DNA from: a phage
DNA: 64,000 nt
Sequence record: OZ346219.1
Direction: 5' to 3' (one strand)
Shown: positions 1 through 64,000 of the stretch, piece after piece
Position numbering within the stretch: the stretch's first letter is position 1
Layout of the letters: the number at the start of each line of letters is the position of its first letter
Notes under the pieces: model-generated
Seen by the model: only the letters and a program-made list of their open reading frames with translations
Database searches by the model: none
What the model was told of the DNA's origin: nothing
Program-made: the position numbers and the translations under genes

Positions 1-2
1 CA

Positions 3-863
3 ATGCGTGATTATCTTTCTTTGCTGAAAGGTGATTATATCATTGCGATGGCAACTCATGGAGAATTGTTTGCAGATCCGATAAGTGATGTTGTATTTTC
101 TAAGATGGGATCGGTATCATTCCCGAATCACATTTTGTTACAGCAAATGCCTCGTGTATCATATGCAGCAATTTATTCTACTAAAATGGGTAAAATTGTG
201 TGCGAAGGGATGCAAGCAACTCACGGGGAAGGACAAGATTCATCTATACAAATTGAGAAAGTCTATGATACTATAGATGATCTTGCTATAACAGGAACAC
301 CACAACGATTTTTAGATTATCCGGTTGAGTATGTTAGCGAAGATGCCGAACATTTCGAGCTAATACAATGGCCTCGTGATGAGACCAGCGCCCCACTTGA
401 GGATTTTAACATAAAGACAGGTGACAAACTATCAATATCCTTTGAATTGTTCCGTGATAGTGCCGCAGCCGCAGCCAACGTAACAGCGCGTTTCTATCAC
501 AACTACTTCACCGATGGACAATATCAAACTGGTGTTCGATACAATGCCAGCAAAAAAGACCAATGGGAAAAGTTTGAAGCCGTCTATACCGTACCGGAAG
601 GAGTTGATAGTGTAGTAACTGGTTGTATCAGATATCCAACCAACTCCAATGAAGGTATTGTTAAAATTAGAAACATACTAATAACGCCGATCAGTGGAGT
701 CGTCAAAACTACTGGTCCTACTTCATTTGGTGTTAATGGTGTTAGAACAACTCATATTCAGGATAACGGTGATTTTACTAACCCTGTAATGAGTCTTCTT
801 AAACTACCCAGAGATAATAAACACATCACATCCAACAACTTTAAAGAGTTTGATGTTGATTAA
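3..863 (+). CDS. long tail fibre protein, gp35-like (or C-terminus of gp34); 5' end truncated by window edge
   Basis: Partial ORF running in from the left edge, immediately upstream of gp36/gp37 in T4 order; identity inferred from synteny only. Confidence 0.45.
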   Translation: MRDYLSLLKGDYIIAMATHGELFADPISDVVFSKMGSVSFPNHILLQQMPRVSYAAIYSTKMGKIVCEGMQATHGEGQDSSIQIEKVYDTIDDLAITGTPQRFLDYPVEYVSEDAEHFELIQWPRDETSAPLEDFNIKTGDKLSISFELFRDSAAAAANVTARFYHNYFTDGQYQTGVRYNASKKDQWEKFEAVYTVPEGVDSVVTGCIRYPTNSNEGIVKIRNILITPISGVVKTTGPTSFGVNGVRTTHIQDNGDFTNPVMSLLKLPRDNKHITSNNFKEFDVD

Positions 864-1024
864 CATTTTTAACAAGCCGATCCATGTGGTCGGCTTTATT
901 TTTATACAGTTGGTTAAATTGTAACCAAAACGAAGAAAGATCTTTAGAATAATAGAAAATTTGTTTCGGTTAAAAATTAGTCAGTGCCTACGGCACGTCG
1001 CGAAGCGATATTTTGTTAACATTC

Positions 1025-1032
1025 TATAAATA
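1025..1032 (+). promoter_or_regulatory. T4-type late promoter (TATAAATA) upstream of gp36
   Basis: Exact TATAAATA at 1025-1032, ~35 nt upstream of the gp36 ATG (1067); matches the T4 late promoter consensus recognised by gp55. Confidence 0.6.
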
Positions 1033-1066
1033 CTCGGAACTATAACTAATTTTTTGAGGTTACTTT

Positions 1067-2557
1067 ATGGCAGATTTGAAATATGGATCTACTGTAGGTG
1101 GATCTCCCATTTGGACGCAAGGAAATTTGACGATCCAGCCAGCGGGGGATCAGCTTTTCTACAAAGGTCATAAAATCTATACCGCTTTTGATAGACCTTC
1201 GGCTACCGATTTTGATGCTGTTAGTGCATCCGAAGGTGGCACATTTCAAAAGCAAGTTCATTTCGAGGAAGGTTTAAGCGTAGGTAGCGCATCGGCTGGA
1301 GAAACCAAAAAGAATGGTATCTTTAAAGGTCAGAGTGACGCTGCTAATTTTGACGGCGTAAGCTGGGGTTTGCATTCATGGAAGTCAATCGGCTTTGTTA
1401 ATGCCCGTGATGGCGTTATTATGGCGTATATTGACACCACAACGGGCGAATTTAAGTCTAAAGGGACTATCGAAGGGACAACCATTAAAGACACAGGTCA
1501 ACGCGTCTATAGCCCTGTTAATAAACCAACGAATAATGATTTGGATTTAGTTTCCCGTCGCGGTGATACTCTCACAGGAACATATAATTTAAACACTGTC
1601 ACTGTTAAACTATCGGTTGATTCGAAATTAATTGCAAGGGAACGTGATTTAATTAATTTTGATGCGACTAAGATCTATTATGGTAACGTTCTTGATACGT
1701 TGGTCTTCCGAAGTAAAGATGAGCCTACCATTTTTGTTAATGGCAAAGAAGGTCGTTTTTATCACACCAACAATAAACCAACTAAAGCCGATGTTGGGCT
1801 AGGCAATGTCACCAATGATGCACAGGTTAAACGTGCTGGTGATATTATGGAAGGTAACTTGCAAGCGCCTAGAATGTTGGCGACAAACGATCCTGCTGGT
1901 CCTAATGAATTGGTTCGTTTGAGCTACTTTGAGAGAAAATCAATGGTAGCAAATCCAACCATCATTGGAAACGTTGATTGGAACACTCTTATTAATCGCG
2001 GTATCTATCGTGTGGAAAATGCTGGATCAGGTACTAATAAACCGTCTGATAGCTATTATAACGGCGTTTTGATGGTATATCGCCCAGAAGATGCTGTTGG
2101 TACTCGTCGAATTGTTCAGGTGTATTATCCTGAATCTATTGACCATCCGATGTGCTGGCGTTCGTGTTCTAATGAATCATGGACTGCATGGAACTATGTA
2201 GATCACCGTAAATTAGCCGATATTCGCTATGTTAACGTCACTGGCGATACCATGACAGGACCGTTAACTGTTCCTGCTGCAAATGGCGTTAGAACAGCTA
2301 AAACTAACTATAACGGGGATAACTGTTATGCGGCGTTAAGCGGTGCTGATGGTACTGCTATGATTCACCGCATTAGTGATATTAAAGGGACCGAAAAGCT
2401 GGGGATCACCCACGACTCAAAGGTCGTGTTTTTCCGTTCTAGAAACAATACTCAAACCGTGGACCGCTATCAGCTTTATCATGAAGGTAATAAACCTACT
2501 CCGGCTGATGTTGGAGCGGTTCCACTTAATGCGGTGATTGATTTTGGTACTTTCTAA
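1067..2557 (+). CDS. gp36: long tail fibre subunit gp36 (496 aa, longer than T4 gp36)
   Basis: N-terminus MADLKYGSTVGGSPIWTQGN... matches recalled T4 gp36 N-terminus; sits between gp35-like and gp37. Confidence 0.75.
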   Translation: MADLKYGSTVGGSPIWTQGNLTIQPAGDQLFYKGHKIYTAFDRPSATDFDAVSASEGGTFQKQVHFEEGLSVGSASAGETKKNGIFKGQSDAANFDGVSWGLHSWKSIGFVNARDGVIMAYIDTTTGEFKSKGTIEGTTIKDTGQRVYSPVNKPTNNDLDLVSRRGDTLTGTYNLNTVTVKLSVDSKLIARERDLINFDATKIYYGNVLDTLVFRSKDEPTIFVNGKEGRFYHTNNKPTKADVGLGNVTNDAQVKRAGDIMEGNLQAPRMLATNDPAGPNELVRLSYFERKSMVANPTIIGNVDWNTLINRGIYRVENAGSGTNKPSDSYYNGVLMVYRPEDAVGTRRIVQVYYPESIDHPMCWRSCSNESWTAWNYVDHRKLADIRYVNVTGDTMTGPLTVPAANGVRTAKTNYNGDNCYAALSGADGTAMIHRISDIKGTEKLGITHDSKVVFFRSRNNTQTVDRYQLYHEGNKPTPADVGAVPLNAVIDFGTF

Positions 2558-2562
2558 TTTTA

Positions 2563-2587
2563 GCGGGGATTATCTCCCCGCTTTTCT
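2563..2587 (+). terminator. stem-loop (GCGGGGA-ttatc-TCCCCGC) followed by TTTTCT after gp36
   Basis: Perfect 7-bp GC-rich inverted repeat directly followed by a T-run, seen in sequence. Confidence 0.55.
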
Positions 2588-2627
2588 AAATAATATTATT
2601 CTAACAACCGTTTAAGGATTTTATAAA

Positions 2628-5564
2628 ATGGCAGATTTAAACAGAATCCAATTTAAACGTACTAGCACGAAAGGTCGTAAACCTGATGCTACTACAATGA
2701 CGCAAGGTGAACTTGCTATCAACCTGCATGATTATTATTTGTTTACAAAAAATGACTCTGGTTCTATTATTAACTTAAGCTGTCCTCCGATCTATGACCG
2801 CGATGTTATCATGGCTGGTAAAGTAAAGGGAGATTATTACATTTTAGGTAAAACCGCCAATTATCTTGAAGATCAGACAGCGAGAGACCTTAACCGTTTT
2901 GGGGCATTCCGTACCAACGGTCTAGATGGATTTTTAGATTTGACCTTGCATGTTCCTCATTCTGGTGGCGTTCAACATGGTCGAGGATTTACTTTCAATT
3001 ATGGACACACAGGACCGCGCGTAGAAACTTATGGATATAATGCACAGGGACAAAAAGCATTTAGTTATAAAATGTATCACGAAGGTGATAAACCAACTCC
3101 AGGAGAATTGAACGTCTATAGCAAACAAGAAGTAGATAGAATGTTTGTTAAGAACGTTAAACTTTCTACAGGTTCTGGTGATATCGTTGAAGGTTATTTT
3201 AAATTAGCGACTGCGATGATTCCACAAGACGGTCGTAGTGTATTTTTTCGTATTCATGGTGGTAACGGATATAACGTTACTGCATACGATCAAGTTGATA
3301 TTGTAGAAATTGTTATTCGCAGTGGAAATAATCGTCCTAAAGGTGTTAACGTTATTGCATACCGCCGAAATACAAACAAAGCATTTGATGTTTTGGCTGT
3401 TAATACTTCTGGTGATAACTATGATATCTACGTGAAATATCAGCGTTGCACTGATAACGTTATTGTTGAATTTGGTAAAAGTGTTGATGTTAATCTGGTA
3501 GTTCATGACGTTCCAGACTTTGTTGTTGATCGTCCTGTTGGCGATAATGTTATTGGCGGTCGCGCGGTAACTCTTTTCAACACCGAAAACAAACGAGGTG
3601 TGTTGAGTTTTGACGATAACACACAAAATAGTTATGATATTGTTCACTTGAGTAATGATAAGGGTACTGGACGAAAATATATTCGTAAATTCCGTAGTAA
3701 CTATAATGAAACGATCTGGCATGAGACGGTTCAAGGTAACGTATATCGTTTAGCTACTGGAACTACCGACGCAAACGAAGTTCTCAAAATTACCGACCGC
3801 ACGTTGCAAACTGGCAATGCTGTTTTTGATGGTGGTAATAATAATGTTCGTTTACATCGTAAAACCGGAAAAAGTAACTATCTGGAATATTATGATGCCC
3901 GTAACGGAGCAAATAAACGTCAGGGATATATTGGCTATGGTGATGCCACAACTAACCAGTTGTCAATTATTAACGAACTCTCCGAAGGTAATAACTCGAT
4001 TTTCTTTAACGAGACAGGTCAAATTTCACTTAACGTAGGAAAGACAAAAATTGTTCATAGCAACGGACAATATATTTCTACTAACGCCGATAACTATCGT
4101 ATAATTTATGGTAATTATGGAACATTCTGGCGAAATGATAGCGTTAAACTTTATCTCATGTCCACTGCCGAAAATGATAAATGGGGTACTTGGAATAGCT
4201 ATCGACCATTCATTTACAACCTAACCAACGGCGATGTTCAATTGGGTGGTGATGCCAATACAACCGTATTGACCTTAGAAGCAGCAAGCAAAATCTCAAG
4301 ATTTGGTGGTTCTGTTTATAGCGGTGGCGATTTTTATAATAAAGGCCAGTATATCATAATGGAAGCTGGGCGCGCTGGATCTCGCGATTATATTCGATTT
4401 AATCATTGGGGTGATAGTAATAATGCCCGTGATAACGTTTTGTACATAGAAGATAGTCAAGGCCGACATTTTAGCACAGAACGTGCGATGGGTACTGGTG
4501 CTCTTAAAGCATACTTCTTAGGCGATCTTGAAGTCGGTGGTAAGTTTACTTGGGGTAAAAATACAGCTACATCTAGCTTTAATATTCGTGCATGGGGTAA
4601 TGATTCCCGTAAACAAGTATTAGAATGCGCGGATGAAAGTGGGTGGCATTGGTACACACAACGAACGGGCGGTCCTGATACTTCTGCAATTGATTTTGCC
4701 ATCAATGGTACTGTTAGGCCTCAAGCAATTCACACTGGCGGTAATATCACGCTTAACGGTGCTGATATTGAATTTAAACGAAGCGGTAACAAGCATTTAT
4801 GGTTTAGAGATCCGAACGGCTTAGAGTTGGGTCTGTTGTACTGCGATGATGCTGGTGTTATGCGTATTCGTGGGGAGAAATCGACCGAAGTATGGAAATT
4901 CTCAGCAAAACAGATTCATCTGGAAACTGGTACTGCCGGAAATGGTGTAGGCTTGCTTCGTGGTGCTGTAGGTGGTGGCGCATGGACTCAATGGCGAGAT
5001 CGTGGCACTGGCTTGCAGGTTGATTGTCAGCAATCTGAAAACTCAGCGCATAACGTATGGAGAGCTACGCATCAAGGAAAATACCACATCGCGGCAATGG
5101 GTGTACACGTTCCTGGTGGTACTATCGGAAATGCTATGGTGCGTATTCACGTACACGATGCAACTTTTGACTTTAGCGCAACTGGTGATTTCCAAGCAGG
5201 TCGTAACGGTAATTTTAACGATGTGTACATTCGTTCTGATGCTCGCCTGAAAATCAATAAGGAAGAGTATAAAGAGAATGCTACCGATAAAGTTAATCGC
5301 TTGACGGTATACACCTATGACAAGGTTAAATCTTTAACTGACCGTACTGTCATTGCTCATGAAGTTGGTATTATTGCTCAGGATCTTGAGAAAGAATTGC
5401 CAGAAGCAGTAAAAACCTCGAAGATCGGCGACGGTGATACACCAGAAGAGATCTTAACAATTTCTAACTCTGCTGTCAACGCTCTTTTAATTAAGGCGTT
5501 TCAGGAAATGAGTGAAGAACTTAAAGCCGTTAAAGCTGAACTAGCGGAACTTAAAAAGAATTAA
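2628..5564 (+). CDS. gp37: long tail fibre distal subunit gp37 (978 aa) with C-terminal intramolecular chaperone (peptidase S74-like) domain
   Basis: N-terminus MADLNRIQFKRTSTKGRKPD...GELAINL matches T4 gp37. C-terminus ...SDARLKINKEEY...AHEVGIIAQDLEKELPEAV...LKAVKAELAELKKN fits the S-D-x-R-L-K autocleaving chaperone domain of endosialidase-type fibres and lacks the T4 HxH needle repeats. Confidence 0.85.
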   Translation: MADLNRIQFKRTSTKGRKPDATTMTQGELAINLHDYYLFTKNDSGSIINLSCPPIYDRDVIMAGKVKGDYYILGKTANYLEDQTARDLNRFGAFRTNGLDGFLDLTLHVPHSGGVQHGRGFTFNYGHTGPRVETYGYNAQGQKAFSYKMYHEGDKPTPGELNVYSKQEVDRMFVKNVKLSTGSGDIVEGYFKLATAMIPQDGRSVFFRIHGGNGYNVTAYDQVDIVEIVIRSGNNRPKGVNVIAYRRNTNKAFDVLAVNTSGDNYDIYVKYQRCTDNVIVEFGKSVDVNLVVHDVPDFVVDRPVGDNVIGGRAVTLFNTENKRGVLSFDDNTQNSYDIVHLSNDKGTGRKYIRKFRSNYNETIWHETVQGNVYRLATGTTDANEVLKITDRTLQTGNAVFDGGNNNVRLHRKTGKSNYLEYYDARNGANKRQGYIGYGDATTNQLSIINELSEGNNSIFFNETGQISLNVGKTKIVHSNGQYISTNADNYRIIYGNYGTFWRNDSVKLYLMSTAENDKWGTWNSYRPFIYNLTNGDVQLGGDANTTVLTLEAASKISRFGGSVYSGGDFYNKGQYIIMEAGRAGSRDYIRFNHWGDSNNARDNVLYIEDSQGRHFSTERAMGTGALKAYFLGDLEVGGKFTWGKNTATSSFNIRAWGNDSRKQVLECADESGWHWYTQRTGGPDTSAIDFAINGTVRPQAIHTGGNITLNGADIEFKRSGNKHLWFRDPNGLELGLLYCDDAGVMRIRGEKSTEVWKFSAKQIHLETGTAGNGVGLLRGAVGGGAWTQWRDRGTGLQVDCQQSENSAHNVWRATHQGKYHIAAMGVHVPGGTIGNAMVRIHVHDATFDFSATGDFQAGRNGNFNDVYIRSDARLKINKEEYKENATDKVNRLTVYTYDKVKSLTDRTVIAHEVGIIAQDLEKELPEAVKTSKIGDGDTPEEILTISNSAVNALLIKAFQEMSEELKAVKAELAELKKN

Positions 5565-5598
5565 GGAAACTCCCAGGGAAGGGAACTACTAAGGAGAA

Positions 5599-5844
5599 AT
5601 GGCTATGGTCTATAATATCGTCATTGGTGCTTTATCTAATTTCGGAATGAAATTATTGTCAAAGTTAATTAGTGAAAAGATGCTCACTAAAATTTTCTTC
5701 TATTGCGCTCGTCGTCTTGCGGCTTATACCAATACACCAATTGACGATCGTTTTGTGGAAGAACTTTATAAGGAGTTTAATAAAGACCAGTCAGAAGATA
5801 GTAACGAGCAAGATAAACCTAGTGATAGTCAACTACCTAAATAA
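5599..5844 (+). CDS. hypothetical small protein (81 aa), hydrophobic N-terminus, acidic C-terminus
   Basis: Strong RBS (AAGGAG) 5 nt upstream of the ATG; occupies the slot between gp37 and holin t where T-even phages carry gp38. Confidence 0.45.
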   Translation: MAMVYNIVIGALSNFGMKLLSKLISEKMLTKIFFYCARRLAAYTNTPIDDRFVEELYKEFNKDQSEDSNEQDKPSDSQLPK

Positions 5845-5877
5845 GAGTACACTGTCATAGTTATCTTAGGGCATTAT

Positions 5878-6534
5878 ATGCAAGTTTCTGAAAAAGGGAA
5901 AGACTTTGCTATCTCAAATGTCCTGCGCGCTATTTTCACAACTAAAAGCACGGAGTTGCTCGTACTTCGTGTTTTTGCTGCCGTCGTGTTGTCCATATTG
6001 GCATTTGTCGTTTATAGTAAAAACGAGTTATTTGCGCTTTATAAAGAGACTCGTTATGAGACTTATGCTCACATTCTCCAGGTAGAGAAAGACCGCAATT
6101 TTGATAATGCAGCACAGGAGCAGTTACAGATAGTTCATGTGTCGGCTGATGCCGATTTTTCTGCTGTTTTTAGTTTTCGTCCGAAAAACCTAAACTATTT
6201 TGTTGATTTGGTGGCATATGAAGGAAAGCTACCACACACAATCGATGAAAAAAATTTAGGCGGATTCCCTATCAATAAAACGAGTGAAGAATATCGTAGG
6301 CATCTTTTAGGTAAATCATATTTTACCGATAAAGATTTCCAGTATATTCCATCAAGAGAAAAGAAATTAGAGAATATCGATATAGGTTTCATGTATTCTT
6401 GTCCTATATTCAATCTCGATAATGTCTATTCTGGTAGTATCGCCATTTCATGGAAGAATAAACCGGATATTGACATTGAGAATTTAGATACTCTTTGCAA
6501 TCAATCTGCCAGAATCCTCGGAAGGATTAGATAA
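5878..6534 (+). CDS. t: holin t (218 aa)
   Basis: Same length as T4 holin; conserved stretches LQIVHVSADADFSAVFSFRPKNLNYFVD, YSCPIFNLDNVYSGSI, ARILGR match the recalled T4 T sequence. Confidence 0.9.
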   Translation: MQVSEKGKDFAISNVLRAIFTTKSTELLVLRVFAAVVLSILAFVVYSKNELFALYKETRYETYAHILQVEKDRNFDNAAQEQLQIVHVSADADFSAVFSFRPKNLNYFVDLVAYEGKLPHTIDEKNLGGFPINKTSEEYRRHLLGKSYFTDKDFQYIPSREKKLENIDIGFMYSCPIFNLDNVYSGSIAISWKNKPDIDIENLDTLCNQSARILGRIR

Positions 6535-6540
6535 CTTAAA

Positions 6541-6573
6541 GGGGAAGCCTTTCGGCCTCCCCTTCTTTTTATT
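6541..6573. terminator. bidirectional stem-loop (GGGGAAGCC-tttc-GGCCTCCCC) between holin t (+) and the convergent minus-strand block
   Basis: GC-rich hairpin with one internal mismatch, followed by TTCTTTTTATT on the + strand; lies between convergent genes. Confidence 0.55.
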
Positions 6574-6817
6574 GGCGCATAGACGCGCCTGAATCGCATT
6601 TTGACGCTGTATGATGAAAACAGGTAGCGTACCAGTCATCGGCTTGTTTGTCTTCGTCAGAAAACGCGTAATTGCGTTGTATGCCGTTTTCTACTTTGAC
6701 CAGTGCAATAGCTGTTTCTGGAAGATCAATCAATCGAACAAAATCACCATCTTCCCACTCTACACGAGCAATATCATAGCCCATCTCAAAGTATACAATC
6801 GCTTGTTCTAATTTCAT
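6569..6817 (-). CDS. hypothetical protein (82 aa)
   Basis: Track ORF; its ATG overlaps the stop of the upstream gene (ATGA), consistent with coupled translation. Confidence 0.45.
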   Translation of the reverse strand: MKLEQAIVYFEMGYDIARVEWEDGDFVRLIDLPETAIALVKVENGIQRNYAFSDEDKQADDWYATCFHHTASKCDSGASMRQ

Positions 6818-7143
6818 TCTGGAAACTTCCCGTAAACATTCTCTGCCAGCTTACGTGCATCTTTTACAATATCTTTCATGTAATGACTATAATTTTTAGC
6901 TAGATCAATTATGCAATCAACAAAGAAGTAATAGCGTCGCAGTGCTACCAGCTCAACATCTTCAAGATGACCATTTTCTCCAATCGCTGAAATATGTTTA
7001 AATTCCTTTCGGATCGCGTCCATCGCTACATTAACTTCTTTTATAATATCTTTCGTATTATATGCACCTCGACTAATCAAAATTTTGGTTAGGTCTTCTG
7101 CTTTTTCGTGAAAGTTGTCAATTTCAAACTCGATCATAATCAC
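6814..7143 (-). CDS. hypothetical protein (109 aa), paralog of 7252-7584
   Basis: C-terminal ...LAKNYSHYMKDIVKDARKLAENVYGKF resembles ...LNDHNYTMNMTKIIDEARIMTENIFGKF of the neighbour. Confidence 0.5.
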   Translation of the reverse strand: MIMIEFEIDNFHEKAEDLTKILISRGAYNTKDIIKEVNVAMDAIRKEFKHISAIGENGHLEDVELVALRRYYFFVDCIIDLAKNYSHYMKDIVKDARKLAENVYGKFPE

Positions 7144-7251
7144 CTCTCATAATTTCACGCTGTTGTTTCAACATTTTTTCGTGGTTTGCTAATTCTATAC
7201 CTTGTAATAGCATAACCAGTGCAATTTTCAATGATTCATCATCTTTCATAA

Positions 7252-7584
7252 TCAAAATTTACCGAAAATATTCTCTGTCATAATTCTTGCTTCGTCGATT
7301 ATTTTCGTCATGTTCATGGTGTAGTTATGATCATTTAGTGCCTTAATGACAACGAGCAAGGAATCTAAAAACACTCGATACCGGGTATATTCTACGCTAT
7401 TTGTGAATACCGATGTTTTCTCTACTTTATCGATCAGATAGCCTAAAGCCGATAGCGCCTCGTTTACTTCCCTTGTTACTTTATCGGCGCTAAACAACAC
7501 CGGATAAAGACGCGGTGTGATTAACCGCGCTGCCTCTTTCAATTCGGTCGCTTTCCATGATTCATATTTGTCATAGTTAAACAT
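7252..7584 (-). CDS. hypothetical protein (110 aa), paralog of 6814-7143
   Basis: Shared C-terminal motif with the adjacent ORF (tandem duplication). Confidence 0.5.
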   Translation of the reverse strand: MFNYDKYESWKATELKEAARLITPRLYPVLFSADKVTREVNEALSALGYLIDKVEKTSVFTNSVEYTRYRVFLDSLLVVIKALNDHNYTMNMTKIIDEARIMTENIFGKF

Positions 7585-7596
7585 TGTATAATCTCC

Positions 7597-7929
7597 TTAC
7601 AGATGAAAACCTGTTACGATCACCGCATCGATCATACCGCTAGGAATAAACGGTTCGCCCTCTTTTATTTCAACTTTGAATTGATGCCATTTCGCTAATA
7701 CTTCTTCCGGTACACCCAGCGATTCGGCGTCTGCTTTAGTTTCATCCATAATCCAACTAGGCTGCATGAGAGCATAGTTTACATAGTCCATTTCTGGGGT
7801 CATGTCATCAATGTTAATATATTTGCAGTTGACGCGTTTCAGAATTTCAAATTCTTTATTGTCAACCTGTACCATGTATAATTCAGTAGTTTCTGGAATC
7901 AGTTCCCACACAATCAGTACATTTTTCAT
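7597..7929 (-). CDS. hypothetical protein (110 aa)
   Basis: Track ORF in tightly packed minus-strand array; no motif recognised. Confidence 0.45.
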   Translation of the reverse strand: MKNVLIVWELIPETTELYMVQVDNKEFEILKRVNCKYINIDDMTPEMDYVNYALMQPSWIMDETKADAESLGVPEEVLAKWHQFKVEIKEGEPFIPSGMIDAVIVTGFHL

Positions 7930-7937
7930 AGTTCACC

Positions 7938-8306
7938 TCACTTAACAAAGATTTTCTTTAATGCTTTCAGGATCGTTGCTTCCGGCGCTTCTTCCGGTGG
8001 AGGAAGCAATTCTACCACTTCCTCTTCCAACTCGATATAGTCTACCAGATATTCTACATAGAATGCAAGTGCTTCCATGAAATTAGATGCTACATCCGAT
8101 TCACCACACGCGCCCACATGCATTGTATAAACATCACTGCGATCAAGTTTGTGGATACTGCCTAGATAGTTTCGGTTATACCAGACTTCCCACACTTTCA
8201 ACTTTCCGGTTTTGGTTGCTGTTTTATAATCGGTTTCGTAATGATGCAATTGACGTTGCAAATCATTGATAATAACACATTTTTCGTAATTGCTTTGAAT
8301 TTCCAT
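7938..8306 (-). CDS. hypothetical protein (122 aa), acidic/proline-rich C-terminus
   Basis: Track ORF in the packed array. Confidence 0.45.
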   Translation of the reverse strand: MEIQSNYEKCVIINDLQRQLHHYETDYKTATKTGKLKVWEVWYNRNYLGSIHKLDRSDVYTMHVGACGESDVASNFMEALAFYVEYLVDYIELEEEVVELLPPPEEAPEATILKALKKIFVK

Positions 8307-8316
8307 GATGTAATCC

Positions 8317-8508
8317 TCACTTATCGTTAAGAAGTTCTAAAACTTTCTGTCGTACTTTGTCGATATTAGTTGATTCAAAAACTGTACGGTATCCCCAGCT
8401 TTGACCGTATGAGCGGTTGCAATCTCCATATCCCCATTGTTCAACCTGATAATATTCAAGGAATGGGTGCTGCCGAACTATGATACCATCTCTATTAAAA
8501 ATTACCAT
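8317..8508 (-). CDS. hypothetical protein (63 aa)
   Basis: Track ORF in the packed array. Confidence 0.35.
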   Translation of the reverse strand: MVIFNRDGIIVRQHPFLEYYQVEQWGYGDCNRSYGQSWGYRTVFESTNIDKVRQKVLELLNDK

Positions 8509-8530
8509 AATATGATCCTCAAGTCAAAAC

Positions 8531-8812
8531 TTATCTTCGGTTGTACTTCTGCCACTTTCGGTAATACTGCTTGTAAACCTGTCTTGCGTTTTCACCATCT
8601 TTACTATACATGTTATCTACCATCAAGTCAATAAGACCTTCCGGTGTCTGGTAGTTCCCCGCTCGGATAAGTTCTTTAATTAAAGTGTCCTGATGATCTT
8701 TGTATACCACGTTAATGATGGTCTTTTCTGCTTTCTTCGTCCCGATCATCCGGTGGTTAGCTTTCATCGCATCCCACCAATCTTTTGTGATCTTCATGTT
8801 ATTGAATTGCAT
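8531..8812 (-). CDS. hypothetical protein (93 aa)
   Basis: Track ORF in the packed array. Confidence 0.4.
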   Translation of the reverse strand: MQFNNMKITKDWWDAMKANHRMIGTKKAEKTIINVVYKDHQDTLIKELIRAGNYQTPEGLIDLMVDNMYSKDGENARQVYKQYYRKWQKYNRR

Positions 8813-8823
8813 AATTTAACCTC

Positions 8824-9582
8824 TTACTTGCAAACGTATTGATCTACATCAATTGCGCCACCGAATGTAGGATGACGTTTTTCAAATCGAATAGTTCCGT
8901 CGTTTGGTTCGAAAACGGAGTATTCATATAGATCTTTCTTACCAACATTCTTATAAAACCCGCCTTTAGTCATAACGGTTTCTTGTACGTTTGCTTTGTG
9001 TACGTTGTATTCATCAATGTATACAAAATCAACCATCTTCCCATTTTTAATGGTTACTTTAAGATCTCCTGGTTGATTTCCATATTTGGCATACAGTGGC
9101 GCTTCTTTAATTTTTGTGGAAATTCCATCTTTCATACTCCACTCATAACGAACGGTGCATTGATAGGTAAAAGTTTCGACCTTCGGTTCTTCTACCACTT
9201 TTGCTTCCTGTTTCGGTTGTTCTTCTTCAACCTTCGCAGAAGTCTCTGAATCGCTTTCTGACGCGGTTTCTTCTTTAGGTAATACATTCATCAAGTTTTG
9301 GATTTGAGCGTTGTATACAGCCTCCAGTGGCTGAATCTGCCCGATATTGATCATTGTGTCACGAACAGTTTTATTCCAGTTTCGTTGCTCTTGTTTCAGA
9401 GACGGATCAATCTTAACAGCCTTAACATACACCTCATGAAGTTTAGAGTCCAGTGCGGAGATAGACTCATTAGCACAAATAAACTTCTCTGATTTGGTAG
9501 TAGCTTTAGCGCAATCAAAGGACGCAGCGTTAGCACCGAAAGCAGTAGCAGAAAGAACGATAGCAGCGATAATGTTTTTCAT
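8824..9582 (-). CDS. secreted protein with N-terminal LprI/DUF1311-like (lysozyme-inhibitor-type) domain
   Basis: Signal peptide MKNIIAAIVLSATAFGANA; then SFDCAKATTKSEKFICANESISALDSKLHEVY matching the C-x-x-A-x-T-x-x-E-x-x-I-C...LD..L...Y DUF1311 signature; own promoter and RBS GAGGAA. Confidence 0.6.
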   Translation of the reverse strand: MKNIIAAIVLSATAFGANAASFDCAKATTKSEKFICANESISALDSKLHEVYVKAVKIDPSLKQEQRNWNKTVRDTMINIGQIQPLEAVYNAQIQNLMNVLPKEETASESDSETSAKVEEEQPKQEAKVVEEPKVETFTYQCTVRYEWSMKDGISTKIKEAPLYAKYGNQPGDLKVTIKNGKMVDFVYIDEYNVHKANVQETVMTKGGFYKNVGKKDLYEYSVFEPNDGTIRFEKRHPTFGGAIDVDQYVCK

Positions 9583-9616
9583 AATATATTCCTCAGTGTT
9601 TTGTCTTGATGGGAGT

Positions 9617-9645
9617 ATCTTACTACTCCCTTAATCCGGTGTCAA
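9617..9645 (-). promoter_or_regulatory. sigma70-type early promoter (TTGACA-17-TAAGAT) with -10 inside a GGGAGTA/TACTCCC palindrome
   Basis: Read on the minus strand: TTGACAccggattaagggagtagTAAGATactccc, then RBS and ATG of 8824-9582. Confidence 0.55.
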
Positions 9646-9652
9646 CTACTTT

Positions 9653-9808
9653 TTAAATTTCTTCTACAGTAAAGTCTTCAATGTTGTTGTGCTCGGAGAA
9701 CGTTGCCAGACCAGCATTCCATGCATCATCCTCAGAGAAGAATACACCGTAACGTTCATATCCTTTAGCGCCTTCAAATTTAACCATTAATTTGTGAGTA
9801 TGTTTCAT
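9653..9808 (-). CDS. hypothetical small protein (51 aa; start moved to internal ATG downstream of promoter)
   Basis: The promoter at 9840-9868 lies inside the longer track ORF; RBS AGGAGA precedes the ATG at 9808. Confidence 0.4.
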   Translation of the reverse strand: MKHTHKLMVKFEGAKGYERYGVFFSEDDAWNAGLATFSEHNNIEDFTVEEI

Positions 9809-9839
9809 TTTGATTCTCCTTCGTTGTCTTGATGAGTTT

Positions 9840-9868
9840 AGTATAGGGGATCGCCGATCCCCTGTCAA
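9840..9868 (-). promoter_or_regulatory. early promoter TTGACA-17-TATACT whose spacer is the palindrome GGGGATCGGCGATCCCC (two GATC sites)
   Basis: Seen on the minus strand: TTGACAggggatcggcgatccccTATACT. Confidence 0.55.
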
Positions 9869-9882
9869 CCAGTTTTTAGAAA

Positions 9883-10143
9883 TTATTTTCGCCATTCACC
9901 TGAAACAATGAAGTTTGTAAAGTGATTGTGGTCCGTGATAATGTCATTAAGTACCATATGCGGATATGCTTTAGTGTAATCACGTTTACGATCAGTCATC
10001 CAACCAACGAAAGTCGGTGCAAAGTACGGCACACCGTCAGACGATGCCATATTAAACCCTTTGTCAGCCATAAATGCAGCCGCCCTAAGATTTTTAATTG
10101 AAGTAGTGCGACTAATTTCAAAAACTTTATCGGTAAAATTCAT
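9883..10143 (-). CDS. hypothetical protein (~86 aa; track ORF extends to 10164)
   Basis: ATG at 10143 lies just after the upstream stop with a G-rich RBS; the alternative start at 10164 overlaps the upstream gene. Confidence 0.4.
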   Translation of the reverse strand: MNFTDKVFEISRTTSIKNLRAAAFMADKGFNMASSDGVPYFAPTFVGWMTDRKRDYTKAYPHMVLNDIITDHNHFTNFIVSGEWRK

Positions 10144-10144
10144 T

Positions 10145-10354
10145 TTAAGCCCCCGCTCGTGCATTAATACGCATTTTCTGCATAGCCATGATCTGGCTTA
10201 CTGCTTCTTCTTTACGTTCTTGCGTGATAACGTGACCAGATTCCGCAAACTCTCCCGCAACTTCTTCTACAATCTCGCGAACTTGAGAACGTCCAAAGAT
10301 GCGGTTTCCTTCGTAGCTCATAAATTCAGTCACTACTTGCTCAATAGATTTCAT
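10145..10354 (-). CDS. hypothetical protein (69 aa)
   Basis: Preceded by promoter 10387-10415 and RBS AAGGGGAA. Confidence 0.45.
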   Translation of the reverse strand: MKSIEQVVTEFMSYEGNRIFGRSQVREIVEEVAGEFAESGHVITQERKEEAVSQIMAMQKMRINARAGA

Positions 10355-10386
10355 GTGATTCCCCTTCTTTCGTTTGGTATGGGAGT

Positions 10387-10415
10387 ATATTACTACTCCC
10401 GTTTCTTTACGTCAA
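10387..10415 (-). promoter_or_regulatory. early promoter TTGACG-17-TAATAT with GGGAGTA/TACTCCC palindrome around -10
   Basis: Minus strand: TTGACGtaaagaaacgggagtagTAATATactccc. Confidence 0.5.
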
Positions 10416-10422
10416 CTCGTTT

Positions 10423-10665
10423 TTAGAAATTTTTCGCTTCTTCTTCGGTCATCATAACCGCGCATTCGTGCATAACTTTGAAAACCGGATCAATCATGTC
10501 GAATGCTTCGCGGGACAGTTTACGAGAAGCGATTTTGATTGCTTCTACGTCTTCTACTACAGGAACAAAAACAGTTTTCAGTTCGTCGAGGACGGCAGCT
10601 TCTTTTTCATTCAGGAAGATCCCAGCGTCGTACAGTGCAACTTCGATAACATTAACTTTAACCAT
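10423..10665 (-). CDS. hypothetical protein (80 aa; start at MVKVNV...)
   Basis: RBS GGAGGA 7 nt upstream of the ATG at 10665; promoter 10699-10727 upstream. Confidence 0.45.
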   Translation of the reverse strand: MVKVNVIEVALYDAGIFLNEKEAAVLDELKTVFVPVVEDVEAIKIASRKLSREAFDMIDPVFKVMHECAVMMTEEEAKNF

Positions 10666-10698
10666 TTTTATTTCCTCCAGTTCGTTTCGGTATGGGAG

Positions 10699-10727
10699 TA
10701 TAATACTACCGATGACCTTTGGCGTCA
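10699..10727 (-). promoter_or_regulatory. early promoter TTGACG-17-TATTAT (degenerate palindrome copy)
   Basis: Minus strand: TTGACGccaaaggtcatcggtagTATTATactccc; overlaps the last codons of 10706-10930. Confidence 0.45.
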
Positions 10728-10930
10728 ACTAGTTTTTTGTTATTTTCGTGAAATTTTTTCGTCGCCTCATGTGCTTTTCGCTGGGCTTCTTGTTGTGCTT
10801 GCTGGCGTGCTGCCTCTTGCGATGCCATAACAGACGCATTTGCAGCAGTTACAGCCGCGACCATCGCTGCGGTATTAGCATTTACCGTACATGCACTAGC
10901 CAGCAAAGCAATCGCAATCATTTTCTTCAT
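10706..10930 (-). CDS. small secreted protein (74 aa), signal peptide plus Ala/Gln-rich region
   Basis: N-terminus MKKMIAIALLASACTVNA is signal-peptide-like; low-complexity body, so coding status is uncertain. Confidence 0.35.
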   Translation of the reverse strand: MKKMIAIALLASACTVNANTAAMVAAVTAANASVMASQEAARQQAQQEAQRKAHEATKKFHENNKKLVDAKGHR

Positions 10931-11166
10931 AGTTTCCCCTTTAGGTTATCTTCGACCTTCACCCATTCCGCGTATTCTTGCGCGGCTACTTTCGGATTTA
11001 GGCCATCTTCGTACATTGCATCAAGTAATTCTTTGTCGGTTGGCTTATACCCTAGATAAGCCTCCACCTGATTTTTCCAAATTTTATACCAGTTCATATT
11101 ATCACCAATCAAGAGCGCGTGTCCCTGCGTCTTCCCATGCTTGATCCATAACAGCCTTGAAAACAT
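10927..11166 (-). CDS. hypothetical protein (79 aa; possible internal start at 11097)
   Basis: Track ORF; the alternative ATG at 11097 directly follows the upstream stop. Confidence 0.4.
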   Translation of the reverse strand: MFSRLLWIKHGKTQGHALLIGDNMNWYKIWKNQVEAYLGYKPTDKELLDAMYEDGLNPKVAAQEYAEWVKVEDNLKGKL

Positions 11167-11374
11167 ATTCTAGAGTATCATCTTTAGAGAATCCGAAGAC
11201 TTTAGACGGAATATCTTCGATTGCTACTCCCGCAACTTCTGCATTACGCGCTTGGCAATAATGCAACTCTAAGTTATCGAGATAGCGACCGCCTAATTTC
11301 TCCATATCATCCCAGCATTTCCAGTAACCTACTTTATCTGCAATTGCCAACACTTTGCTGTTTTCGTTGTTCAT
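11102..11374 (-). CDS. hypothetical protein (90 aa; start at MNNENSKV...)
   Basis: Promoter 11396-11424 and RBS AGGAGA precede the ATG at 11374. Confidence 0.45.
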   Translation of the reverse strand: MNNENSKVLAIADKVGYWKCWDDMEKLGGRYLDNLELHYCQARNAEVAGVAIEDIPSKVFGFSKDDTLEYVFKAVMDQAWEDAGTRALDW

Positions 11375-11395
11375 CTTTGATTCTCCTTTTGTTTG

Positions 11396-11424
11396 GTATG
11401 GGTGTATTATGCAATGTTGGATTC
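11396..11424 (-). promoter_or_regulatory. early promoter TTGACT-17-CATAAT
   Basis: Minus strand: TTGACTtacagaatccaacattgCATAAT, followed by RBS and ATG. Confidence 0.45.
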
Positions 11425-11484
11425 TGTAAGTCAACAACTTTTTAAAATAAAAAAGCCGACCACACGGATCGGCTTAATAATCAG

Positions 11485-11880
11485 TTACTTACTAAATTTC
11501 TTTTTGGCTTCGTCTACTGCATGAGATGCCAGCACCGCTGCCGCATGTGCACTTTTATCTGTGTTGCATAGAACACCCAGATAAACATCACGCCAAAGTT
11601 TAATCATCTCGTAGATCATATCAATATCATTTTCTTGTTTGTTGGCGATACTATTCGTCGTTATCTGGTAAGGCAACGGCTTGATCTGTACTGGTTCCGC
11701 CATCGGGCTAATCGGTTTAGGATCAGTCATAATAGGTGCTGTTGTTGGTGGTGTTTTCCATACGCCATTATTCCACGGTTTAATCGTTGTATCGTAAAGT
11801 TTATAAGGATTTTTGTCTGGGTCAACCATCCATGCATGATGAGTACCCAAACCATTTGAAGTAATGCGTCGTTCAGTCAT
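11485..11880 (-). CDS. hypothetical protein (131 aa)
   Basis: Track ORF, packed array. Confidence 0.45.
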   Translation of the reverse strand: MTERRITSNGLGTHHAWMVDPDKNPYKLYDTTIKPWNNGVWKTPPTTAPIMTDPKPISPMAEPVQIKPLPYQITTNSIANKQENDIDMIYEMIKLWRDVYLGVLCNTDKSAHAAAVLASHAVDEAKKKFSK

Positions 11881-12082
11881 ACTTTCCCTCCAAAAATTCT
11901 TTCATCAAATAGTCTATCGTTGCTCTGTGTTCTGGTGTGTTTGTTATCTCTGCTAACTTGTTCAGAGATTCAATAGTGATCCGGTTGGCTTCTTCCATAG
12001 TCTCAACGACCATCGGTACAATCTTTTTATTGTTGTACACGAAAGCCACATAACCGCCTTCTGGATATTCTTTCATAATCAA
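11873..12082 (-). CDS. hypothetical protein (69 aa)
   Basis: Track ORF, start overlaps the gp52 stop. Confidence 0.4.
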   Translation of the reverse strand: MIMKEYPEGGYVAFVYNNKKIVPMVVETMEEANRITIESLNKLAEITNTPEHRATIDYLMKEFLEGKYD

Positions 12083-13440
12083 CCCTTCTTAAGTTCTTTA
12101 AGATCTTTCTTATATTCCTTCATTGCGGTCGTCTTTGTCCAATACTCATATTCACTATGATGTTTATCGGCATCTTTGACCAGTCGATCATACTCTTCTT
12201 GAGTAACGCTATACAATGGCATAGAAACGAGCTTATCGGCATATGGGCGAAGTTTTTCATGTTCATTGATGGATTGCATTACCTCGGCCTTTTTCTTGCC
12301 CTGTAGCTCGATTTCGCCCTTAATTACGCGGTCTATAAATTCAGCTTTAGCCATTGCATAATTGTATGCTTCCAGTGTTTCCGCTTGCATCAATTCAATG
12401 CGTTTATCTACATAGCCTAATCGGATTTCGACGAATCGACGGATCAGATCGCTCGCTTTCTCGAATACTTCTACTAAACCACGTTCGTTAACTACTACGA
12501 TATTCTGGGCTACTAACTGCGTTAGTTTAAAATCCTTCATGATTTGCTCATGTCGAGCGGATTCATCTTCGCTTTTGAAATAATCGCGTTTCAGTGTTAC
12601 TTCAAATCTGAATCCGTCCTTAGAGCAACGGTCATTATACGATACAATCAGATCTTTTTCTTCCAGTGCATCCAGTACCGCTACATATTCTTCACGGTCG
12701 AACTTATAAGGAACTTCTGATATTGTCAGCTTAGTCTTGCCGTTTAGTTCATATGTACCCTCAAGAATCACACCATCGCGGTCATCACGAGGGATAACTT
12801 TACCCGTGAATTTCGGGAATTGAACACTAGGTTCTTTATCCAGTTTTCCGGCAAGTGCTAGCTCTGTGCATTCAATAAGGCTTTCCAGTGAATGCGGTAA
12901 AATGTCAGTTTTATACCCTGTAGCAATACCACTAATACCATTAGCCAATACCATTGGCACAACTGGCAAGTAGAACGCTGGCGGGATGTGTTCCAGATCT
13001 TCGTGCTTAGGTGCGCAATTCATATCTTTATAGATTTTAAAGAAGTTTTCATGCACACGAGCAAAGATATAACGTGCTGCACCTGCTTTCTGGACTAAAC
13101 GAGATCCGAAGTTACCTTGACCGTCAAGCAGTGGAGTATTATTGCTCCATGTATTCGCCATGAGTGATCCGGCTTCTACGGCATTAGTTTCCCCGTGGTG
13201 ATACCCCAACTCAGCAACACCAGATCCAATATCTGCCATCTTACGGAATTTCTTACGGTCGCCTTTACTCTTTTGAAGTGCGCACTCCATAACAAAGCGT
13301 TGTACTGGTTTAAGCCCATCTACCAATTGAGGAATCCCGCGTTCCTCGGCAGAATAGATCGCATATTCCTTAGCTTCATTATGTACAATGCTTTCAAGGC
13401 TGCGGTAAGTAACTGATTTATTCATCTTCACCTCATACAC
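12079..13440 (-). CDS. gp52: DNA topoisomerase II medium subunit gp52 (GyrA-like)
   Basis: 453 aa; ...PQLVDGLKPVQRFV...GYHHGE...LLDGQGNFGS... are GyrA/ParC N-terminal motifs and match recalled T4 gp52. Confidence 0.85.
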   Translation of the reverse strand: MYEVKMNKSVTYRSLESIVHNEAKEYAIYSAEERGIPQLVDGLKPVQRFVMECALQKSKGDRKKFRKMADIGSGVAELGYHHGETNAVEAGSLMANTWSNNTPLLDGQGNFGSRLVQKAGAARYIFARVHENFFKIYKDMNCAPKHEDLEHIPPAFYLPVVPMVLANGISGIATGYKTDILPHSLESLIECTELALAGKLDKEPSVQFPKFTGKVIPRDDRDGVILEGTYELNGKTKLTISEVPYKFDREEYVAVLDALEEKDLIVSYNDRCSKDGFRFEVTLKRDYFKSEDESARHEQIMKDFKLTQLVAQNIVVVNERGLVEVFEKASDLIRRFVEIRLGYVDKRIELMQAETLEAYNYAMAKAEFIDRVIKGEIELQGKKKAEVMQSINEHEKLRPYADKLVSMPLYSVTQEEYDRLVKDADKHHSEYEYWTKTTAMKEYKKDLKELKKG

Positions 13441-13795
13441 GCTTACAAATCACATTCTTTACTTTATCAGATTTATCCGCCCAATCCAATAGCCATTTTA
13501 ACGGAAGGATTGAAACAATAAACGGGGCAGCAATCAAAGCAAACATGATACACCTGATAATCAGGAAAACGCAAGTGACAAAACTAGCGATAGTGATCCC
13601 GACAAAACAAAATACCATAGAAAACAGAGTAATGATATAGAAAGGCCAGAATACCCACTCCCGCATCTTAACGCCTTTGTATTCTCTGAATTGCTTAAAA
13701 TCTACAAACAACTCTCGGATAGACGCGTACAGGACCGAAAAATCATCTTTCATTGCTCTGAATGAGCAATCTTCTATTTTAGAATGACCTAGCAT
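13433..13795 (-). CDS. small integral membrane protein (120 aa, 2-3 predicted TM helices)
   Basis: Long hydrophobic stretches (FYIITLFSMVFCFVGITIASFVTCVFLIIRCIMFALIAAPFIVSIL). Confidence 0.45.
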   Translation of the reverse strand: MLGHSKIEDCSFRAMKDDFSVLYASIRELFVDFKQFREYKGVKMREWVFWPFYIITLFSMVFCFVGITIASFVTCVFLIIRCIMFALIAAPFIVSILPLKWLLDWADKSDKVKNVICKRV

Positions 13796-13797
13796 TA

Positions 13798-14091
13798 TTA
13801 ACCGCCTTTCATCATTGATACTGGAATTGTTTTCTGATTTGTGTATAACTGGCCTACTTCAATTTTTTCTTGAATCACCACGACGTTACAATATCCACTG
13901 TCTTTAAGTTTTCTGATAATGTCTCGCTTTTGTTCGTCGGTGATAGGATTGACGGTTCTCACCAATTCACCGCAAATAATAGCACCATCTTTACAATTAC
14001 CAGTAACTTTCATGCTACGACCGTGAACAACAACCACATCACCGTAAATCACATTTTCGTCGTCGTATTTGGTAATAATCGTGACCGTCAT
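13798..14091 (-). CDS. hypothetical protein (97 aa)
   Basis: Track ORF. Confidence 0.4.
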   Translation of the reverse strand: MTVTIITKYDDENVIYGDVVVVHGRSMKVTGNCKDGAIICGELVRTVNPITDEQKRDIIRKLKDSGYCNVVVIQEKIEVGQLYTNQKTIPVSMMKGG

Positions 14092-14100
14092 AATGTTATT

Positions 14101-14130
14101 CCCTCTAAGAAAGGCCGCGCAAAGCGGCCT
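14101..14130 (-). terminator. stem-loop (AGGCCGC-gcaaa-GCGGCCT) with flanking T-rich tracts
   Basis: 7-bp perfect inverted repeat between two minus-strand genes; T-rich on both sides. Confidence 0.4.
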
Positions 14131-14137
14131 ATGTTTA

Positions 14138-14470
14138 TTATTGTTCTACAGTATAGCCGTTGTTTTCAAGCCATGCAATAACAATCTTTTCGCCAATTTC
14201 ATCGAGCATTTCATCAGCGCCATATTCTTTAATGAAAGTCGATGGATCATTATTGCTTACTACGTGCTGGATCACAACATGTTCAGGAATTGCGTCTAGC
14301 AGTTCGCTATGATCATACTCATTAACGATATCTTCAACACTAACATTATTAACCAAATCAACATCATCCATAGTCACAGTAACGCGACCGGACGGACGCA
14401 ATGAATATTGGCTACTTTCAACTTCAACATGTGCACTTTCGCAAGTAACTTTCATATCAACCATAATCAA
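14138..14470 (-). CDS. highly acidic hypothetical protein (110 aa)
   Basis: By my count ~23 Asp/Glu versus ~5 Lys/Arg. Confidence 0.45.
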   Translation of the reverse strand: MIMVDMKVTCESAHVEVESSQYSLRPSGRVTVTMDDVDLVNNVSVEDIVNEYDHSELLDAIPEHVVIQHVVSNNDPSTFIKEYGADEMLDEIGEKIVIAWLENNGYTVEQ

Positions 14471-14478
14471 TTCCTCTG

Positions 14479-15480
14479 TTAGTAATGGCTAAAACCTTCG
14501 GTCACATCTTCAACCACATAGTAACGATGACAGCGCATTTTGGCATTCGCATAATCTTTCGGGATACTTACAACGTGACGCGGATCAACTTTGCATTTAA
14601 TGATTCGGCCTCGCCCACCGCCATAGTGCGGAATGTAGTGTTTCGCTGCAACGTGGAGGCCATTAGAGCAAGTGCGGTCATCATCTGGGTCCACGTCTTT
14701 ACGCTTCATTTTAACCGTGCGCCCTGGGCTATTATCAAACGTATGCGTAAAGAAATCTTTATAATCAACATCAACACGTTTCCATGCATAGAAACAACCG
14801 TCTTCCACGATCTCAATGTCGTTGTGCTCTAAGAAGTCAAACAGACGATCTACCGCCTTACGGCTAGGGTTTTTCTTGCACTTCTCAAAGAAGTTCAGAT
14901 AGTGCGTATATGGCTTATTCTCTTTAATCGACTCCACAACTCGACGAGTCAGATTATTATCAAGAACAATATTATGATAATACACAATACCATTTTCGAT
15001 ACGGAAAGCGCCGTGATAATATACTTCAACCGCTTTCTTAATGTCAATCAGCGTAATTGCTTTAATAAAATCATTCTTCTTAACTGCTTCCAGTGCTTCC
15101 TTAAAGTTAACATGTGATGGATCAGCAGTATAAACAATGTCACCACATGTAATAGTAATAAACTTAGTTGAGGCTATGGCTACGATTTTTGAGGAAGTAG
15201 TCACGGGCTTTTTTGCGCGTTCACCGCCTTTTCCTTTACTGGTTTTACGGCGTGCTTTACGTTTTTCTAGTGCCTTGCGACCTTCCGCTACTGCGTCTTT
15301 CTGAATCAGTAATACACGGGAGGCAGTGCGACGAGATACACCAAATGCTGCCGCAAGTGCTTCGCGGGTAGTAAACTTACCTTCTCCCCACTGTTTAGCC
15401 AGTTTGATTTGTTTCGCAGAATCCAGACATTGAACGTTACGGTCAGAGACGGTGATTTTTGCTTTAGTCATAGTATTCAT
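14479..15480 (-). CDS. rIIB: rIIB protein (probable true start at ATG 15471, MTKAKITV...)
   Basis: C-terminal half (PSRKAVDRLFDFLEHNDIEIVEDGCFYAWK...FDNSPGRTVKM...DDRTCSNGLHV...VVEDVTEGF) matches recalled T4 rIIB; lies next to rIIA. Confidence 0.85.
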   Translation of the reverse strand: MNTMTKAKITVSDRNVQCLDSAKQIKLAKQWGEGKFTTREALAAAFGVSRRTASRVLLIQKDAVAEGRKALEKRKARRKTSKGKGGERAKKPVTTSSKIVAIASTKFITITCGDIVYTADPSHVNFKEALEAVKKNDFIKAITLIDIKKAVEVYYHGAFRIENGIVYYHNIVLDNNLTRRVVESIKENKPYTHYLNFFEKCKKNPSRKAVDRLFDFLEHNDIEIVEDGCFYAWKRVDVDYKDFFTHTFDNSPGRTVKMKRKDVDPDDDRTCSNGLHVAAKHYIPHYGGGRGRIIKCKVDPRHVVSIPKDYANAKMRCHRYYVVEDVTEGFSHY

Positions 15481-15532
15481 TCCTCTAATAGTGGGCGACT
15501 CTCGCCGCCCGATTCACATCATTATACCAGAA

Positions 15533-15664
15533 TTATTTTGCTTCTACAACCTTGCGGATTGTGCGGTCTGATACATTATAGATTCGTGCCAGTTCGCCTT
15601 TAGTCAAGCCGCGAGCGTATTGTTTACGGATGGTTTCTTTCTGGATAGCGGTCAGTTTAGTCAT
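15533..15664 (-). CDS. small HTH-like ORF (43 aa) between rIIA and rIIB; not in the ORF track (<60 aa)
   Basis: Hand-translated on the minus strand: MTKLTAIQKETIRKQYARGLTKGELARIYNVSDRTIRKVVEAK; resembles the rIIB N-terminus (MTKAKI...TTREALAAAFGVSRRTASRVL). Confidence 0.4.
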   Translation of the reverse strand: MTKLTAIQKETIRKQYARGLTKGELARIYNVSDRTIRKVVEAK

Positions 15665-15675
15665 AATATCACCTC

Positions 15676-17784
15676 TTAAAATTTAACATTCTTAACCAGT
15701 TTCATAAAGTCTTGTGCGCGTTTGTCATTATGCAGAATACGATACCAGTTATCGACAATATCATACAGTAACGGGCTATTCTCTTTAAACTTCGCACAAA
15801 CTGCTTTAATTCGTTCGTTTGCTGCCGTGAATTTTTCATCACAGATCTTTTTAGTTTCTTCGTCCATAATCCAACGAGTACGAAGGAGTAACTTGGAAAC
15901 CTCTTTATTATAATGACGACCGTACAGTCTGTCAATAAATTCTGGAACACAGCGTTCTAGTTCATCGTCATGAAACAACATAGTGATCACACCCAGATAT
16001 TCGCCATACCCCAGATGATTGGTCTTAACCTTCTTAGCCAGACCAGCCAGCTTACCGCGAACAAATTCTAGCGCACATTCCAATTGTTCGTCAACGAGAT
16101 ATTTTTGTGTCTCATTACGGGTAATAATATACTTTGTTACCCCGAAGTAGTCAAGCGCCGTGTGTAATGTATTTTCATTATAGATCGATTGACGGCTACG
16201 GCTTTCGAATGCATCACCCACGCGGAACATGTGCAAGCCTGATAACTCGCGAATCTCTGCCGCTTTCATGTGATGGCTGGTTTTATGCCAACTGTCACCA
16301 ATCTTTTCCATGATATACACGTTAGGCAGCTTGGGAGTAGCTTCACGTTGTGTACGCTCGGTCTTTTCCGGTTTAACTGCTTTGGCACGCAGATCATCTG
16401 CCTCGGATACCTTAATCACGGTCATTTCAGATTCATCATAATACTGTTTGATGTACTCGAAAGTCTCCATATGTTTTTCGTTGCGCTGACGGAACACCAA
16501 TACCTTTTTATTGATTCCGTATTCCTGGACCATGCCGTTAAGAGTCAGTGCACGCAGTTTCGGTTTATCGGTATCATCAATAAGACACGTAATATCTTCT
16601 TTATGCATCCATACAAAATGCGTAATGTTGTATTGACTGCTAACGAAAGCAGGGCGCAATTTACTGATTGTGTGACGAGTACGATACAGAGTATACACCT
16701 GACCTTCTACGTCATTTGGCGAATCTTTACCCGCATTCACAAACTTATTATAGATTGCTACCGGATCATCCCACTGCCCGATCTTACCCATCTTGCTAAT
16801 AATATTGCGTTGAGTCGATGAATACTCGCTCATAAATTGCGCAAGTTTACGCTCTGTTTTAATGTTGGCGATCTTCTCTTTAACCTTTTCCAACATCATT
16901 TCATTGATTTCTGCAATGCGTTTTTCGATGTTCGCTTTAGTCTCAATTGACAAGTGAACTTCTTCACGCGATGGCATCAGGTCCAGATCACCCAACTCAA
17001 AATTAATGTAAATTGTCTGGTGCTGGCGGTTTACAGCTTCTAACCATGTTCCGCGAACATATTCATACGGGATCGGATACTGGATCTTACCCATGATTGC
17101 ATATACTACATAGGAATCGTTATCGCGCCCATTACACACATAATAATTATCAAAGCTAGGAAAATAATTAATTTCGATTGCGTTGATATTCGGTTTGTGT
17201 TCCCCAAAATGACGCAGTACAAATTGTGCTTCTCGATGCCATGTCTGAATGTCTTTTTCTTTCACCGGAATAGTGATTTTCAGACCATTGTCTTCATAGG
17301 TCGGTTCGTCGAAAATCTGCACCATTTTCGGCATAGAGTTTTGCACAAATGCAGTAAAGCCATAAGCGCGACCATTGTAGTAGTTTACGATTGTAAAGGT
17401 GTCAGTATAGCTATAAGCAGACTTCGCACCTAAACCAAAAGATCCGATATAATCATTAGTCTGGTCTTTTGTTGATTCAAAGTAAACCGTAAACAGTTGT
17501 TCTAATTCTTTCTTAGACGGAATACCCGTACCATAATCACGCACAGAAAAATACGGTTCGATTGCAGTCGGTAAATGAATATCAAACGGACGATCTAAGG
17601 TTCCGGCTTCTTTGTGAGTGTCGGTAGCATTGCACGAATACTCACGGACGCAAGCACGCTCACAATATTGATAAGTGTTCTTAGAAAGCACCATAAAAGC
17701 CTTGCTACTTGCTTTCAGTGAAAAATCAACCGCACCGCTCAAGTCACTGCCAAATACTTCTTCATTATCAATATGCATTTTCAT
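15676..17784 (-). CDS. rIIA: rIIA protein (702 aa)
   Basis: YFESTKDQTNDYIGSFGLGAKSAYSYTDTFTIVNYYNG matches recalled T4 rIIA (GHKL ATPase-like region); ATG with RBS GTGAGGA. Confidence 0.85.
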   Translation of the reverse strand: MKMHIDNEEVFGSDLSGAVDFSLKASSKAFMVLSKNTYQYCERACVREYSCNATDTHKEAGTLDRPFDIHLPTAIEPYFSVRDYGTGIPSKKELEQLFTVYFESTKDQTNDYIGSFGLGAKSAYSYTDTFTIVNYYNGRAYGFTAFVQNSMPKMVQIFDEPTYEDNGLKITIPVKEKDIQTWHREAQFVLRHFGEHKPNINAIEINYFPSFDNYYVCNGRDNDSYVVYAIMGKIQYPIPYEYVRGTWLEAVNRQHQTIYINFELGDLDLMPSREEVHLSIETKANIEKRIAEINEMMLEKVKEKIANIKTERKLAQFMSEYSSTQRNIISKMGKIGQWDDPVAIYNKFVNAGKDSPNDVEGQVYTLYRTRHTISKLRPAFVSSQYNITHFVWMHKEDITCLIDDTDKPKLRALTLNGMVQEYGINKKVLVFRQRNEKHMETFEYIKQYYDESEMTVIKVSEADDLRAKAVKPEKTERTQREATPKLPNVYIMEKIGDSWHKTSHHMKAAEIRELSGLHMFRVGDAFESRSRQSIYNENTLHTALDYFGVTKYIITRNETQKYLVDEQLECALEFVRGKLAGLAKKVKTNHLGYGEYLGVITMLFHDDELERCVPEFIDRLYGRHYNKEVSKLLLRTRWIMDEETKKICDEKFTAANERIKAVCAKFKENSPLLYDIVDNWYRILHNDKRAQDFMKLVKNVKF

Positions 17785-17798
17785 AATATAATCCTCAC

Positions 17799-18056
17799 TT
17801 AATTAAAATCTTCTTTGTCCATCTCTGCGTAAATTACATCCCACGCCCATAAATCAATAAACGCATTATATGTCACGGTGCAATCGTTGTCAATCACTTC
17901 TTTCGCATATTTCTTGATGTTTTCGTAGGAAACTTGCGGATCAATTTTGTGTTTACGAAGATGCGCATATTCATACCTCAAACACTCCATAAACAGGTCC
18001 ATCGATTTCTTTTCTCGATGACACTTGGCGATCAGAAAATCAAAACTTCGACTCAT
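17799..18056 (-). CDS. hypothetical protein (85 aa)
   Basis: Track ORF between rIIA and gp39. Confidence 0.4.
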   Translation of the reverse strand: MSRSFDFLIAKCHREKKSMDLFMECLRYEYAHLRKHKIDPQVSYENIKKYAKEVIDNDCTVTYNAFIDLWAWDVIYAEMDKEDFN

Positions 18057-18066
18057 TTTCTACTCC

Positions 18067-18261
18067 TTATACATTTTCAATCACCCATTGCAGATGGGCT
18101 TCTGCGTCAACCAGTTCAGCGCGGCTTTTCTCTAAGCACTTGCTGTATTCTTTACGTTCCCAATCAGCAATTTCGTTTTTCAGGACTTCTTCATAGTAAG
18201 CAATTACGCCTTTCAGGTCTGAAACTTTACGGCTTGCCAGTTCGATGTAATGGTTACGCAT
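18067..18261 (-). CDS. hypothetical protein (64 aa)
   Basis: Track ORF. Confidence 0.35.
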   Translation of the reverse strand: MRNHYIELASRKVSDLKGVIAYYEEVLKNEIADWERKEYSKCLEKSRAELVDAEAHLQWVIENV

Positions 18262-18457
18262 TTTGATTCTCCTTTGTTACTAGATAACGAATTTGGTCTT
18301 GCATTGCAATCAGTTCCCAGCGTGCTACTTTCATCATGGAAACTGCCTCTTTGAACATAATATTAGCCTTTTCCTTCTCTCCTGTCAAGTAGATTTCTGC
18401 AATTTTTTCACAAAATTTTTGAGTTTCTTCATTCTTAAACGGTTTCATATAAGTCAA
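18254..18457 (-). CDS. hypothetical protein (67 aa)
   Basis: Track ORF preceded by promoter 18479-18507. Confidence 0.4.
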   Translation of the reverse strand: MTYMKPFKNEETQKFCEKIAEIYLTGEKEKANIMFKEAVSMMKVARWELIAMQDQIRYLVTKENQNA

Positions 18458-18478
18458 CCTTTTGTTTTCGATGGGGAT

Positions 18479-18507
18479 ATTATTCTATATCCCCTATCTG
18501 GTGTCAA
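18479..18507 (-). promoter_or_regulatory. early promoter TTGACA-17-AATAAT within a GGGGATAT/ATATCCCC palindrome
   Basis: Minus strand: TTGACAccagataggggatatagAATAATatcccc. Confidence 0.4.
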
Positions 18508-18514
18508 CAGATTT

Positions 18515-18814
18515 TTAATCTTTTTTCAGGGCATCCATTACTCGCTCTGCGATCAGTTCTCGTAAGCACTGATAGCCATGATATTTGATGGCAATGTCAC
18601 GCAGATCATTAACCAATTCCCGTACTTCATGGTCTTTCAAATCGTCTCTGTATTTCGATTTAACCGTGTCTTTAGGTGGATTGTGGATAACCTGAAAACC
18701 TTGTTCTGCAATCACTGCGGCTTCGCGCTGGCGTTCATGCTGTACTGTATTTTTGATCAGGTCTGCTTCCATGAACTTTGCCATACTCATCATCATGTTA
18801 TTCTTTTTGCTCAT
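18515..18814 (-). CDS. hypothetical protein (99 aa; start at MSKKNNMMM...)
   Basis: The promoter at 18849-18876 lies inside the longer track ORF, so the start was moved to the ATG at 18814. Confidence 0.4.
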   Translation of the reverse strand: MSKKNNMMMSMAKFMEADLIKNTVQHERQREAAVIAEQGFQVIHNPPKDTVKSKYRDDLKDHEVRELVNDLRDIAIKYHGYQCLRELIAERVMDALKKD

Positions 18815-18848
18815 TATTAAATCCTCATAAAAGAAAAGGGAGACTCCC

Positions 18849-18876
18849 ATTATAGAGAATCTCCCTTGTATGTCAA
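18849..18876 (-). promoter_or_regulatory. early promoter TTGACA-16-TATAAT flanked by AAGGGAGA/TCTCCCTT palindrome
   Basis: Minus strand: TTGACAtacaagggagattctcTATAATgggagtctccctt. Confidence 0.5.
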
Positions 18877-18879
18877 GTG

Positions 18880-20703
18880 TTATGATTGCATCCAAATTTT
18901 GCGCTGATCTGCATCTTCACTATAGAGCAAATCGAATAGCTCTTTATAGTTTTCCGGTAACGTGATGATCTCCATTACAGGATCGTTGATCACGCGATGA
19001 TAGTCTGATTCTGTGAGCGATGCTAAACCTTTGATATATCGAATATTATAACCTTTGATATTATCTCGATCGTTCTCGAAATCTTCTAGGTCATAATACC
19101 ATCGAACATCATCACCTTTCTTTGGTTCAGCAATGATAATAGGTGTTTTGATAAACCGGATTCGTCCATCTTCGAACAATTCAGGCCAACGTGCAAAGAA
19201 AGAGATCAGACTAGGCTTAATAGACCCGATCCCGTCGGTATCAGCGTCTGTCATAATCGCAATATTTTTGTATTGCATAACTTCCAATGCATCAACACCA
19301 AATTGCAAACCAGTGATCGCCATGATGTTAAAAATTTCGGCGTTCTTAACGATCTTTGCCTCTGGTTGCTCCCACGTTGTAAGAGTTTTACCTCGCAACG
19401 GGAAACCGCCATGTAAATCTTGATCACGTACAGAGATCAGATAGTTGATTGCGGAATCACCTTCCGTCAAAAACAGGGTAGTTTCTGCGTCAGTTCCAAT
19501 AAGGTTAGCTTTAACGTGCTTTGCTACCTTAGCCCGTTTTGCTGCCTTTGCTGCCTTAGTCGCTGCCGCTTTATCTGCTGCCTCTTTGCGTGCCAGGACG
19601 ACAGCAATAATAGGCATGATAATGTTTTCTTTCTTCGCAATGACTTTAGCCAGTTTTTTAAAATCCAGATCAATGTGTCGCTTGATATCACCAGTTGGGT
19701 TAGTCAAGCGTTCTTTTGTCTGTGAATCAAAACGAAGGTTAGGCAATTCACGAACAATAAGAATACAGGTCAATCCAGATTTAACCGCAGCTTTAGTAAC
19801 ATCAACCTTATATTCTTTCTTGATTCGTTTTACAATCTCTTCACAAAGATCATCTGTCACATAATCAACGTGTGTTCCCCCGTTTTTGGTAAACAGACCG
19901 TTAGCAAAGGATACTGATTTAAAACCTTCTCCCTCGACCGCCGGAACTAGGGCAAGTGAAAAGTTTTTATCTTCAATGACAAACGGATCATCATTGTATA
20001 GTTTAGCATAATCCTTGAACTTACTAACAATACGTTTACCATTAAACTTAAACGTGATCTTAGGAAATATTACGCTCAATGATTGCAGACGATCATGAAC
20101 AATATCTAAAACAGAGTTGTCCATCATATAACCTTCGAAGTGGTCGAAGTCTGGGCAAAATGTAACCTTTGTTCCCTTCAATTTTGATGGTTTTGATGAC
20201 CATGTGATATTTTCAGCACCGTTTGTGCATTGAACGGTCATTTCTGTTTCGCCGTCACAGGTCACACCAGTAAACCAATCGCTAAAGAAATTTGATAACG
20301 ACGACCCAACACCGTTCATCCCTTGCGTTAATCGATTGGTATCATCAAAGTTAGACCCTGCTTTTGTTCGTGTCCATGCGGCTACAGGTTGCGGAATCTG
20401 CGTGCCCTCTGGGGTAGTAACCATATGTTGAGGAATACCGCGACCATTGTCTGTTACCGTAACAATATTGTTTTGGATATCGACGCTAATCACATTGGCA
20501 AATTCAAAATTAGTGCGGATCGCCTCGTCTACAGAGTTGTCGATGATCTCATCAATGATTTTCACCAGTCCAGGAACATATGAAATTTTTGTCCATTTAC
20601 CGAACAGGAAACGTTGATGTTCTTCGTAAGTTGTTGATCCTATATACATTCCTGCACGCTTAAGGACATGCTCACGATCAGATAAAATGCGAAACTCACT
20701 CAT
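18880..20703 (-). CDS. gp39: DNA topoisomerase II large subunit gp39 (GyrB-like ATPase; 607 aa, consistent with an unsplit gp39+gp60)
   Basis: N-terminal GHKL motifs (EHVLKRAGMYIGS, IDEIIDNSVDEAIR, VTDNGRGIP); length exceeds T4 gp39 (516 aa), so no separate gene 60. Confidence 0.85.
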   Translation of the reverse strand: MSEFRILSDREHVLKRAGMYIGSTTYEEHQRFLFGKWTKISYVPGLVKIIDEIIDNSVDEAIRTNFEFANVISVDIQNNIVTVTDNGRGIPQHMVTTPEGTQIPQPVAAWTRTKAGSNFDDTNRLTQGMNGVGSSLSNFFSDWFTGVTCDGETEMTVQCTNGAENITWSSKPSKLKGTKVTFCPDFDHFEGYMMDNSVLDIVHDRLQSLSVIFPKITFKFNGKRIVSKFKDYAKLYNDDPFVIEDKNFSLALVPAVEGEGFKSVSFANGLFTKNGGTHVDYVTDDLCEEIVKRIKKEYKVDVTKAAVKSGLTCILIVRELPNLRFDSQTKERLTNPTGDIKRHIDLDFKKLAKVIAKKENIIMPIIAVVLARKEAADKAAATKAAKAAKRAKVAKHVKANLIGTDAETTLFLTEGDSAINYLISVRDQDLHGGFPLRGKTLTTWEQPEAKIVKNAEIFNIMAITGLQFGVDALEVMQYKNIAIMTDADTDGIGSIKPSLISFFARWPELFEDGRIRFIKTPIIIAEPKKGDDVRWYYDLEDFENDRDNIKGYNIRYIKGLASLTESDYHRVINDPVMEIITLPENYKELFDLLYSEDADQRKIWMQS

Positions 20704-20802
20704 TATTAAACCTCTTCATAACATAACCATAACTTACTGCAACCGCCACAAAGACGGCTGCAACAATCATATTAAAAATTGAGTGATTGTCAAGTATATG
20801 AC

Positions 20803-20976
20803 TCATGACACGCGCACATTTTTATCATAGTACCCGCCATTAATACCGCGCGGGGCAGTTAATCCCTGTTTGCATTCTTTACCACATTCAGGGCATTCTG
20901 CCTTTTCACGTTCGGAAATTTTGCGGATTTTCTGAAATTGACCGTGTTCTTCACAAGAATAATCATATAATGGCAT
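20803..20976 (-). CDS. small zinc-ribbon protein (57 aa)
   Basis: MPLYDYSCEEHG...CPECG: two C-x-x-C(H) pairs; RBS AAAGGGGA; start abuts the dexA stop. Confidence 0.45.
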   Translation of the reverse strand: MPLYDYSCEEHGQFQKIRKISEREKAECPECGKECKQGLTAPRGINGGYYDKNVRVS

Positions 20977-20977
20977 A

Positions 20978-21646
20978 TTATCCCCTTTGTTTCTTAACTG
21001 AATTTGGATCTGGATTTTCTGGCAAGTCTTCCAGACCCATAGCATAACGTTGTGCATAGATTAGCATAAGAATATCGCGAGCGCAATCATGAATTGCGTC
21101 ATGCGCGATAAATCCGTCTAGCGTACCCATTGGTAACGGGCATTCACACATACCACGATGCATCAATGTACGCTCAATGGCGGTGCGAACATCTCGGATA
21201 TTCCAGAATCGCACAGGTTCAAGGCTGAACGTCTCTCGTGTATTGTGTGCACGGCGGATCATATCAACTAGTAACGGAATATCAAACGCATTACCGCGTG
21301 ACCACATTACGGATTTAACCGGATCTACTCCTACGGCTTCACAGAATGCGTTAAAACGCGCTAAACCTTCTTTAGTTGATACTTCCGTACCATTTGTGAT
21401 TAATTGCTTTCTCATGCCTTCTGAGGTGGTATTCTTCCACCATTCAACCACACCATGATCAAACACCCTTACACCTTTCTGGGAAGGAATATCAAATTTT
21501 ACCAGAAAGGAATTGTCAACCAGTTCTTTAAATGTAGGTGGATTGTGCGGATCTTCTTTAAATCCGATTGCCGCCATATTGATAACCGCCCCATCAGGCG
21601 GATAACCTAAACTTTCAAAGTCAATCATTAAATCCACTGGAAGCAT
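20978..21646 (-). CDS. dexA: exonuclease A (DexA, 3'-5' DEDDh-type)
   Basis: LMIDFESLG, FKLEPVRFWN, GTLDGFIAHDAIHDCARDILM, YAMGLED match recalled T4 DexA; start fixed at the ATG with RBS GGAGGA. Confidence 0.8.
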   Translation of the reverse strand: MLPVDLMIDFESLGYPPDGAVINMAAIGFKEDPHNPPTFKELVDNSFLVKFDIPSQKGVRVFDHGVVEWWKNTTSEGMRKQLITNGTEVSTKEGLARFNAFCEAVGVDPVKSVMWSRGNAFDIPLLVDMIRRAHNTRETFSLEPVRFWNIRDVRTAIERTLMHRGMCECPLPMGTLDGFIAHDAIHDCARDILMLIYAQRYAMGLEDLPENPDPNSVKKQRG

Positions 21647-21647
21647 T

Positions 21648-21890
21648 TTAAATATCCTCCGCGATATGCCGGAACAACTCCAGATCGTTTTTATCCAGAA
21701 TGAAACCGCTACAATCAATAATCCCGTTACCGTAATTATCGGTTAACAGTCGTTCCGTTGCCATGTATGCGCGTACTTTGTTGTTAAAATTCATTACATG
21801 TTGTGCATAGTCACAATGAATCTTTTGACGGTTCCACGCGACAATTGATTGTAGATGTATTACATTAGCCACATTATTAATAACAACCAT
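21648..21890 (-). CDS. hypothetical protein (80 aa)
   Basis: Track ORF between dexA and dda. Confidence 0.4.
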   Translation of the reverse strand: MVVINNVANVIHLQSIVAWNRQKIHCDYAQHVMNFNNKVRAYMATERLLTDNYGNGIIDCSGFILDKNDLELFRHIAEDI

Positions 21891-22069
21891 ATCAAAACCC
21901 TCGCTTAGTGAAATGCTCGATCATTTTATTGATACATGCAGCTTCACTATCGCCGGACACGTTCCAGCCGTATAGACCCCATCTAAAGCACATGGTAACA
22001 GTTCCATTGTGACGGCTTACCGTCACATCATTAAATTCTGGGATACTTCGCATAATCATAATAATTTCC

Positions 22070-23461
22070 TCAAATATAGTCTACTCGATACCGCGCACGG
22101 GTAACACCCACATATAATAACTGCATTGCCAATTCAAAGTCAACATTGTCTGTACACATGCAAGGAGTATACAGGAACACGCGGTCTACGCTGATCCCTT
22201 GTGACTTATGAATAGTGCAAGCTGGTAATGCTTTTACATTTAAAAACATACGTTTCATCGTCCAGAAAGAGTCCCAATCTGGTTTAAATTTTGGATTCTC
22301 TTTCTTCATTTCGCGATAATGTCCGGCGACCGTATTCAGATAGATAGAGAAAATGTTCTTCTGACGTTGTTCTGTCAGAATGTTGATTTCTACCAAATCC
22401 GGTTTATCTGTAGTGATTCCGACTGCATCTAAACCGACTTTCTGATTTAGGATTTCTTTGTCTTCGTCATCATCGACGCTTTCCACTTTCAGAGTATAGC
22501 CTAAAACTGGTTGCGGATCTACCCCCGTGCAACGTAATGTAAATTCACGCGGTATAACCTCTTTAACTCGGATCATCTCGCCATTGTTAAAAATAACATT
22601 GGGAATCTTCTTTCCGCGTTCATCTCGCAGATATTCGATTAACGGTTCCTGAGTAACCAGAATTTCATCTACAATCACTGGTTCATCGGTGTTATAAACG
22701 CGCTTGCGCACAATTTCATTGAGTTTTTCGACGCTCTTGTTAGTGTAAGCCAGAATACGGTTTTCTAGAAGGTCTTCCGGCGTTTTAACTGTTTCGAAAT
22801 AATGCTTCATAAACTCCGGCAGAGTTGAGCTATGGAATACACCCTCGTTGCCGCACTGCTTTTCGAATACCCATTTACCATTACGGACAGCGGTCGCCAC
22901 ATCAATGATCGGTGCATTAGATCGTTTAATTTCTGTCAACTCCACGTTTTGAAAATTTTCGTCCGTGAAGAAAGGAGAAATTGACGTTGCACCGCTCGGA
23001 TCAACTGGTCGTAACTGGTGTGGATCGCCAACTGCAATAACAACAATTCGACCATTGATACTCTTCATGAGAATATCAAATAGTTTCTTATCGACCATAC
23101 TCGCTTCATCAACAATGATGATCTGAACATCATCTAGCTTAGGAGTATCTTTTTGCTCAAATACTTGAGTATCTTCATAGTTGGTCGGGTTAAGACGCAA
23201 TAAAGCATGTAAAGTAAATGCTTGACGACCTACCGCTTTACTCAAAACTTTTTTAGCCTGGTGGGTAGGCGTTGCCAAAACCACACCAGTTACACCACGG
23301 CGGACCATTTCCTGAACAATGAATTTCATCATTGCGGTTTTACCAGTACCCGCCGCACCACGGACAGTTGTATGCTTCTTTTGTTCAATGCGTTTCATTA
23401 GAACATCAAAAGCATGTTTTTGTCCGTCTGTCAACATATCGAAAGTTAATACTCTGCTCAT
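22070..23461 (-). CDS. dda: Dda DNA helicase (SF1)
   Basis: LTDGQKHAFDVLMK...GAAGTGKT...ATPTHQAKKVLSK...IIIVDEASM...GDPHQLRPV matches recalled T4 Dda and SF1 helicase motifs. Confidence 0.85.
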   Translation of the reverse strand: MSRVLTFDMLTDGQKHAFDVLMKRIEQKKHTTVRGAAGTGKTAMMKFIVQEMVRRGVTGVVLATPTHQAKKVLSKAVGRQAFTLHALLRLNPTNYEDTQVFEQKDTPKLDDVQIIIVDEASMVDKKLFDILMKSINGRIVVIAVGDPHQLRPVDPSGATSISPFFTDENFQNVELTEIKRSNAPIIDVATAVRNGKWVFEKQCGNEGVFHSSTLPEFMKHYFETVKTPEDLLENRILAYTNKSVEKLNEIVRKRVYNTDEPVIVDEILVTQEPLIEYLRDERGKKIPNVIFNNGEMIRVKEVIPREFTLRCTGVDPQPVLGYTLKVESVDDDEDKEILNQKVGLDAVGITTDKPDLVEINILTEQRQKNIFSIYLNTVAGHYREMKKENPKFKPDWDSFWTMKRMFLNVKALPACTIHKSQGISVDRVFLYTPCMCTDNVDFELAMQLLYVGVTRARYRVDYI

Positions 23462-23775
23462 TATCCTAAAATCCTCACCTTGCGAACACAGATAGTATTG
23501 AGTTCTCGCCGTACCCGTTCTTTTTCATATTCAGGAATTTTATATTCGATACCATCCCGAACAATTTCAGAAGACCGGATTATACCAAATTTTCGTTTAG
23601 GCACAACCTTGTATTTCGGTTCACCTGCCAATAGACTCTCACAATAATCTATCTGATCACACATTGACGCTAACGCAGCATCATGTGTTTCGCAAGTTAG
23701 GACGCGACCTTTCGCGTCCACTGAGTATTGAAAGAATCCGTCTTTATCACGATAACATACAGCAAATACATGCAT
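23461..23775 (-). CDS. hypothetical protein (104 aa; positional equivalent of T4 dda.1)
   Basis: Track ORF, ATG overlaps the upstream stop. Confidence 0.4.
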   Translation of the reverse strand: MHVFAVCYRDKDGFFQYSVDAKGRVLTCETHDAALASMCDQIDYCESLLAGEPKYKVVPKRKFGIIRSSEIVRDGIEYKIPEYEKERVRRELNTICVRKVRILG

Positions 23776-24530
23776 TATAAACCTACCTTAGCTTTCATCA
23801 ATTCAATCCACGACGCATCAATCGGAAGCCCGTATTTCACGCGTTCTTTTTGTGCTGGCGTTAAGTTCTCATACTTAGAAAGAGATTCAATCAAAACGCT
23901 GGTATATTTTAGCACGATTTCGGTATTGTTTGCAATAGCCTTTAGTTTTTCCTCTTTCTTGTTGATTTCGCTAAGGGCTTGCTTGAGATCTGCAATTTTC
24001 TGATAACGTTCTTCCATACGGAAGAGAGTATTTTTAATCGCTCGCTCTGCTGCCTCTGCTTTCTCCGGTTCGTTGTGCTTTTTGTGGCGCTCGATTGCTA
24101 ATTTCTTTTCTTCGATTGCCATTTCCTGATTTTTGATGCGATTCTCGTTAAGTTCGATCCACTCGATGTACTTCGCACGTAGGGCAATTTCATCATCAGA
24201 AAGTTTACCGTTAGTTCCTAGTTCCTGGATCTCTTTAAGAGATTCGATAGTGTGATTGCCACGGAAAGAATTGTATTTCAGTTTAACCGGAATTACATTG
24301 CCATCAACATATCCCAGATTGCAATCAATGCGCTCTAAGGAGAGTCCGTCATCACCTTCACCGAAAGCCTCACCTGAATAGGCACAATGAGTCTGGCGGT
24401 AAATGTTACGAACAGTGACTAAGCTCATAGAGAAGTCTTTGTTGCGACGTGAAGCACCAGCCATGATAGAGTTCAGCCGGAAAACAACCAGCGCCAATTC
24501 TTCGTTAGATTTAAAAGCAAACAGTTTCAT
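23775..24530 (-). CDS. hypothetical protein (251 aa), coiled-coil rich; possibly Srd-like by position
   Basis: Position after dda matches T4 srd; the long Lys/Glu-rich helical region was not matched to any sequence I can recall. Confidence 0.3.
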   Translation of the reverse strand: MKLFAFKSNEELALVVFRLNSIMAGASRRNKDFSMSLVTVRNIYRQTHCAYSGEAFGEGDDGLSLERIDCNLGYVDGNVIPVKLKYNSFRGNHTIESLKEIQELGTNGKLSDDEIALRAKYIEWIELNENRIKNQEMAIEEKKLAIERHKKHNEPEKAEAAERAIKNTLFRMEERYQKIADLKQALSEINKKEEKLKAIANNTEIVLKYTSVLIESLSKYENLTPAQKERVKYGLPIDASWIELMKAKVGL

Positions 24531-24591
24531 AATTGATTCTCCTTAGTTGGCATGTGTGTATTATTGTCTATCTGGTTTGTGCTGTCAACAC

Positions 24592-25095
24592 TTAAATTAA
24601 AGAAAATTTGTAAATCTCTATCAGATCGCCATTACACGCGTAAACTTCCTCGATCTCATCAAGGATCATGGTCGTCCCTGTCTTGTATATGCACTCGCGC
24701 TCATCTGCCAACATAGCATACAAAGACAGTCGAGTAGTCGGATTGTCATACTCTTTAGACACCACTCGGTCAATAGCATGTTCGTAATAATTCATGCAAG
24801 GCTTGGTAGGTTTTATTGCAATAATCTTTCCTGTTGCATAAACATCGGTTGCAAAGTCCTCTGCTGTTGATTGCAGTGGCGTAAAGCTCATAGGACGCTC
24901 TACAACGAAAGAATCACCCACAATTAAGGTATCCAGCTTACGGCCTTCTCTTTTTCTCACACCGCGATACAAGGCTTCATGATGCACTAACCGCTCAGTC
25001 TTTTCAATCAATCCATTAAGGATCGACATATCGATATTTTCTTTAGAGTTCATCACTTCATCAATGATGTTAAGTTCTTCTGGTGTAAATTGCAT
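24592..25095 (-). CDS. putative ADP-ribosyltransferase (ModA/ModB-like, 167 aa)
   Basis: Position corresponds to T4 modA/modB; candidate R-S-E triad (YRGVRK, MSFT, DERE); motif-level only. Confidence 0.4.
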   Translation of the reverse strand: MQFTPEELNIIDEVMNSKENIDMSILNGLIEKTERLVHHEALYRGVRKREGRKLDTLIVGDSFVVERPMSFTPLQSTAEDFATDVYATGKIIAIKPTKPCMNYYEHAIDRVVSKEYDNPTTRLSLYAMLADERECIYKTGTTMILDEIEEVYACNGDLIEIYKFSLI

Positions 25096-25128
25096 AATAA
25101 AAAAGCCTCCAATCTTTCGACGGGAGGC
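25096..25128 (-). terminator. stem-loop (GCCTCC-12 nt-GGAGGC) plus U-run between gp56 and the downstream gene
   Basis: 6-bp GC stem followed on the minus strand by TTTTTTATT and then the ATG of 24592-25095. Confidence 0.5.
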
Positions 25129-25157
25129 ATAATAAAACCATTATAGAGTAGTGTCAA
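25129..25157 (-). promoter_or_regulatory. early promoter TTGACA-17-TATTAT immediately upstream of the terminator hairpin
   Basis: Minus strand: TTGACActactctataatggtttTATTATgcctccc; predicted start site falls inside the hairpin's left arm. Confidence 0.45.
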
Positions 25158-25164
25158 CTAATTT

Positions 25165-25689
25165 TTAGTAGCCGCGTTCTTGACGGGCGAAGTTTTCAGC
25201 ATTTTTCAGATAGTACAGAATAAAGAGTTCTTGAGCGTCAATACCCAGCGGGATCATCTTTGACAGAATGAAGTGGATCGCGTCCACAAATTCAAATTTC
25301 ACTTCAAGCTGATCTTCCGGTGACAGTTCAGAGAATTTACGCGCTCGCGCTTCTCCGTGGTTCTTTTTCCACATTTTCCAGATTGCACTTGCATCTTTAC
25401 CATTGGACATTCCACCCAGCGATGTGTAAAGCTCTCGTGTTTCGTCTGCGATAGCGTCATCCATCCGTTGCATCCAATCCAGCATTTCACCGCAAGTCTC
25501 TAGCTTAGTTGGATTTGGGACCCAATCAAATTTTTCGGATAATGCAACCTGCAAACCAGTTTGCATTTCGAGCATCACCTGAAACGGATCTTTACCTTCT
25601 GCAATCGCGTGATGATATGCGGCGATAGCCGCGTTAATATCTTTTTCGTTAACCAGACCAGCACAAGAATTAAATTCTGACATATTCAC
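25165..25689 (-). CDS. gp56: dCTP pyrophosphatase gp56 (MazG-like)
   Basis: GKDPFQVMLEMQ, KLETCGE, SPEDQLEVKFEFVDAIHFIL, LYYLKNAENFARQERGY match recalled T4 gp56. Confidence 0.75.
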   Translation of the reverse strand: MNMSEFNSCAGLVNEKDINAAIAAYHHAIAEGKDPFQVMLEMQTGLQVALSEKFDWVPNPTKLETCGEMLDWMQRMDDAIADETRELYTSLGGMSNGKDASAIWKMWKKNHGEARARKFSELSPEDQLEVKFEFVDAIHFILSKMIPLGIDAQELFILYYLKNAENFARQERGY

Positions 25690-25697
25690 CTCATTAA

Positions 25698-26726
25698 TTA
25701 AAATTTACAATATTTCATAAACCGCATTTTAGCCATCAGACCTTGTACGGTGTTCTCTTTGATATATTCCATGATCTGGTCGCGTGTAGCGCCCTCGTCC
25801 TGAATCATGGCGTTAACGTCTTTAGAATGCCACGGGCAACGGTCCCACAAAACAATCTTTTCCCCTGCATTGATAAACTTTTCCAGTCGGTGCATTGTAT
25901 CGGCAGACCGTGGTTCCGCATCAAGTACAAACACTCGCTGATCAGGGAAAGGAATTTCATCTAATCCCAAAGTACCGCCAGTAATTGCACACCCGTTATC
26001 AATAAACAATGAATCGATCGGACCTTCTAAGAAATACACTGGTTTACTCGGATCGGCGCGTTCAAGACCATAGACCTTACTCGCTAACTCATGAGTTTTA
26101 ATCGTCATATATTTGGTCTTTCCGTAGTCCTTTCTCAATGCTCGCCCCTGAATGGATTCTATCTTGTTCTCGCGGTTAAAGATAGGAATCACTAAACGCG
26201 GTTCAGGTTGTGGATTCTTGAAAGTATCAGCCTTAATGTGATTTGCTACCTTTTGCCATTCTCTCGTGAAATACAGAAGATCCCATTTATCGTGGGGAAT
26301 GCAACGATCACTGACATACTTTATTATAGGATGATTAGCCGGAAGAGTATCTAATCTCTCGCAGAAAGGCAATGTTTGCACTTTCTTAATCTCCGGCTTT
26401 TCTACCTTTTTCAGTGGCTTGAACGTGGTGTTCTTGTGGTCTCCTTGTTCCTTCCGTCGTTCCATAAGCCATTCCCTGAATAGGTCTGGCTTATATTGTT
26501 TAAGAAATTCACCTAACGGCTGATTGTAGTTACAGTTGAAACACGATGCGCGTAACGAGTCTTTATAAGTGTAGATTCTGAAACGCGCCATTGTGCTATT
26601 CTTTTTGGAATCTCCGCAGATCGGACATGAGCATACCAATGTAAATGATTGAGTGTGTAGGCGTTTAAAGTTTCTCTCACCATATATCGCCTTCTCTGCA
26701 ATCTCACAATCTGCGTAGTATATCAT
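25698..26726 (-). CDS. gp61: DNA primase gp61
   Basis: 342 aa as in T4; zinc-ribbon CSCPICGDS...CFNCNY, catalytic GPIDSLFIDNGCAITGG, C-terminal MEYIKENTVQGLMAKMR match T4 gp61. Confidence 0.85.
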   Translation of the reverse strand: MIYYADCEIAEKAIYGERNFKRLHTQSFTLVCSCPICGDSKKNSTMARFRIYTYKDSLRASCFNCNYNQPLGEFLKQYKPDLFREWLMERRKEQGDHKNTTFKPLKKVEKPEIKKVQTLPFCERLDTLPANHPIIKYVSDRCIPHDKWDLLYFTREWQKVANHIKADTFKNPQPEPRLVIPIFNRENKIESIQGRALRKDYGKTKYMTIKTHELASKVYGLERADPSKPVYFLEGPIDSLFIDNGCAITGGTLGLDEIPFPDQRVFVLDAEPRSADTMHRLEKFINAGEKIVLWDRCPWHSKDVNAMIQDEGATRDQIMEYIKENTVQGLMAKMRFMKYCKF

Positions 26727-26730
26727 AATA

Positions 26731-27285
26731 TCACCTCTCTTTATATCGTGATGTTCTGGTCTGACTCTTCCATATTCTTCTTATGGTTATCGTGTGCACT
26801 CCGTATATTATAGCAAGTTCTTTTACAGACGCAACACCCTGTTTAGACCTGATCTCTTCTACTTGATGGTCAGTTAACTTTGCGTTTCCGTGTGTTTCTC
26901 CATAGTTTTTGTTCAATCCTTCTTCTTTAGCGTGTATAAGATTTTCTCTTTGTGTTGTCCACTCAAGGCCATACAGATCAAAATCCTTTTTATCACCAAA
27001 TTTGTGATTTACTACAGGGTAGTTGTTTGGATTTGGTATAAATGCTTCTGCTAATGCCCTATGAATATAAACGCCGACGGTCTTTGGCTTGCCCGACTTT
27101 GTTCTGTTGGCGTAATCTCTTATATTACAAGAGACATAACCTTTTGTTATTTTAGTTGATCTGACCTTGCCAGTGGCTTTATTTCTTAGTTTACCATAAG
27201 AACTAATTTCATATTCTGGATACGATACGCCCATATAAACAAGGTCTTTCCATTCTTCTGGATGTTCATCACAATACCGTTTCAT
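26731..27285 (-). CDS. HNH homing endonuclease (NUMOD4-like N-terminus plus HNH_3-like core)
   Basis: W..L..GVSYPEYEISSYGKLRN (NUMOD4-type) and VNHKFGDKKDFDLYGLEWTTQREN (HNH-type) motifs. Confidence 0.7.
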   Translation of the reverse strand: MKRYCDEHPEEWKDLVYMGVSYPEYEISSYGKLRNKATGKVRSTKITKGYVSCNIRDYANRTKSGKPKTVGVYIHRALAEAFIPNPNNYPVVNHKFGDKKDFDLYGLEWTTQRENLIHAKEEGLNKNYGETHGNAKLTDHQVEEIRSKQGVASVKELAIIYGVHTITIRRIWKSQTRTSRYKER

Positions 27286-27300
27286 GATGTTATTAACCTC

Positions 27301-27504
27301 TTATAGCTCAAATTTCATGAAAGTTCCTACACTTTCATTTTCATTCTCTCCGTTTTCATCTAAGCCAAATTTGTAGACACTACCATCTGGCGATGTGTAA
27401 GAGAATACACGAAAACGGCCTACCGAATCAAGTTCTGTAAATTCATATTCTTTTCCGGCTTCAAAAAGTGCATATGTGCTTTTAAGACATTTCATCGTAA
27501 TCAT
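27301..27504 (-). CDS. hypothetical protein (67 aa)
   Basis: Track ORF. Confidence 0.4.
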   Translation of the reverse strand: MITMKCLKSTYALFEAGKEYEFTELDSVGRFRVFSYTSPDGSVYKFGLDENGENENESVGTFMKFEL

Positions 27505-27644
27505 TTAAGCGCCACCGACAACAGAATGAGAACTACACCAACATACATTGTGATCTCGGATAACTTTTCTGTTTTTGTTTTGTGTCCAGATAATCCGAAA
27601 ACAACAACACCGATAATAGCGGACAGCAAGCCAACGATAAACAT
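27501..27644 (-). CDS. possible small two-TM membrane protein (47 aa; alternative GTG start at 27659); not in the ORF track
   Basis: Hand-translated: MFIVGLLSAIIGVVVFGLSGHKTKTEKLSEITMYVGVVLILLSVALK; its stop overlaps the downstream ATG (ATGA). Confidence 0.3.
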   Translation of the reverse strand: MFIVGLLSAIIGVVVFGLSGHKTKTEKLSEITMYVGVVLILLSVALK

Positions 27645-27824
27645 GATGATACTAAGCACCGTCTTTCTCCTTTTTGCGTTTTTCTTTACCCGCTACACTA
27701 GGTCCACGATTGGTAATAGATCCGCTCGTTTCACCTGCTGCGATCTTCTCAGGATTGCCGCCAGCATCGCCAGCGGTCATATCTTCTTTGAGTTTATTTT
27801 CTTCAACAAACTGTTTAAAGCCAA

Positions 27825-28202
27825 TCATAGAATAATCTCTTTCAGTAAGTCAACAATCTGGTCTTTCGTCAGTTTATCCTGATTCTCTACAATCTTGATA
27901 ACACAAGCGTTAACATCTTTTCGAGTAACGCGGGAGATCGTTTTAATACGATGAAACGGTTCGTAGAAATATACTGCTTCATTATAGAGCGCAGCAATTT
28001 TTCGACGCATTTGATCTTTATCTGACAAGAAAACAAGTGCTGTTTTATGACCTTCTACACCCGCCACGTTATATAGTTCAGCAACACCCCAGCGACCTTC
28101 CGGTTCAATCATTCCGGCGTGTTTACCGTCGATAAAAATAAGAATATCTCCGTTGAATGCGGTTTTGAATGCTACATCTTCCGGCGTAATCATATTTTTC
28201 AT
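27825..28202 (-). CDS. hypothetical protein (125 aa)
   Basis: Track ORF between gp61 and gp41. Confidence 0.45.
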   Translation of the reverse strand: MKNMITPEDVAFKTAFNGDILIFIDGKHAGMIEPEGRWGVAELYNVAGVEGHKTALVFLSDKDQMRRKIAALYNEAVYFYEPFHRIKTISRVTRKDVNACVIKIVENQDKLTKDQIVDLLKEIIL

Positions 28203-28232
28203 AATATAGTCTCCTTAGAGTTTCATTATAGA

Positions 28233-28868
28233 TCAAGCGAATGTAGAAAGCAAATGTTTTGTTTCTTTCAGTTGTCGTTCAAGATCTTTGCGTTTCTCTT
28301 TAAGTTGCATTTTAGCATTATTTCGCTGTTTTTCAACATCTTTATCAATGCTCTTATTCCAGTTATCAATATCAGAATAAGTTGGCATACCCAATTCTAG
28401 ACCTAATGCGGTTGGATACAGGGTAACAGTCCATAAACCGCTAATCTTCTTAAATAGGTCTGGGTGTAGTGTACTATCTACATCTTCTGGTGTCAACTCT
28501 TTTTCTTCTTTCAGTGGTGGGATCTCGTCATATGGTTCCAGTGCATTTACTTTAATATCAGATACCTCATCAAAGAATCCGCGTACATCCGCAGGAAATA
28601 CACAAGCAATTTCCCAACCGTGATCACGCAGAGAAGTAATATTTTTCACTCCCCCACCATGTGTGATGATTGATGTGACATTGCCATCAAGGTCCACCGA
28701 ATTTACGAGAAATGGCTTATCGTCTGTCAGATCATTATAAAACTGTGCTTCGGCTGTAGTCATCTCCAGAAACAGATCTCGGATCGTACGACCATCAGGT
28801 GCGTTACCTTCCTTGAGAGTATAAAAGCGACTTACGATCCATTTTGGCGGTAAAGCATTAGCGATCAT
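28233..28868 (-). CDS. hypothetical protein (211 aa)
   Basis: Track ORF. Confidence 0.45.
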   Translation of the reverse strand: MIANALPPKWIVSRFYTLKEGNAPDGRTIRDLFLEMTTAEAQFYNDLTDDKPFLVNSVDLDGNVTSIITHGGGVKNITSLRDHGWEIACVFPADVRGFFDEVSDIKVNALEPYDEIPPLKEEKELTPEDVDSTLHPDLFKKISGLWTVTLYPTALGLELGMPTYSDIDNWNKSIDKDVEKQRNNAKMQLKEKRKDLERQLKETKHLLSTFA

Positions 28869-28918
28869 GTTATATCTCCTATCAAATCATTCACCAGCGC
28901 CCCGCAGGGCGCATTTTA

Positions 28919-30331
28919 TTAGAAAGTCATGTTATTTGCTAGCTCGTCGAGTTTTTCTCGTTTCTCGGCTTGCTGTGCGCTTTGTGGTTTAACTTGTGCA
29001 TTCTCCTGATCTGCGATCTGGTTTGGTACTTCATACCAACGCTGATTGCCTTTTTTCACACCAACGTTAAACCGTGAATAATAGTTCTTATCACCGTAAC
29101 GAGACTTGATCTGCTTCATGAGTTGGACGCCCATTTTAGCCAGGTCTTCGGTTTCGATAACACCCAACATAAAGTCGGCAGTAGCCGGAAGACCTGCTGA
29201 TTCAGCGGTATCACTCATGTTAAGGTCGGAAGCATCCCAACCCGCGCGGGTAGTCTGTGCCGCAGTCCAACCAACAACATCCCACTTAACAAAAAATCCT
29301 CGCAGTTCTTCCGCAATCGCCTTAACTAGTGTGTAACTATTTTCAGAGTATACACGCAAGCGAGACGATGCGCAAATCCCCAGATAGTCAACAATCACAA
29401 CATCAGGTTTAAACTGTTTCTTGAGTCGCAATTCATTCATTAACGCCTCAAAGTGATTGGAGTTCGCGCCACCAGTCGGATACTGCTTGATCATCAATTT
29501 TCCAACCGGACGATCTCCGATCTTCTTATTCTTAACACGCTTCATACGTGCGGAATATTCCGCAAAAGAAACATTACCATTATCCAATTCATCTAATGTA
29601 ATGTCAAGCAAGTTTGCGTCGATACGTTTGGCTACGACATGCTCTGCCATCTCCATTGAGATATACAATACATCATAACCACATTCCATATAATCCGCAG
29701 CAAGAGAACATAATCCAAGCGATTTACCAACATTTACACCAGCAAGCAACACATTTAGCGTTTTTCTTTCCGCACCTCCTTTCGTGATTTTATTCAACAT
29801 CGGCAGCTTAAACGGGATCTTATTCGCCTTAGTCTGATATAGCAAGAATCGTTTTTCAAAGTCATTAAACCAGTCATGACCTACATCAGAATCAAACGTA
29901 ATGGATAGTGCTTCCTGCATGATCTCAGGAATAGCACCCTCACTCGGCAATTTCTTATTCTGTTTCTCTTTTGGTAGTTGTGCGTTCGCCTGAATCTCTA
30001 GCGCCCGTGACATTGCATTATACATGGCACGGTCACGAATAAATTTTTCGGTTTCCTTCATTAACCAATCAAGGTCTTCCGGTGTATTCTCCAGCGAATC
30101 GAGAAGAGTTTTCGCCCCTTCATATGTTGTCTGATTGCCTCTCTCCTTGTCTAAAGCAATCTGTAATGCTGTTGGCGTAGGAATATTGGAATATTCGTCT
30201 ACGTGCTTTTTAATCAGCTTATAAATCAGTTTTTCTTCGTCTTCGGTGAAGTAGTCCGCTTTAAGGTGAGGCCATACATTCGTAAAGAATGCGCCATTGT
30301 AAATCAACTGTGAAAAGATAGTTTTAATCAT
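28919..30331 (-). CDS. gp41: replicative DNA helicase gp41 (DnaB-like)
   Basis: 470 aa; Walker A region GVNVGKSLGL and an N-terminus resembling T4 gp41. Confidence 0.85.
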   Translation of the reverse strand: MIKTIFSQLIYNGAFFTNVWPHLKADYFTEDEEKLIYKLIKKHVDEYSNIPTPTALQIALDKERGNQTTYEGAKTLLDSLENTPEDLDWLMKETEKFIRDRAMYNAMSRALEIQANAQLPKEKQNKKLPSEGAIPEIMQEALSITFDSDVGHDWFNDFEKRFLLYQTKANKIPFKLPMLNKITKGGAERKTLNVLLAGVNVGKSLGLCSLAADYMECGYDVLYISMEMAEHVVAKRIDANLLDITLDELDNGNVSFAEYSARMKRVKNKKIGDRPVGKLMIKQYPTGGANSNHFEALMNELRLKKQFKPDVVIVDYLGICASSRLRVYSENSYTLVKAIAEELRGFFVKWDVVGWTAAQTTRAGWDASDLNMSDTAESAGLPATADFMLGVIETEDLAKMGVQLMKQIKSRYGDKNYYSRFNVGVKKGNQRWYEVPNQIADQENAQVKPQSAQQAEKREKLDELANNMTF

Positions 30332-30645
30332 ACATAGCCCCCAACTACACGCATAACAAAGGTCTTGAGTTTATACCAGAAAGTTTCTTTTTTCAACTTT
30401 TCTTCTGCTTCTTTGATCTGCGCGGTTAACGCCTTAATGACGTGTGGATATACCACATCACGATCTGACGGCGTGGAGTAGTCGACCACAATACCTTTAG
30501 TGTCTGGATCGTATTCAACATTATGAATATAGACAATATGATGTTCTCCCTCTTCATCAACAATTATCAATTCCTGAATAACTGTCTTCATTGCTTCTTG
30601 AATCAAGCCGTGTGCTTCTTCTAAACTTGTTGGCTTCTTATCCAT
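30328..30645 (-). CDS. gp40-like protein (105 aa)
   Basis: Position between gp41 and uvsX as T4 gene 40; C-terminal hydrophobic tail. Confidence 0.4.
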   Translation of the reverse strand: MDKKPTSLEEAHGLIQEAMKTVIQELIIVDEEGEHHIVYIHNVEYDPDTKGIVVDYSTPSDRDVVYPHVIKALTAQIKEAEEKLKKETFWYKLKTFVMRVVGGYV

Positions 30646-30700
30646 AATATAATCCTCTCTAGATATGAAAAAGGGGCACGTAGCCCCTTTACTACCATTG

Positions 30701-31771
30701 TTATGCTAACATATCTTCGATTTCTTTGTCAACTGATTCGTCGCTGATCACTTGCCCCAGCTTATAATGATCGTTGATCGCTTCGTTAAACTTATCGTTT
30801 GTCAGAAGTGGTTTCCAGAACTCAACGCTATTGGTTTCTTTAGCACGGAACTTGCGTTCTTCGGTTTCCATCTCTCCGGTCTCAGTATTCAGGATTGAAC
30901 GAGAATACCAGCCGTTTGACGGTTTCACTACCCAACCTAACTCTACAGCCAATTCCAGCAAGCCAGAATAAGGATCGATGCCACCGCTAAATGTTACGCT
31001 AATCGGGAACTTAGATTTTTCTTTAACGGTTCGTGATTTTTCCGCATTCAGGATAAAATCATAACCAGTAATTTCGGTTCCTTCTTTCTGCTGACGACGA
31101 CCAATAATGAAAACTTCATTGGCTGAATACATCGCGCCCGTACCGCCGGACATAACGGTCTTACTAAACATTTCTTGCGTTTCGTAAGTGTGGTTAATAG
31201 CGATGCACGGGATATCATTCATAGTCAGATACGGCGTAACCATACGGAACAAGCCTTTAAGTGCTTTAGCTCGCGTCATATCCTGTGCGGATTTCTCATT
31301 AATCGCGTCTTCAACTTCTTTTTTACTTGCTAAGTTACCGATTGAGTCAATAAAGATGATCACTTTATCTTCACGGGTAATTTGCTCAAGCTGGTTCATG
31401 ATTTCAAATTTAAGTTCTTCGATGTTCTTGATTGGAACATGCACCACGCGATCAGGATCTACACCCATAGATTCAAGATAAGCGGATGTAATACCGAACT
31501 CAGAATCAAAGAACAAACACGCCGCATCAGGATTCTGTTTCATGTATGCACTAACACAGGTTAATCCCATGTTTGATTTAAAGTGCTTAGACGGACCAGC
31601 AAAGAAAATCAGACCAGATTGAAAGCCTTTTTTAAGATCACCCGAAAACGCAATATTCAGCATCGGGATCTTAGTGCGAGTATTTGTTTTTTCGTTAAAG
31701 AAGCTGGATTTAGACAGTACCGCAGTAGTTTTCAGGGTAGAGTTCTTTTTCAGTTTTTCCAGTACAGACAT
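30701..31771 (-). CDS. uvsX: UvsX recombinase (RecA-like)
   Basis: FFNEKTNTRTKIPMLNIAFSG, GPSKHFKSN, CIAINHTYETQEMFSKTVM, KSRTVKEKSKF match recalled T4 UvsX. Confidence 0.85.
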   Translation of the reverse strand: MSVLEKLKKNSTLKTTAVLSKSSFFNEKTNTRTKIPMLNIAFSGDLKKGFQSGLIFFAGPSKHFKSNMGLTCVSAYMKQNPDAACLFFDSEFGITSAYLESMGVDPDRVVHVPIKNIEELKFEIMNQLEQITREDKVIIFIDSIGNLASKKEVEDAINEKSAQDMTRAKALKGLFRMVTPYLTMNDIPCIAINHTYETQEMFSKTVMSGGTGAMYSANEVFIIGRRQQKEGTEITGYDFILNAEKSRTVKEKSKFPISVTFSGGIDPYSGLLELAVELGWVVKPSNGWYSRSILNTETGEMETEERKFRAKETNSVEFWKPLLTNDKFNEAINDHYKLGQVISDESVDKEIEDMLA

Positions 31772-31782
31772 TATTAATACCT

Positions 31783-32010
31783 CTATTCAGTTAATCCGTA
31801 ATACTTTAATTGCTTCATTGTTATTCGATCTTTGTAGTGCTCTTGAATTAACTTTTTCATCGCATCAACATCGATCGTCACAAATACTTCGTTGCTGTGA
31901 TTTCCGTGAACTTTCTTGAAATGCTCTATGCCTTCCTCACGTTCACGTTTAATCTTTTCAATGTCTCTCATCATATATTTCTCACGTTGGCGGGTATCGT
32001 CACCCAACAC
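31783..32010 (-). CDS. hypothetical protein (75 aa)
   Basis: The only ORF between uvsX and gp43. Confidence 0.4.
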   Translation of the reverse strand: MLGDDTRQREKYMMRDIEKIKREREEGIEHFKKVHGNHSNEVFVTIDVDAMKKLIQEHYKDRITMKQLKYYGLTE

Positions 32011-32032
32011 CCGCCATTATACACACTTTATC

Positions 32033-34711
32033 TTAAATGTCAAACAGGTCTGTAAGAGATGCCACTTTTTCATATTGCAGCTTTGCAGCCGTGGTAATGT
32101 TCTCCAGTGGTTTGACGAAAGTCTTATTAAACAACAAAGGCCAGTCCAACCACTTCAACACCTCTGATTCAATTTCTGGAGGAATACGAGTACCAGACAA
32201 CCAACCAAAACAGATTTCTCCAAACGGATTTCGATCTTTCAGCGGTACAATCATAACCTTCTCGCCTTCACGAATCGGATCTAGTCCGAATTTTCGAGCA
32301 TTACGATTATAACACAATACACTCTTAACCGCATATGGACAACCCTTAATCGGATACCCGTTTGAATCGCTGTATTTCTGTAGGTTGTTTGCAGATGATA
32401 CCGCAGCAACCTCAAGATAATCAAGTTTTCTAAATTCTTGCTCAAAAATACCGTAGTATTCCTGCAATGACTCTTCACCTTCCTGCAACATACGGCGAAT
32501 ACATTCTTTCAGTGATTTCTGACATGCTTTAGGGGTGGAGCTACGTTGCGTTTCCAAGCCCATGATTTTTAGCTTAGGTTCAGCAAAGCGCGTTCCTTCC
32601 ATATCCCAAACATTAAGAGCATAACGCTTTTTACCAGTCCAGAATCCACCGATACCCGCAGATTTCAATGGAGGACCAGCAATTGCCTCACGGTCCATAA
32701 ACATCAAGTGCTCATAGTTGTTCATGTACTCGCATAACTCGCGATATCCCTTGTCGATAATAGGTTCCATTCGATGTTTACCGAAATTATCAAGGAAGTC
32801 AACAAGTTTTTCGGTATCGTCGAAACGGTCTTCCCCGCCAACCTTATCAACAACATTGTTAACCAGCACATAAACGGAGTCAGTATCACAATAACGAACA
32901 TATGCAAAATCGGTTGTTCCACAAAGCTCGTTTAAGTATTCGTTAATCTTACGCTCAATCCACTGAATTGCAAGCTGACCAAACAAGGTGATCGCACTAG
33001 CGTTACGGAGATCATAAAAACGGAATTTAGGATTCCCCAACGCACCATAAAGGGAGTTGATCAAAACTTTACGAGAAAGCTGGTTTGTATTGCACAAGAT
33101 CGACTCGTCTTTACATTCTTCCAGCAATTTCTCTAAGGCATCTTTACTTAATTCAGAAAGCATCGATTTAAACGCTTCATCAAAGTCGTGACGCACTTCA
33201 ACGCTATAGTTAATGGTTCCTCCATAAACATGATTTTCATCGTGTAGAATCGCTTTACAGAGTTCAGCATTGCGATCACATGCCAACATCATGTTTTTGT
33301 ACTGCTTACGCTGATCGAATACCTTTTTAATCTCAATCGGTACGATACCGTGAATATCTTTTCTATACATCCATCCGTTAGGCGAGCAAGAATACTCATC
33401 ACTCGGACGTGGTGCAGTTTTATTGATATACTCGTGCATCGGTGCAGCATCAAAAGATCCAGCGATTGTTTCAGGCGAAATATTAACCTGTCGAATAATA
33501 GATGGGTACAGACTTGTTAAGTCAAAGCTCATCATCCAACGGTAAGCATTCGGCACAGGTTCTTTTACGAATGCGCCTGGATACGTCTGCTTAGGCTGTA
33601 TCTTATTTTCCGGTACTACTTTACCCTCAGCTTTCAGAGATCCGAAGATAATAGCATCCCATACTTTCATCGGGTTATAAACATGGTTAAATTTAATCTT
33701 TGCATAGAAACATAGACTATACACAAGATCGATAAATCCACGCTTTTTATCAATCGCCAGCACACGATCAACGTCGCCGATGTTATAATCGATGTAAAGT
33801 TGATGGTTGTCATCACGCAATTTCTTTAACGGACCATCATAATCAACCTTACCGATTCCTGTCTCATATTCAGCAACATAATCTAATGCATATGTTGGTT
33901 GAGTCGTAAAGCTAAATTTCTTGTACAGGTCAATATAATCAAGGCTTTCGATCCCCATGATCGTAAATGCTTCACGCTCGTTGCCAAAATCATCCTGTGA
34001 GATTCGGGATTTAATCTTACCGCACGGGCTTAGACGGTTAGCGGTTCTACTTCCGAACTTATTACTGATACGTTTAATGATATATGGAATATCGAATGTT
34101 TCTGTGTTCCAGCCAGTGAAACCAACGGGTCGGTTTTCCTCAAAGAATCGGATGTATTCTAACAGCAATTCATCTTCTGTGTCATAGACGTTATAAACAA
34201 CGCGCTCTACAATATCAGGTCGAAGAATAGACTTGCTTGCTTCCCAGATTTCACCGTTTTTTCCTTTCAAATCAAATACAAAGAAACGATCATGTACGGA
34301 ATCATAATGCGTAATTGCATCGATAGGATATTTCGCTTCTTCTGGTTTAGGAAATTCCGGTGCAGTGACCTCGATATCAACCCATGCTACACGGATTTTA
34401 TTTCGGTCATATCGAATCTCGCCTTTATATGTATCGGACAGATAGGAGATGATAAAATCATCCATCCCTAGTGCCTCCTGCCCCATTTCTCCCATCTTTT
34501 TACGCCATTTGTTGGCCTCGTTCATAGAGGGGAATTTTTTAGCAATGCAAGGCTTGCCATAGATATCTTTATAATTCGTAACCATACCAGGCGCGGCATG
34601 ATGAAATAAAGTTGGCGTATATTCAACGTAACGCTCTTGTTCTTGTCCAGCATCATCAATATAACGCTCGTAGATCTTATCACCTACTCGCTCACATGAC
34701 AGAAAATACAT
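32033..34711 (-). CDS. gp43: DNA polymerase gp43 (family B)
   Basis: ERYIDDAGQ, exonuclease region, SFDLTSLYPSIIRQVNISPET, INSLYGALGN, YCDTDSVYV match T4 gp43; start set to the ATG at 34711 with RBS AAGGAG. Confidence 0.9.
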   Translation of the reverse strand: MYFLSCERVGDKIYERYIDDAGQEQERYVEYTPTLFHHAAPGMVTNYKDIYGKPCIAKKFPSMNEANKWRKKMGEMGQEALGMDDFIISYLSDTYKGEIRYDRNKIRVAWVDIEVTAPEFPKPEEAKYPIDAITHYDSVHDRFFVFDLKGKNGEIWEASKSILRPDIVERVVYNVYDTEDELLLEYIRFFEENRPVGFTGWNTETFDIPYIIKRISNKFGSRTANRLSPCGKIKSRISQDDFGNEREAFTIMGIESLDYIDLYKKFSFTTQPTYALDYVAEYETGIGKVDYDGPLKKLRDDNHQLYIDYNIGDVDRVLAIDKKRGFIDLVYSLCFYAKIKFNHVYNPMKVWDAIIFGSLKAEGKVVPENKIQPKQTYPGAFVKEPVPNAYRWMMSFDLTSLYPSIIRQVNISPETIAGSFDAAPMHEYINKTAPRPSDEYSCSPNGWMYRKDIHGIVPIEIKKVFDQRKQYKNMMLACDRNAELCKAILHDENHVYGGTINYSVEVRHDFDEAFKSMLSELSKDALEKLLEECKDESILCNTNQLSRKVLINSLYGALGNPKFRFYDLRNASAITLFGQLAIQWIERKINEYLNELCGTTDFAYVRYCDTDSVYVLVNNVVDKVGGEDRFDDTEKLVDFLDNFGKHRMEPIIDKGYRELCEYMNNYEHLMFMDREAIAGPPLKSAGIGGFWTGKKRYALNVWDMEGTRFAEPKLKIMGLETQRSSTPKACQKSLKECIRRMLQEGEESLQEYYGIFEQEFRKLDYLEVAAVSSANNLQKYSDSNGYPIKGCPYAVKSVLCYNRNARKFGLDPIREGEKVMIVPLKDRNPFGEICFGWLSGTRIPPEIESEVLKWLDWPLLFNKTFVKPLENITTAAKLQYEKVASLTDLFDI

Positions 34712-34793
34712 AATATAAACTCCTTCACTTACGAAAGACACTCATTATAGGGGAATCGACTTAGTTTGTCAATACCCCTATCCCATCAGTATC

Positions 34794-35156
34794 TTATCGC
34801 CCGATCTGATATTTCTCGATCAGCGTCCACTCTTCTTTCTGTTTGAAAGACAGTACACGGAAATTATTAACTTCGGTAGTTTCAAAATCACTATCAATCA
34901 GGGTACACAGATTCCACTGCGCCAGAAGTTTTGCAATGTTATTACGGCGTAATTCATCTTCCCACGTCATTTTAACACTACGACCATCTAATTTCAACAA
35001 CTCCTTGAAATGAACGATGTAATAGCGCCCCTTCTTCTGGAGAATATGACAAGACTGATACAGTGTCTTGTCTCGATTGTTGGCAATGCCGCAGCGGGTT
35101 AAAGTCTCCTTAATTTTAAGGAAGTTTTCAGGACTAATCAAATTAATTTCAATCAT
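34794..35156 (-). CDS. regA: translational repressor RegA
   Basis: KETLTRCGIANNRDKTLYQSCHILQKKGRYYIVHFKE closely matches recalled T4 RegA. Confidence 0.85.
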   Translation of the reverse strand: MIEINLISPENFLKIKETLTRCGIANNRDKTLYQSCHILQKKGRYYIVHFKELLKLDGRSVKMTWEDELRRNNIAKLLAQWNLCTLIDSDFETTEVNNFRVLSFKQKEEWTLIEKYQIGR

Positions 35157-35157
35157 T

Positions 35158-35736
35158 TTACCACCTTTCTATAATCTTTTTAAGTCGTTTCCTTTCTGTC
35201 TGATTCTTAGTAACACCCGCCAAAAGTTCATCGGTCGCATACGGTTTAATGTGCTTCAATAACTTGTCCATATATCCCTTTTCATTAGCCAAATCGAGAT
35301 AAAACCGGGCGTCATCCATATTTACACAATATGCTTTCGCCACTGCCATTAAAACCAATTTTTGGTCCAATTCTTCTGTTAGTTTAGCCCATTTACCGTA
35401 TCGTTTCCCCTTAGAAATACTCTGTAAGAGATAATCAAAATGCATTTGATCTGGGAGGCCATGACCGATTAAATTCATCACATACGCGCTATATAGGCAA
35501 TCTGCGTGCTGGGAAAGAGCGGTGTTAATCCATCTCTGGTTATATGCAGAATTGTTTCCCACATTAACGCGCTGTTTATCTAAGGTGATATGATCCATCA
35601 GAGCAAATAATGCATTGTCGGTTTTCTCGGTGAATGTATCCGCTAATTCAGACACCTTTTCCCAATCACGAGAGCGCCATGCAATTTCATGCTCGTTTAA
35701 TTGTGTATCATCTTCACCGAAAAATTGACCTAACAT
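35158..35736 (-). CDS. gp62: clamp loader subunit gp62
   Basis: QLNEHEIAW, GKRYGKWAKL, C-terminal TKNQTERKRLKKI..W resemble T4 gp62; position between regA and gp44. Confidence 0.75.
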   Translation of the reverse strand: MLGQFFGEDDTQLNEHEIAWRSRDWEKVSELADTFTEKTDNALFALMDHITLDKQRVNVGNNSAYNQRWINTALSQHADCLYSAYVMNLIGHGLPDQMHFDYLLQSISKGKRYGKWAKLTEELDQKLVLMAVAKAYCVNMDDARFYLDLANEKGYMDKLLKHIKPYATDELLAGVTKNQTERKRLKKIIERW

Positions 35737-36710
35737 TATACGAACTCCAATTCAACCATTAATTGCATTAACAAAAAGACAATGTGAATCTCTTTATCAG
35801 CCGCGTGTGCAAACATCTGATTATTTTCACCGATAATCTCGGTCAGACGGATAATCGACGCTGGCTTAACTTGAGTATACAACTCATTATAAAGTTTCTT
35901 GACAAATTGAGCGTATGTATTGGTATATCGCGGTGCAAGTTTACGCACATTAGCAAACTGTTTAGTTTTAAGTGCTTCCACCACATCTGTTACTTCGGTA
36001 TTGCTACTTTCGATAACCATGCTCAATACGCCAGCATCAATTTTGCCATGTTTAGCGTAGCGATCCAAAAGTTTCATTACGCGCCGGAAGTCTGGGAAGT
36101 TCTGCTTAACCAGTTCCGCTAATACGCGCATTTCTTCTACTGGCACACCTTCTTTATCAAGAATTGCTTTACACCGGACGATCATTTCTTTCATCATGCG
36201 AAGCTGATCATCTTTAGTCGGAGATCCAAACGTGATGGGGTCAAATCGAGATCGTAACGCTGGGATAATACCTTCTAGATCGTTTGCTGTGATAATGAAT
36301 GTCACGTTGTTTGAGTATGCCTCAGAGAAACTACGCAAGTGTCTTTGAGCATCAGCTAGCCCCGCTCGGTCATACTCATCGATAATAACAACTTTGCCTT
36401 TTTCTCTTTTTTCTTCATCGAGTGATACACTCTGCGCAAAGCGTGTAATCTCATCGCGGATAAAATCAATCTTACAATCTGCGCCGTTAACAAACAGATA
36501 ATCAACACCCACATCTTCGCAAAGCGCCTTAGCAACGGTTGTTTTACCAGTACCTGGCGATGGGCTATGCAGGATCATAGAAGGGATTCGGCCTTGCTTA
36601 ACAATCTGCGCGAAGATCTTTTTATCTGCTTCCGGCAGAATACATTCAGAAATTGATTTCGGACGGTATTTCTGTTCCCACTGAAACTCATTTTCATTAA
36701 CACTCAGCAT
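35736..36710 (-). CDS. gp44: clamp loader ATPase subunit gp44 (AAA+)
   Basis: EQKYRP...HSPSPGTGKTTVAKALC...IIDEYDR matches T4 gp44; the track start at 36725 is a GTG, so I use the ATG at 36710 with RBS GAGAGGTGA. Confidence 0.85.
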   Translation of the reverse strand: MLSVNENEFQWEQKYRPKSISECILPEADKKIFAQIVKQGRIPSMILHSPSPGTGKTTVAKALCEDVGVDYLFVNGADCKIDFIRDEITRFAQSVSLDEEKREKGKVVIIDEYDRAGLADAQRHLRSFSEAYSNNVTFIITANDLEGIIPALRSRFDPITFGSPTKDDQLRMMKEMIVRCKAILDKEGVPVEEMRVLAELVKQNFPDFRRVMKLLDRYAKHGKIDAGVLSMVIESSNTEVTDVVEALKTKQFANVRKLAPRYTNTYAQFVKKLYNELYTQVKPASIIRLTEIIGENNQMFAHAADKEIHIVFLLMQLMVELEFV

Positions 36711-36776
36711 ATAATCACCTCTCACAAATTACATCATTAAAACGGGGAGTATTTTATACTCCCCACAAACATTATA

Positions 36777-37466
36777 TTAGTCGGTGTAGCTGGAGTCAAG
36801 GTCACACGCGATCATATAAGATACGGTTTCACTTGCCAGCCATACAGCCTTACGGCGAGTGAAGCTCAGTTTGTAATCGCCGAAGTCAGTAGCAACCAGT
36901 TTCATGTTATCTTTACGAATAAAGAAATGGAAGTCTGCGGTTCCGGTATATTCGCCCATGTCAAGACAAAACATCTCATTAGGATTATTTTTGTCAATCT
37001 CTTCCCAACCTTTGATCATCAGACGACCATCAATCGGAAGAAATTCAAGGCGGTCCACTTTAAGCTGATTGCTCATTTTCATAAGCTGTTTCAGATCGTC
37101 GTTGCTCAGTTCGTAATCTACATCGCTTGCAGGTGGAGTAACTCGGCCTTTCGGTGATACGATAGCAGCAGCACTAGCACCAGGATAATTAATTTTCAGA
37201 CGATCATTAGACACACGAATGTTTCCGGTGCGGTCATCAACCGTAATATCTGCTTCATCGCCTACCAGATTCAGAATACCCAAGAAAGAGTTAAGATCAT
37301 AGATCCCAATTTCGTGTTCCAGTTCTTGATTCAGAGTCGCTTCACCATATACAACGTTTGTCATGTTTTTGGTGATCAGGACGTTTCCTTTTTTCAGGAT
37401 GATACCTGGGTTAATAGCGGAAAAGTTTTTCAGGGTAGCAATGGTTTCTTTAGTCAGTTTCATCAA
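36777..37466 (-). CDS. gp45: sliding clamp gp45
   Basis: 229 aa; MMKLTKETIATLKNFSAINPGIILKKG resembles the T4 gp45 N-terminus. Confidence 0.8.
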   Translation of the reverse strand: MMKLTKETIATLKNFSAINPGIILKKGNVLITKNMTNVVYGEATLNQELEHEIGIYDLNSFLGILNLVGDEADITVDDRTGNIRVSNDRLKINYPGASAAAIVSPKGRVTPPASDVDYELSNDDLKQLMKMSNQLKVDRLEFLPIDGRLMIKGWEEIDKNNPNEMFCLDMGEYTGTADFHFFIRKDNMKLVATDFGDYKLSFTRRKAVWLASETVSYMIACDLDSSYTD

Positions 37467-37493
37467 ATCACCTTTATCATGTTAATCAATTAA

Positions 37494-37892
37494 TTACGGG
37501 TTTACTTCGTGCTCATTTTGAATCTTTAGCATTCTTTCGATAAATTTTTTCTCGGCTTCCTTGTCGGATGAGTGAGTATACTTCAATCCAATGTAAGCTG
37601 TCAAGTATTGTTGCAGAGCATAGACAGTAACAGGATTCTTTGCGGTCTTTTTGCCGTCGAGATATACCAGATCACCACGAACATCAAACGCAAGTTTACG
37701 ACGAATCACATCATCAACAAATTTATCTAGGACAAAATACCACTCAATACATTCTATCCCGTGACGGTAGTTCATTACATCATTATCTTTGATATAGTCA
37801 AACGGAATATGACATAATTTACGATTTTGTAGGATGAATAGCATTTGTTCTTTTAAGCTCATACGTTTCATTCCATCACTTCCCATCAGCAA
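37494..37892 (-). CDS. rpbA: RpbA-like RNA-polymerase-binding protein (132 aa)
   Basis: Size and position (downstream of gp45) match T4 rpbA; no sequence check possible. Confidence 0.45.
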   Translation of the reverse strand: MLMGSDGMKRMSLKEQMLFILQNRKLCHIPFDYIKDNDVMNYRHGIECIEWYFVLDKFVDDVIRRKLAFDVRGDLVYLDGKKTAKNPVTVYALQQYLTAYIGLKYTHSSDKEAEKKFIERMLKIQNEHEVNP

Positions 37893-38268
37893 TTGCGATC
37901 AGACGAGTTACTACTACGCTAGCGGCTTCAATCAGCAGTTCATCAGTGTCAATCTGATAACCCTTTTCGAGAATATCTTTACCTCGAATAGTTTTAGCAC
38001 CTTTAGCAATTGAATCATCGTAATACTTGCGCATTGCCGCGATCCATTCTTTTTGCACCATATCATCAATATGCGCGTACAGTTCAAAGCGTGCTTGCTG
38101 CGGGATAACCTTCATTTTAGCTTTCTCGCTTTCTGGCATTTGTAGTACCCACGCTTTACGGATCTTGTTCATTGCTCGGTCAAATTCGAGACTGGTTTTC
38201 TTGTTCTGAATGTCTGCTACAGTAATTTTAGCCAGGTTTGCGGAAGTAGTCATAATATTAATCTCCAA
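37876..38268 (-). CDS. hypothetical protein (130 aa)
   Basis: Track ORF. Confidence 0.4.
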   Translation of the reverse strand: MEINIMTTSANLAKITVADIQNKKTSLEFDRAMNKIRKAWVLQMPESEKAKMKVIPQQARFELYAHIDDMVQKEWIAAMRKYYDDSIAKGAKTIRGKDILEKGYQIDTDELLIEAASVVVTRLIAIADGK

Positions 38269-38283
38269 AATAAAATCAGTATA

Positions 38284-38514
38284 TCACGTTCTAAAGTTTG
38301 TTGCAACCCCAGCATCAGGGTAATCAAGTTTATCAAAGTTGGGGACCAGCATAAACTCATGATGACGGCAAGACAACATTTTTGTTATGTCTTCATCGCT
38401 GTATATGCTGTTTTTCATATCCCCCATACTAACTACATATTCTTCACCGGAATATAGATTGATTAATGTATACAATTCTAACTCCGGCTGCGTTACTCTG
38501 TCAAATGTTAACAT
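38284..38514 (-). CDS. hypothetical protein (76 aa)
   Basis: Track ORF. Confidence 0.35.
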   Translation of the reverse strand: MLTFDRVTQPELELYTLINLYSGEEYVVSMGDMKNSIYSDEDITKMLSCRHHEFMLVPNFDKLDYPDAGVATNFRT

Positions 38515-40183
38515 TCATTTCAGTGAATCGCCCACGTTTAACCATCTTGAGATGACGGCTAAAATCATCAGGGTTATGGTCACGATGGCTGATAATATAC
38601 ACGTTATCATCTAACTTGTCAATGATGGAATCAAGTGCTTTTACGCCCTGAACGTCCGTAGCCCCATCATAAATTTCGTCGAGTACCAACAAAGAAATAT
38701 TAGTACCAGATACTTTACCAGCAACATCACGCCATGTAAAGAGCATCGCAAGGTCAATACGTGCTTTTTCGCCTTGACTGAATGATGTATACGAAAACGA
38801 TTCACGCCCCCGTGATTTGATTGTTTCGTTAAACTCTTCATCTAGCGTAAAGATATAATCCGCTTCCATGATATCTAGATAATACGCAATCCGATCATTG
38901 AAATATGGAATATATTTCTTGACGATAGACGCCTTAACACCGGAATCTTTCAACATTTCTGTTACAAATCCACGGTGATATTTTTCAAGAACTAGCTTTG
39001 ATTTTTCATTAGTGATCTCTACCAGTTCGTGTTCCAGTTTAGCAAGTTCTTCGGAATTGTCAACCCTTTCTTTTTGCAATTCTTGCATTGCTTTCTGGAT
39101 CTGTTTAGCCCGACCTACAGATGCCGTTAAATTCGCTCTCTGTGACTCTATAGCGCGTTTAATTTCCAAGACCTTAGTTTGTGCTGTCTGGAAAGAATTG
39201 GCTTTCTCTGCGTATTCTACGCGTTTCTCGTCAATAAGAGACAGTTTATGTTCGGCTTGTGCTTTTTGTTCGCGTACAGCCTGATCATTACCCTGAATGA
39301 TCGGTTGTGTGCACGTAGGACAGATCCCGCCTTTCTCGTGCATATGGATAACACGGTCAAAGTTCTGGATCTGCGCACCAATCTGTGCGATAGCAGTATT
39401 AATTTTAGCCAATGCTGCGCTAGGATCTTCCGGCATAACAACAGCCAATAGCTCATCGGTCAAGCGCGTTTCTTCGGCTTTAAACGCTTTAGCTGATTCT
39501 ACTTCTTTCTCGTACATATTCTGCAAACGCTGTAGATTCTCGGCACTCGCCTTGCTAGCGTCTTCTATGTACTTTTTATGAGTGTTGATTTGTTGCTGAA
39601 CGTGATTAGCTTTCATTTCCTGCATTTGGATATTCTGGGTAATCTCGCGCACATACGCTTTATTCAGTTTATCCATTTCGCCTAGCGTAGCAATATCAAG
39701 CAAATCCTCGACCAGTTTACGGCGACCCGCTGCCGGAAGACTCATAAACGGAACATAACCAGCAGTGCCTAAAACAACGATCTGTTTAAAGCTGGCTAGG
39801 TTCATTCCTATGATACCTTCAAAATATTCCTGAAAGTCTTTGGTGCTTGCGCTCTCGTCGATCTTTTGACCGTCGCGATGCACTTCGAAGACTTCCGGTT
39901 TTTGACCACGTTTGATATAAAACTCTTTTCCGTCCAGTTCAAACCAGACTTCGACTAACAGTTTCTTTTTGTTGACGCTGTTAATCAATTGGCCTTTCTT
40001 GATACTACGAAACGGTTTACCGAACAACACAAAGCAAAGCGCCTCGATCATTGTTGATTTACCAGCACCGTTAACACCAGTGATTAGTGTCTTTTTGAAT
40101 CCGTCTAGCTGAATCTCAACAGGTTCAGCACCCACGCTCATTATATTTTGATAGCGCAAGGTTTTAAAATTTAACTTTGCCAT
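38501..40183 (-). CDS. gp46: recombination endonuclease subunit gp46 (SbcC/Rad50-like)
   Basis: NIMSVGAEPVEIQLDGFKKTLITGVNGAGKSTMIEAL, long coiled coil, C-terminal FSQGEKARIDLAMLFTWRDVA...LVLDEI match T4 gp46; ATG at 40183 with RBS gives 560 aa. Confidence 0.85.
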   Translation of the reverse strand: MAKLNFKTLRYQNIMSVGAEPVEIQLDGFKKTLITGVNGAGKSTMIEALCFVLFGKPFRSIKKGQLINSVNKKKLLVEVWFELDGKEFYIKRGQKPEVFEVHRDGQKIDESASTKDFQEYFEGIIGMNLASFKQIVVLGTAGYVPFMSLPAAGRRKLVEDLLDIATLGEMDKLNKAYVREITQNIQMQEMKANHVQQQINTHKKYIEDASKASAENLQRLQNMYEKEVESAKAFKAEETRLTDELLAVVMPEDPSAALAKINTAIAQIGAQIQNFDRVIHMHEKGGICPTCTQPIIQGNDQAVREQKAQAEHKLSLIDEKRVEYAEKANSFQTAQTKVLEIKRAIESQRANLTASVGRAKQIQKAMQELQKERVDNSEELAKLEHELVEITNEKSKLVLEKYHRGFVTEMLKDSGVKASIVKKYIPYFNDRIAYYLDIMEADYIFTLDEEFNETIKSRGRESFSYTSFSQGEKARIDLAMLFTWRDVAGKVSGTNISLLVLDEIYDGATDVQGVKALDSIIDKLDDNVYIISHRDHNPDDFSRHLKMVKRGRFTEMNVNI

Positions 40184-40427
40184 TAATCCACTCCGCAATC
40201 ACACATTCCATAATATTAAATGCTAACACATCTTCATCAATATTGTAAACACTTGCCGCCTTCACTTTAACTAGTGTGTCTCTGCGATCTGGCAACATGA
40301 TCACATAATCCAGTGTCGCCGGATCATATGTCATAAAGGGATCAACATAAATCCCTTTATTCAATGCCAGATATTCGCGAAGACCTTCTATAACCCTGTG
40401 TCTAAGGTAGGTCATCGATAGAATCAT
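40164..40427 (-). CDS. hypothetical protein (87 aa)
   Basis: Track ORF between gp46 and gp47. Confidence 0.4.
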   Translation of the reverse strand: MILSMTYLRHRVIEGLREYLALNKGIYVDPFMTYDPATLDYVIMLPDRRDTLVKVKAASVYNIDEDVLAFNIMECVIAEWINGKVKF

Positions 40428-41008
40428 TTTAGTTTATGTTCCTCTAAAAATTCTTCAATTTCACCTTGCAGGTCTTCCGCTTGCTGTTCCAGAATATCGC
40501 GAAATTCACCTACAGTCAAGCGGTAATCGCATTTCACCAGTCGATGCGGGAGAATATACCCTTTATACATTGTCTCTGACGCTTCCAGGAATACCCCACT
40601 ATGCATGACAGAGATCCAACCTGTTAACGTCAATGGAGTATTCGGAAAATAATACTTGCCGGATTGTTTCCACTGTACGAAAGCACCATATACAATCGGA
40701 TTATATTCACCAACCACACTCTTAATAATGGATTCTACTTTGTCTTTTACAAAGTCGCCAATGTCCATAGTTATCATCAACTCTTTTGGATTAATGATTT
40801 TAAGGTAACGACGGTAGCCGTCATCATACCACATCTTAACAACTGACCGATCAATATTCGCTTTCAGATAGCCATAGATCGGATTCTTGTAATATGATTG
40901 TTTTAGTGTGTATGTGTGCACCAATTTAATAAAATGTTCCATTACCAACAAATCAGAATCAGCCGCGACCATAGTCGTATTCATAATATGTTCCTCGTTC
41001 AATCTCAT
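40424..41008 (-). CDS. hypothetical protein (194 aa)
   Basis: Track ORF between gp46 and gp47. Confidence 0.45.
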   Translation of the reverse strand: MRLNEEHIMNTTMVAADSDLLVMEHFIKLVHTYTLKQSYYKNPIYGYLKANIDRSVVKMWYDDGYRRYLKIINPKELMITMDIGDFVKDKVESIIKSVVGEYNPIVYGAFVQWKQSGKYYFPNTPLTLTGWISVMHSGVFLEASETMYKGYILPHRLVKCDYRLTVGEFRDILEQQAEDLQGEIEEFLEEHKLK

Positions 41009-41276
41009 ATTGTTTCAGGTCTTCTAAAAGTTCATCCACTGCTTGTTTCAGCACATGACGCAGCGTAAAGTAATAGCTTTCATCAAATTCTATTTCCGCG
41101 CGAGGAATAGAACGAAACTTACACTTAACCGTAGTATCGGTGAGTCGCTTTTCGACCATCATCCGAACTTCTTCATGCTCTTTGGAATACCATACATCAA
41201 CGGAGATCCCCTTGCGTCGAGCAAACATAGGCAATGCCGCATTAAATTCCATTACCTTTTGTGCAAGTGTTTTCAT
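40959..41276 (-). CDS. hypothetical protein (105 aa)
   Basis: Track ORF. Confidence 0.4.
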   Translation of the reverse strand: MKTLAQKVMEFNAALPMFARRKGISVDVWYSKEHEEVRMMVEKRLTDTTVKCKFRSIPRAEIEFDESYYFTLRHVLKQAVDELLEDLKQYEIERGTYYEYDYGRG

Positions 41277-41536
41277 CGTACAGACTCCATAGATCCACGC
41301 GCAATAACATTCTGGGTAATATCAGCAACCTTACGGGATACGATGTTTGTTAGCCCATCTTTGGTGATATTTTCACGATCAAATGGGATTTCGTCATGAG
41401 TCCACAAACCATAGTTAGATCGAAATGATAGCATATACTGACCATCTCGCACAACCTCAAATACATGGATCTTAGTGAATTTCGATAAACCTTCGTTGAT
41501 TTCTTTCAATGCATTAGTAATCATAACAACCTCCAA
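41273..41536 (-). CDS. hypothetical protein (87 aa)
   Basis: Track ORF. Confidence 0.4.
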   Translation of the reverse strand: MEVVMITNALKEINEGLSKFTKIHVFEVVRDGQYMLSFRSNYGLWTHDEIPFDRENITKDGLTNIVSRKVADITQNVIARGSMESVR

Positions 41537-41578
41537 TCAATTTTTAGAGAGTATAACGGGGATTTCTCCCCGCGTCAA

Positions 41579-42604
41579 CTAACTTTTTGCGCTATTTACC
41601 TCGGCTAAAAGTTCATCAGAAATACGCTTGACCGCCGCAAGTTCTTCCGGTTCTAGGTTTTGTTCTTCCAGATATTCATAGACCATCTGAATAGTGCTTT
41701 TAACTTCAATAACACCTGTTTCCTGTGATGCGCTACTCTCCAGCTTATGGACCACTTTTAGCTTGTGTACAACGGCCTCTAAAGCGCTTTCTAACTTAGT
41801 TAACCCATTATCAGCGACCGTTGCGATAAGACGCACACTAAGCCCCTTAAAGCGTTCTACATCGATTTTATCATCTGACGGGTAAGTGATACGCACATGA
41901 TAAGTTTTGTCATTCTGGATAAACTCCTTTTTGTGTGTATCGGTATCGAATACCCAAAAACCACGCGGATCGTTTTCGTCACCAGCCGTTAGTGTGTATG
42001 GTGTACCAATATACGTTACGTTACCGCCATCACTGATAGTATGAAAGTGACCAGAAAACACTTCACGGTATTTCTTGAGGAAGTCCGCGCTATAACCTTC
42101 TGATTTTAGACCTTTATAGAAATAGTAACCGGACAATTCCCAATGGCCTACACAATATTCGCTGAATGAGTTTTGAATAAACTCTAAAATCTCTGATTTA
42201 TTGTCATCACAAAACCACGGGAACAGATCAAATGATACACCATCAAAGGTGACTGTTTCCGGTTTATCGATAACCTTAATGCAATCATACTGGCTTAACA
42301 CTTCACGCGGTGCGTTAGGCTGGATCTTGTTTCGTTTAAACATATCATGGTTCCCGACCGTGATATAACAAGTAATTCCAGCCTCTTCCAGTAATGGGAT
42401 GACCTTAGTACGGTTAAATTTCATGGTTTCATGGGTAATTGCTTTTCGGCAATCAAACCAATCCCCTGTTTGAATCCATGTCTTAATATTATGCTCTTTG
42501 GAGTATTCAACCGCCTTCTTGATGGTATCAAGAATATACTCATGCACCCACGGATCATCGCCACCGATACCAGTATGCAGATCACCTAAAAGCAAAATTT
42601 TCAT
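41579..42604 (-). CDS. gp47: recombination endonuclease subunit gp47 (SbcD/Mre11-like)
   Basis: MKILLLGDLHTG...TWIQTGDWFD...VGNHD...FSGHFHT are calcineurin-like phosphoesterase motifs matching T4 gp47. Confidence 0.85.
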   Translation of the reverse strand: MKILLLGDLHTGIGGDDPWVHEYILDTIKKAVEYSKEHNIKTWIQTGDWFDCRKAITHETMKFNRTKVIPLLEEAGITCYITVGNHDMFKRNKIQPNAPREVLSQYDCIKVIDKPETVTFDGVSFDLFPWFCDDNKSEILEFIQNSFSEYCVGHWELSGYYFYKGLKSEGYSADFLKKYREVFSGHFHTISDGGNVTYIGTPYTLTAGDENDPRGFWVFDTDTHKKEFIQNDKTYHVRITYPSDDKIDVERFKGLSVRLIATVADNGLTKLESALEAVVHKLKVVHKLESSASQETGVIEVKSTIQMVYEYLEEQNLEPEELAAVKRISDELLAEVNSAKS

Positions 42605-42694
42605 AGTCTCTTCCTCTCTTCGTTTTCGATGCTCTCACTATATCACAGAAAAATAAAAAGGGAAACCCCTTTCAGAGTCTCCCCTATAAAGCCA

Positions 42695-42982
42695 TTACAG
42701 CATACTTAATACCGTTTGCCGTGTACTAATCCACATAGCAGAAAGCAGTTCTGGCGTGTGTGGCTGTTTGTAGATATCACGTAACTTTCCGATAGCGTAG
42801 ATATACGCATCACGGTTATCATCGATGATAGCTTGTTCAGCCCACCGCTTAAGGCGTGCAATCTCTCGCGAGTTCTTACGCAAGATCTTTTCCGCTTTCT
42901 TAGCGGCTTTAGCCTCTAGTTCTGCTTGTACTTTGTCTACTTCATTCACTGCAATCTGGTCATGCTGTTCATCGTAAGTCAT
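42695..42982 (-). CDS. hypothetical protein (95 aa)
   Basis: Track ORF between gp47 and gp55. Confidence 0.4.
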   Translation of the reverse strand: MTYDEQHDQIAVNEVDKVQAELEAKAAKKAEKILRKNSREIARLKRWAEQAIIDDNRDAYIYAIGKLRDIYKQPHTPELLSAMWISTRQTVLSML

Positions 42983-42983
42983 G

Positions 42984-43217
42984 TTATTTTCCTTCTGGGA
43001 TATAGTCGATGATTAAAGAAAATTCATCTTCTGATACATTATAGCTATGTGAGATTGTACCCGTAAAGACCTCAAGATCCGGTGATTTGATATTGCACGG
43101 ATCGATAATCACCGGAACGCCGCAATCTCTCAAAAATAATTTGGCGAAATACGGCACAAGGTCAGTTTCAAACTCTGCTTCTTCCAGCAAACGGGAAATG
43201 TTAATTTTCAATCTCAT
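42984..43217 (-). CDS. hypothetical protein (77 aa)
   Basis: Track ORF. Confidence 0.35.
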
Positions 43218-43734
43218 AAAATTGGTCCAAGCTAGGCAATTCCTCGGTCAATACATCTTCAACCTTTGGCGCTTTCGGTTTATTGACCGATTCCTCGTAG
43301 TTGTTGATTTTATCGTAAATGTCCTGTATGAATGCCTCATCAGCAATCTGGCACATATCAGCGTCGCGTTCGTCATATACATGATGCACAAAATATTTGT
43401 ATTTTGCGGCTGTCGCTGTTCTCTCTTTTTTAATGCGCTGTACAAAAGCATTAAAGCACGCTTGCGTGATGTAAGCATGAGGATTTTTATACTTTGTCTC
43501 GTCAAAATTAATCAAACCCTTGACCGCCGCTTCGATTCCGTCGTCGATCATTTCTTCGCGCCACGTTTGACTATAACCAGAAAAGTTAAAACGACGTGAT
43601 AGATTTTTAGAGATTTGCATAATTGCTAGGCCGATTTGATCGCTCATTGGAACTTGCCGACCTTCTGCTGCAATTTGTTGTTTCCAACGGCAAATTTCTT
43701 CGTAAAGCTCTTTATTGTTTACATAATCAGACAC
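43201..43734 (-). CDS. gp55: late-transcription sigma factor gp55
   Basis: [58 protein letters not shown] is near-identical to recalled T4 gp55. Confidence 0.85.
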
Positions 43735-43774
43735 TTCGCACCCTCGCTATTATTTAGGAAATAACCCTTTCGGG

Positions 43775-45244
43775 CTATTCCCCATTACCATTATACTTTC
43801 TTTGCTTAGTTATCCACACTCTAACCATCTCTACAGATTCGCCGTCAGACGGATCAAGAGTTTTTCCTTTTTTCTTCATGCGGTACTTAAATCCGTTAAA
43901 TCTTGCATTCTCTTGCTCGTTAAAGTCGAACATCTTTTTAAATGATTTTCGCCCTTTACGTTCACCACATTCTAGCGGAATCATTCGATCTGTTATTACA
44001 TTGGCATTAGGCAGAAACGTTTTTAGATAATCCACCAACGCCCAATCAGGAACATATAGATTAACATTCTCCTTGCTCTCGTTGTCTCTCAGGTTACAAC
44101 GCAAACATAATTGAAATGCTGGTTCCAGATAATCAGACACATGACGCGCTTTCAAAAACTCGTTTGTCGGGAGATCACAACTATTAGCAAGACCTTTTAA
44201 AATATCAATCTCCCATCGTTGAGGGTTAAAGCTGAACATCACAGCAACATTTTTATGATGAATGTAAGAGTTAAGACCATAAGACCCGTAAGGTATCCGC
44301 TCACCAATACCATTTGTACACGCTTCACGGTCCCGATTCACGGTATAAATGAAGTCATCGCCACATTCATTTTTAACCATATCAACAAGACGTTCAAAGG
44401 TATTGTTTGTTTCTGACTGGTGACGCGACCATCGTTCAGAGTCCGTCATAAGGATGATATTAACTCTATCTGTATTTTTATACTCTTTGAAATATAGTCT
44501 GGATTCTAGCGCACTCGGAACAAAATCGCAATTTGCATAGTATCGTAGATACTTCCCACTATATGTATCAAAGAGATTTGCACATGCTATCGTAACCTTT
44601 TTAAAGTCTCCCCACGTACCGTGTTTGTTATCGTTCAAGAAAACAATTTTCGACCCATTCTTCCGGTGTCCTTCGTTATGTTTTACCATAACGTTGATTT
44701 TCTTCTCTAATAACGCCTCATAAAGCCCTCTAAGAGAAGAATCGATCATATCAGTACCATCCTTCGCACTTTCTATCTTTTCTTTGATAGCGGCCTTCTC
44801 AGAGTCTTTTAGAACTAAGTTCTGTAGGCATTCCGATTCGTCGGCGATTGGTTCGCAATGCTTAGTGATAAGTTCAAGATTAGACTTAAACGGATACTCA
44901 TTAAATTCAACCAGTTGAGGAACTTCATCAATGTAAAGAGCATAATCACCAAACATTTTTGAACGTTCCATATTAGATAACGCTGTATGTGTAATGAATA
45001 TCACATCAGCACCATCTTTAACTGATTGCATTATCGACGCTTGCACTGTCTTAAGGCTTCTTAGTCTTGTGCTATCAATCAAGACAGCACGACCGCCCAT
45101 TCTTTTAAACTTATTGTAAGATTGTTCACTTAAAACACGAGATGGCGAAGCAATAACCGCTTTTTCTTTTGTCTCTAGGACGTGGGAAAGTATAGCATCA
45201 GTTTTCCCCGCCGCTGGCAATGCGATTAATGTTTCAATCTTCAT
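43775..45244 (-). CDS. uncharacterised P-loop NTPase (489 aa) with helicase-like motifs
   Basis: Walker A LPAAGKTD (res ~9-16), motif Ia-like IASPSRVLSEQ, Walker B-like YIDEV (~res 105); not matched to any T4 protein I can recall. Confidence 0.5.
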   Translation of the reverse strand: MKIETLIALPAAGKTDAILSHVLETKEKAVIASPSRVLSEQSYNKFKRMGGRAVLIDSTRLRSLKTVQASIMQSVKDGADVIFITHTALSNMERSKMFGDYALYIDEVPQLVEFNEYPFKSNLELITKHCEPIADESECLQNLVLKDSEKAAIKEKIESAKDGTDMIDSSLRGLYEALLEKKINVMVKHNEGHRKNGSKIVFLNDNKHGTWGDFKKVTIACANLFDTYSGKYLRYYANCDFVPSALESRLYFKEYKNTDRVNIILMTDSERWSRHQSETNNTFERLVDMVKNECGDDFIYTVNRDREACTNGIGERIPYGSYGLNSYIHHKNVAVMFSFNPQRWEIDILKGLANSCDLPTNEFLKARHVSDYLEPAFQLCLRCNLRDNESKENVNLYVPDWALVDYLKTFLPNANVITDRMIPLECGERKGRKSFKKMFDFNEQENARFNGFKYRMKKKGKTLDPSDGESVEMVRVWITKQRKYNGNGE

Positions 45245-45549
45245 TAGAAACCCTTACGTCGTTCTTTCTGGCATTTCTTGATCATTTTATCAGAAATTTC
45301 GCGCTTAGGTGCAATCTCTTTCACACCGAAAGCACTAATGCCAAATTCAGAGAGAATATATTCAACCAACAATTCACGCACACGCGCTTTACCGATATTC
45401 ACGCCGTTATTTTTCAGATATGTCTGGCCTTCGACTTGCATCAGATCTAAATCTGCGTCGGTAATATTGATTTCTTCCATGCGCCCAAATCGAGAATAAA
45501 CCATGTGTGCGATTGCATTGTGTACTAACATAATATATTCCTCACTCAA
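45244..45549 (-). CDS. hypothetical protein (101 aa), translationally coupled to the NTPase
   Basis: Its stop overlaps the NTPase start codon. Confidence 0.45.
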   Translation of the reverse strand: MSEEYIMLVHNAIAHMVYSRFGRMEEINITDADLDLMQVEGQTYLKNNGVNIGKARVRELLVEYILSEFGISAFGVKEIAPKREISDKMIKKCQKERRKGF

Positions 45550-45552
45550 GAA

Positions 45553-45711
45553 TTACTTAATGATACTTACTTTACCAGATCCATGACAATGAGCGCAACA
45601 CCCATCACCACGCAATCCTGTTCCGTTACAGTGTTTACACTTCTTCAACGGTAAAGCCATTATAGCAAATAAAGCAATAATGAATACCGAAACTAAATTC
45701 TCAATAATCAT
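45553..45711 (-). CDS. possible small membrane-anchored protein with two C-x-x-C-x-G-x-G zinc-finger motifs (52 aa); not in the ORF track
   Basis: Hand-translated: MIIENLVSVFIIALFAIMALPLKKCKHCNGTGLRGDGCCAHCHGSGKVSIIK; hydrophobic N-terminus then CKHCNGTG / CAHCHGSG. Confidence 0.35.
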   Translation of the reverse strand: MIIENLVSVFIIALFAIMALPLKKCKHCNGTGLRGDGCCAHCHGSGKVSIIK

Positions 45712-45970
45712 AAATCGCCCTCAGTTCTTTATAGCCTCCAATGTGCTCGTTGTCAATGAATATCTGGGGGTATACAAACCGGAGGCTCTTTGAGTTCAGC
45801 CTCCCCGCCAGTTCTTCAATCATATCACGGTCGGGAATAATGTCAACCCCGACCTGCTTGAATACTGGTTTAAGTGTATATGGAATACCCAGATCATCCA
45901 GTAGCTTCATTGCACTAATACAACCATAACAATGATAAGCCTCTTTCGGTATACCGTATATCTCGATCAT
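45701..45970 (-). CDS. nrdH: glutaredoxin-like protein (NrdH-like)
   Basis: 89 aa with CYGC redox motif near the N-terminus; position before nrdG as in T4. Confidence 0.55.
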   Translation of the reverse strand: MIEIYGIPKEAYHCYGCISAMKLLDDLGIPYTLKPVFKQVGVDIIPDRDMIEELAGRLNSKSLRFVYPQIFIDNEHIGGYKELRAIYDY

Positions 45971-46467
45971 TTCTCAGCCTTTAATCTTTCTAGTTCTTCT
46001 TCCAGTTCCTTGATCCGTTGGTCACGTTCAAAGTCACGCTGCAACTTAGTGGCGAATACTCGTTTAAACTGATTGTAATCATCGATTTTAAACACTTCTT
46101 CTTCGCCATAGCGACGCACAGAAACTTCGTAGTTATTGAAGAATTGTTGCATCATTGCTTCGGATGATAGTTCTGCTGATACTACTTTAAAATATTGATC
46201 TTCGGTAGGTGAAAACCAATTACAAGCATAAAGATAAACCTTTTCATTGTCTGGACACTGGTAAGCCTTACCATCGATTTCAATCACAGAAACATATTCA
46301 GGTATAGTAGATGAATCAATAGCTAAGACTTTAAACTGACGGTCCCCGATAAACTCGGAGATCACACGATTCGCATCACTGGTTGCAAAGGCTTTACGCG
46401 CTTGTTCGTTTTTCCACTGATAGGTCATGCCAACAACAAACATATTACCAACCTCGCTCTTTACCAA
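45967..46467 (-). CDS. hypothetical protein, divergent member of the W-E-V-G-K-T-Y paralog family
   Basis: N-terminus ...VVGMTYQWKNEQARKAF plus VSVIEIDGKAY and a coiled-coil C-terminus, similar to the three following ORFs. Confidence 0.45.
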   Translation of the reverse strand: MVKSEVGNMFVVGMTYQWKNEQARKAFATSDANRVISEFIGDRQFKVLAIDSSTIPEYVSVIEIDGKAYQCPDNEKVYLYACNWFSPTEDQYFKVVSAELSSEAMMQQFFNNYEVSVRRYGEEEVFKIDDYNQFKRVFATKLQRDFERDQRIKELEEELERLKAEK

Positions 46468-47269
46468 TCAAAAATTCAACTTCACGACGTTTAATGTCTT
46501 CTTGAAGGTCTTTAATCTTCTGGCGATCTTGCATTATTTCGTCCATCTTGTCAAGTGCTGCGATGAAATCATCGAAACGTTCAAAGGTTTTACCTTCATT
46601 TGCTTCGCTAAATTTAACCATTGTCAGGCCATAACGACTACTAAACAGACGTTTCAACTGTCCAACGATCTTAGAATCAGTGGTTATAACTTCCAATTCT
46701 TCTACTTCACGAAAGAATTTTCTATCAGAATCAATAAACCAGCTAGTTCCTTTATGGTCGCTATCTTCGGTTGCACTCATTAGAGTATGGTCTTTACCAT
46801 CAATTTCAATTACATTAACTTGCCCACATAGACTAACATTTTTAACAGTAAAAGGTCTATAATTTATTGCTCGTGCAATAACATAATTAAGGTTAGATAC
46901 GTTTTCAGCATAATGACAGAAGTCGGTCATAGCATTCGCATCTTTCCAAGTATAAGTTTTACCAACTTCCCATTTCTGGGGAACTTCTTCAACTTCACGA
47001 AAGAATTTTCGATCGAATGGACTAAAGAAATATGTTGCAGTCCAAATGTCTTTTCCTGTAGCAGTTTTCGCCGTATGATAAACACCGTCTAGCTCTATTG
47101 CATTAATCCAACCGTTACCCTCGATCTCGATGATGGTAAATGGCTTGTCACCAATAGCTGCACTAATATCGCTGTTAAGTGGAGAAAGAACACCTTCTCC
47201 GTTAGTAATAAACTCAGTTTTAGAGTTTTCATCTTTCCAAGTGTAAGTTTTACCAATTTCCCATTTCAT
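46445..47269 (-). CDS. hypothetical protein with internally duplicated W-E-(I/V)-G-K-T-Y-T-W-K-D domain (274 aa)
   Basis: MKWEIGKTYTWKDENSKTEF... and ...QKWEVGKTYTWKDANAMTDF..., each followed by PFT(I/V), IEIDG and RKFFREVEE. Confidence 0.5.
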   Translation of the reverse strand: MKWEIGKTYTWKDENSKTEFITNGEGVLSPLNSDISAAIGDKPFTIIEIEGNGWINAIELDGVYHTAKTATGKDIWTATYFFSPFDRKFFREVEEVPQKWEVGKTYTWKDANAMTDFCHYAENVSNLNYVIARAINYRPFTVKNVSLCGQVNVIEIDGKDHTLMSATEDSDHKGTSWFIDSDRKFFREVEELEVITTDSKIVGQLKRLFSSRYGLTMVKFSEANEGKTFERFDDFIAALDKMDEIMQDRQKIKDLQEDIKRREVEFLIGKERGW

Positions 47270-47281
47270 AATATATTCCCC

Positions 47282-47761
47282 TTAACCGATTTTATCAAGT
47301 TCGTTTAATGCTTTCTCTGCTTCCGGTATAGCTTGCACCCTTTCCGGCATTTTGTCAAGAAAATCTTTCAACTCTTCAAAACTGGAGATATGACGCAAGG
47401 CATTAGCACCGATAGCCGCATGTGATTTGCATTCAAAGCGAATTTTATAATTATCCATAGCCAATTTGAGAAGATCAATTAGTTTAGATTCTTCTGGAAT
47501 AATAATTTCTTCAAATCTGCTACGGTCGTGACACAGAAACCAACAATATAGACCTACATCGGTTGAACTCATATAAGTTCCATCATGAAGATATACAGAT
47601 CGCACGTATCCTTTTTTCGCATCAACCGACGCAACTTTAAACGGTAATCTCAGATATTTCAAATAATCAACATCATACCATTTAAAAAATTGTTTTGCAT
47701 CTTTTACATCTTTCCACGCATAGGTCTTACCAACTTCCCATTTCATAATATCATCTCTCAT
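47282..47761 (-). CDS. hypothetical protein, W-E-V-G-K-T-Y family paralog (159 aa)
   Basis: MKWEVGKTYAWKDVKDAKQFF at the N-terminus. Confidence 0.5.
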   Translation of the reverse strand: MRDDIMKWEVGKTYAWKDVKDAKQFFKWYDVDYLKYLRLPFKVASVDAKKGYVRSVYLHDGTYMSSTDVGLYCWFLCHDRSRFEEIIIPEESKLIDLLKLAMDNYKIRFECKSHAAIGANALRHISSFEELKDFLDKMPERVQAIPEAEKALNELDKIG

Positions 47762-48287
47762 TTTTGATACGTGATTCTAATTGGATCATACGGTCGCGCG
47801 TTTGCTTATATTCTCGGATAGCACCGATCCGGCTAGGCATACCATCCAGTACGCTCTTAATACCTTCTAGGGTAGTGATTTTAGCAATGCTATTATGTAA
47901 CCCCATCTTATCGATCAACTGAATGTCGTAGGCTTCCATAAGCAGACCCAGGAGTTCTAAAGTTAGGTCTTCTTCTTTTTCTTCCGATTCTGGAATCTTA
48001 GGTTCAATAGTAACTTCGGTAAAGAAACGACGCTCACCAGACCAAAACCACACACCGGAACAGCCAATAGGGGATTCTTTTAACGTCATAGAGTCGTAAC
48101 CACTTCCGATAATAGTAATTTCTCTAACATCACCATCATCGTCAATGTCTTCTACCATAAACGGGCGACCAGCCAACAGGTCCACAATACATCTGTTAAT
48201 AGACGACGAAAATTTAGTCAGTTCGGCTTTCGACGCTTCACATTCAATCTTGTAAGTTTTACCAACTTCCCATTCCATAATAATCAC
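47751..48287 (-). CDS. hypothetical protein, W-E-V-G-K-T-Y family paralog (178 aa)
   Basis: MEWEVGKTYKIECEASKAEL at the N-terminus; RRFFTEV motif. Confidence 0.5.
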   Translation of the reverse strand: MIIMEWEVGKTYKIECEASKAELTKFSSSINRCIVDLLAGRPFMVEDIDDDGDVREITIIGSGYDSMTLKESPIGCSGVWFWSGERRFFTEVTIEPKIPESEEKEEDLTLELLGLLMEAYDIQLIDKMGLHNSIAKITTLEGIKSVLDGMPSRIGAIREYKQTRDRMIQLESRIKNER

Positions 48288-48288
48288 C

Positions 48289-48798
48289 TCAAATAATTTT
48301 CACTGGAATACTATTAACAATCTTGTATTGTACTTGATTGTCAGACCCCCGCCACGGCTTCTTCGTTGGCATATCTTTAATATAACGCCCATCGATGAAC
48401 ATGTCAACAGATTCTACAATTTTTCTTTGCTCATCATTCAATTGGTCAAGGGTATAACCAGACCATAGCCAAATATCTTTATTTGGCATCCATGATTTTA
48501 CTTCATCGATGATCCGCTGTACACCCTTTAAATTGCGTTTATACAATGGATCGCCACCTAAGAATGTTAGTCCCTGAATAAAATCAGGTCTAAGCAGATC
48601 CAGAATCAATCCCATTGTATCATCGGTGAATGGTTCCCCGTTCTTAGGATTGAGTAGGCTAGCATTAAAGCAACCATCACATGCGTGTGAACATCCGGTA
48701 ACGTAAAGGGAGACTCTCACTCCCTCACCGTTAACCATATCACAATCTTTAATATCGGCATAGCGTAGTTTGCCGTATGTATCAGAACTCATATTCAA
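48289..48798 (-). CDS. nrdG: anaerobic ribonucleotide reductase activating protein NrdG (radical SAM)
   Basis: VTGCSHACDGCFN cluster and LTFLGGDPLY...KDIWLWSGY...KPWRGSDNQ match recalled T4 NrdG. Confidence 0.8.
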   Translation of the reverse strand: MNMSSDTYGKLRYADIKDCDMVNGEGVRVSLYVTGCSHACDGCFNASLLNPKNGEPFTDDTMGLILDLLRPDFIQGLTFLGGDPLYKRNLKGVQRIIDEVKSWMPNKDIWLWSGYTLDQLNDEQRKIVESVDMFIDGRYIKDMPTKKPWRGSDNQVQYKIVNSIPVKII

Positions 48799-48934
48799 TT
48801 ACCCCGAACTCGTTTACAATCTGCGCTTTATAGTAACCACCGCGAGATGCTAATAGATAAGCTGGGCTTAGGTATTCGTATTCACGGATTTCTACTTGTG
48901 CGTTTTCAGTTTCCCAAATCAGTAAAGTCCACAT
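48782..48934 (-). CDS. hypothetical small protein (50 aa; start moved to internal ATG after promoter)
   Basis: The promoter at 48977-49005 lies inside the longer track ORF; RBS AGGAGA precedes the ATG at 48934. Confidence 0.35.
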   Translation of the reverse strand: MWTLLIWETENAQVEIREYEYLSPAYLLASRGGYYKAQIVNEFGVIEYEF

Positions 48935-48976
48935 ATTTGATTCTCCTGTAAAGTTGTATCTCGTCTTGATGAATAT

Positions 48977-49005
48977 AGTATAGGGGATCTCGCGATCCCC
49001 GTCAA
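48977..49005 (-). promoter_or_regulatory. early promoter TTGACG-17-TATACT with palindromic spacer GGGATCGCGAGATCCCC (two GATC)
   Basis: Minus strand: TTGACGgggatcgcgagatccccTATACT. Confidence 0.5.
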
Positions 49006-49009
49006 GCAT

Positions 49010-49558
49010 TTATTTTAAATTTTTTCGAATGTAGTCAGACCATTCCTTCCCTGTCAGTTCGGTCCCATTCTGGAAACTGAAATATTCATACGGCATCGAG
49101 TCAAGATAAAACAGGATCATACATCGCGCCATATAATACCAATCACGATTAAAGTAAACTACGTTATCGCCAGTACCATCAGCACCTTTATCATAACCAT
49201 CGCGGGTACGGGCGACCCATTGAATAGTATCATTTTTCTCACGGATCGTAACAGGTTCCCAATATCCAGCACATCCAGCATGACCACACGAACAAGTAAG
49301 GAAATATTGTCCTTTTGCTTTGTTGTCGTCCCATTCACGATGGATTGGTTCGATCTCGTGAAACAGTGCTAAGCAATCATGATTATGCAACACTGGCTTA
49401 CCATCAATCAATGCATGGAATGTATACAAACGACCCGTAGACAAATAGCTATCCTCACGCTCAACCAGTTCAATAGCAATCTTTTTAGCTCGTTCTTTGT
49501 GTCGTTGTGCTTTACGCTTACGGTTTAATGATTTCATATTCACCTCACACATTATCAA
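49010..49558 (-). CDS. hypothetical protein (182 aa)
   Basis: Track ORF between nrdG and nrdD, where T4 has mobC. Confidence 0.45.
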   Translation of the reverse strand: MIMCEVNMKSLNRKRKAQRHKERAKKIAIELVEREDSYLSTGRLYTFHALIDGKPVLHNHDCLALFHEIEPIHREWDDNKAKGQYFLTCSCGHAGCAGYWEPVTIREKNDTIQWVARTRDGYDKGADGTGDNVVYFNRDWYYMARCMILFYLDSMPYEYFSFQNGTELTGKEWSDYIRKNLK

Positions 49559-50094
49559 AGGTCGCGATATAGTACATTATGAAAATGAGAACTTGCATTA
49601 CCAATATTGTAGATAATAAATTCTTCATCCGGCGCTTGCGCTACAAATTGAGTATGAGCAACCGCCACAACCTTAAAAATACGATCCGTGATCTTGTGTT
49701 TAATTTCTGCCCCTACTTCCATAGGAACATATTCATTTGTTTCTGTTTCAGTCGCAAAACAGCCATCTTCTTCATAAGCACGAACAAATCGATCGCAATC
49801 AGTACGCTTAACAAATTCAAGAGTATACAATTCTCGTGAATTGTCGGTATAGACCAATACAGAATTATTATGATAGCGAATCACATACAGGTTATTATCA
49901 TCGTCAATTACGCAAAAGCTACGGATTCCTTCGCCTTTACTCCAGCAGATATTAACCACCGTTCCTCTAATAAAAAAACTTTCCTTTAAATTAAAACTAG
50001 TCAATGTGCTAGCGTGCATTTTAACAACAACACCATCGCCAATTTCCAGTTTACGAAGTTTAACTTCTTTGTTCAGTACACAAAACATCATCAT
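49555..50094 (-). CDS. hypothetical protein (179 aa)
   Basis: Track ORF preceded by promoter 50124-50151 and RBS. Confidence 0.45.
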   Translation of the reverse strand: MMMFCVLNKEVKLRKLEIGDGVVVKMHASTLTSFNLKESFFIRGTVVNICWSKGEGIRSFCVIDDDNNLYVIRYHNNSVLVYTDNSRELYTLEFVKRTDCDRFVRAYEEDGCFATETETNEYVPMEVGAEIKHKITDRIFKVVAVAHTQFVAQAPDEEFIIYNIGNASSHFHNVLYRDL

Positions 50095-50123
50095 GTTGTC
50101 CTCTCGTTGTTTTCGATGTGAGC

Positions 50124-50151
50124 ATTATACATTAGCTAATCATGTTGTCAA
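50124..50151 (-). promoter_or_regulatory. early promoter TTGACA-16-TATAAT
   Basis: Minus strand: TTGACAacatgattagctaatgTATAAT, directly downstream of the nrdD terminator. Confidence 0.55.
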
Positions 50152-50189
50152 CACCCCAAAACGAAAAAGCCGACCCTTTCGGATCGGCT
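50152..50189 (-). terminator. rho-independent terminator after nrdD (AGCCGATCC-gaaa-GGGTCGGCT plus U-run)
   Basis: 9-bp stem with one mismatch followed on the minus strand by TTTTTCGTTTTGG. Confidence 0.6.
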
Positions 50190-50194
50190 GAAAT

Positions 50195-52057
50195 TTACAT
50201 GTGCTTAACGCGGTTTACCATCTCGGAGTGTTTCCCGTGGTTGAATGGACGCAGATCAACAGATCCAAGATATCCACTAACGCGACGGATAACATTCATC
50301 TTTTCCAGATTGTCATTACCGCAATCAGGACAAACAAAACCAGACTCGGTCGCTCTCATTTCCTTAGTAGATCCGCATACATGACATACATCAGAAGGAG
50401 TATTAACACCGAAGTAGTGCAATTTATCCATTGCATAGTCTACTACAGTTTCAAGACCTTTCAGGTTGTTTTTCATGTCTGGGAACTCAACATAAGAGAT
50501 CATGCCACCGGACGCCAGCCAGTGATAATCTTTCTCAAAGTCAATTTTCTCAAATGGAGTGACTTTCCGGTCTACGTCAAGGTGGAATGAGTTGGTGTAC
50601 CAGTCTTTATCGGTAGCACCCTTAACAATACCAAATTGCTCTCGGTCCAGTCGATTAAATCGATAGCAAAGGCTCTCGGCTGGAGTGCCGTAAAGACTAA
50701 ACCCAAGTCCGGTTTCGTCCTTCCATTTTTCAGTATAATGACGCAAGATCTTAAGAATATGTTTACCGTATCGCTGCGCATCTTCCGAATCAAACGGATG
50801 AACACCAAACAGGACGCTCAATACCTCATGTAAACCAATATATCCAAGAGAGATACTAGCGCGACCATCTTTCAACACTTCCAAAATTTCATCGTTTTGA
50901 TGAATACGGAAAAACGCACCTTCGGTATACAGCACCGGAGCAACATTGGCTTTAGCCCCTTTTAAAGCGTCTACGCGACTCATGAGCGCATCAAAGCAAA
51001 TAGGCATACGATTGGCTAGCTCTTGTTCGAATAGCTCAATTCTGCGCATTACAGACGCTTTACCAGCACGACGCGCGGCAATAAGGGCAATACGCGGAAG
51101 ATTCAGGGTCACAACACCCAAGTTATTACGTCCGTCTAATACTTCTTCGCCTTTCTCATTATGCCACACACCCAGGAAGCTACGACAACCCATCGGGCTA
51201 ACCGGAACACTAGATCCGGTGATACTACGGTTATTCTTCGCAGAGATATAATCAGGGTAAAGACGCTTACTAGAACATTCCAATGCAAGTTGCTTAATGT
51301 CGTAGTTCGGATCTTCCGGTTTAAGGTTTAATCCTTCTTCTAAGAACATCACCAGCTTAGGAAACACCGGAGTGATACCATCTTTACCTAAACCTTTAGT
51401 TCGAACGTTCAGGATCGCTTTCTGAATCAGTTTTTCTTCCCAGCTAGTACCCATACCAAAGGTTAAAGTCACAAAAGGCGTTTGACCGTTGGTGGAGAAC
51501 AAAGTGTTGATTTCATATTCCAACGCTTGATACCCGTCTAAAGTTTCTTTTTCTGTCTTCTCTTGTGCATAGAGAGTATCAGCTTTGATTCCGTAGGTTT
51601 CGGCATCAGCAAGGTGTTTATGATATGTTTTCTCAACATACGGTGCTAACACCTGATCGATGTTTGCGATTGTGGTCCCGCCATATTGATGACTTGCCAC
51701 CTGTGCGATAATTTGAGCGGTTACAGCACAAGCAACGCCGATTGATTTCGGACTTTCGATTTGTGCGCTACCCAATTTAAAACCATTCTCTAACATGTCT
51801 TTGAGATTAACAAGACAGCAGTTAGTAAACGGCATAGCGGGTGCATAATCCATATCATGATAATGAATGTCACCGTCTACATGCGCTTTATAGATGTGCT
51901 CAGGTAACACGGTTTTAGCAATCTGTTTAGACACAGCACCAGCAATCAGATCTCGACGTGTCGGGAATGTTCGCGCGTCTTTGTTCGCGTTCTCTTTGCT
52001 TACTTCGTTTTCTTTACCCGTTGCGATCTCTGTAATGTCTTTGATTAGTTTTTCCAT
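50195..52057 (-). CDS. nrdD: anaerobic ribonucleoside-triphosphate reductase NrdD (no intron)
   Basis: 620 aa; ENANKDARTFPT...PFTNCCLVNLKDMLENGFKLG...C-terminal CHVCGSTKEM...CPDCG...RVSGYLG match recalled T4 NrdD; one continuous ORF. Confidence 0.85.
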   Translation of the reverse strand: MEKLIKDITEIATGKENEVSKENANKDARTFPTRRDLIAGAVSKQIAKTVLPEHIYKAHVDGDIHYHDMDYAPAMPFTNCCLVNLKDMLENGFKLGSAQIESPKSIGVACAVTAQIIAQVASHQYGGTTIANIDQVLAPYVEKTYHKHLADAETYGIKADTLYAQEKTEKETLDGYQALEYEINTLFSTNGQTPFVTLTFGMGTSWEEKLIQKAILNVRTKGLGKDGITPVFPKLVMFLEEGLNLKPEDPNYDIKQLALECSSKRLYPDYISAKNNRSITGSSVPVSPMGCRSFLGVWHNEKGEEVLDGRNNLGVVTLNLPRIALIAARRAGKASVMRRIELFEQELANRMPICFDALMSRVDALKGAKANVAPVLYTEGAFFRIHQNDEILEVLKDGRASISLGYIGLHEVLSVLFGVHPFDSEDAQRYGKHILKILRHYTEKWKDETGLGFSLYGTPAESLCYRFNRLDREQFGIVKGATDKDWYTNSFHLDVDRKVTPFEKIDFEKDYHWLASGGMISYVEFPDMKNNLKGLETVVDYAMDKLHYFGVNTPSDVCHVCGSTKEMRATESGFVCPDCGNDNLEKMNVIRRVSGYLGSVDLRPFNHGKHSEMVNRVKHM

Positions 52058-52101
52058 TGTATCACCTATGAAAAAGCGGGATTTCTCCCGCTCGTTGATA
52101 G

Positions 52102-52596
52102 TTATTTTACCAGTTCTGCTAATTCTTTTTCTTTAGCTTCTAGTTCAGCTTTAAGCTGTTTAATCTCTTGTCGCTTCTTATTAGCGGCTTCCTGCTTACT
52201 ATTTCGGATAACCTGATCTAGATACAACTCCCAATCCTGAATATTTTTGATAATGTATCCGTCAACATTAATTGGTCGGAGATTCAGTACAGCTTCCAGT
52301 TTAGTCGCAAAAACTTTAATTGCTGGCGTGAAGTATTCATATTCGTTATCTTCAAACCAATAACCTAGACTTGCATTATCAATACGAAGACGAAGTTCAA
52401 GATCAAGGTCTTTATCTTCGGTGTAAAGATCTTTCACCTGACCCAGCGAACTAACAACAACTTTAAAACGAATTTTATCTACACCACCAAACACATCAGT
52501 AAGTATACCAGCAATTGAGCTATTAGCGCAAGATTGGTCGCTGAATGCGTCAAGGTTTTCTTTAGTTACAGTATACCAAACATCTTGTACCCACAT
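52102..52596 (-). CDS. hypothetical protein (164 aa), coiled-coil C-terminus
   Basis: Track ORF with promoter 52628-52656 upstream. Confidence 0.45.
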   Translation of the reverse strand: MWVQDVWYTVTKENLDAFSDQSCANSSIAGILTDVFGGVDKIRFKVVVSSLGQVKDLYTEDKDLDLELRLRIDNASLGYWFEDNEYEYFTPAIKVFATKLEAVLNLRPINVDGYIIKNIQDWELYLDQVIRNSKQEAANKKRQEIKQLKAELEAKEKELAELVK

Positions 52597-52627
52597 AATA
52601 TAATCCTCTCGTTGTTTAGATGGGAGT

Positions 52628-52656
52628 ATCTTACTACTCCCGTTTCATCATGTCAA
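52628..52656 (-). promoter_or_regulatory. early promoter TTGACA-17-TAAGAT with GGGAGTA/TACTCCC palindrome
   Basis: Minus strand: TTGACAtgatgaaacgggagtagTAAGATactccc; the -35 overlaps the upstream stop codon. Confidence 0.5.
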
Positions 52657-53237
52657 GCGTTAAATGACTTTTGGATCTCTTTCAGTTCAGCTACTTTATC
52701 GGCGCTGAATTTAGCGTAGGTATCATGTCGAATAATTTCACTTTCAAGAAAGGTTTCCAGCCGAGATCTATTTTCAATAAGGAACTCTTTCAGGTCTTCC
52801 GCGTTCTTGATAAAGATTTTATTGTCGGTAATGTCATCTTCAATCGCAAAGGAGATAGAGCGAACTTTACCAAACAAGTTAATCAGATCTTCCAGAGATT
52901 CTTCTTTCTTAACTGGTTTCATTTCTTCAAACTGCTTTTTAGTGATGCGTTTAAAGTATTTGCGCTCGCTTGCATCAATCATGATTGACGCACCCTCATA
53001 ATCATGAGTTTCTACCAAATACACTTTACCCATAACATTAACCGTAAGAACTTTAAAGCCCCTGTGAAGCACACCATACAGGAACTTGTTATGTTGTGGG
53101 TAGCGTTTAACAAATTCCTCTGCGGACTCAGCATTACGGAAAGTGTAATAACGACCTCGTTCAAAAACAGCATCAGTTGAAGACTTAACCGGATACAATT
53201 TATACGTTTTCTGTACCATAATATAATCCTCTATCAT
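52653..53237 (-). CDS. hypothetical protein (194 aa)
   Basis: Track ORF. Confidence 0.45.
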   Translation of the reverse strand: MIEDYIMVQKTYKLYPVKSSTDAVFERGRYYTFRNAESAEEFVKRYPQHNKFLYGVLHRGFKVLTVNVMGKVYLVETHDYEGASIMIDASERKYFKRITKKQFEEMKPVKKEESLEDLINLFGKVRSISFAIEDDITDNKIFIKNAEDLKEFLIENRSRLETFLESEIIRHDTYAKFSADKVAELKEIQKSFNA

Positions 53238-53506
53238 TTCACTAATTGAACAGCACGGAACAGAATGCGCTCACACGGAAGCAGCATAAATTCCCAACGC
53301 GGATCAAAGTCTTTAGCGGTGTATGTTTTCCCATCAACCGAGATTTCACTTACATAACCAACAGGTGACACTTTAAGAACAGTAAACCCATTCTTGATGA
53401 CTTCGTAGGTATCTTTCACCCCTTCGTATTCATCATCTAAGAAGTCTTTATGTGCTTGCTCAGATTTAAAAACATAGGCAACACCGGATTTAAACATCTT
53501 ACGCAT
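53234..53506 (-). CDS. hypothetical protein (90 aa; start moved to MRKMFKSG...)
   Basis: The promoter at 53538-53566 lies inside the longer track ORF; RBS AAGGAGA precedes the ATG at 53506. Confidence 0.4.
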   Translation of the reverse strand: MRKMFKSGVAYVFKSEQAHKDFLDDEYEGVKDTYEVIKNGFTVLKVSPVGYVSEISVDGKTYTAKDFDPRWEFMLLPCERILFRAVQLVK

Positions 53507-53537
53507 TGTTGATTCTCCTTCTTGATTAGATGGGAGT

Positions 53538-53566
53538 ATTTTACTACTCCCATTTCTTATTGTCAA
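53538..53566 (-). promoter_or_regulatory. early promoter TTGACA-17-TAAAAT with GGGAGTA/TACTCCC palindrome
   Basis: Minus strand: TTGACAataagaaatgggagtagTAAAATactccc. Confidence 0.5.
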
Positions 53567-53569
53567 CTA

Positions 53570-54058
53570 CTATCTTAATCTTTGTATGAATTGTTTCTTA
53601 TACTTCTTCGTGATCTCTTCTCTTGTATCAGCGTCACAATAATCGAAACCTTCTGCGTCCATAATAGCAACCATCTCCGCGCGTGTCAAGCGTGAAAATC
53701 GTTTTACTTTATCAACAGCATATTGAGGATGTAAATGATTGTTGGTGTAGTCTCCTTTGATGTAATTAACATAGTTTGTAGCCCAAACAACGAAATCAGC
53801 ACCTAAAGCACCAACACCAAACCGTTTAAAGTCTCCGGTCAACGATCCTTCTAGGCGGTTGCAACACGAATGAAGCAATCCCCTTACGCGGCCTTGCCCT
53901 TTCCCATCTAGATCGTGGTCGTGGTCAAGATGGTTTTTGCTCATATCCTCAAAAAGTGGCAATTGACAAAGGGGGCAAATGCCCCCCTGTTTTTCGAATA
54001 GTTCTTGTTTGTACTCTTTAGCACTCTTAGCAGTCAGTAACATAAATTCACCCTCCAA
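53570..54058 (-). CDS. gp49: endonuclease VII (gp49) Holliday-junction resolvase
   Basis: CPLCQ...HLDHDHDLDGKGQGRVRGLLHSCCN matches the T4 endo VII zinc/H-N-H-like core. Confidence 0.75.
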   Translation of the reverse strand: MEGEFMLLTAKSAKEYKQELFEKQGGICPLCQLPLFEDMSKNHLDHDHDLDGKGQGRVRGLLHSCCNRLEGSLTGDFKRFGVGALGADFVVWATNYVNYIKGDYTNNHLHPQYAVDKVKRFSRLTRAEMVAIMDAEGFDYCDADTREEITKKYKKQFIQRLR

Positions 54059-54067
54059 AGAAGGTAT

Positions 54068-54361
54068 TTAACCATTAATCTTGTTTTTGACTACAAAGGA
54101 TCGGAACTCATCAAAACCACCGATATAATCACCATCATAGAAAATCTGCGGCATGGTGGCAATAACTTCTACCCCTGCGCGATCCTGAATATCGGCAATG
54201 ATAGAATCAATCTTTACCGGACGACCGTTTTCGTCCACACCATCATTAACCGGAATGTAGATGTAAGGGATCTTACGCGATTCACAAAGGCGCTTTGCAT
54301 TCTGGCAATACTTACAGTTGTAACCTTCAAAACCAAAAATTTCTACCATGTTATACCTCAA
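54068..54361 (-). CDS. nrdC: glutaredoxin/thioredoxin NrdC-like
   Basis: CKYC redox motif near the N-terminus, MPQIFYDGDYIGGFDEF resembles T4 NrdC. Confidence 0.65.
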   Translation of the reverse strand: MRYNMVEIFGFEGYNCKYCQNAKRLCESRKIPYIYIPVNDGVDENGRPVKIDSIIADIQDRAGVEVIATMPQIFYDGDYIGGFDEFRSFVVKNKING

Positions 54362-55170
54362 TCTACGTTAGTTACATAAACTTCTTGTGTATCAGAAGAC
54401 TTGCCACCTGAACGATCTAGGCAATAGGTCTTATTCAACAGGACGCAGTTTAAATCATTCCGCTTGATAAAGTCAAGAAGATGATCATTTACCTTTCCCT
54501 TATGATGTGTGACATTACTTATACCAAACTGAAAACCACGCGCCATAATAGATTCTACCCACTGATAGAATTTAATCTCTTCCTCGTCACTCCAGAACTT
54601 ATTATATTCCGCAGAAGTGATAAGGTACGGCGGGTCCAAATAAACGAAATCACCTGGCAAGATCTCGATCTCGTCATAACGACCAGACGTAAAACTGATT
54701 CGACCGTCTTTGTTTTCTTCCTTAAAATTCAGGACACGCTCTACCGCGTTTTCGTTAAAAGTCCGGCGACCAAAATTAGCATTAAATTCGCCCTTCCTGT
54801 TATGACGGTTAATGTTGCTAAAACTGTGCTGAATCAGAACAAACAGAGATAGCGGATCTGGATTCTCATTATACTTCTTACGGAATGCCATGTAAGCATC
54901 TTTATCATCACGAGACAAACCATTTTCGGCAATAATCCTCTTGATCATAAAAACCGGATCAGGACACTCATCAATGACCTTGTAAGCGTCAATTAAGCGG
55001 TGATCATAGTCATTAGCCAGCACATCCCCTTCGACGTACAGAGACACGCTCAAGCCACCACAAAAGGCATCGACAAAGCGGTTATAGTGCTTAGGGAAAT
55101 ACTTACTAACACCAGGCAATAACTTTTCCTTATTGCCCGTATAGGGAATTAAACCTAATGCTTTCTTCAT
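54358..55170 (-). CDS. dam: DNA adenine methyltransferase (Dam-like, N6-A MTase)
   Basis: SAM-binding FVDAFCGGLS and catalytic YLDPPY motifs with Dam-like spacing. Confidence 0.8.
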   Translation of the reverse strand: MKKALGLIPYTGNKEKLLPGVSKYFPKHYNRFVDAFCGGLSVSLYVEGDVLANDYDHRLIDAYKVIDECPDPVFMIKRIIAENGLSRDDKDAYMAFRKKYNENPDPLSLFVLIQHSFSNINRHNRKGEFNANFGRRTFNENAVERVLNFKEENKDGRISFTSGRYDEIEILPGDFVYLDPPYLITSAEYNKFWSDEEEIKFYQWVESIMARGFQFGISNVTHHKGKVNDHLLDFIKRNDLNCVLLNKTYCLDRSGGKSSDTQEVYVTNVD

Positions 55171-55604
55171 TATCCCTTCCTCAAATAAGTTCTTTCAATT
55201 TCTACCAGTTCGAAAAATTCTTCCCAATCACACGGAAAATTGCAGTTTCCAAAATGGTCTTCATTGTAAAGTTCTTTACCGGATGGCAACTTAATATCTG
55301 TTACAGTATACCAACCGCAACAATCGCAATCACCCTCAGCAACAGAAACTTTCGTAGGAATTTGCATCATTGCAAGATACAAAGGCACGTCGGACTGTTC
55401 AAAGATCATGTAACCTTCATGGTCAAACGAAACAAAATTATCATCACCCAAAAAAGGGATATAGTGGTCATAGTCAGTAACAGGTTGACCGTGTAATTCC
55501 CATTCTACAATATTAATCTTACCGCTAAAAGTGATACCCATCATATCAACCATAAAATGGGTATCATCGATGTAAATCTTACTAGGAGTTGGATAAACCA
55601 TCAT
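55170..55604 (-). CDS. hypothetical protein (144 aa)
   Basis: Track ORF, hyperplastic region between dam and tk. Confidence 0.4.
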   Translation of the reverse strand: MMVYPTPSKIYIDDTHFMVDMMGITFSGKINIVEWELHGQPVTDYDHYIPFLGDDNFVSFDHEGYMIFEQSDVPLYLAMMQIPTKVSVAEGDCDCCGWYTVTDIKLPSGKELYNEDHFGNCNFPCDWEEFFELVEIERTYLRKG

Positions 55605-55611
55605 ATAATCC

Positions 55612-55908
55612 TCATATCTCAGAGAATAGAATCTCTGTTAATCGTACTGACTGCTCTCTGAATGTTAGCGTATACTCGAAAGGAAAGTCAACACCTAATT
55701 TCATAAGAGAATAGCCTACCGCCTCTTTATGCTTGTCTGTTAGGGCAATCCTAACCAATTCCCGTTGAATCTCTTTAGGCGGTGAATGGATAGTAACACG
55801 GGTATCATGTAATGTCCAGTCACCATTTCGAATTAAGATTAACGGTTTATCATCATTGAAGATCACCGACCCCTTTCCGGTCGGTGAGTGTTTTATACTA
55901 ATCATCAA
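55612..55908 (-). CDS. hypothetical protein (98 aa)
   Basis: Track ORF. Confidence 0.4.
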   Translation of the reverse strand: MMISIKHSPTGKGSVIFNDDKPLILIRNGDWTLHDTRVTIHSPPKEIQRELVRIALTDKHKEAVGYSLMKLGVDFPFEYTLTFREQSVRLTEILFSEI

Positions 55909-56119
55909 ATTCTAAGAAATATTCTGGAACGATATAACCGTTAAAGTCATTACACTTATAAAAATGTGGTGCATTTAATGCTGGATGAGCATTAGTAAAG
56001 AGTTTACCCTCTAGAAACAGAATGTAATTAATAGGTCTAATACCTACAGAATCAGGGTCTAAACCTTTTTCTTTCAGTTCAGCCAGCGTTAAAACTCGTC
56101 CAGATCGTAACTTAGCCAT
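55898..56119 (-). CDS. hypothetical protein (73 aa)
   Basis: Track ORF. Confidence 0.35.
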   Translation of the reverse strand: MAKLRSGRVLTLAELKEKGLDPDSVGIRPINYILFLEGKLFTNAHPALNAPHFYKCNDFNGYIVPEYFLEFDD

Positions 56120-56405
56120 GATTTACCCCTAATTCATCAAGATTATGTCGCAGCATTTCAGAGTATTTTTCTACTTCCTTGATCTTAGTGTGGATCTCCA
56201 CGATCTCATCTTCACTATCAGATAGTTTAATGGCAATAGCGAGCGTGCTTTTACCAGCTTTCATAGTCTCTTTCCGTTCAACCAATAGATCCGCGTGTTT
56301 CAATAGCAATTCTTCACGTCGAACATAAGCGACGGTCAAAGCCTCATCAGCGATTTCTAAAGCATTTTCAGCGACACCAACAACCATTTTACGAGTAGAC
56401 AGCAT
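56112..56405 (-). CDS. hypothetical protein (97 aa)
   Basis: Track ORF. Confidence 0.4.
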   Translation of the reverse strand: MLSTRKMVVGVAENALEIADEALTVAYVRREELLLKHADLLVERKETMKAGKSTLAIAIKLSDSEDEIVEIHTKIKEVEKYSEMLRHNLDELGVNHG

Positions 56406-56419
56406 AAATTCACCTCACA

Positions 56420-56683
56420 TTATTTCACGTTAACGCCGTTATCAATCCAGCCGACGCTATTTGGTTTAACAGTTTTACCATAGGATGCATACTTAATCAA
56501 GCATGGTTTAACATCATTATCAAATCTTCCTAAACGTACTCCCAAATCAGGAATATCCATGTATGCGGCTTTATATCCCCATGTGCCATATTCAGAATCA
56601 ATCTCAACCGGACGGCCTTTAAAAGCATACACTACACCGTGACGGTCAACGATAACATAGCAATAACCAGCCGGAAGATACAC
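56420..56683 (-). CDS. hypothetical protein (87 aa)
   Basis: Track ORF. Confidence 0.4.
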   Translation of the reverse strand: MYLPAGYCYVIVDRHGVVYAFKGRPVEIDSEYGTWGYKAAYMDIPDLGVRLGRFDNDVKPCLIKYASYGKTVKPNSVGWIDNGVNVK

Positions 56684-56798
56684 AGTTTAGCCGTAAACTT
56701 TAACTGGAGTAGCAGAAGAGATAAACATAATATAATCCTCACATCGTTCATTTGATGCGGTCATTATATGATAACCGCATTTTCATGTCAACAGTTTT

Positions 56799-57173
56799 TT
56801 AAAAATCTTCTTCCGGTTTATATCGACCGTCATCGACTGGTTTTGGACTGAATCCTTTATGCGTGCGCGGCTTCGCTTCCGGTTTACCAGCAATCATCAA
56901 ACCAAAACATTTCAGCCCCTTATAACACATAACAATATCAACCACGGTCCACGTTATAGGCCAGACGATTGCAGCAATACAAAATGCTCCTGTATCGACC
57001 TCTTTGGTGTCCTTGTCGAATCTGGCATACAAGCAGAATACTAGATACGAGATCATTGCACCAGTAATCCAGATATAAAGTACATTAACAATATCTTGTG
57101 TTGTCAAATTGTCCTCCTTACATGTCTTGCAGTGCATAAAAGCATTTTTCTTCGTAGTCATAGAAAATGTCAA
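56799..57173 (-). CDS. hypothetical membrane protein (124 aa; start uncertain)
   Basis: Hydrophobic helices (VLYIWITGAMISYLVFCLY; AFCIAAIVWPITWTVVDIVMCY). Confidence 0.4.
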   Translation of the reverse strand: MTFSMTTKKNAFMHCKTCKEDNLTTQDIVNVLYIWITGAMISYLVFCLYARFDKDTKEVDTGAFCIAAIVWPITWTVVDIVMCYKGLKCFGLMIAGKPEAKPRTHKGFSPKPVDDGRYKPEEDF

Positions 57174-57396
57174 AGTATGCTTTTTCTACATACTCGCCAT
57201 TGATCCAAGCGGCAGTAACAATCAGAGTGGTCCAGGTAGATCCGCTCTCAACGGTAAAGGTTTTAATACCCAGCTTCGCTGCCAAGTCGAACGCAAACCG
57301 GACGCAACCACGACAGGAAGTGATGTTGGAAGTTTTGATTTTAAAGCCACCGCGAGTTTTAGAAATTTCTACTTTAGCGAAAGACAGGTTGCTCAT
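57118..57396 (-). CDS. hypothetical protein (92 aa; start at MSNLSFAKV...)
   Basis: Promoter 57439-57467 and RBS AAGGAGA precede the ATG at 57396. Confidence 0.45.
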   Translation of the reverse strand: MSNLSFAKVEISKTRGGFKIKTSNITSCRGCVRFAFDLAAKLGIKTFTVESGSTWTTLIVTAAWINGEYVEKAYFDIFYDYEEKCFYALQDM

Positions 57397-57438
57397 TTTG
57401 ATTCTCCTTAAGAAAGTGTGTTTCGTTTTGATGTGTGT

Positions 57439-57467
57439 AGTATAGGGGATCACCGATCCCCTGTCAA
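57439..57467 (-). promoter_or_regulatory. early promoter TTGACA-17-TATACT with palindromic spacer GGGGATCGGTGATCCCC (two GATC)
   Basis: Minus strand: TTGACAggggatcggtgatccccTATACT. Confidence 0.55.
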
Positions 57468-57483
57468 CAACTTTTTTATGATT

Positions 57484-57741
57484 TTAGTGAATTAACTCTA
57501 CACCAAAATGAGGCACAGAGAACGCCTTACAAAACACATATTCATCATGTTTAGGAATCGCCCCTAACCGCTCTATTTCGCTCGCTAACACTATAAACTG
57601 TTTATCTGGTGCATATGCCTTGCGTGCTTCAACAACGCACGGAAAACGCGTTTTAGAGAGTTCTGGATAGTTTTCCGAATCCAGCAGGACAATGAATACC
57701 CTGTTACATTGATTGTAGAATCCTGTTTTTGATTTCATCAA
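57484..57741 (-). CDS. hypothetical protein (85 aa)
   Basis: Track ORF. Confidence 0.4.
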   Translation of the reverse strand: MMKSKTGFYNQCNRVFIVLLDSENYPELSKTRFPCVVEARKAYAPDKQFIVLASEIERLGAIPKHDEYVFCKAFSVPHFGVELIH

Positions 57742-58045
57742 GTTTTCCTCTCAGTACAATTCGTGAAATCTTCCCTTCATGATTTCGTTGGTTCTTGTCT
57801 TCACAGTTTACCCATTCAACAAGGTCTTTACCTAACTCGAAAGCCCATTCTCGGTCCTGCTTTACGTTTTGTAGGTATGGACTTTCTGACACTCTACGAA
57901 GTGATGTTGTCGTAACAAGAATGATCTCAGGAATGGTCGGATGTTCTTTTCCATATACAATAGGACGCGAGTCACTATCAATACCTTGTAAGAAGGTGTA
58001 TCCTGAATCACTTAGAATCATATACTTTTTCATTTCACACATCAC
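57704..58045 (-). CDS. hypothetical protein (113 aa)
   Basis: Track ORF. Confidence 0.4.
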   Translation of the reverse strand: MMCEMKKYMILSDSGYTFLQGIDSDSRPIVYGKEHPTIPEIILVTTTSLRRVSESPYLQNVKQDREWAFELGKDLVEWVNCEDKNQRNHEGKISRIVLRGKLDEIKNRILQSM

Positions 58046-58299
58046 AGTTTCCTCAACCAGTTATTAAAGCTAGCAAACCATGATGCTTTTCGTGCTTCTT
58101 TTACTTTATGTGCACGTAAACCACTGAAACACCATTCATAATCATCACTGAAACATGATTCAACAGGAACACCCGCATTTCGTAGTTCTCTGGTCTTTAT
58201 CATGAATCCTTGACATAATGGGCGACCTTCAACAATGATAGGAAGTTTAACTTTTTCCATGAAAGTATACCCAGCACGGTCAATAATTTCAATCTTCAT
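58042..58299 (-). CDS. hypothetical protein (85 aa), MKIEIID family paralog
   Basis: MKIEIIDRAGYTFMEKVKLPIIVEGR... is shared with 58318-58515 and, more distantly, 60632-60853. Confidence 0.45.
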   Translation of the reverse strand: MKIEIIDRAGYTFMEKVKLPIIVEGRPLCQGFMIKTRELRNAGVPVESCFSDDYEWCFSGLRAHKVKEARKASWFASFNNWLRKL

Positions 58300-58317
58300 A
58301 ATATAATCCTCAATTAG

Positions 58318-58515
58318 TTATACCGCCCAGGCTTCATTTGCACGAAAACACCATTCATATTCAGGAAAATAACCTTTAATTGGTACGCCAGCTTTTTGTA
58401 GTTCCTGCGTTTCTACAAGATAATCAAGCCCATAACGACGACCTTCCACGATGATAGGAAGTTTAACGCCATTCATGAAAGAAAATCCACCGTCATCAAT
58501 AATTTCAATTTTCAT
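58318..58515 (-). CDS. hypothetical protein (65 aa), MKIEIID family paralog
   Basis: MKIEIIDDGGFSFMNGVKLPIIVEGR...QELQKAGVP. Confidence 0.45.
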   Translation of the reverse strand: MKIEIIDDGGFSFMNGVKLPIIVEGRRYGLDYLVETQELQKAGVPIKGYFPEYEWCFRANEAWAV

Positions 58516-58759
58516 TTACATTGTCTCCATAGATCTTTCCAGCAATATCAATTTCACCAGCGCGAACATCTAGGATAAGATGCGGTAGGTGTATGCAGTT
58601 TTCCCACCCTACGCGCTTCATTTCTGAAACAGTGACGTAAGCCCATCCGTTCGCTGTAATAAAGTCTACTTCAACCTTGAGAGGAAAGCAAGACTTTTCT
58701 ATGTCTTCGAATCCGATAATGTGTTTTGTCGTTGAATATGGAATATATCCGGTGATCAT
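58505..58759 (-). CDS. hypothetical protein (84 aa)
   Basis: Track ORF. Confidence 0.4.
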   Translation of the reverse strand: MITGYIPYSTTKHIIGFEDIEKSCFPLKVEVDFITANGWAYVTVSEMKRVGWENCIHLPHLILDVRAGEIDIAGKIYGDNVNEN

Positions 58760-59217
58760 TTTGTGATCTCCTTATACTCAACACACCATAAGCGGGTAGC
58801 CCATGATAAACGCTCATAACGCTGGCAGAAATCGGACCATAGATATTGTGCACCGTTCGGCATAGTTGAAATATGCGTTTTCTCTCCAACTTTCACGAAA
58901 GAAGTATTCGATTTTGTGATCTCGACCGGAGTATATCCGAAAGCGGGTTCCAAGCCAACATCTGAACTAAATGCCAATTTAACAGAATTTGTTTTTCTGA
59001 CCGCTGTCCGGTTTCCTTCTGGGTATAGTACAGCAGGTTTAGCGCCTAAGCGGATAAACTCAGTGTTTTTAATAAACAGAATATCATGATAACCGTCATA
59101 TTCCGACACTTCCATAGTAACAGGAAAATCGACATGTGCTAAACCTGGTAGATCTCGCATATCATGAAAGGTCGCCATCAACTTTTTCATTCTATATTCC
59201 TCACTCTTCTGTTTCAT
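58756..59217 (-). CDS. hypothetical protein (153 aa)
   Basis: Track ORF. Confidence 0.4.
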   Translation of the reverse strand: MKQKSEEYRMKKLMATFHDMRDLPGLAHVDFPVTMEVSEYDGYHDILFIKNTEFIRLGAKPAVLYPEGNRTAVRKTNSVKLAFSSDVGLEPAFGYTPVEITKSNTSFVKVGEKTHISTMPNGAQYLWSDFCQRYERLSWATRLWCVEYKEITK

Positions 59218-59437
59218 TTCTTTTATATGGTACTATAACAGGATTAATACAGCAAGCACCAATTACGTTATGAGCACCACAATTTAAGCATTTATAATCA
59301 TGGAACTTATTAAGGAATCGCCCGAACTCATAACCGACTAGCGCCGCATGTACTTGAGTCTCGATCTCATCCATATCAGCCAATGTTTTAACCTTCATAA
59401 TATAATCCTCAAATTGTAGTTTTGCGAAGATGGTCAT
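59201..59437 (-). CDS. hypothetical protein (78 aa) with C-x-x-C pair
   Basis: Track ORF; contains CLNCGAHNVIGACC. Confidence 0.35.
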   Translation of the reverse strand: MTIFAKLQFEDYIMKVKTLADMDEIETQVHAALVGYEFGRFLNKFHDYKCLNCGAHNVIGACCINPVIVPYKRNETEE

Positions 59438-59699
59438 TACATGCTTTTAATGCATCGGTCGCGGTGTCATAGCGAGTATTATCATAGCACCAATAACCAT
59501 CTGTCAACTGATAAATTAATCCATCCTTTTTAGCTTCGATGAAAGATAACTCTTTGAAAGTTTCTACTTTCTTTGCTGATAATCCACGGTCACGGCGCTT
59601 ATAGAGTTTAGCCAAAATGCGTTCAGCTTGTTCCTCTTTATCACCAGACAGATCCCAGATGATGTTTCGGATATGCTTGATTAATTGTTCAGTGGTCAT
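59409..59699 (-). CDS. hypothetical protein (96 aa)
   Basis: Promoter 59729-59756 and RBS AAGGAGA upstream. Confidence 0.45.
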   Translation of the reverse strand: MTTEQLIKHIRNIIWDLSGDKEEQAERILAKLYKRRDRGLSAKKVETFKELSFIEAKKDGLIYQLTDGYWCYDNTRYDTATDALKACNDHLRKTTI

Positions 59700-59728
59700 C
59701 TTTGATTCTCCTTAGTTGGTATGCGTGC

Positions 59729-59756
59729 ATTATAGCATTGTGATTATCTTTGTCAA
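59729..59756 (-). promoter_or_regulatory. early promoter TTGACA-16-TATAAT
   Basis: Minus strand: TTGACAaagataatcacaatgcTATAAT. Confidence 0.55.
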
Positions 59757-59792
59757 CACCCAAAAACAAAAAAGGCTACCCCGAAGGATAGC
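59757..59792 (-). terminator. rho-independent terminator after the gp38-like gene (GGCTATCC-ttcg-GGGTAGCC plus U-run)
   Basis: Hairpin followed on the minus strand by TTTTTTGTTTTTGGG; same architecture as 50152-50189 and 62165-62200. Confidence 0.55.
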
Positions 59793-59800
59793 CCATAAAA

Positions 59801-60577
59801 TTACACGCGAGCACCGTAGATCGTGCCTACTTTATCCCAGCGAGGGGCATTACCAGTAACAGCTTTACCCGCAGCACCACCGTTATATTCTGTACCGTTC
59901 CCCTGAGTATTACATCTTCCTCCAGCAGCACCAACGTTACCGCCCGCACCACCTGTATATGCACTAAGAGACCCCTTACCAACAGATCCTTTACCCGGAG
60001 CGGAAATGGAGCCAGCGGTTGCACCAGAACCCATATTAGAGGAAGACCCGGCAGCACCGAATGGGCGACCACCGCCGCCACCAAATACTAGTCGACCCCT
60101 GTTACCGCCGCCACCGCCACCACCGCCGCCAGCGATAGCACCGTTATTTGTAATTCGTAGACGTGTACCGATAGCGTTATTGATTGCGTTTCCACCAGCA
60201 GCGCCAGCAGCGTTACTACCACCATTACCCCCACGTCCGTAGACAGTCACACCGGAGTTAATGATCAATGTTACATATTCGTTTGTTAACGAGCTAGGGA
60301 AGTCAAGACAAGGAACGCCAGTAGATTGGGAAACAATATTACCTGTGATAGTAATTACTACCGGAGTAGATCCTTGTGCTTTCATCCAGTTAATAAGAGT
60401 GTCTTTATTGTAAGAGTTACTAGCACCAATGCTATAATGAATCTCTTTAGAACGTCCGACCATTGCTGACATATACGCCGGACGACCTAAGCGAACAGCT
60501 TGCATTGCGGCGCTCATCCACCGTTGACCAGTCTCGGACACAGCAGATGATCCTACCCATCCAGAAGATATTGCCAT
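59801..60577 (-). CDS. glycine-rich protein resembling the T2/S16-type gp38 tail-fibre adhesin (258 aa)
   Basis: N-terminus SSGWVGSSAVSETGQRWMSAAMQAVRLG then repeated poly-Gly motifs (GRGGNGGSN, GGGGGGGGGNRG, FGGGGGRPFGAAG) separated by short variable segments; assignment from recalled family features only. Confidence 0.5.
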   Translation of the reverse strand: MAISSGWVGSSAVSETGQRWMSAAMQAVRLGRPAYMSAMVGRSKEIHYSIGASNSYNKDTLINWMKAQGSTPVVITITGNIVSQSTGVPCLDFPSSLTNEYVTLIINSGVTVYGRGGNGGSNAAGAAGGNAINNAIGTRLRITNNGAIAGGGGGGGGGNRGRLVFGGGGGRPFGAAGSSSNMGSGATAGSISAPGKGSVGKGSLSAYTGGAGGNVGAAGGRCNTQGNGTEYNGGAAGKAVTGNAPRWDKVGTIYGARV

Positions 60578-60581
60578 AAAA

Positions 60582-60613
60582 TTTCCTCACAAGAAAAGCC
60601 CCAATTAAGGGGC
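60582..60613 (-). terminator. stem-loop GCCCC-ttaatt-GGGGC plus U-run immediately upstream of the gp38-like ATG
   Basis: 5-bp GC stem followed on the minus strand by TTTTCTTG, RBS GAGGAAA and ATG. Confidence 0.4.
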
Positions 60614-60631
60614 ATTGATTGATAATATTAC

Positions 60632-60853
60632 TTAGATGACCTCTGCTTCACCATCCAGGAAGAAAGACCATGTTTTGTTAGGATAGCGAAGCGCCCATGA
60701 TTCAGCAGTTTTAACACCCGCTTCGAACAATTGACGGCTGGTTACTTTAGCCATACCATCTTCGATGGCAACGTTTTCAATAATCATCGGGTACTTAGCG
60801 CCACGCATGAAACCGAAACCAGCGGAAGATTTGATAATTTTAACAGTTGCCAT
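60632..60853 (-). CDS. hypothetical protein (73 aa), distant MKIEIID-family member
   Basis: MATVKIIKSSAGFGFMRGAKYPMIIENVAI...LFEAGV parallels the 58042/58318 paralogs; promoter and RBS upstream. Confidence 0.45.
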   Translation of the reverse strand: MATVKIIKSSAGFGFMRGAKYPMIIENVAIEDGMAKVTSRQLFEAGVKTAESWALRYPNKTWSFFLDGEAEVI

Positions 60854-60894
60854 TTTTGATTCTCCTAGAAAGTGTATCTCGTTTCGATGGGTGT

Positions 60895-60923
60895 ATTATG
60901 CAATAACACCGGATCGCTGTCAA
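60895..60923 (-). promoter_or_regulatory. early promoter TTGACA-17-CATAAT
   Basis: Minus strand: TTGACAgcgatccggtgttattgCATAAT. Confidence 0.5.
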
Positions 60924-60940
60924 CACTTTCTAAGAAATTT

Positions 60941-61225
60941 TTAAACTAATCGAATATAGCCCAGAATTTCAGCACTTTTAGCCAGATCTAAAACTTCCCA
61001 TTCAAGGTCTCCATAGTCATAATTTGCAACCATCAACTGACCATTTTTCATGCAGCAATCATGAGAGAAAATTTGCCCCGCATAAACTACGATAGTGATA
61101 AACTTTCCTGATTCTGGCGGTGTGGAAGACAAAGCGACCATATGACCATTCAGCTTAGTCACCAGTGATGGAACAATAAAATTCGGGCTTACCTTAATAC
61201 CGTTAAATTCGTTTGTGTCTTTCAT
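60941..61225 (-). CDS. hypothetical protein (94 aa)
   Basis: Track ORF. Confidence 0.4.
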   Translation of the reverse strand: MKDTNEFNGIKVSPNFIVPSLVTKLNGHMVALSSTPPESGKFITIVVYAGQIFSHDCCMKNGQLMVANYDYGDLEWEVLDLAKSAEILGYIRLV

Positions 61226-61572
61226 GCCAGACCTCGCAAAATACTAATAGCATAATCATGCTGGTTATTCATAATATCAATTGCATTGTGATAACGAGCT
61301 AAACCATCAAGGATAAATTCTTGTTTATCCTGTTTCAGTTTGGTATCACGCGCAGCCATAAGAGCATCAAGAACAGGTCCAAAGTGATTATCTAATTCAT
61401 CTTCGGTTGCAATATTTCCTATTGCCTCGTCGATCCGTGATTCTAATGCTTGCTTTTCGTTGATCACTTGCTGGGTATATTCCAACACATCAAGAATATC
61501 GCGGGTAACGTCGCCATGATAAGGTATTCCCGCATGAAGGTGATCAATTAGTCGTTGAATGTCAATGTTCAT
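61222..61572 (-). CDS. hypothetical protein (116 aa)
   Basis: Track ORF. Confidence 0.4.
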   Translation of the reverse strand: MNIDIQRLIDHLHAGIPYHGDVTRDILDVLEYTQQVINEKQALESRIDEAIGNIATEDELDNHFGPVLDALMAARDTKLKQDKQEFILDGLARYHNAIDIMNNQHDYAISILRGLA

Positions 61573-61907
61573 TTGTAACCCTCCTCTGAAAGCACATCCC
61601 AGATCGTTGAGTCAAGGTGCATTAAATTCCACATAATAGAGTCATAACTAACGAAGCCAGAAGTAAAAATTACATCACACTGGCGATAGGTCTTATGAAA
61701 ATCGGTGGCTGTCTCTGCATCAATAGGCATATCGTCACCGGAAAGCACCAGACATTTAAGAATCATAACTCTGTTAGCCGTTGGCGCTTGCTTAGTCTTT
61801 TCAGCATATTTTTCGATGATCCGTTTTGCCTTTTCTTCTTTGATACGTCCAGACCAAATCCGGTTTCGGTATTGATTCATAATAATTTCAATCACATCAT
61901 TTTGCAT
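61569..61907 (-). CDS. hypothetical protein (112 aa)
   Basis: Track ORF. Confidence 0.4.
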   Translation of the reverse strand: MQNDVIEIIMNQYRNRIWSGRIKEEKAKRIIEKYAEKTKQAPTANRVMILKCLVLSGDDMPIDAETATDFHKTYRQCDVIFTSGFVSYDSIMWNLMHLDSTIWDVLSEEGYK

Positions 61908-62106
61908 TCTTCACGGTCTCCATAATGGTTTTGTAAGCCAGTTTAAGATGATCACCGAAAAACTTTGCGGTGTTACCCTTCGGATCGCGGAGCATGGTTT
62001 CTACGATCTCATCGGCAGCAACAATTTCTCCTTTCTTTGCTGCATGTTCTACCATATACTTCAAAGTTTCTTCGGAAGCAAGTGCTGCGGCTACTGGATT
62101 AATCAT
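61897..62106 (-). CDS. hypothetical protein (69 aa)
   Basis: Promoter 62136-62164 and RBS AAGGAGA upstream. Confidence 0.4.
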   Translation of the reverse strand: MINPVAAALASEETLKYMVEHAAKKGEIVAADEIVETMLRDPKGNTAKFFGDHLKLAYKTIMETVKNAK

Positions 62107-62135
62107 TTTGATTCTCCTTTGTTGTCGATGTGTGC

Positions 62136-62164
62136 ATTATGATATACCCTATTCCGGTTGTCAA
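62136..62164 (-). promoter_or_regulatory. early promoter TTGACA-17-CATAAT
   Basis: Minus strand: TTGACAaccggaatagggtatatCATAAT. Confidence 0.5.
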
Positions 62165-62200
62165 CACCTAAAAACGAAAAAGCCACCCTTTCGGATGGCT
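62165..62200 (-). terminator. stem-loop AGCCATCC-gaaa-GGGTGGCT with U-run; near-duplicate of the nrdD terminator
   Basis: Close copy of the 50152-50189 element (aaaacgaaaaagcc...ccctttcgga...ggct). Confidence 0.55.
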
Positions 62201-62433
62201 TTTGATTATATTTTATTCACGTCCATTTGTATAGTAGTGTTTGAATCGACCTTTGCTAAACTAGTTAAACATAGTAACCAATTCACCATCCCTTTCCAAT
62301 GATAACCCTTCCTCGTCTTAGACGGGTCTTCCGATTCGGCAGTAATTGAACACGCGAAAGTATGAGGAAGCCAAATAGTTGTGTTAATGCTAGTATTCTT
62401 TTACTTCTGGTATGCATCCCACGGTGACTAACA

Positions 62434-62832
62434 TTAAGACAGTCGAGTGAGTTTATAAATTGTTTTAAAACATAGAGCTTTGATATCGTCTAAAACGCTC
62501 TGTAACGAGCTATCAACATCATTATAAATCTCACTAGCCATTTGCGTTAACTCTTGCAAATAGGCAATTTCGCTAATCTCCTTGCGGACGACCAACGTTG
62601 GCTGATAACGACCAGTGATCCCAATATTGGTTTCAGTGAAATCATCAACCAATTCTTGCATTTCAAGATAGAACTCTTCTAGAGCCTTATGTTTTGCATA
62701 AGATCCAGGACCAGTTACCCCAAAATGCGCAGAATGCATATAAGTAACACTCATCAGACATTCACCGATAAAGCGGTCAACTTTATTAGCTTTCCCCTCT
62801 TCGGACGTCTTTAGAAAATCAATGAATTTCAT
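62434..62832 (-). CDS. hypothetical protein (132 aa; positional equivalent of T4 rI.-1)
   Basis: Track ORF trimmed to the internal ATG (MKFIDF...) to avoid a long overlap with the rI-like gene. Confidence 0.4.
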   Translation of the reverse strand: MKFIDFLKTSEEGKANKVDRFIGECLMSVTYMHSAHFGVTGPGSYAKHKALEEFYLEMQELVDDFTETNIGITGRYQPTLVVRKEISEIAYLQELTQMASEIYNDVDSSLQSVLDDIKALCFKTIYKLTRLS

Positions 62833-63121
62833 GTTCTCTATTCTCCATATTATGCAACATAACAAACTGTTGTGCGGCATATTCCCCCATAATAAAACAC
62901 TGCTTAGAATCCATACATTTACTACGAGCATACATCTTCATAATATGGGCATGAAATTTCTGGCTGGTTTCAATGGAAGGAGATATTTTGTTTACATATA
63001 CTATCATTGCACCGTCGAAATAATCAGTAAAGTCACCAGTTGGATCATATTGATCAGCACTGACACTTCCGACCGCAGTCAAGCATATTGCCGCTGTTAG
63101 AGTTTTACGAATAAATGACAT
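62819..63121 (-). CDS. rI: RI-like antiholin (lysis-inhibition) candidate (100 aa)
   Basis: N-terminal signal/anchor MSFIRKTLTAAICLTAVGSVSA plus ~75-aa periplasmic domain; immediately next to tk as rI is in T4. Confidence 0.45.
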   Translation of the reverse strand: MSFIRKTLTAAICLTAVGSVSADQYDPTGDFTDYFDGAMIVYVNKISPSIETSQKFHAHIMKMYARSKCMDSKQCFIMGEYAAQQFVMLHNMENREHEIH

Positions 63122-63189
63122 AAGTCATTCCCCCAGATTTAAAATATTCAGTTATATTTATAATCTGGGGCTTTATTTATGATTAACTC

Positions 63190-63786
63190 TTAGTTGGTAG
63201 TGCCATCAATAAAATGTTTACGGCACACAGAAACATATTTATCCTCTGCACCAACTTCGATTTGAGCACCATCGCGAATAACATTACCCTCTTTATCTAC
63301 ACGAAGGACCATTGTTGCTTTCTTGCCACAATGACAAATACCCTTCATTTCGACCAGTTTATCAGCAAATGCCATCAATGCCGCAGATCCTTCAAATAGA
63401 TTGCCCTGAAAGTCAGTGCGAAGGCCATAGCACAGTACAGGGATATTTGCATCATCAACAAGCGCACACAAGCCTAAAACATGCTCTTTAGTCATAAATT
63501 GGGCTTCATCTACAAATACAGCATCAGGACGCCAGAGATCTGGTCTACGCTTACCTAACGATTCACGATAAACCAAGTCGAAAAGATCATCCGATTCCGT
63601 GAAGGTGATTGCGGGAGCACTTAGACCAATTCGTGAAACAACTTCACTTTCTGAATCTCGATTATCAATCGCTGGCTTAAGAATTAATACTCGCATATCA
63701 CGTTCGGTATAGTTATAAGCACTTTGTAACAGAGAAGTTGATTTGCCAGCGTTCATAGATGCATAGTAGAAATATAGTTGCGCCAT
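63190..63786 (-). CDS. tk: thymidine kinase
   Basis: YFYYASMNAGKSTSLLQSAYNY...VLILKPAIDNRDS...VFVDEAQF...CYGLRTDFQGNLFEGS...CHCGKKA matches T4 Tk. Confidence 0.85.
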   Translation of the reverse strand: MAQLYFYYASMNAGKSTSLLQSAYNYTERDMRVLILKPAIDNRDSESEVVSRIGLSAPAITFTESDDLFDLVYRESLGKRRPDLWRPDAVFVDEAQFMTKEHVLGLCALVDDANIPVLCYGLRTDFQGNLFEGSAALMAFADKLVEMKGICHCGKKATMVLRVDKEGNVIRDGAQIEVGAEDKYVSVCRKHFIDGTTN

Positions 63787-63989
63787 TAATTAATCTCCAA
63801 AAATCCAGCAAGACCTAAACCGATATAAGTCCAGATACAAAGGAAAAAGAAGCAAACACCCATAGCAAAGATAAATCCGCGTAGTGTCTTTGGATAACCT
63901 ACCCAATATTCCCGACCATCTTCTAACCGGATCAACTTATTGCCTTGCGAGTCCATATCAACTACAACATGTTTATTTCGAGATTGCAA
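63786..63989 (-). CDS. small membrane protein (67 aa)
   Basis: C-terminal hydrophobic helix FIFAMGVCFFFLCIWTYIGLGLAGFL; stop abuts the tk start. Confidence 0.4.
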   Translation of the reverse strand: MQSRNKHVVVDMDSQGNKLIRLEDGREYWVGYPKTLRGFIFAMGVCFFFLCIWTYIGLGLAGFLEIN

Positions 63990-64000
63990 TAGATATTGTT

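Follow-up and report, generated by a model that had tools for sequence, protein, structure and literature searches.

What does a small, strongly acidic protein encoded directly behind rIIB do for an RB49-like coliphage? The window analysed here, a stretch of 64,000 nucleotides from sequence record OZ346219.1, belongs to a Krischvirus of the RB49/Phi1/GEC-3S type, and the 2.2 kb around the acidic ORF are 98% identical to GoldenSnicker, GEC-3S, Phi1, JSE and RB49 (59 records). The original prediction was that the ORF encodes a DNA mimic of the Ocr, Arn or ArdA kind that inhibits restriction enzymes or other DNA-binding defence proteins. The gene was already on record: 59 genomes have it annotated as hypothetical, and it constitutes phrog_14049. 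What this analysis adds is the delimitation of a wider family, a duplication within the Krischvirus form, the fixed slot that its relatives occupy behind N in lambdoid prophages, and a set of negative tests of family membership.

The ORF itself is real, but its length had been given as 110 amino acids (14138-14470), counted from a TTG at 14470. We place the start at the ATG at 14464, giving a protein of 108 rather than 110 residues, because this codon is preceded by a Shine-Dalgarno sequence, is the start used in the databases (GEC-3S, Phi1, Makalu_003, SSG23 and Skers records) and coincides in the alignment with Met1, which is invariant among all relatives; among all database annotations seen, none uses the TTG. 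The protein contains 10 Asp and 13 Glu (23 acidic residues) against 3 Lys and 2 Arg (5 basic residues), exactly as first counted, for a net charge of −18 and a pI of 4.09. Its net charge per residue, −0.167, is the lowest among the 107 non-overlapping ORFs of the window. The features of the locus are collected in Table 1.

Table 1. Position and character of the genes, signals and protein-coding segments at the acidic ORF locus
Feature	Position	Strand	Remarks
rIIA	15676-17784	minus	
43-aa helix-turn-helix (HTH) ORF	15533-15664	minus	between rIIA and rIIB
Promoter before rIIB, early-type sigma-70	15521-15549	minus	TTGTAG, 17-nt spacer, TGgTATAAT (extended −10); from sequence
rIIB	14479-15480	minus	upstream of acidic ORF; phrog_609 RIIB, E 1.6e-106, and record annotations
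Shine-Dalgarno AGAGGA	14472-14477	minus	7 nt before ATG 14464, within the 14-nt spacer between rIIB and the ORF; read from sequence
Acidic-protein CDS	14138-14464	minus	108 aa plus stop; ATG 14464-14462, TAA 14140-14138
Beta-hairpin-coding region	14366-14449	minus	residues about 6-33; variable part; AlphaFold strands 10-17 and 26-33
First three-helix module	14249-14338	minus	residues 43-72, EDIVNEYDHSELLDAIPEHVVIQHVVSN; predicted helices 43-49, 52-58, 61-70; missing from short forms
Second three-helix module and conserved C-terminus	14141-14245	minus	residues 74-108, FIKEYGADEMLDEIGEKIVIAWLENNGYTVEQ; family signature
GC-rich hairpin and U-rich tail	14104-14130	minus	stem-loop 14112-14130; probable intrinsic terminator
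Topoisomerase II medium subunit gp52	12079-13440	minus	

On the minus strand the order of elements is rIIA, the 43-aa HTH ORF, rIIB, the acidic ORF, the hairpin, two ORFs of 97 and 120 aa, and gp52. The predicted adjacency to rIIB is borne out by a phrog_609 match of the upstream gene, whose stop codon lies just 14 nt before the ATG of the acidic ORF, and a promoter scan found no promoter between the two. The promoter before rIIB scored under the threshold of the consensus promoter scan; the GEC-3S record annotates −35 and −10 signals at the same place. Downstream, the stem-loop (AGGCCGC-UUUGC-GCGGCCU; centroid −13.6 kcal/mol, z −2.35) bears out the claim that a hairpin of its own follows the gene, and it is annotated as a terminator in the GEC-3S and Makalu_003 records. 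Its U-tract on the strand of the acidic gene, UUCUUAG, is moderate and fails the T-run rule of the scan. From the promoter type, the 14-nt spacer and the hairpin, we read promoter, rIIB, acidic ORF and terminator as one early unit, in which rIIB and the acidic ORF are probably co-transcribed; the promoter type points to early timing of the acidic gene.

The 43-aa ORF separating rIIA from rIIB encodes nothing but a helix-turn-helix, which matches phrog_15481 and Pfam CENP-B_N (E 7e-6), with weaker matches to sigma-70 region 4, HTH_28 and Mor. A further weak match, to the HTH at the N-terminal end of the RIIB PHROG, makes it look like a detached copy of that end of RIIB. In the 5' leader of rIIB, downstream of the promoter, lies a 7-bp hairpin capped by a GAGA tetraloop (GGGCGGC-GAGA-GUCGCCC; 15493-15510, minus strand), which may be an mRNA-stabilising or regulatory structure. 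In the interval from the terminator hairpin to gp52, which in T4 is occupied by denB, ndd, stp and ac, the two small ORFs (13433-14091, minus strand) match PHROGs to which no function is assigned: the 97-aa product matches phrog_14759, and its Shine-Dalgarno sequence directly abuts the terminator tail, and the 120-aa product is hydrophobic, matches phrog_16033 and is probably a membrane protein. Elsewhere in the window a second strongly acidic ORF (55170-55604, minus strand) encodes 144 aa with a net charge of −18 and a pI of 4.24. It matches phrog_8157, again a PHROG with no assigned function, has a CDCCGW motif and several other Cys residues, and is another candidate small inhibitor.

A short ORF that all records call just hypothetical might be fortuitous, or a decaying and functionless remnant. 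We compared the gene with its three most divergent Krischvirus orthologues and obtained dN/dS values of 0.14-0.18, with 23 synonymous and 16 non-synonymous differences from Makalu_003. Constraint is concentrated in residues 43-108, where dN/dS is about 0.05 (12 synonymous and 3 non-synonymous differences from Makalu_003). Over the first 42 residues divergence is faster, with a dN of 0.15-0.19 in the beta-hairpin part against 0.02 in the C-terminal part, and orthologues differ by a 3-codon indel in the hairpin loop. The gene is kept in 59/59 Krischvirus records, that is, in every record covering the region, and the protein matches phrog_14049 over its full length (residues 1-108 against profile positions 1-108, E 5.2e-66). 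The acidic ORF is thus a genuine gene under purifying selection. This selection and the distant homologues described below, together with the good Shine-Dalgarno sequence and ATG, effectively refute the functionless reading, which we regard as scarcely tenable. Three overlapping ORFs on the plus strand (14069-14299, 14160-14312 and 14309-14404) were rejected as shadows, since it is the acidic gene that is under codon-level purifying selection.

Queried with this one protein, word-indexed and tblastn searches returned Krischvirus copies alone, at identities of at least 80%. Distant relatives emerged when 1.84 billion representatives were scanned exhaustively with HMMER, and two profile searches raised the family, which is confined to phages, to about 95 clusters of 70-108 aa, all of them acidic, with homologues at 25-45% identity spread over several phage lineages. 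All family names found were "hypothetical". The protein of the window had no match in Pfam or NCBIfam, and Pfam searches with 54 family members gave scattered matches at E 0.017 or worse. phrog_14049 is the family itself, with no characterised member and weaker links to phrog_7311 and phrog_11519; the short-form relatives match the same PHROGs as the Krischvirus protein, none of which has an assigned function. Family peptide motifs and accessions gave no match in a full-text literature search, and the motifs were absent from the supplements of accessory-gene screens (10.1101/2023.04.06.535777, PMC12373910) and of the EVADES anti-defence catalogue (10.1101/2025.06.06.658234).

The majority of relatives are short forms of 69-79 aa, consisting of a beta-hairpin and one three-helix module. 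Three long forms were seen: the Krischvirus protein (105-108 aa) and the proteins P0009 and P0012 (103 aa each). In the alignment, a 31-residue insertion is what sets the long form apart from the short one, and this insertion is an internal duplication: VNEYDHSELLDAIPEHVVIQHVVSN aligned with IKEYGADEMLDEIGEKIVIAWLENN at a score of 48, against 20.6 ± 3.8 for shuffled sequences, 0/1000 of which reached 48. The Krischvirus form thus has two copies of the three-helix module. For P0009, the closest long-form relative, a viral scan gave no genomic match; two metagenome matches were rejected as false positives inside an endonuclease IV gene that shares the string "PEDECLDAI".

Acidity is a property of the whole family and not of the Krischvirus copy alone: 54/54 aligned members are acidic, with net charges of −6 to −20 and a median pI of 4.05. 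Asp or Glu makes up at least 70% of ten alignment columns, which form i, i+3/4, i+7 stripes along the helices and alternate positions of strand 2. Near-invariant positions across the family are hydrophobic or aromatic (I46, L87, I90, W98, Y104 and V106), and the three-helix module carries the signature EYGxxxLLDEIGExxVIxWLExxGYTV. In the beta-hairpin region, hydrophobic and polar columns alternate.

An AlphaFold model built on the 54-sequence alignment (pLDDT 67, pTM 0.31) predicts the hairpin and, after it, six short helices in two groups of three. In the second module these span residues 74-81, 83-90 and 92-101, with near-invariant columns at Y81, L87, I90, W98, G103 and V106. With a shallow, Krischvirus-only alignment pLDDT was 43.8; the deeper alignment improved the secondary structure alone, and at a pLDDT of 67 and a pTM of 0.31 the tertiary arrangement is not reliable. 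A fold comparison of this weak model gave no match to any solved DNA mimic, and the family probably has a fold of its own. Sequence profile searches of the PDB returned matches to ASF1, Lsm5 and bacterioferritin (E 0.04 or worse), which we rejected as due to chance.

To place the relatives in their genomes, we inspected ten lambdoid prophage loci, from Yersinia massiliensis (L002), Lelliottia (L005), E. coli (L008, L009), Proteus mirabilis (L014), one further sample (L016), Pantoea (L027), Providencia (L028), Citrobacter (L029) and Y. enterocolitica (L030). In 10/10 the short form stands at the head of the early-left (pL) operon, behind the repressor and N but ahead of cIII, kil, gam or recombination genes; in five of the ten it lies directly after a recognised N, with gaps of about 10-180 nt. 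Phage lambda has orf28, ral, ea10, cIII, kil and gam in the corresponding stretch of pL, and no Pfam Ral match was recorded at the ten loci. Lambda Ral, cIII, Kil and Gam bind host proteins directly and modulate or inhibit them. When an E. coli prophage locus was searched against 5,426 complete E. coli genomes, no copy of the gene was detected at the sensitivity of megablast. In three of these genomes (H97-H99; L019), sequence 99.5-99.9% identical to the prophage (L008, 6001-6253) begins 25 nt past the stop codon of the acidic gene, at an Nmad5 gene. The acidic gene thus lies exactly at the boundary of a recombination module, as the three genomes share nothing upstream of that mosaic junction; in their prophage type the slot holds no gene.

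Outside the lambdoid phages, Vibrio prophages carry the family gene in an early cluster with RecT, a YqaJ-Gp5.9 fusion and Dam, and it was also found in a 135-kb phage contig, in Kagunavirus ST20 and in Xuquatrovirus Pondi. At all loci examined the gene is part of an early gene cluster. Its distribution over Straboviridae, lambdoid phages, Kagunavirus, Xuquatrovirus and Vibrio phages is patchy, and the gene is a mobile accessory gene of unrelated phage types. No family match was found in 72,556 plasmids by tblastn with one short-form member.

Two of these loci have features of their own. In the Vibrio prophages (L010, 3515-5254; L011, 3568-5256), a protein of 560-580 aa joins a YqaJ-type exonuclease to a domain like T7 Gp5.9, the RecBCD inhibitor; this unusual exonuclease/anti-RecBCD fusion adjoins RecT, and the acidic family gene lies three genes downstream of it. 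The 135-kb contig, from a large virulent phage that encodes DNA ligase and RdgC, has a long run of small early ORFs around P0012, and the genes immediately after that of P0012 encode the Pfam domains T4_Y16D and DUF2528 (L006, 6001-7043).

The 14-nt spacer behind rIIB, with no promoter in it, and the position directly after N in five prophages would suit a protein that works with the phage's own early programme, as a cofactor of RIIB in Krischvirus and in N antitermination in lambdoids. RIIB and N are unrelated proteins, however, and the gene has neither neighbour in the Vibrio prophages, Kagunavirus ST20, Xuquatrovirus Pondi or the 135-kb contig; T4, for its part, has rIIB and no homologue of the acidic gene in its rIIB-to-t region. 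We therefore regard a role as partner or modulator of phage proteins as very unlikely.

The idea that the protein is a DNA mimic blocking type I restriction-modification (R-M), McrBC or BREX through their DNA-binding grooves draws on a feature of DNA mimics, a functional class without a common fold, namely a high and conserved negative charge density. At −0.167 per residue the protein lies between T4 Arn (−0.098) and T7 Ocr (−0.239), its acidity holds in all 54 aligned members, it belongs to an early unit, and its short-form relatives sit in the N-to-cIII slot that ral holds in lambda. In addition, phmmer searches of the six-frame translation of the window found no homologue of Arn, Ocr, Ral, Gam, AsiA, MotA, DenB or Ndd. 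The best E-value for Arn was 0.84, which agrees with the original remark that no Arn homologue is apparent at the T4 arn position, and that for MotA was 0.024, in a short frame. The lack of AsiA, MotA, Arn, DenB and Ndd matches is consistent with an RB49-type phage without the T4 middle-mode and host-DNA-degradation sets.

Homology points the other way. Alignment of the 54-sequence family profile with hhalign gave probabilities of 1.3% for Ocr (over 8 columns), 0.2% for Arn, 0.1% for Ral, 0.3% for Gam and 0.4% for Ea10, which places the protein outside the Ocr, Arn, Ral and Gam families; Pfam likewise gave no Ocr, ArdA or Ral match. Judged from these comparisons, what the protein appears to share with the known inhibitors is just a general small, acidic, early character. 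T7 Ocr (gp0.3), which inhibits type I R-M and BREX by mimicking DNA, is similarly small, early and acidic (−28 over 117 aa, against −18 over 108 aa), and both proteins would act before or as DNA enters, but there is neither homology nor a fold match between Ocr and the predicted beta-hairpin with two three-helix modules. T4 Arn, a DNA mimic that inhibits McrBC, likewise comes from a T4-type phage and is small, acidic and early (92 aa, net −9), but it too lacks homology, and its gene lies between asiA and motA in T4, a block that is not annotated in Krischvirus. The target of Arn acts on modified cytosine; McrBC would thus be irrelevant to phages with unmodified cytosine.

For lambda Ral, the short-form relatives are positional analogues, being small pL genes between N and cIII, yet Ral is basic (net +3, pI 8.8) and not homologous, and the Krischvirus gene follows rIIB in a non-lambdoid context. 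The RecBCD inhibitors lambda Gam and T7 gp5.9, which mimic DNA ends, are early proteins of the same operon type as the family, but no Gam homology and no Pfam GamL or Gp5_9 match was found in it. The family gene and GamL are not simple alternatives, because prophages with the family gene often carry GamL too. Unlike the plasmid anti-restriction proteins ArdA and KlcA, which lie in leading regions of conjugative elements, the family has no members on the plasmids searched; the comparison with ArdA was made through Pfam, and no ArdA-type match was found.

Published work on Krischvirus bears directly on the restriction question. RB49-type phages have neither genes 42 and 56 and the glucosyltransferases nor arn, alc and denB, and so are without the hydroxymethylcytosine network and the associated DNA hypermodification genes; how their genomes escape restriction was called an open question by Petrov et al. 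(PMC2993671). The DNA of phage TB34 has canonical cytosines, whereas that of the 99.96% identical phage SAP has glucosylated methyl-dC, with no known synthase genes (PMC13390438). Each of the two carries the acidic gene at 98% identity. These near-identical phages differ completely in cytosine modification, and the modification status of the phage in the window matters for which defences it must evade.

TB34 is restricted despite its copy of the gene. Its efficiency of plating falls 10-100-fold on a Salmonella type I BREX system, and far more in a brxL deletion, and plating recovers fully when Ocr or Sp6 Gp5 is provided in trans, so that a phage with the acidic gene still needs Ocr in order to escape BREX (PMC11341690). 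An EPEC island with type I R-M and DarTG2 restricts it about 10^4-fold, with the contributions of the two components not separated (PMC12255303). A gene set that includes the acidic ORF therefore gives no Ocr-like protection against these systems, which is indirect evidence against the claim that the protein inhibits BREX or type I R-M in the manner of Ocr. An Ocr-like broad mimic is unlikely for the same reason, and given the sensitivity of TB34 and the lack of homology we consider an Ocr-, ArdA- or Arn-like mimic an unlikely explanation overall. What backs the original prediction in a general way is the conserved acidity, the early-type unit and the pL slot of the relatives; no support came from a sequence relation to Ocr, Arn, Ral, Gam or ArdA, a match to a solved mimic, or copies on plasmids. 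A narrower anti-nuclease, or another host-protein inhibitor, is possible on these results.

One such inhibitor would be a host-takeover factor acting on a housekeeping protein, such as RNA polymerase or sigma, a nucleoid protein, a protease or the division machinery. There are precedents for each target: T7 Gp2 and T4 AsiA act on RNA polymerase and sigma, T7 gp5.5 and T4 Ndd on the nucleoid (H-NS, HU), lambda cIII and T4 PinA on proteases, and Kil on division. The early context is the same as for an anti-defence protein, and the pL stretch that houses the family in lambdoid phages also holds cIII and Kil, whose targets FtsH and FtsZ are both housekeeping proteins. No asiA, motA or ndd was detectable in the window, so other early host modulators are to be expected. 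Moreover, the strongest conservation in the family falls on the hydrophobic and aromatic C-terminal motif, which fits a specific protein interface; W98, Y104, L87 and I90, among the most conserved residues, could just as well form a specific contact surface for a protein partner that has nothing to do with mimicry of nucleic acids. By itself, acidity predicts function poorly. Nevertheless, the protein has no similarity to any of these takeover proteins, and its patchy, mobile distribution better fits a dispensable accessory or counter-defence gene. We rate a housekeeping target as somewhat unlikely.

The explanation that we tentatively prefer is that the acidic protein, a polyanion made early and acting stoichiometrically, inhibits a host protein that normally binds nucleic acid; the most plausible target is a defence or repair enzyme of the nuclease type. 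According to this proposal, the gene would be transcribed with rIIB from the early-type promoter, with transcription ending at its own hairpin, and its product would come into play shortly after the DNA has entered the cell. The protein would bind its target with the conserved acidic surface acting as an electrostatic decoy, and so block the enzyme before the phage DNA is attacked. The DNA protected in this way would be largely unmodified in at least some Krischvirus members. We count in favour of the proposal a real gene, a conserved charge, a charge density in the Arn-to-Ocr range, the early unit, the pL slot of the relatives, their patchy distribution and the need of these phages for protection. 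Counted against it are the family names, all of them hypothetical, the lack of similarity to any known inhibitor, a model with a pTM of 0.31 that offers no usable surface, the poor predictive value of acidity together with the hydrophobic and aromatic nature of the most conserved residues, and the restriction of TB34 despite its copy of the gene. The gene, its conserved acidity and its transcriptional and positional setting are shown; early timing, inhibitor function and target class are parts of the proposal that we infer.

A more far-reaching version would make the family a new, structurally distinct class of early anti-nuclease decoys, shared by virulent RB49-type phages and by lambdoid prophages in their ral slot. 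Such a class could partly explain how T4 relatives with unmodified cytosine survive restriction by the host, and the duplication in Krischvirus would then give a longer or bivalent mimic. We regard this version as a long shot.

The family seems best described as one of the small acidic early phage inhibitor kind that forms a sequence family of its own. Because all members found are acidic, those at the loci examined lie in early clusters and, in temperate phages, take the slot of ral, it is a concrete and cheaply testable candidate for a counter-defence or host-takeover inhibitor, and the BREX sensitivity of TB34 already narrows the roles that the protein may have. If the candidate fails, the gene would be one of the many small acidic early ORFs of T4-like phages. 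If it holds, the family would add a new fold to the small polyanionic inhibitors and would link the anti-host repertoires of virulent and temperate phages.

Follow-up and report, generated by a model that had tools for sequence, protein, structure and literature searches.

Two early genes lie beside dda in this phage, in the place that T4 gives to modA, modB and srd. What do they encode, and how far can the functions of their T4 counterparts be carried over to them? We analyzed the locus within its window, the whole stretch of phage DNA of 64,000 nucleotides under study (OZ346219.1), and computed the identity and homology of the two genes, the conserved residues and predicted folds of their products, their promoters and the synteny of the region. 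The pair very probably represents early genes with which an RB49-type phage takes over its host: mod, for a compact Mod-family ADP-ribosyltransferase (ART) on a separate branch, and srd, for a T4 Srd orthologue that carries a PacI-like domain.

The mod-srd locus of an RB49-type phage

Both open reading frames named in a preliminary description of this DNA are present on the minus strand, mod at 24592..25095 (167 aa) and srd at 23775..24530 (251 aa), as are all of the motifs quoted from them. The window belongs to Krischvirus (RB49-like phages), with 98.7-99.3% identity to deposited genomes, and the 1.8-kb mod-srd segment shows the same range of identity to RB49, W115, kvi and others, recurring at 95% identity or more in 59 phage records. 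RB49, W115, kvi and related records annotate the two genes as srd and modB or ADP-ribosylase, labels that RB49 (AY343333) has carried for about twenty years, and the window's Srd and Mod proteins are 99-100% identical to their RB49 counterparts. On the minus strand throughout, the genes in the window run 56, mod, srd, dda.1 (Y01A) and dda, compared with 56 ... modB, modA, srd, dda.1, dda in T4; the locus holds a single Mod gene where T4 has two. The mod-srd-dda.1-dda arrangement was kept in all 18 of the loci examined, and homology goes beyond chance for both proteins, with E-values of 6e-74 for Srd against phrog_1400 and 3.7e-20 for Mod against phrog_832 ("RNA polymerase ADP-ribosylase"). Synteny and homology together bear out the earlier proposal that these positions match T4 srd and modA/modB.

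The gene pair is already known from annotation, as srd and "modB" in T4-like coliphages of the RB49 type. What is new amounts to two modest refinements: the enzyme cannot properly be called a ModA or a ModB, and the N-terminal part of Srd is a predicted PacI-like domain of nuclease type. As found, the pair matters little: both are conserved early genes, already annotated, in a phage genus that is well known. The two refinements would be of use mainly to specialists.

A σ70-type early promoter sits directly upstream of the ATG of each gene. That of mod (25129..25157, minus strand) reads TTGACA-17-TATTAT and that of srd (24560..24588, minus strand) reads TTGACA-17-AATAAT, each matching the consensus at 11 of 12 positions. 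From these strong promoters mod and srd would each be transcribed independently, immediately after infection. The interval that separates the -10 hexamer from the mod start codon contains a stem-loop, GCCTCC-CGTC-GAAA-GAT-T-GGAGGC followed by a U-run (25099..25128, minus strand), with a centroid hairpin of about -15 kcal/mol that is lost on removal of the 5' arm. It is unique within the window, and folding found no stable hairpin downstream of the srd promoter. We regard the stem-loop as a putative terminator or attenuator of read-through from gene 56, predicted also to sequester the mod Shine-Dalgarno sequence GGAGG. Promoter and stem-loop together resemble a promoter-early stem-loop (PeSL) element, a concept described for these phages (PMC2839356). 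Like the PeSLs of RB49 and phi1, the candidate element joins a σ70-consensus promoter to a stable GC-rich stem-loop and U-run in a short intergenic region, and, as with PeSL cassettes, it is kept in a relative in which the flanking open reading frames have been replaced; its stem is GCCTCC/GGAGGC, whereas the typical PeSL stem is GGGG...CCCC.

Mod as a predicted R-S-ExE ADP-ribosyltransferase

The preliminary description had read the 167-aa product as an ADP-ribosyltransferase of the modA/modB type with an R-S-E triad in the motifs YRGVRK, MSFT and DERE. These motifs occupy aa 43-48, 69-72 and 131-134, the codons for R44, S70, E132 and E134 were confirmed in the DNA, and the residues are in register with those of T4 ModA and ModB. 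In an alignment of 11 diverse Mods, both T4 proteins among them, R44, G45, S70, E132 and E134 do not vary. R44-G45 (24961..24966, minus strand), which contains the NAD-binding Arg and is invariant in the alignments, is equivalent to R73-G74 of T4 ModB; R73 is catalytic, and its change to Ala inactivates that enzyme (PMC10468400). S70-F71-T72 (24880..24888, minus strand) supplies the S-x-[ST] motif of the R-S-E clade and is identical to the motif of T4 ModB, while ModA has SAS. E132-R133-E134 (24694..24702, minus strand) is the ExE catalytic motif of arginine-specific ARTs, invariant as ExE in the 11-sequence alignment, where ERE stands against EQE in both T4 proteins. The R-S-ExE residues are present in both T4 Mods (PMC10468400).

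Homology searches agree with this assignment. A tblastn search with Mod returned 333 phage records, mostly annotated ModA or ModB, with E-values down to 1e-9 for annotated Mods, and in a profile search all database homologues carried PF26816. Pfam and NCBIfam scans of both proteins gave no significant family, the Pfam set being one without PF26816, and a single-sequence search of the PDB with Mod gave no match. A Mod profile against PDB sequences yielded a sub-threshold match to XopAI (E=0.076) centered on ExE, suggestive and superseded by the fold search. Because word-index homologue searches returned few sequences (3, 7 and 12 hits), the alignment behind the AlphaFold2 (AF2) model of Mod was shallow, at 13 sequences; the model nonetheless has a pLDDT of 90.7 and a pTM of 0.83. 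Foldseek of this model against the PDB gave 109 hits at E<=1e-3, to C3/VIP2/Certhrax-type ARTs, and the top 50 were all R-S-E ARTs (Certhrax at 4.6e-7, C3, VIP2, CDTa, Ia, ExoT, HopU1 and XopAI), so that the ART fold looked for by the preliminary description was detected in the model. A Mod-family HMM matched the mod ORF and no second ART within the 64-kb window.

With homology, aligned catalytic residues and predicted fold in agreement, we classify the 167-aa protein as a Mod-family R-S-ExE ADP-ribosyltransferase, with the activity predicted from these features. Its resemblance to C3 exoenzymes, VIP2, iota Ia and Certhrax (Foldseek probability 1.00, TM up to 0.62) extends to the R, S-T-S-like and ExE/QxE elements of bacterial R-S-E ART toxins, but identity to those toxins is 10-16%, and Mod is smaller and has no toxin delivery domains; unlike them, it would act within the infected cell. 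Closer at hand, it is 99% identical to RB49 ModB (AAQ15305), and it resembles the T4 ModA/ModB family (PHROG 832, PF26816) in its R-S-ExE residues and predicted C3/VIP2-like fold. With RB49 ModB and the T4 family it also has in common an early-gene position beside srd and its own σ70-type promoter. The product would thus be a compact arginine-specific mono-ADP-ribosyltransferase of the R-S-ExE clade, using NAD+ to modify host proteins of transcription, translation or both.

Position of Mod relative to ModA and ModB

Mod is shorter than its T4 relatives, as had been claimed: ModA has 200 aa and ModB 207. No in-frame start codon lies upstream of the mod ATG, and the promoter and stem-loop bound the ORF. 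Relative to both T4 proteins, Mod is without about 30 N-terminal residues and a loop of 6-12 residues before R122. Its identity to them is about 23-28% (27% to ModB, 23-25% to ModA). In a neighbor-joining tree (50 bootstrap replicates), ModA and ModB proteins each form a clade with 100% support, and Krischvirus Mod falls outside both, in a clade of its own.

These results bear on two readings of the protein taken from T4. Under the annotated name, it would be a functional orthologue of T4 ModB that ADP-ribosylates and RNAylates the ribosomal proteins S1 and L2, EF-Tu and trigger factor. This fits the modB annotation in RB49 and many Krischvirus records, the S-F-T motif shared with ModB, an acidic pI like ModB's and an identity marginally nearer to ModB (27%) than to ModA (24-25%). 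However, a difference of 2 to 3 points is within noise, pI and net charge do not discriminate between ModA-like and ModB-like proteins, and T4 ModA and ModB are themselves 25% identical (PMC10468400), with Krischvirus Mod equally far from each. The ModB clade, which includes the 202- to 204-aa proteins of other T4-like genera, excludes Krischvirus Mod at 100% bootstrap, and the N-terminal segment and loop that Mod lacks are present in all members of that clade. We consider ModB function unlikely on these grounds. It is likewise improbable that Mod is a ModA-like sole enzyme that ADP-ribosylates Arg265 of the RNA polymerase α subunit and so shuts down UP-element-dependent early and host transcription. 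The gene does lie directly upstream of srd, as T4 modA does, its ExE motif is of the Arg-specific type, and the AT-rich regions upstream of RB49-type early promoters (PMC2839356) would make modification of the α-CTD regulatory. Gene position is nevertheless a poor guide, the srd-proximal paralogue of the L007-L012 phages being in the ModB clade, and Mod, whose lowest identity is to ModA, is kept out of the ModA clade at the same full bootstrap value.

The reading we prefer is that Mod represents a third or fourth branch within its family, specific to this lineage and probably orthologous to neither T4 ModA nor T4 ModB, with a target or targets that would not be readable from T4. Since the protein lies outside both clades, the "modB" label, and any target taken from it, is unsupported by the sequence comparisons. 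With identity of only 24-28% and with the N-terminal helix region and the loop absent, activity and substrate range could differ substantially from those of the T4 enzymes; the earlier suggestion of a short variant with a different specificity is compatible with the separate clade.

Srd and its predicted PacI-like N-terminal domain

The identity of the 251-aa ORF as srd, proposed from its position, agrees with its phrog_1400 match (spanning residues 8-248), with an alignment to T4 Srd that is collinear from end to end (32-36% identity), and with synteny, and by these comparisons the protein is an Srd orthologue. Against RB49 Srd (AAQ15304), identity is 100% in the alignment and 99.6% by BLASTP. 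Like T4 Srd (NP_049634), it lies between mod and dda.1 and has three parts: a predicted PacI-like ββα (His-Me-finger) domain comes first, a long hairpin of helices follows, and a short segment at the C-terminus, also conserved, completes the protein. Its AF2 model has a pLDDT of 93.6. The "long coiled coil" of the preliminary description is helical as stated, but it is modeled as an antiparallel hairpin at aa 112-221 (23868..24197, minus strand), formed with high confidence by helices 112-151 and 155-221; this region is poorly conserved relative to T4 Srd, with indels. A single-sequence PDB search with Srd gave coiled-coil noise only. The C-terminal segment, aa 222-251 (23778..23867, minus strand), has the motif Y-x-N-L-[ST]...K...K-x-G-x-P, common to T4 Srd and longer Srd-like proteins.

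The N-terminal domain, aa 1-105 (24216..24530, minus strand), belongs to an uncurated family for which no Pfam or NCBIfam model was found. It shares with T4 Srd the motif CAYSGE...LSLER.D.N.GY..GNVI.VK.KYN.FR, and its own elements HCAYSGEAF and ERIDCNLGYVDGNVIPV map to aa 48-56 and 66-82. PHROG HNH and endonuclease families were hit with E-values down to 2.7e-12, and the closest solved relative of the domain was the HNH restriction enzyme PacI, matched by hmmsearch with E=0.0011 over PacI residues 28-120. PacI was again the top hit of an independent profile (E=0.028), and hhalign of the domain against PacI gave a probability of 94.5% (E=8e-8). By comparison, the control, the canonical HNH_3 homing endonuclease of the same window, scored 1.1% by hhalign, with no relationship detectable. 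Two structure searches with the full-length Srd model returned generic helical-hairpin matches only. On sequence profiles, then, we assign the domain as a predicted PacI-like His-Me-finger. The predicted ββα core, aa 63-90 (24261..24344, minus strand), would consist of β1 (LSLER), an Ω-loop with G73-Y74, β2 (VIPVK) and a helix with N87, by the secondary structure of the AF2 model, and it aligns with D92-R93, Y100, N104 and N113 of PacI; the codons for R67, Y74 and N87 were confirmed in the DNA.

In PacI, a Tyr in the Ω-loop replaces the catalytic His, and an Asp and an Asn are metal ligands (PMC5714182, PMC4081073). The Srd domain follows PacI (PDB 3LDY/3M7K, His-Me-finger group 20 of Jablonska et al. 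2017) in the motif D/E-R-x-D...G-Y...N...N-x-x-K/R, in an Arg (R67) at the canonical His position, in the Tyr of the Ω-loop and in an N-terminal helical region ahead of a C-x-Y-[CS]-G element. Y74 and N87 are invariant, and position 66 is Glu or Asp. It differs from PacI in its Asp-to-Glu change, in its fusion to a long helical hairpin, in having no known DNA-cleavage role, and in retaining, of the four aligned zinc Cys, only C49 (PacI C66, C109 and C112 become S52, K83 and Y86). A zinc-finger reading of the Cys/His segment was considered and rejected, since conservation does not extend to H48 or C70 and the PacI zinc Cys are replaced at three of four positions; the Cys/His motif noted earlier is present in the N-terminal segment, but with only C49 conserved it does not form a metal site, and the segment is assigned instead to the predicted ββα core of the PacI-like domain.

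The family defined by this domain comprises at least 388 cluster representatives at E<=1e-3, phage-dominated and far more numerous than group 20 (fewer than 100 members reported); in these proteins the domain occurs stand-alone, fused or in tandem. Its invariant residues are C49, R67, G73, Y74, N78 and N87. The genomic context of two distant members was phage-like and otherwise uninformative.

Possible functions of Srd

T4 Srd, according to the accounts in PMC4980113 and PMC13232886 (citing Qi 2015), binds the N-terminal half of RNase E and stimulates host mRNA decay. By analogy, the protein described here would bind host RNase E, at the catalytic N-terminal half of that enzyme, and speed the decay of host mRNA. 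Since identity between the two Srd proteins is only 32-36%, conserved RNase E binding in the RB49 lineage is an extrapolation. The PacI-like domain would most likely serve in binding nucleic acid or a partner, rather than in cleavage. We infer these roles, like the enzymatic activity and targets of Mod, from the features computed above.

Two other functions have to be weighed against this one. The database name makes Srd an anti-sigma factor or a decoy of σ70/σS, and all that speaks for it is the name of the PHROG family and a historical annotation, which reads "postulated decoy of sigma factors RpoD and RpoS". Srd had no sigma-factor Pfam domain even at E<=1 and drew no sigma chain in a PDB sequence search at E<=10, its predicted ββα domain and hairpin are unlike the σ70 regions, and the experimental work, as cited in the same two papers, attributes its effect to RNase E; we regard this function as highly implausible. 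A more serious competitor holds that the N-terminal domain is an active PacI-type nuclease, Tyr-dependent and one-metal, that cuts host RNA or DNA, with RNase E dependence only part of the story. The equivalents of the PacI catalytic positions, E/D66, R67, D69, G73-Y74, N78 and N87, are all conserved at 90% or more, both in a set of 89 Srd-like proteins and in the larger family around them, a degree of conservation that would be unusual for a decayed active site, and the match to PHROG HNH and endonuclease families points the same way. Against it, the adjoining zinc site keeps a single one of its four Cys in Srd, the metal-ligand Asp is replaced by Glu in the Srd branch, and the cited accounts attribute the T4 Srd effect to stimulation of bound RNase E; the conserved residues, moreover, might have a structural role or take part in binding instead of catalysis. 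We judge an active nuclease quite unlikely, and continue to favor a binding role for the domain.

Significance

Srd and a large uncurated phage family may carry a PacI-type domain with an intact Tyr-for-His constellation (E/D66, R67, Y74, N78 and N87), and, separately, the compact RB49-type Mod may have a target spectrum distinct from those of T4 ModA and ModB; we put this forward as a possibility, and a somewhat doubtful one. The "ModB" name has been propagated through Krischvirus genomes, and since phylogeny does not support it, to assume RNAylation or S1 targeting in these phages would be unsafe. As a naturally minimal Mod ART, the 167-aa protein could help to define the elements that set substrate choice. 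For Srd, nothing in the sequence supports the name "anti-sigma factor". If its PacI-type domain is functional, the protein might nick or cut host nucleic acid on its own, or it might use a nuclease-derived nucleic-acid-binding module to deliver host mRNAs to RNase E. A phage activator of RNase E that is at present a black box would, if either is true, gain a structural mechanism, and the PacI-like domain offers residues for mutation (Y74, E66, N87 and R67) in dissecting how Srd stimulates RNase E.

Gene order and provenance of the locus

Both ORFs of the preliminary description proved to be where it had placed them, at 24592-25095 on the minus strand (167 aa) and at 23775-24530 on the minus strand (251 aa), and the codons of key residues were verified on the window DNA. 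Minus-strand gene order is gene 61 primase, gene 56 (a MazG-type NTP pyrophosphatase), the 167-aa ORF, the 251-aa ORF, a Y01A/dda.1 homologue and the Dda helicase. This is the T4 order 56 ... modB-modA-srd-dda.1-dda, and the suggested positional match to T4 srd and modA/modB therefore holds.

The 1.8-kb segment carrying the two genes is matched at ≥95% identity by 59 phage records, all of them RB49-like coliphages (Krischvirus), with the closest 99.0-99.3% identical. The RB49 record AY343333 labels the genes "srd, putative anti-sigma factor" and "modB, ModB ADP-ribosylase," and identity between the window proteins and their RB49 counterparts is 99-100%. The observation therefore rediscovers genes that the genus's reference phage already has annotated; it is confirmed and its interpretation supported. 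Between primase gene 61 and the homologue of RB49 ORF017c, the window also carries a segment of ~550 bp that is missing from RB49 and holds a 184-aa homing-endonuclease ORF with NUMOD4 and HNH_3 domains (26731-27290, minus strand), probably a mobile endonuclease insertion.

A predicted ADP-ribosyltransferase outside the ModA and ModB clades

PHROG 832, the RNA polymerase ADP-ribosylase family, is matched by the 167-aa protein (E=3.7e-20), and tblastn with this protein hit 333 phage records, in which the non-Krischvirus matches were 27-34% identical and mostly labelled ModA, ModB or ADP-ribosylase. The motifs first read from it are all present (YRGVRK at 43-48, MSFT at 69-72, DERE at 131-134), and the R-S-E triad proposed from them is borne out by alignments with T4 ModA (200 aa), T4 ModB (207 aa) and paralogues of other T4-like genera, in which R44-G45, S70, E132 and E134 are invariant. 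These residues coincide with the R-S-ExE motif, whose R73 is required for T4 ModB activity (PMC10468400). A confident AlphaFold2 model (pLDDT 90.7, pTM 0.83), built on 13 sequences, has an ADP-ribosyltransferase (ART) fold: Foldseek against the PDB gave 109 ART-type matches at E≤1e-3, and the best 50 of these were all R-S-E-clade ARTs, among them Certhrax (4.6e-7), C3 exoenzymes, VIP2, CDTa, iota Ia, ExoT, HopU1 and XopAI. Its ExE motif, instead of QxE, suggests arginine specificity (C3 versus iota/VIP2-type enzymes). On sequence and model, the protein is a predicted ADP-ribosyltransferase, and the lack of an ART fold, which the preliminary description counted towards refutation, was not observed.

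Whether it deserves the name ModB is another matter. The protein is 24-25% identical to T4 ModA and 26-27% to T4 ModB, which are themselves 25% identical to each other (PMC10468400). Neighbour-joining analysis of 20 Mod proteins (179 columns, 50 bootstraps) gave 100% support to a ModA clade and to a ModB clade, the latter taking in 202-204-aa proteins from other genera; the Krischvirus proteins fell outside both in a clade of their own, also at 100%. This clade is weakly (62%) sister to a fourth one, formed by the 189-aa upstream paralogue of the T4-like phages L007-L012 (loci from IMG/VR). The protein is indeed shorter than T4 ModA and ModB, as originally described, and is missing ~30 residues at the N terminus as well as a loop of 6-12 residues before R122, both present in all other clades; with the intergenic space taken up by a promoter and a stem-loop, there is no start codon further upstream. 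The 167-aa protein is thus not demonstrably ModB, and the inherited name would offer no basis for assuming targeting of S1, L2 or EF-Tu, or RNAylation. Given its tree placement and shortened form, it is a reasonable guess that this variant might have a specificity of its own.

The L007-L012 phages, like T4, have two Mod genes upstream of srd (2956-3525 and 3580-4194 in locus coordinates), but these are not the ModB/ModA pair of T4: the 204-aa protein encoded next to srd falls in the ModB clade, and the one encoded farther away, of 189 aa, in the separate fourth clade. The Mod family thus comprises at least four lineages, and the type of a Mod protein cannot be told from where its gene lies.

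Promoters, a stem-loop and divergence of mod

Directly upstream of mod and srd lie near-consensus σ70 promoters (11/12 positions each; 25157-25129 and 24588-24560, minus strand), which would fit immediate-early expression of both genes. The mod promoter is part of a composite element of promoter, GC-rich stem-loop and U-run (25096-25164, minus strand) that directly abuts the mod start codon. Its hairpin (25128-25105, minus strand; about -15 kcal/mol), followed by the U-run, sits between the -10 hexamer, which adjoins its 5' arm, and the ATG; the GGAGG Shine-Dalgarno sequence lies within the hairpin. A transcript starting ~7 nt past the -10 was computed to lack the 5' arm and to form no hairpin. 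From this we infer that in read-through RNA from gene 56 the hairpin would terminate transcription or mask mod translation, and that RNA from mod's own promoter would be open for translation. The arrangement agrees with that of the published promoter-early stem-loop (PeSL) cassettes of RB49 and phi1 (PMC2839356).

A 4.3-kb metagenomic relative, L005, is collinear over positions 1-4301 with window 21595-25898. Nucleotide identity to the window is 70.4% in mod and 72.6% in gene 56, 94-95% in the two flanking intergenic regulatory regions, and 90-96% in srd, dda.1 and dda. The mosaic points to an exchange of cassettes at regulatory elements that are themselves conserved, a process proposed for PeSLs; by this comparison mod is putatively a gene of fast turnover, and srd a conserved gene. 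The window's "gene 56 dCTPase" (25165-25689, minus strand), which like mod is strongly diverged in L005, is a MazG/dUTPase_2-type NTP pyrophosphohydrolase (phrog_173, E=5e-37; PF08761, E=3e-5).

A probable PacI-like domain in Srd

The 251-aa protein matches PHROG 1400 (Srd) over residues 8-248 (E=6e-74) and aligns collinearly with T4 Srd (36% identity), and srd adjoins one or more mod genes in every T4-like locus examined; by homology, the protein is Srd. Two papers (PMC4980113; PMC13232886), each with reference to Qi et al. 2015, describe T4 Srd as a protein that binds RNase E through the latter's catalytic N-terminal half and stimulates host mRNA degradation. The label "anti-sigma factor" or "sigma decoy" is unsupported, with no sigma Pfam domain at E≤1 and no sigma chain in PDB searches. 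A confident AlphaFold2 model (pLDDT 93.6; 89 sequences) divides the protein into an α/β N-domain (aa 1-105), a hairpin of two antiparallel helices (H112-151, H155-221) and, towards the C terminus, short helices.

The N-domain (24216-24530, minus strand) belongs to a large family: searched exhaustively with HMMER, its aa 1-100 recovered 388 representatives (50% clustering) at E≤1e-3. It occurs at the N terminus of Srd-like proteins, as stand-alone ~100-aa proteins, at C termini and in two to three tandem copies, mostly in metagenomic, phage-like contexts. Pfam and NCBIfam hold no model for it, and nearly all members are without a name in public sources. Members share the pattern C-x-Y-[ST]-G ... 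[ST]-[LFI]-[ED]-R-[IVL]-D-x3-G-Y-x2-G-N-V ... N-x2-[KR], with C49, R67, G73, Y74, N78 and N87 invariant. The Cys/His-containing segment initially pointed out is present (HCAYSGEAF at 48-56, ERIDCNLGYVDGNVIPV at 66-82), but H48 and C70 are not conserved in the family, so it is not a Cys/His metal site.

A first hint of its relationships came from unforeseen matches of the N-terminal region to PHROG HNH/endonuclease families (phrog_3118, 2.7e-12; phrog_3322, 1.2e-10; endonuclease VII phrog_1035, 1.4e-4). The best PDB sequence for a domain-only profile was PacI (3LDY/3M7K; E=0.0011, PacI residues 28-120), and a second profile, built from distant non-Srd members only, again placed PacI first (E=0.028), followed by another HNH enzyme. 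In hhalign, PacI scored 94.5% probability and a canonical HNH_3 endonuclease, as control, 1.1%. Among His-Me-finger nucleases, PacI typifies the small "group 20", as its reference member; in this group the catalytic His is absent, an Ω-loop tyrosine replaces it, and one Asp and one Asn bind a single metal ion (PMC5714182; PMC4081073). With PacI numbers counted by us along the alignment over PacI residues 28-120, PacI D92-R93, D95, G99-Y100, N104, N113 and K116 correspond to Srd E66-R67, D69, G73-Y74, N78, N87 and R90. Secondary structure in the Srd model (β63-67, loop, β79-83, α84-90) is compatible with a ββα core; two structure searches with the full-length model were dominated by helical-hairpin matches. 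None of the papers in the literature collection searched connects Srd with HNH or PacI. Together, the profiles make homology of the N-domain to PacI probable.

Such homology could mean that the domain still cuts nucleic acid, and the aligned positions include the tyrosine and asparagines of the invariant set. In the alignment, however, Srd retains one of the four cysteines of the PacI zinc site (C63, C66, C109 and C112), the first, as C49. With the zinc site lost and an RNase E-dependent mechanism reported for T4, cutting is unlikely, and the N-domain is more likely a binding module.

What is worth keeping from this analysis is the demotion of the inherited names "ModB" and "anti-sigma factor," together with a PacI-like assignment of the Srd N-domain that yields testable residues. 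If borne out, the boldest reading left standing, in which a phage protein that activates RNase E carries a working PacI-type module and a minimal Mod ART has targets of its own, would merit moderate interest.

Follow-up and report, generated by a model that had tools for sequence, protein, structure and literature searches.

A predicted early promoter abutting a terminator hairpin between gene 56 and modB of an RB49-like Krischvirus: a probable PeSL cassette with the modB Shine-Dalgarno sequence in its stem

Introduction

How can an early promoter stand directly against a terminator hairpin and still express the gene beyond it? The question is raised by a minus-strand gap of 69 nt between the stop codon of gene 56 and the ATG of a modB-like gene, which contains both a promoter and a terminator hairpin. 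The gap lies in a 64,000-nucleotide stretch of phage DNA (record OZ346219.1; hereafter the window, numbered from its first nucleotide). The window belongs to an RB49-like Krischvirus, with about 99.5% identity to RB49 over 1.3 kb, and the genes of the region run on the minus strand in the order primase (61), dCTPase (56), modB-like, Srd-like, Y01A, and Dda helicase. The modB-like product matches phrog_832 (RNA polymerase ADP-ribosylase; E 3.7e-20), which bears out its initial description as ADP-ribosyltransferase-like; a Pfam search with the protein gave no match, and the gene is about 30% identical to the ModA/ModB-annotated genes of other T4-like genera.

Both halves of the arrangement were predicted in RB49, in which an early promoter (Pe:9496, positions 9446-9496, minus strand) and a TransTerm terminator (9430-9453, labelled 'modB<--56') have been described (Nolan 2006, PMC1524935). 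Window position x corresponds exactly to RB49 position x - 15675 (RB49 modB starts at 9420 and 56 ends at 9490), and the sequences are identical. The RB49 predictions are therefore the same two elements, but they were entered separately in supplementary tables, and the accessible parts of the text do not discuss the 8-nt overlap of the promoter and terminator intervals or its consequence (Nolan 2006, PMC1524935). In GenBank, the promoter is annotated in GEC-3S, the terminator in Makalu_002 and Makalu_003, and the ribosome-binding site in Makalu_002.

The class to which such an element might belong is also known. Promoter-early stem-loops (PeSLs) number about 51 in RB49 and 52 in phi1, and consist of a near-consensus sigma-70 promoter (TTGACA-N17-TATAAT), an AT-rich region ahead of it, a stem-loop at which transcription from upstream ends, and a downstream Shine-Dalgarno sequence and ATG (Arbiol 2010, PMC2839356). 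The stem-loop occupies one of five positions relative to the promoter, one subclass having it just downstream of the -10, and lacZ fusions have demonstrated promoter activity for PeSL193/192 and 206/205 and terminator activity for 211/210 (PMC2839356). PeSLs have since been described as composite promoter-terminator motifs (Comeau 2014, PMC4122927). The 56/modB cassette is not named in the main text of Arbiol 2010 (PMC2839356). With the class published in 2010, other members experimentally supported, and both halves predicted in 2006, the cassette is a minor discovery; what we add is a reading of the hairpin in which its stem contains the modB Shine-Dalgarno sequence, and evidence that the cassette is a recombination boundary.

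Results

Layout of the 56/modB gap

The initial annotation had read the minus strand as TTGACA-17-TATTAT followed by the arms of a hairpin, a U-run, and the ATG of the next gene, and we found all of these elements where it had placed them. The gap runs, 5' to 3' on the minus strand, AAAATTAG, TTGACA, a 17-nt spacer, TATTAT, the hairpin, U6, AUU, and AUG, with nothing between the -10 hexamer (which ends at 25129) and the hairpin (which starts at 25128). Its features and the flanking genes are as follows.

25165..25683 (-), gene 56 (dCTP pyrophosphatase): open reading frame with Pfam dUTPase_2, annotated as gp56 in RB49, GEC-3S, and others
25167-25165 (-), TAA stop codon of gene 56, 7 nt ahead of the -35
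25158..25166 (-), A/T-rich stretch AAAAATTAG, 5' of the -35, sharing bases with the 56 stop codon
25157-25152 (-), -35 hexamer TTGACA (6/6): minus_35_signal in GEC-3S, invariant across the relatives examined
25135..25151 (-), spacer of 17 nt, the most variable part of the cassette (JSE, Phi1, and the metagenomic relative L012)
25134-25129 (-), -10 hexamer TATTAT (5/6): minus_10_signal in GEC-3S, invariant in the relatives
25128-25105 (-), terminator hairpin GCCUCC-C-GUC-GAAA-GAU-U-GGAGGC, 24 nt, -13.8 kcal/mol (RNAfold and scan)
25128-25123 (-), outer left arm GCCUCC, occupying the promoter discriminator
25122 (-), 5' bulge C
25122/25121 (-), predicted transcription start, C then G, the 7th/8th nt past the -10 (sigma-70 geometry)
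25121-25119 (-), inner stem GUC
25118-25115 (-), loop GAAA
25114-25112 (-), inner stem GAU
25111 (-), 3' bulge U
25110-25105 (-), outer right arm GGAGGC
25106..25110 (-), modB Shine-Dalgarno GGAGG, inside the right arm; ribosome-binding-site annotation in Makalu_002; AUG 10 nt on
25104-25099 (-), U6 tract abutting the stem; 5 to 7 U among relatives
24592..25095 (-), modB-like ADP-ribosyltransferase gene, 167 aa, phrog_832 match, AUG at 25095

The A/T-rich stretch at 25158..25166 may act as a partial UP-like element. The sequence between the 56 stop codon and the -35, TAAAAATTAG, corresponds to the AT-rich upstream region of PeSLs (Arbiol 2010), and it is short because the stop codon lies only 7 nt from the -35. 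An internal TATAAT within the spacer (25145-25140) was considered as an alternative -10 and rejected: it has no -35 at 16-18 nt (the sequence there is CTAAAA), has no TG extension, and is absent in JSE.

Promoters and terminators of this kind exceed chance expectation

A promoter scan scored TTGACA-17-TATTAT at 11 of 12 hexamer matches, close to the sigma-70 consensus carried by PeSLs. The minus strand of the window holds 28 sites that reach at least 11/12 matches and the plus strand 0, compared with 1.4 +/- 1.1 (maximum 5) in 30 dinucleotide shuffles, so that the promoter class is about 20-fold over shuffles and split 28 to 0 by strand. Hairpins followed by a U5 tract number 8 on the minus strand, compared with 0-2 in 10 shuffles. 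We conclude that the promoter and terminator classes are genuine features of the genome, far above chance. That a hairpin and a promoter-like string met by chance in so short a gap could be argued from a looser threshold of 9/12, at which a 10-kb scan found 25 promoter-like sites and the shuffles predicted 25.7. The counts at the stricter threshold and those for terminators refute that explanation at the level of the class, and the arrangement recurs across the window and is kept in relatives, so coincidence is an exceedingly improbable account of this gap.

Folded alone, the hairpin has a free energy of -13.8 kcal/mol, and it is part of the minimum-free-energy fold of the region. A built-in terminator scan restricted to gapless stems misses it because of its 1x1 internal loop, and a scan permitting internal loops recovers it at 25128-25105. 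A GC-rich hairpin with a U-tract within 0-2 nt is the mark of an intrinsic terminator, and the cassette has the GC-rich stem, a GNRA tetraloop, and U6 abutting the stem, as in canonical intrinsic (Rho-independent) terminators. It differs from them in that its 5' arm doubles as the promoter discriminator and its 3' arm as the ribosome-binding site. The equivalent RB49 hairpin (9430-9453) has a TransTerm confidence of 100 (Nolan 2006 supplement, PMC1524935). A bidirectional terminator was considered and rejected, as there is no T-run past the hairpin on the plus strand. An Rfam scan of the whole window gave no family at the gathering score and therefore indicates no known structured RNA here.

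Promoter-initiated RNA is predicted to lack the terminator hairpin

The predicted start (25122/25121) falls on the 5' bulge and the first base of the inner stem. Transcription from sigma-70 promoters prefers pyrimidine-purine geometry at the start site, and this geometry favors G25121. In RB49, the model of promoter Pe:9496 extends to 9446, the equivalent of window position 25121 (Nolan 2006, PMC1524935). With a start at 25122/25121, the outer left arm (25128-25123) would fill the discriminator and would therefore be left out of promoter-initiated RNA. The initial annotation had put the start inside the left arm; as a refinement, the predicted start lies at the 3' edge of the arm and not in its middle.

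We compared the predicted folds of the read-through and promoter-initiated leaders with RNAfold. RNA reading through from gene 56 forms the hairpin with a probability of about 1, with U6 directly after it, and these properties, together with the TransTerm score, agree with the proposal that gp56 read-through would terminate. In the promoter-initiated leader, no start from 25124 through 25119 retains the predicted terminator helix, so the contrast between the two RNAs is robust to uncertainty about the start site and the claim that promoter-initiated RNA cannot form the hairpin holds across this range. Each step of the logic by which the modB-like gene would be decoupled from gp56 survives in silico, and this logic corresponds to the composite terminator/promoter concept put forward for PeSLs (Arbiol 2010, PMC2839356). 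The initial interpretation was nonetheless incomplete, because it overlooked both the identity of the right arm as the modB Shine-Dalgarno sequence and the role of the cassette in recombination.

The terminator stem contains the modB Shine-Dalgarno sequence

GGAGG is the sole Shine-Dalgarno sequence for the modB ATG, and it lies wholly within the right arm of the hairpin, 10 nt upstream, a spacing at the long end of the range. Its predicted pairing probability is 1.0 in read-through RNA versus 0.25-0.65 in promoter-initiated RNA. Among 87 minus-strand gene starts, modB ranks first for how tightly its Shine-Dalgarno is paired in the read-through context (median 0.49); the starts came from a crude gene caller that produced one artefact (a start at 18850 overlapping a -10), which leaves the rank of modB unaffected. 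As the Shine-Dalgarno would be locked in the stem, RNA that escapes termination is predicted to be untranslatable at modB. The accessible parts of the literature on these elements do not state that the modB Shine-Dalgarno lies in the right arm of the terminator, and this placement would add a translational lock to the transcriptional one.

A precedent exists in T4, in which the long transcripts of genes e, soc, 49, and I-TevI sequester the Shine-Dalgarno, and RNAs from proximal promoters, which lack the 5' strand of the stem, are translated (Uzan and Miller 2010, PMC3014915). The 56/modB cassette resembles this switch in that its Shine-Dalgarno is predicted to be sequestered in long RNAs and accessible in those begun at the nearby promoter. 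It differs in two respects: T4 uses gp55-dependent late promoters (TATAAATA), which delay translation until late, whereas the promoter here is of the early sigma-70 type, and the cassette hairpin additionally has the U-tract of a canonical terminator. We searched the 56/modB gap for the late promoter TATAAATA and found none; with a sigma-70 promoter and no such motif in the gap, the cassette is predicted to work like the T4 e/soc family but is not a member of it.

The position of the Shine-Dalgarno suggests a different emphasis, in which the hairpin is mainly a translational mask, a 3' stabilizer, or both, and is a partial terminator; long 61-56 RNAs would then enter modB untranslated, and only promoter-initiated RNA would be translated. 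The complete pairing of the sole Shine-Dalgarno, its first rank among the 87 starts, and the T4 precedent all speak for this emphasis. Against it, the U6 tract abutting the stem and the TransTerm score of 100 are the anatomy of an efficient intrinsic terminator, and the T4 cases depend on late promoters of a type that is missing from this gap. We therefore regard a hairpin that acts mainly as a mask or stabilizer as rather unlikely, although it is compatible with insulation by termination, from which it differs only in which effect dominates.

As a separate observation, GGAG in Shine-Dalgarno sequences is the motif cut by the T4 RegB nuclease (PMC3014915). The modB Shine-Dalgarno contains GGAG, which would be shielded from RegB when paired.

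The cassette as a probable member of the PeSL class

The 56/modB cassette shares with PeSLs its phage lineage, a promoter with N17 spacing, and an adjacent stem-loop that would terminate upstream transcription. It is likewise bounded by the upstream stop codon and by a downstream Shine-Dalgarno and start codon at its 3' end, its stem-loop lies just past the -10, and it is tied to indel and recombination junctions. There are also departures from the usual form. The stem is GCCUCC/GGAGGC and not a G-run paired with a C-run (Gn-loop-Cn), the Shine-Dalgarno lies within the right arm and not in a separate 3' element, and the cassette is located in a conserved block of replication genes, ahead of a gene of known family, and not in a hyperplastic region ahead of an ORFan.

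When we classified the strong promoters of the window by the position of the best nearby hairpin, the published PeSL subclasses were reproduced (coordinates are those of the -35).

Hairpin upstream of the -35: 62164, 59756, 50151
Hairpin between the hexamers: 57467, 9868
Hairpin overlapping the -10: 56791, 53566, 18876, 18507, and others
Hairpin downstream of the -10: 25157, 36799

The whole left arm lies upstream of the predicted start in 11 of the 15 intergenic promoter-associated hairpins of the window, and at 25157 it is the six outer-arm bases that do so. The cassette at 25157 is the only strong U-tract terminator downstream of a -10 in the window.

The other hairpin of this group (GGGGAGUAUAAAAUACUCCCC, about 36765-36745, for the minus-strand -35 at 36799) begins 6 nt past the -10, and the whole stem-loop would enter its own transcript. 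It could be a 5' stabilizing hairpin or a self-attenuator.

Conservation and recombination at the cassette

Differences among nine Krischvirus genomes are confined to four places in the cassette: the spacer changes in Phi1 and JSE, the 5' bulge base changes in AV108, the U-run has 5 or 6 U, and the upstream A-run varies. A scan of viral contigs added the metagenomic relative L012, whose ModB is 75% identical; its U-run has 7 U, and its cassette otherwise departs from that of the window at the 3' bulge base and at four positions of the spacer. Neither the nine genomes nor L012 show any change in the hexamers, the two stems, the GAAA loop, or the Shine-Dalgarno. This pattern of variation is in agreement with function. 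Because the stems are invariant in all relatives, the comparison provides no covariation support for an RNA structure, and because ModB homologues outside Krischvirus are at most 35% identical, they provide no alignable upstream regions.

The L012 comparison also revealed a mosaic. An island of 93-98% identity covers the cassette and extends on either side, by about 60 nt within 56 and 45 nt within modB. Identity is 50-80% in the bodies of these two genes, while the 61/56, 56/modB, and modB/srd boundaries are 93-100% identical (window spans 25740-25650, 25230-25050, and 24600-24395). Since the conserved island extends into both 56 and modB, its conservation may reflect recent recombination and not selection on regulatory elements, and the PeSL linker model of module exchange fits the mosaic at least as well as purifying selection by itself.

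JSE and G37-3 show a second type of junction: their gene 56 has diverged strongly, and it is separated from modB by an antisense HNH homing-endonuclease gene. Homology to the window ends about 30 nt into 56 and resumes at the first T of the -35, and in JSE the first half of the spacer is also different. The regions concerned are as follows.

JSE (locus L003): 1082-2563
G37-3 (locus L004): 1073-2563
Window equivalent: 25661-25157

The arrangement resembles that of T4 SegF, which adjoins gene 56. The promoter has been kept at this junction, where any read-through from 56 would face 0.9 kb of antisense gene, which argues that the promoter is needed.

These findings bear on two further explanations. 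In the first, the main reason for the conservation of the cassette is its use as a linker in recombination, with selection acting on homology for module exchange and not on the decoupling of 56 from modB. The homology breakpoint exactly at the -35 in JSE and G37-3 is what such a linker would produce, as are the islands of 93-100% identity at three boundaries that flank 50-80% identical gene bodies in L012, which follow the PeSL shuffling model. A linker alone leaves unexplained why the spacer, the bulges, and the length of the U-run vary when the hexamers, the stems, and the Shine-Dalgarno do not; moreover, the published model unites both roles, which do not exclude each other. We consider conservation mainly as a linker to be improbable.

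In the second, the sigma-70-like site is weak or inactive, and modB is expressed only by attenuated read-through, with the hairpin keeping a potentially toxic ADP-ribosylase low. The HMM score of Pe:9496 is modest (11.3, compared with 28.9 for the srd promoter; Nolan 2006, PMC1524935), the -10 is TATTAT and not TATAAT, and the promoter may be weak because its GC-rich discriminator, GCCTCC, departs from the usual downstream sequence of the family. However, almost no ModB is predicted from read-through RNA, in which the Shine-Dalgarno is fully paired; neither hexamer varies, even in JSE and L012, where the spacer has been replaced; the promoter is kept exactly at the JSE/G37-3 junction behind the 0.9-kb antisense gene; and the 28 to 0 strand bias supports the promoters as a class. 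An inactive or weak promoter, with modB dependent on read-through, is accordingly a decidedly improbable reading.

Discussion

We favor the reading that this RB49-like Krischvirus carries here a PeSL cassette of the subclass whose stem-loop directly follows the -10, and that the cassette serves both as regulatory insulation and as a homology patch for module exchange, and we assign it a probability of about 0.78. According to this model, transcripts from 61 and 56 would carry both arms of the hairpin; the arms would fold into the -13.8 kcal/mol stem ahead of U6, most of these transcripts would end about 10 nt short of the modB AUG, and in any residual read-through RNA the modB Shine-Dalgarno would stay locked in the stem. 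Host sigma-70 RNA polymerase at TTGACA-17-TATTAT would start at about 25122/25121, past the outer left arm, and the resulting RNA, without the 5' strand, would escape termination, have a free Shine-Dalgarno, and express modB and the srd-dda genes. The output of modB would thereby depend on its own early promoter. As DNA, the conserved cassette would act as a homology patch for the exchange of neighboring gene modules. The cassette would then be a compact example of how T4-like phages insulate neighboring early genes, in which one short sequence ends a transcription unit, starts the next, and marks a point of module exchange. Our search of the literature on transcription in RB49 and Krischvirus turned up neither a transcriptome of an RB49-like phage nor Term-seq or 3'-RACE data.

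A fuller version of the model can be proposed tentatively, at somewhat under even odds. In this version, the one 24-nt hairpin is at once discriminator, terminator, and Shine-Dalgarno mask; ModB is made solely from RNA of its own early promoter, the longer-lived 61-56 RNAs yielding none; and the near-identical flanking cassettes allow phages to exchange modB alleles as whole units. If that is true, the cassette would be the counterpart, with an early promoter, of the T4 e/soc late switch, and would confine a host-modifying ADP-ribosylase to the first minutes of infection.

The genes around the cassette include three further features.

24560-24588 (-), srd promoter TTGACA-17-AATAAT: RB49 Pe:8927, HMM score 28.9
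23775-24530 (-), Srd-like protein: phrog_1400, E 6e-74
26731-27285 (-), HNH endonuclease gene, 184 aa: phrog_59, E 1e-31, between a 67-aa open reading frame (27301-27504) and primase gene 61

The srd promoter has no associated stem-loop at -7 kcal/mol or better, and transcripts from the modB promoter should therefore continue into srd. The N-terminal 100-170 residues of the Srd-like protein also match HNH endonuclease and endonuclease VII PHROGs (E 1e-10 to 1e-12). The HNH gene at 26731-27285 is probably a homing-endonuclease insertion, because GEC-3S and Makalu_002 have no gene at that position. Lastly, a near-identical leader (acacacatc, then aaGGAGaatcaaaATG) is present in many early cassettes of the minus strand, including those with the -35 at 62164, 59756, 57467, 53566, 24588, and 9868.

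Follow-up and report, generated by a model that had tools for sequence, protein, structure and literature searches.

Gene content of the uvsX-43 and 47-55 intervals

The analyzed DNA, a 64-kb stretch from a phage (sequence record OZ346219.1; hereafter the window), carries on its minus strand the genes for gp41, gp40, uvsX, one small ORF, and gp43, in this order. A second interval relevant to this study lies between the genes for gp47 and gp55. The genes of both regions, apart from the small ORF described below, are as follows:

28919..30331, minus strand: gp41 replicative helicase, collinear with RB49p022
30328..30645, minus strand: gp40-like head vertex assembly chaperone (Pfam Phage_head_chap, 6e-25; tblastn with T4 gp40, E 3e-8)
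30701..31771, minus strand: uvsX recombinase (63% identity to T4 UvsX, E 3e-151)
32033..34741, minus strand: gp43 DNA polymerase (55% identity to T4 gp43 over 903 aa; probable ATG start at 34711)
41579..42604, minus strand: gp47 recombination nuclease subunit (56% identity to T4 gp47, E 7e-117)
42695..42982, minus strand: a-gt.4 homologue, a small ORF that is not a glucosyltransferase (44% identity, E 1e-12; tblastn match 42698-42886)
42984..43217, minus strand: a-gt.5 homologue, a small ORF (32% identity, E 6e-8; tblastn match 43005-43217)
43201..43734, minus strand: gp55 late sigma factor (61% identity to T4 gp55, E 9e-69)

The first-pass annotation had pointed out that beta-gt, gene 42, and imm, which occupy the uvsX-43 interval of T4, are missing here, and that alpha-gt is missing between 47 and 55. 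The T4 record agrees with this description of T4, with segA and imm.1 as additional genes between uvsX and 43, and it contains 47.1, alpha-gt, mobB, and a-gt.2 to a-gt.5 between 47 and 55. The span given for the interval (30646-32032) needs correction, as it includes the whole uvsX gene; the gap between uvsX and 43 is 31772-32032, or 261 bp.

T4 proteins were used as tblastn queries against the window and the complete genomes of its relatives RB49 and SAP, a search that short, fast-evolving proteins such as Imm could evade. No match better than E 0.2 was found in the window for beta-gt, 42, imm, imm.1, alpha-gt, segA, denB, arn, ipI, or ndd, and alc gave only a chance-level match of 24 residues (E 0.10), so both absences noted in the first-pass annotation were borne out; the 47-55 gap contains the a-gt.4 and a-gt.5 homologues only. 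Likewise, beta-gt, alpha-gt, imm, imm.1, alc, denB, arn, ipI, and ndd had no significant tblastn match in complete RB49 and SAP, and the best E values for the DNA alpha- and beta-glucosyltransferases were 0.2-2.2 across the window, RB49, and SAP. Among the genes for discrimination against cytosine DNA and for anti-restriction, alc, denB, arn, and ipI were thus found in none of the three sequences, and the relatives have denA only. Complete RB49 and SAP both carry 56, dam, denA, cd, td, frd, tk, and gene 1.

All window ORFs of at least 200 aa were explained by the RB49 annotation or by Pfam, with no glycosyltransferase among them, and Pfam, PHROGs, and NCBIfam searches with the larger uncharacterised ORFs of the window revealed no glycosyltransferase or base-modifying domain. 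One window protein of 489 aa is DEAD-helicase-like, and four window paralogues belong to phrog_5347 / GoF-like proteins.

The 261-bp gap between uvsX and gene 43

Three features were recognized in the gap, all on the minus strand:

32016..32043, minus strand: predicted sigma-70 early promoter, TTGACA-16 nt-TATAAT, matching the consensus at 12 of 12 positions
31988..32016, minus strand: stem-loop of 12 bp directly after the -10 box (predicted RNA fold -22.5 kcal/mol, z -5.9)
31783..31974, minus strand: small genus-restricted ORF of 62-63 aa, homologue of RB49p025 (phrog_12120, 4e-42 over 62 of 62 positions)

The -35 box (TTGACA, 32043-32038) overlaps the last codons of gp43, whose stop codon comes next, and the -10 box (TATAAT) lies 16 nt past it at 32021-32016. 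The window contains eight perfect 12/12 promoter matches where chance predicts 0.1, and every one of them is on the minus (coding) strand. RB49 has an annotated early promoter at the same place. None of 200 shuffled sequences was as stable as the stem-loop, and an Rfam search of 30000-35500 returned nothing.

The gap had been described as holding a single ORF of 75 aa. There is indeed one small ORF only, while its length should probably be reduced, for the 75-aa reading begins at a GTG (32010) that is located within the stem and no further downstream than the point where transcription is expected to start. The start is likely the ATG at 31974 (63 aa) or 31971 (62 aa), since either agrees with the RB49p025 annotation and with the 62-position profile phrog_12120. 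This profile represents a family with no assigned function, and no Pfam family was found for the ORF. Among 5.8 billion proteins, the ORF had matches in four clusters only, all at least 94% identical and made up of Krischvirus-like sequences only.

Two traits of the promoter-early stem-loop (PeSL) cassettes known from RB49 and phi1 (Arbiol et al. 2010, PMC2839356) are present in the gap, namely a consensus sigma-70-like promoter and an adjacent stable stem-loop upstream of a genus-restricted ORF. By these traits the gap is a PeSL-type early cassette composed of a consensus promoter, a stem-loop, and a small genus-restricted ORF. The slot that holds segA, beta-gt, 42, imm, and imm.1 in T4 would therefore be occupied here by a 261-bp early-gene cassette. 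It was proposed that plastic regions gain and lose small genes by way of PeSLs, and PeSL-like sequences were also noted in other phages at the plastic g43 locus (Arbiol et al. 2010, PMC2839356).

Identity of the window and its relatives

Judging from its database matches, the window is part of the genome of a Krischvirus (RB49-like, or 'pseudo-T-even', phage), a relative of T4. A megablast search with positions 28000-36000 matched 65 phage records, and in 60 of these the identity was at least 95%; the closest were Escherichia phage kaaroe (99.2%) and RB49 (99.1%), both of the genus Krischvirus. At least 80% of the 8-kb query was covered at 95-99% identity in 59 of the 65 records. About 60 Krischvirus genomes, including RB49, kaaroe, and SAP, match the window at 95-99%, and searches with the two 25-kb ends of the window again retrieved Krischvirus (94-99%). 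The searches with the ends found no record identical to the window. Local blastn showed collinearity over the whole window, at 91-98% identity, with RB49 149090-164018 and then 1-49567.

The window has a G+C content of 40%, and ARAGORN identified no tRNA genes in its 64 kb, which correspond to 39% of the genome. Both are described traits of Krischvirus, and the lack of tRNA genes is a trait of the genus (PMC6563267, PMC7552041).

Local blastn also revealed three gene-sized differences from RB49: a NUMOD4/HNH gene (26731-27285) present in the window and absent from RB49, an HNH gene between 47 and a-gt.4 present in RB49 and absent from the window, and RB49p058, present in RB49 only. The two HNH genes are unrelated, so that relocation of the RB49 gene was rejected. 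Additionally, the tail-fibre region is just 91-92% identical to those of RB49-like phages.

The gp56 homologue and Dam

The gp56-like dCTPase and the Dam methylase named in the first-pass annotation were both recovered with the T4 queries:

25165..25689, minus strand: gp56 homologue of the dCTPase/dUTPase family (probable ATG start at 25683, 172 aa; 49% identity to T4 gp56 over the full length, E 7e-51, tblastn match 25168-25683)
54358..55170, minus strand: Dam-family N6-adenine (GATC) DNA methyltransferase (47% identity to T4 Dam, E 1e-64, match 54367-55161)

The gp56 homologue matched Pfam dUTPase_2 (PF08761; 24.8 bits against a cut-off of 22.9) and phrog_173, NTP pyrophosphohydrolase (5e-37), which places it in the all-alpha NTP pyrophosphohydrolase / dUTPase_2 family. 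The residues invariant in 34 homologues including T4 form the motifs DExRE and ExxExxD, which include the acidic metal-binding residues, and all of them are retained in the window protein (D82, E83, R85, E86, E129, E133, and D136). Its AF2 model is all-alpha with a pLDDT of 93; the best Foldseek matches of the model, mouse and human DCTPP1 and the MazG-like dUTPase DR2231, are weak (E about 1, TM 0.4-0.6), and no sequence match was found in the PDB. With all family-invariant residues kept, the sequence gives no sign of lost dCTPase activity. A class-specific residue separating the gp56 of hmC phages from that of non-hmC phages could not be argued, because the differences between the two groups track phylogeny.

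The first-pass annotation had treated the presence of a dCTPase as being at odds with the missing gene 42. This paradox is not real, since gene 56 is nearly universal regardless of gene 42: it was reported in every T4 relative but the giant phages of Aeromonas and Vibrio, with denA in nearly all (Petrov 2010, Table 4). Homologues of gp56 occur across many T4-like genera, both those that have gene 42 and those that lack it. Gene 56 also provides the dUTPase of the phage. The retained protein may serve mainly as a phage dUTPase/dUDPase that supplies dUMP. Any residual dCTPase activity, together with Cd, Td, Frd, and Tk, would then feed the dUMP/dTMP supply for a genome of 60% A+T rather than exclude cytosine. 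A phage with cytosine DNA cannot afford dCTP depletion at the T4 level, and reduced dCTPase activity of its gp56 is therefore predicted.

The methyltransferase matched Pfam MethyltransfD12 (6e-30) and TIGR00571 dam (150 bits against a cut-off of 115). On these profile matches it is a bona fide Dam-family enzyme.

Search for a dCMP hydroxymethylase in complete relatives

Another proposal was that the hydroxymethylase lies outside the window. The complete RB49 and SAP genomes contain neither gene 42 nor a glucosyltransferase gene, which speaks against this option. With T4 gp42 as query, the sole tblastn match in the two genomes was weak (E 0.006) and fell on td, the only gene of the thymidylate-synthase family in either of them. 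The td product has 410 aa with an insertion of about 140 aa, and it passes the thymidylate-synthase equivalog model with 283 bits (cut-off 108). In the alignment, it has Asn in DSFLGLPFNVASY, where T4 gp42 has Asp; the alignment also includes a row for E. coli ThyA. In thymidylate synthase, Asn at that position specifies dUMP. SAP Td differs from that of RB49 by one residue and likewise has the Asn of the thymidylate synthase type.

We therefore rejected td as a hidden dCMP hydroxymethylase, and since it is the sole family member, neither RB49 nor SAP has a candidate for this enzyme. From these relatives, 95-99% identical to the window, we infer that gene 42 is probably absent outside the window as well.

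The possibility that hydroxymethylase and glucosyltransferase genes outside the window make glucosyl-hmC by the T4 route has some points in its favor, as the window covers only 64 kb of about 164 kb and carries the gp56 homologue, and a homologue of the gp1 dNMP kinase is present in the relatives. Nevertheless, it is extremely improbable in view of the complete RB49 and SAP genomes, which lack matches to gp42, alpha-gt, and beta-gt; the same absence was reported for the genus in Petrov 2010 (Table 4) and in papers from 2025 and 2026. The missing alc, denB, and arn also speak against it, as does the purge of restriction sites described below, which suggests that the cytosines have been exposed for a long time.

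Avoidance of restriction sites

Palindrome counts were compared with the expectation from a maximal-order Markov model, using hexamers with at least 10 expected occurrences and taking an observed/expected ratio below 0.2 as depletion. The results were as follows:

RB49: 18 of 55 hexamer palindromes depleted; non-palindromic controls, 14 of 3757
SAP: 18 of 55 hexamer palindromes depleted; non-palindromic controls, 16 of 3768
T4: 0 of 51 hexamer palindromes depleted; non-palindromic controls, 0 of 3536
Window: 8 of 36 hexamer palindromes depleted; non-palindromic controls, 6 of 2528

Every one of the 18 palindromes depleted in RB49 and SAP contains C/G. Observed and expected counts in RB49 were 0 and 65 for TCCGGA, 2 and 46 for GAATTC, 0 and 37 for AAGCTT, and 0 and 34 for GGATCC; in the window, they were 0 and 27 for TCCGGA and 0 and 15 for GAATTC. 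AGCT, GGCC, and CCWGG were also depleted. GATC was not depleted in Krischvirus (945 observed, 887 expected), whereas it was strongly depleted in T4 (191 observed, 566 expected), so that site avoidance is confined to Krischvirus and GATC depletion to T4 in this comparison.

Viruses are known to counter restriction by avoiding type II sites (PMC6286503). The palindrome loss is characteristic of DNA that has had to withstand type II restriction for a long time, and it agrees with a lineage in which cytosine has lacked protection over a long period while Dam guards GATC. The loss of C/G palindromes is new supporting evidence for exposed cytosines.

State of cytosine in the window lineage

These results make it very probable that the Krischvirus lineage of the window makes no hmC and that it replicates and packages ordinary cytosine DNA. 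Such a lineage would have neither a dCMP hydroxymethylase nor glucosyltransferases, and it would also do without alc, denB, arn, and ipI, genes that are sensible only if phage DNA can be distinguished from cytosine DNA. Its protection against restriction may consist of purged type II recognition sites and Dam methylation of GATC instead of hypermodified bases.

Among the options left by the first-pass annotation, the one of no cytosine modification is thus favored, both by the RB49 and SAP genomes and by the literature, which describes the genus as having unmodified cytosine. Genes 42, denB, and alc are absent from the RB49 type, with 56 and denA present (Petrov 2010, Table 4). RB49 has no hydroxymethylase and no beta-glucosyltransferase, and its DNA, in which hmC and ghmC are both missing, is digested by HpaII and NheI (Yaung et al. 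2014). Krischvirus DNA was described as having cytosine and no hmC (Korf et al. 2019). RB49 keeps only the homologues of DenA and the dCTPase/dUTPase and transduces plasmids (Nikulin and co-workers). Furthermore, HPLC/MS of Krischvirus TB34 detected canonical nucleosides only (2026 paper, Durham phage collection).

The same 2026 paper provides evidence for modification by another, unrecognised route, which could be either a glucosyl-hmC pathway of the kind reported for SAP or site-specific 5-methylcytosine made by RB49p189. SAP was found to be BrxU-sensitive, with about 1/3 5-hmdC and about 2/3 alpha-gentiobiosyl-mdC. As for the second variant, RB49p189 is a small C5-methyltransferase-like protein with the motifs FDGSG, FPPC, and ENPV, and the group is said in the literature to encode a DNA-cytosine methyltransferase; there are also many uncharacterised ORFs. 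However, the SAP profile is that of seven Tequatroviruses from the same collection, and its near-twin TB34 is unmodified. The two phages were reported to be 99.96% identical, with no pathway genes and no informative SNPs that would account for the SAP modification (2026 paper).

In a 15.2-kb sample of TB34, we found 8 differences from SAP, of which 4 were single-base indels, two clearly within homopolymer runs; the indels fall where the TB34 annotation splits gp4 and gp7. SAP equals RB49 at all 5 of the difference positions that could be anchored in RB49. This agreement, together with the single-base indels, points to assembly errors in TB34 rather than to a genetic switch. In addition, SAP has the Asn-type td, no glucosyltransferase matches, and the same restriction-site purge as RB49. 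HpaII and NheI digest RB49 DNA, and RB49p189, which lies outside the window, found no counterpart among the Pfam and NCBIfam models.

Modification by an unrecognised route is accordingly very unlikely, and a mixed or mislabelled SAP DNA preparation appears likelier than such a pathway. We give hardly any credence to the broader claim that some Krischviruses, possibly including this one, replace cytosine with glucosylated hmC without a gene-42-type hydroxymethylase or a recognisable glucosyltransferase. If it were true, the pathway would lie among the uncharacterised ORFs, or the trait would be switched by something besides gene content.

Lastly, it is next to impossible that the gap arose by recent deletion from an otherwise hmC-containing phage, whether in this isolate or in a laboratory stock: the g43 region is known to be plastic (Arbiol et al. 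2010, PMC2839356) and T4 mutants lacking 42, 56, denB, and alc can make cytosine DNA according to part of the literature, but the same promoter, stem-loop, and ORF arrangement occurs in RB49 (AY343333 / NC_005066) and SAP, the locus is covered in 59 of the 65 matching records as given above, no close relative (>95% identity) with 42 and beta-gt at the locus was seen, and a genome-wide site purge needs long evolutionary time.

Ordinary cytosine DNA therefore remains the preferred reading. The missing hmC genes are real but expected, because the RB49-like group has long been known to lack them, and the pattern of missing genes is already known for Krischvirus. Since both the gene pattern and the unmodified cytosine had been published, the observation is a correct rediscovery. 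All that the missing genes tell is that the phage is a Krischvirus; the unmodified cytosine of these phages has been known from the earliest work on RB49 onward and is tabulated in reviews. The practical side is also known: such phages can be restricted, cloned, targeted by Cas9, and transduce plasmids, which bears on their use in therapy.

Comparison with known systems

Compared with the glucosyl-hmC system of T4, the window shares gene 56, its relatives share denA, 1, cd, td, and frd, and the flanking replication genes are syntenic, whereas gp42, both glucosyltransferases, alc, denB, arn, and ipI are absent from the window, RB49, and SAP.

RB43 and the genus Pseudotevenvirus are also E. coli phages related to T4; they retain 56 and denA and lack 42, the glucosyltransferases, alc, and denB. 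They transduce plasmids as RB49 does, and the gp56 of one Pseudotevenvirus is about 51% identical to the window homologue. In contrast to the window phage, they belong to a different genus with a larger genome, have ndd, and carry another complement of methyltransferases.

With RB49, phi1, JSE, and the genus Krischvirus, the window shares the gene order 56-61-...-41-40-uvsX-small ORF-43-regA-62-44-45...47-a-gt.4-a-gt.5-55...dam, and all of them are without tRNAs, 42, gt, alc, and denB. The promoter and stem-loop between 43 and the small ORF are the same in the window and in RB49/Krischvirus. As in the PeSLs of RB49 and phi1, a strong consensus sigma-70 promoter and a G/C-rich stem-loop immediately precede a genus-restricted ORF, and the region is a plastic one. 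Promoter and terminator activity and mini-circle recombination were demonstrated experimentally for other PeSLs (Arbiol et al. 2010, PMC2839356). The position of the stem-loop after the -10 box corresponds to one of the five described PeSL subclasses, and promoter and terminator roles are predicted for the cassette in the uvsX-43 gap.

Gene content relative to RB49 and SAP

The window differed from RB49 in its mobile genes. A NUMOD4/HNH-type gene inserted after gene 61, lacking in RB49, was matched in SAP by an annotated HNH gene at the same place, while the unrelated HNH gene that RB49 carries between 47 and a-gt.4 was missing from the window (about 42605-42694), as was RB49p058 (frd.2/goF-like; about 52597-52652). 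Divergence from RB49 was highest at positions 1-10000, the tail-fibre and adhesin end (91-92% identity), as expected for host-range genes, and the stretch 3761-4379 was unaligned to RB49.

Additionally, four side-by-side paralogous genes (166, 274, 159, and 178 aa) were identified, all of which matched phrog_5347 and gave weaker matches to GoF-like families. In the 274-aa member, an additional GoF-like part lies at the N-terminal end. A 489-aa protein encoded between gp55 and the 55.2 homologue has its own PHROG and showed a weak N-terminal match to DEAD-box helicases, scoring 27.3 bits in Pfam, where the cut-off is 26.

Genes discussed in the window
26731-27285, minus, NUMOD4/HNH-type gene
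43775-45244, minus, 489-aa protein
45967-48287, minus, four phrog_5347 paralogues

Consensus promoters

Eight perfect TTGACA-N15-18-TATAAT promoters were found in the window, against 0.1 expected by chance, and all lie on the minus strand, which is the coding strand. They are probably early promoters, or members of the promoter-early stem-loop (PeSL) family, of RB49-like phages.

Perfect TTGACA-N15-18-TATAAT promoters
15907-15935, minus
17865-17893, minus
18849-18876, minus
32016-32043, minus
34744-34772, minus
50124-50151, minus
56763-56791, minus
59729-59756, minus

Krischvirus genes beyond the window

In the RB49 portion L007, two genes were considered.

L007:15890-16606, RB49p189, 238 aa, annotated 'DNA methyltransferase'
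L007:36870-38102, td, thymidylate synthase, 410 aa

RB49p189 carries FDGSG, FPPC, and ENPV motifs that resemble motifs of C5-cytosine methyltransferases, but it matched no Pfam or NCBIfam model. The Krischvirus thymidylate synthase reaches 410 aa, compared with 286 aa for T4 Td, because an in-frame insertion of ~140 aa separates its conserved halves, and it passes the TS equivalog model despite this insertion.

Comparison of TB34 (150001-165220) with SAP over 15.2 kb revealed eight differences. Four of these, at sites where the TB34 annotation splits gp4 and gp7, are indels of one base, and two of the four clearly lie within homopolymers; at two others TB34 reads CCTGG where SAP and RB49 have CCCGG. 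Five positions could be anchored in RB49, and SAP agreed with RB49 at every one of them, which suggests, from sequence comparison, that the differences are assembly errors in TB34.

Avoidance of restriction-site palindromes

Many C/G-containing 6-bp palindromes were almost wholly missing from the window and likewise from the complete RB49 and SAP genomes. Relative to maximal-order Markov expectations, the window held no TCCGGA (27 expected), GAATTC (15), AAGCTT, ACCGGT, or GGATCC (14 each), and AGCT, GGCC, and CCWGG were also depleted in all three. T4 lacks any such avoidance, unlike Krischvirus; conversely, GATC is strongly depleted in T4 and not in Krischvirus.
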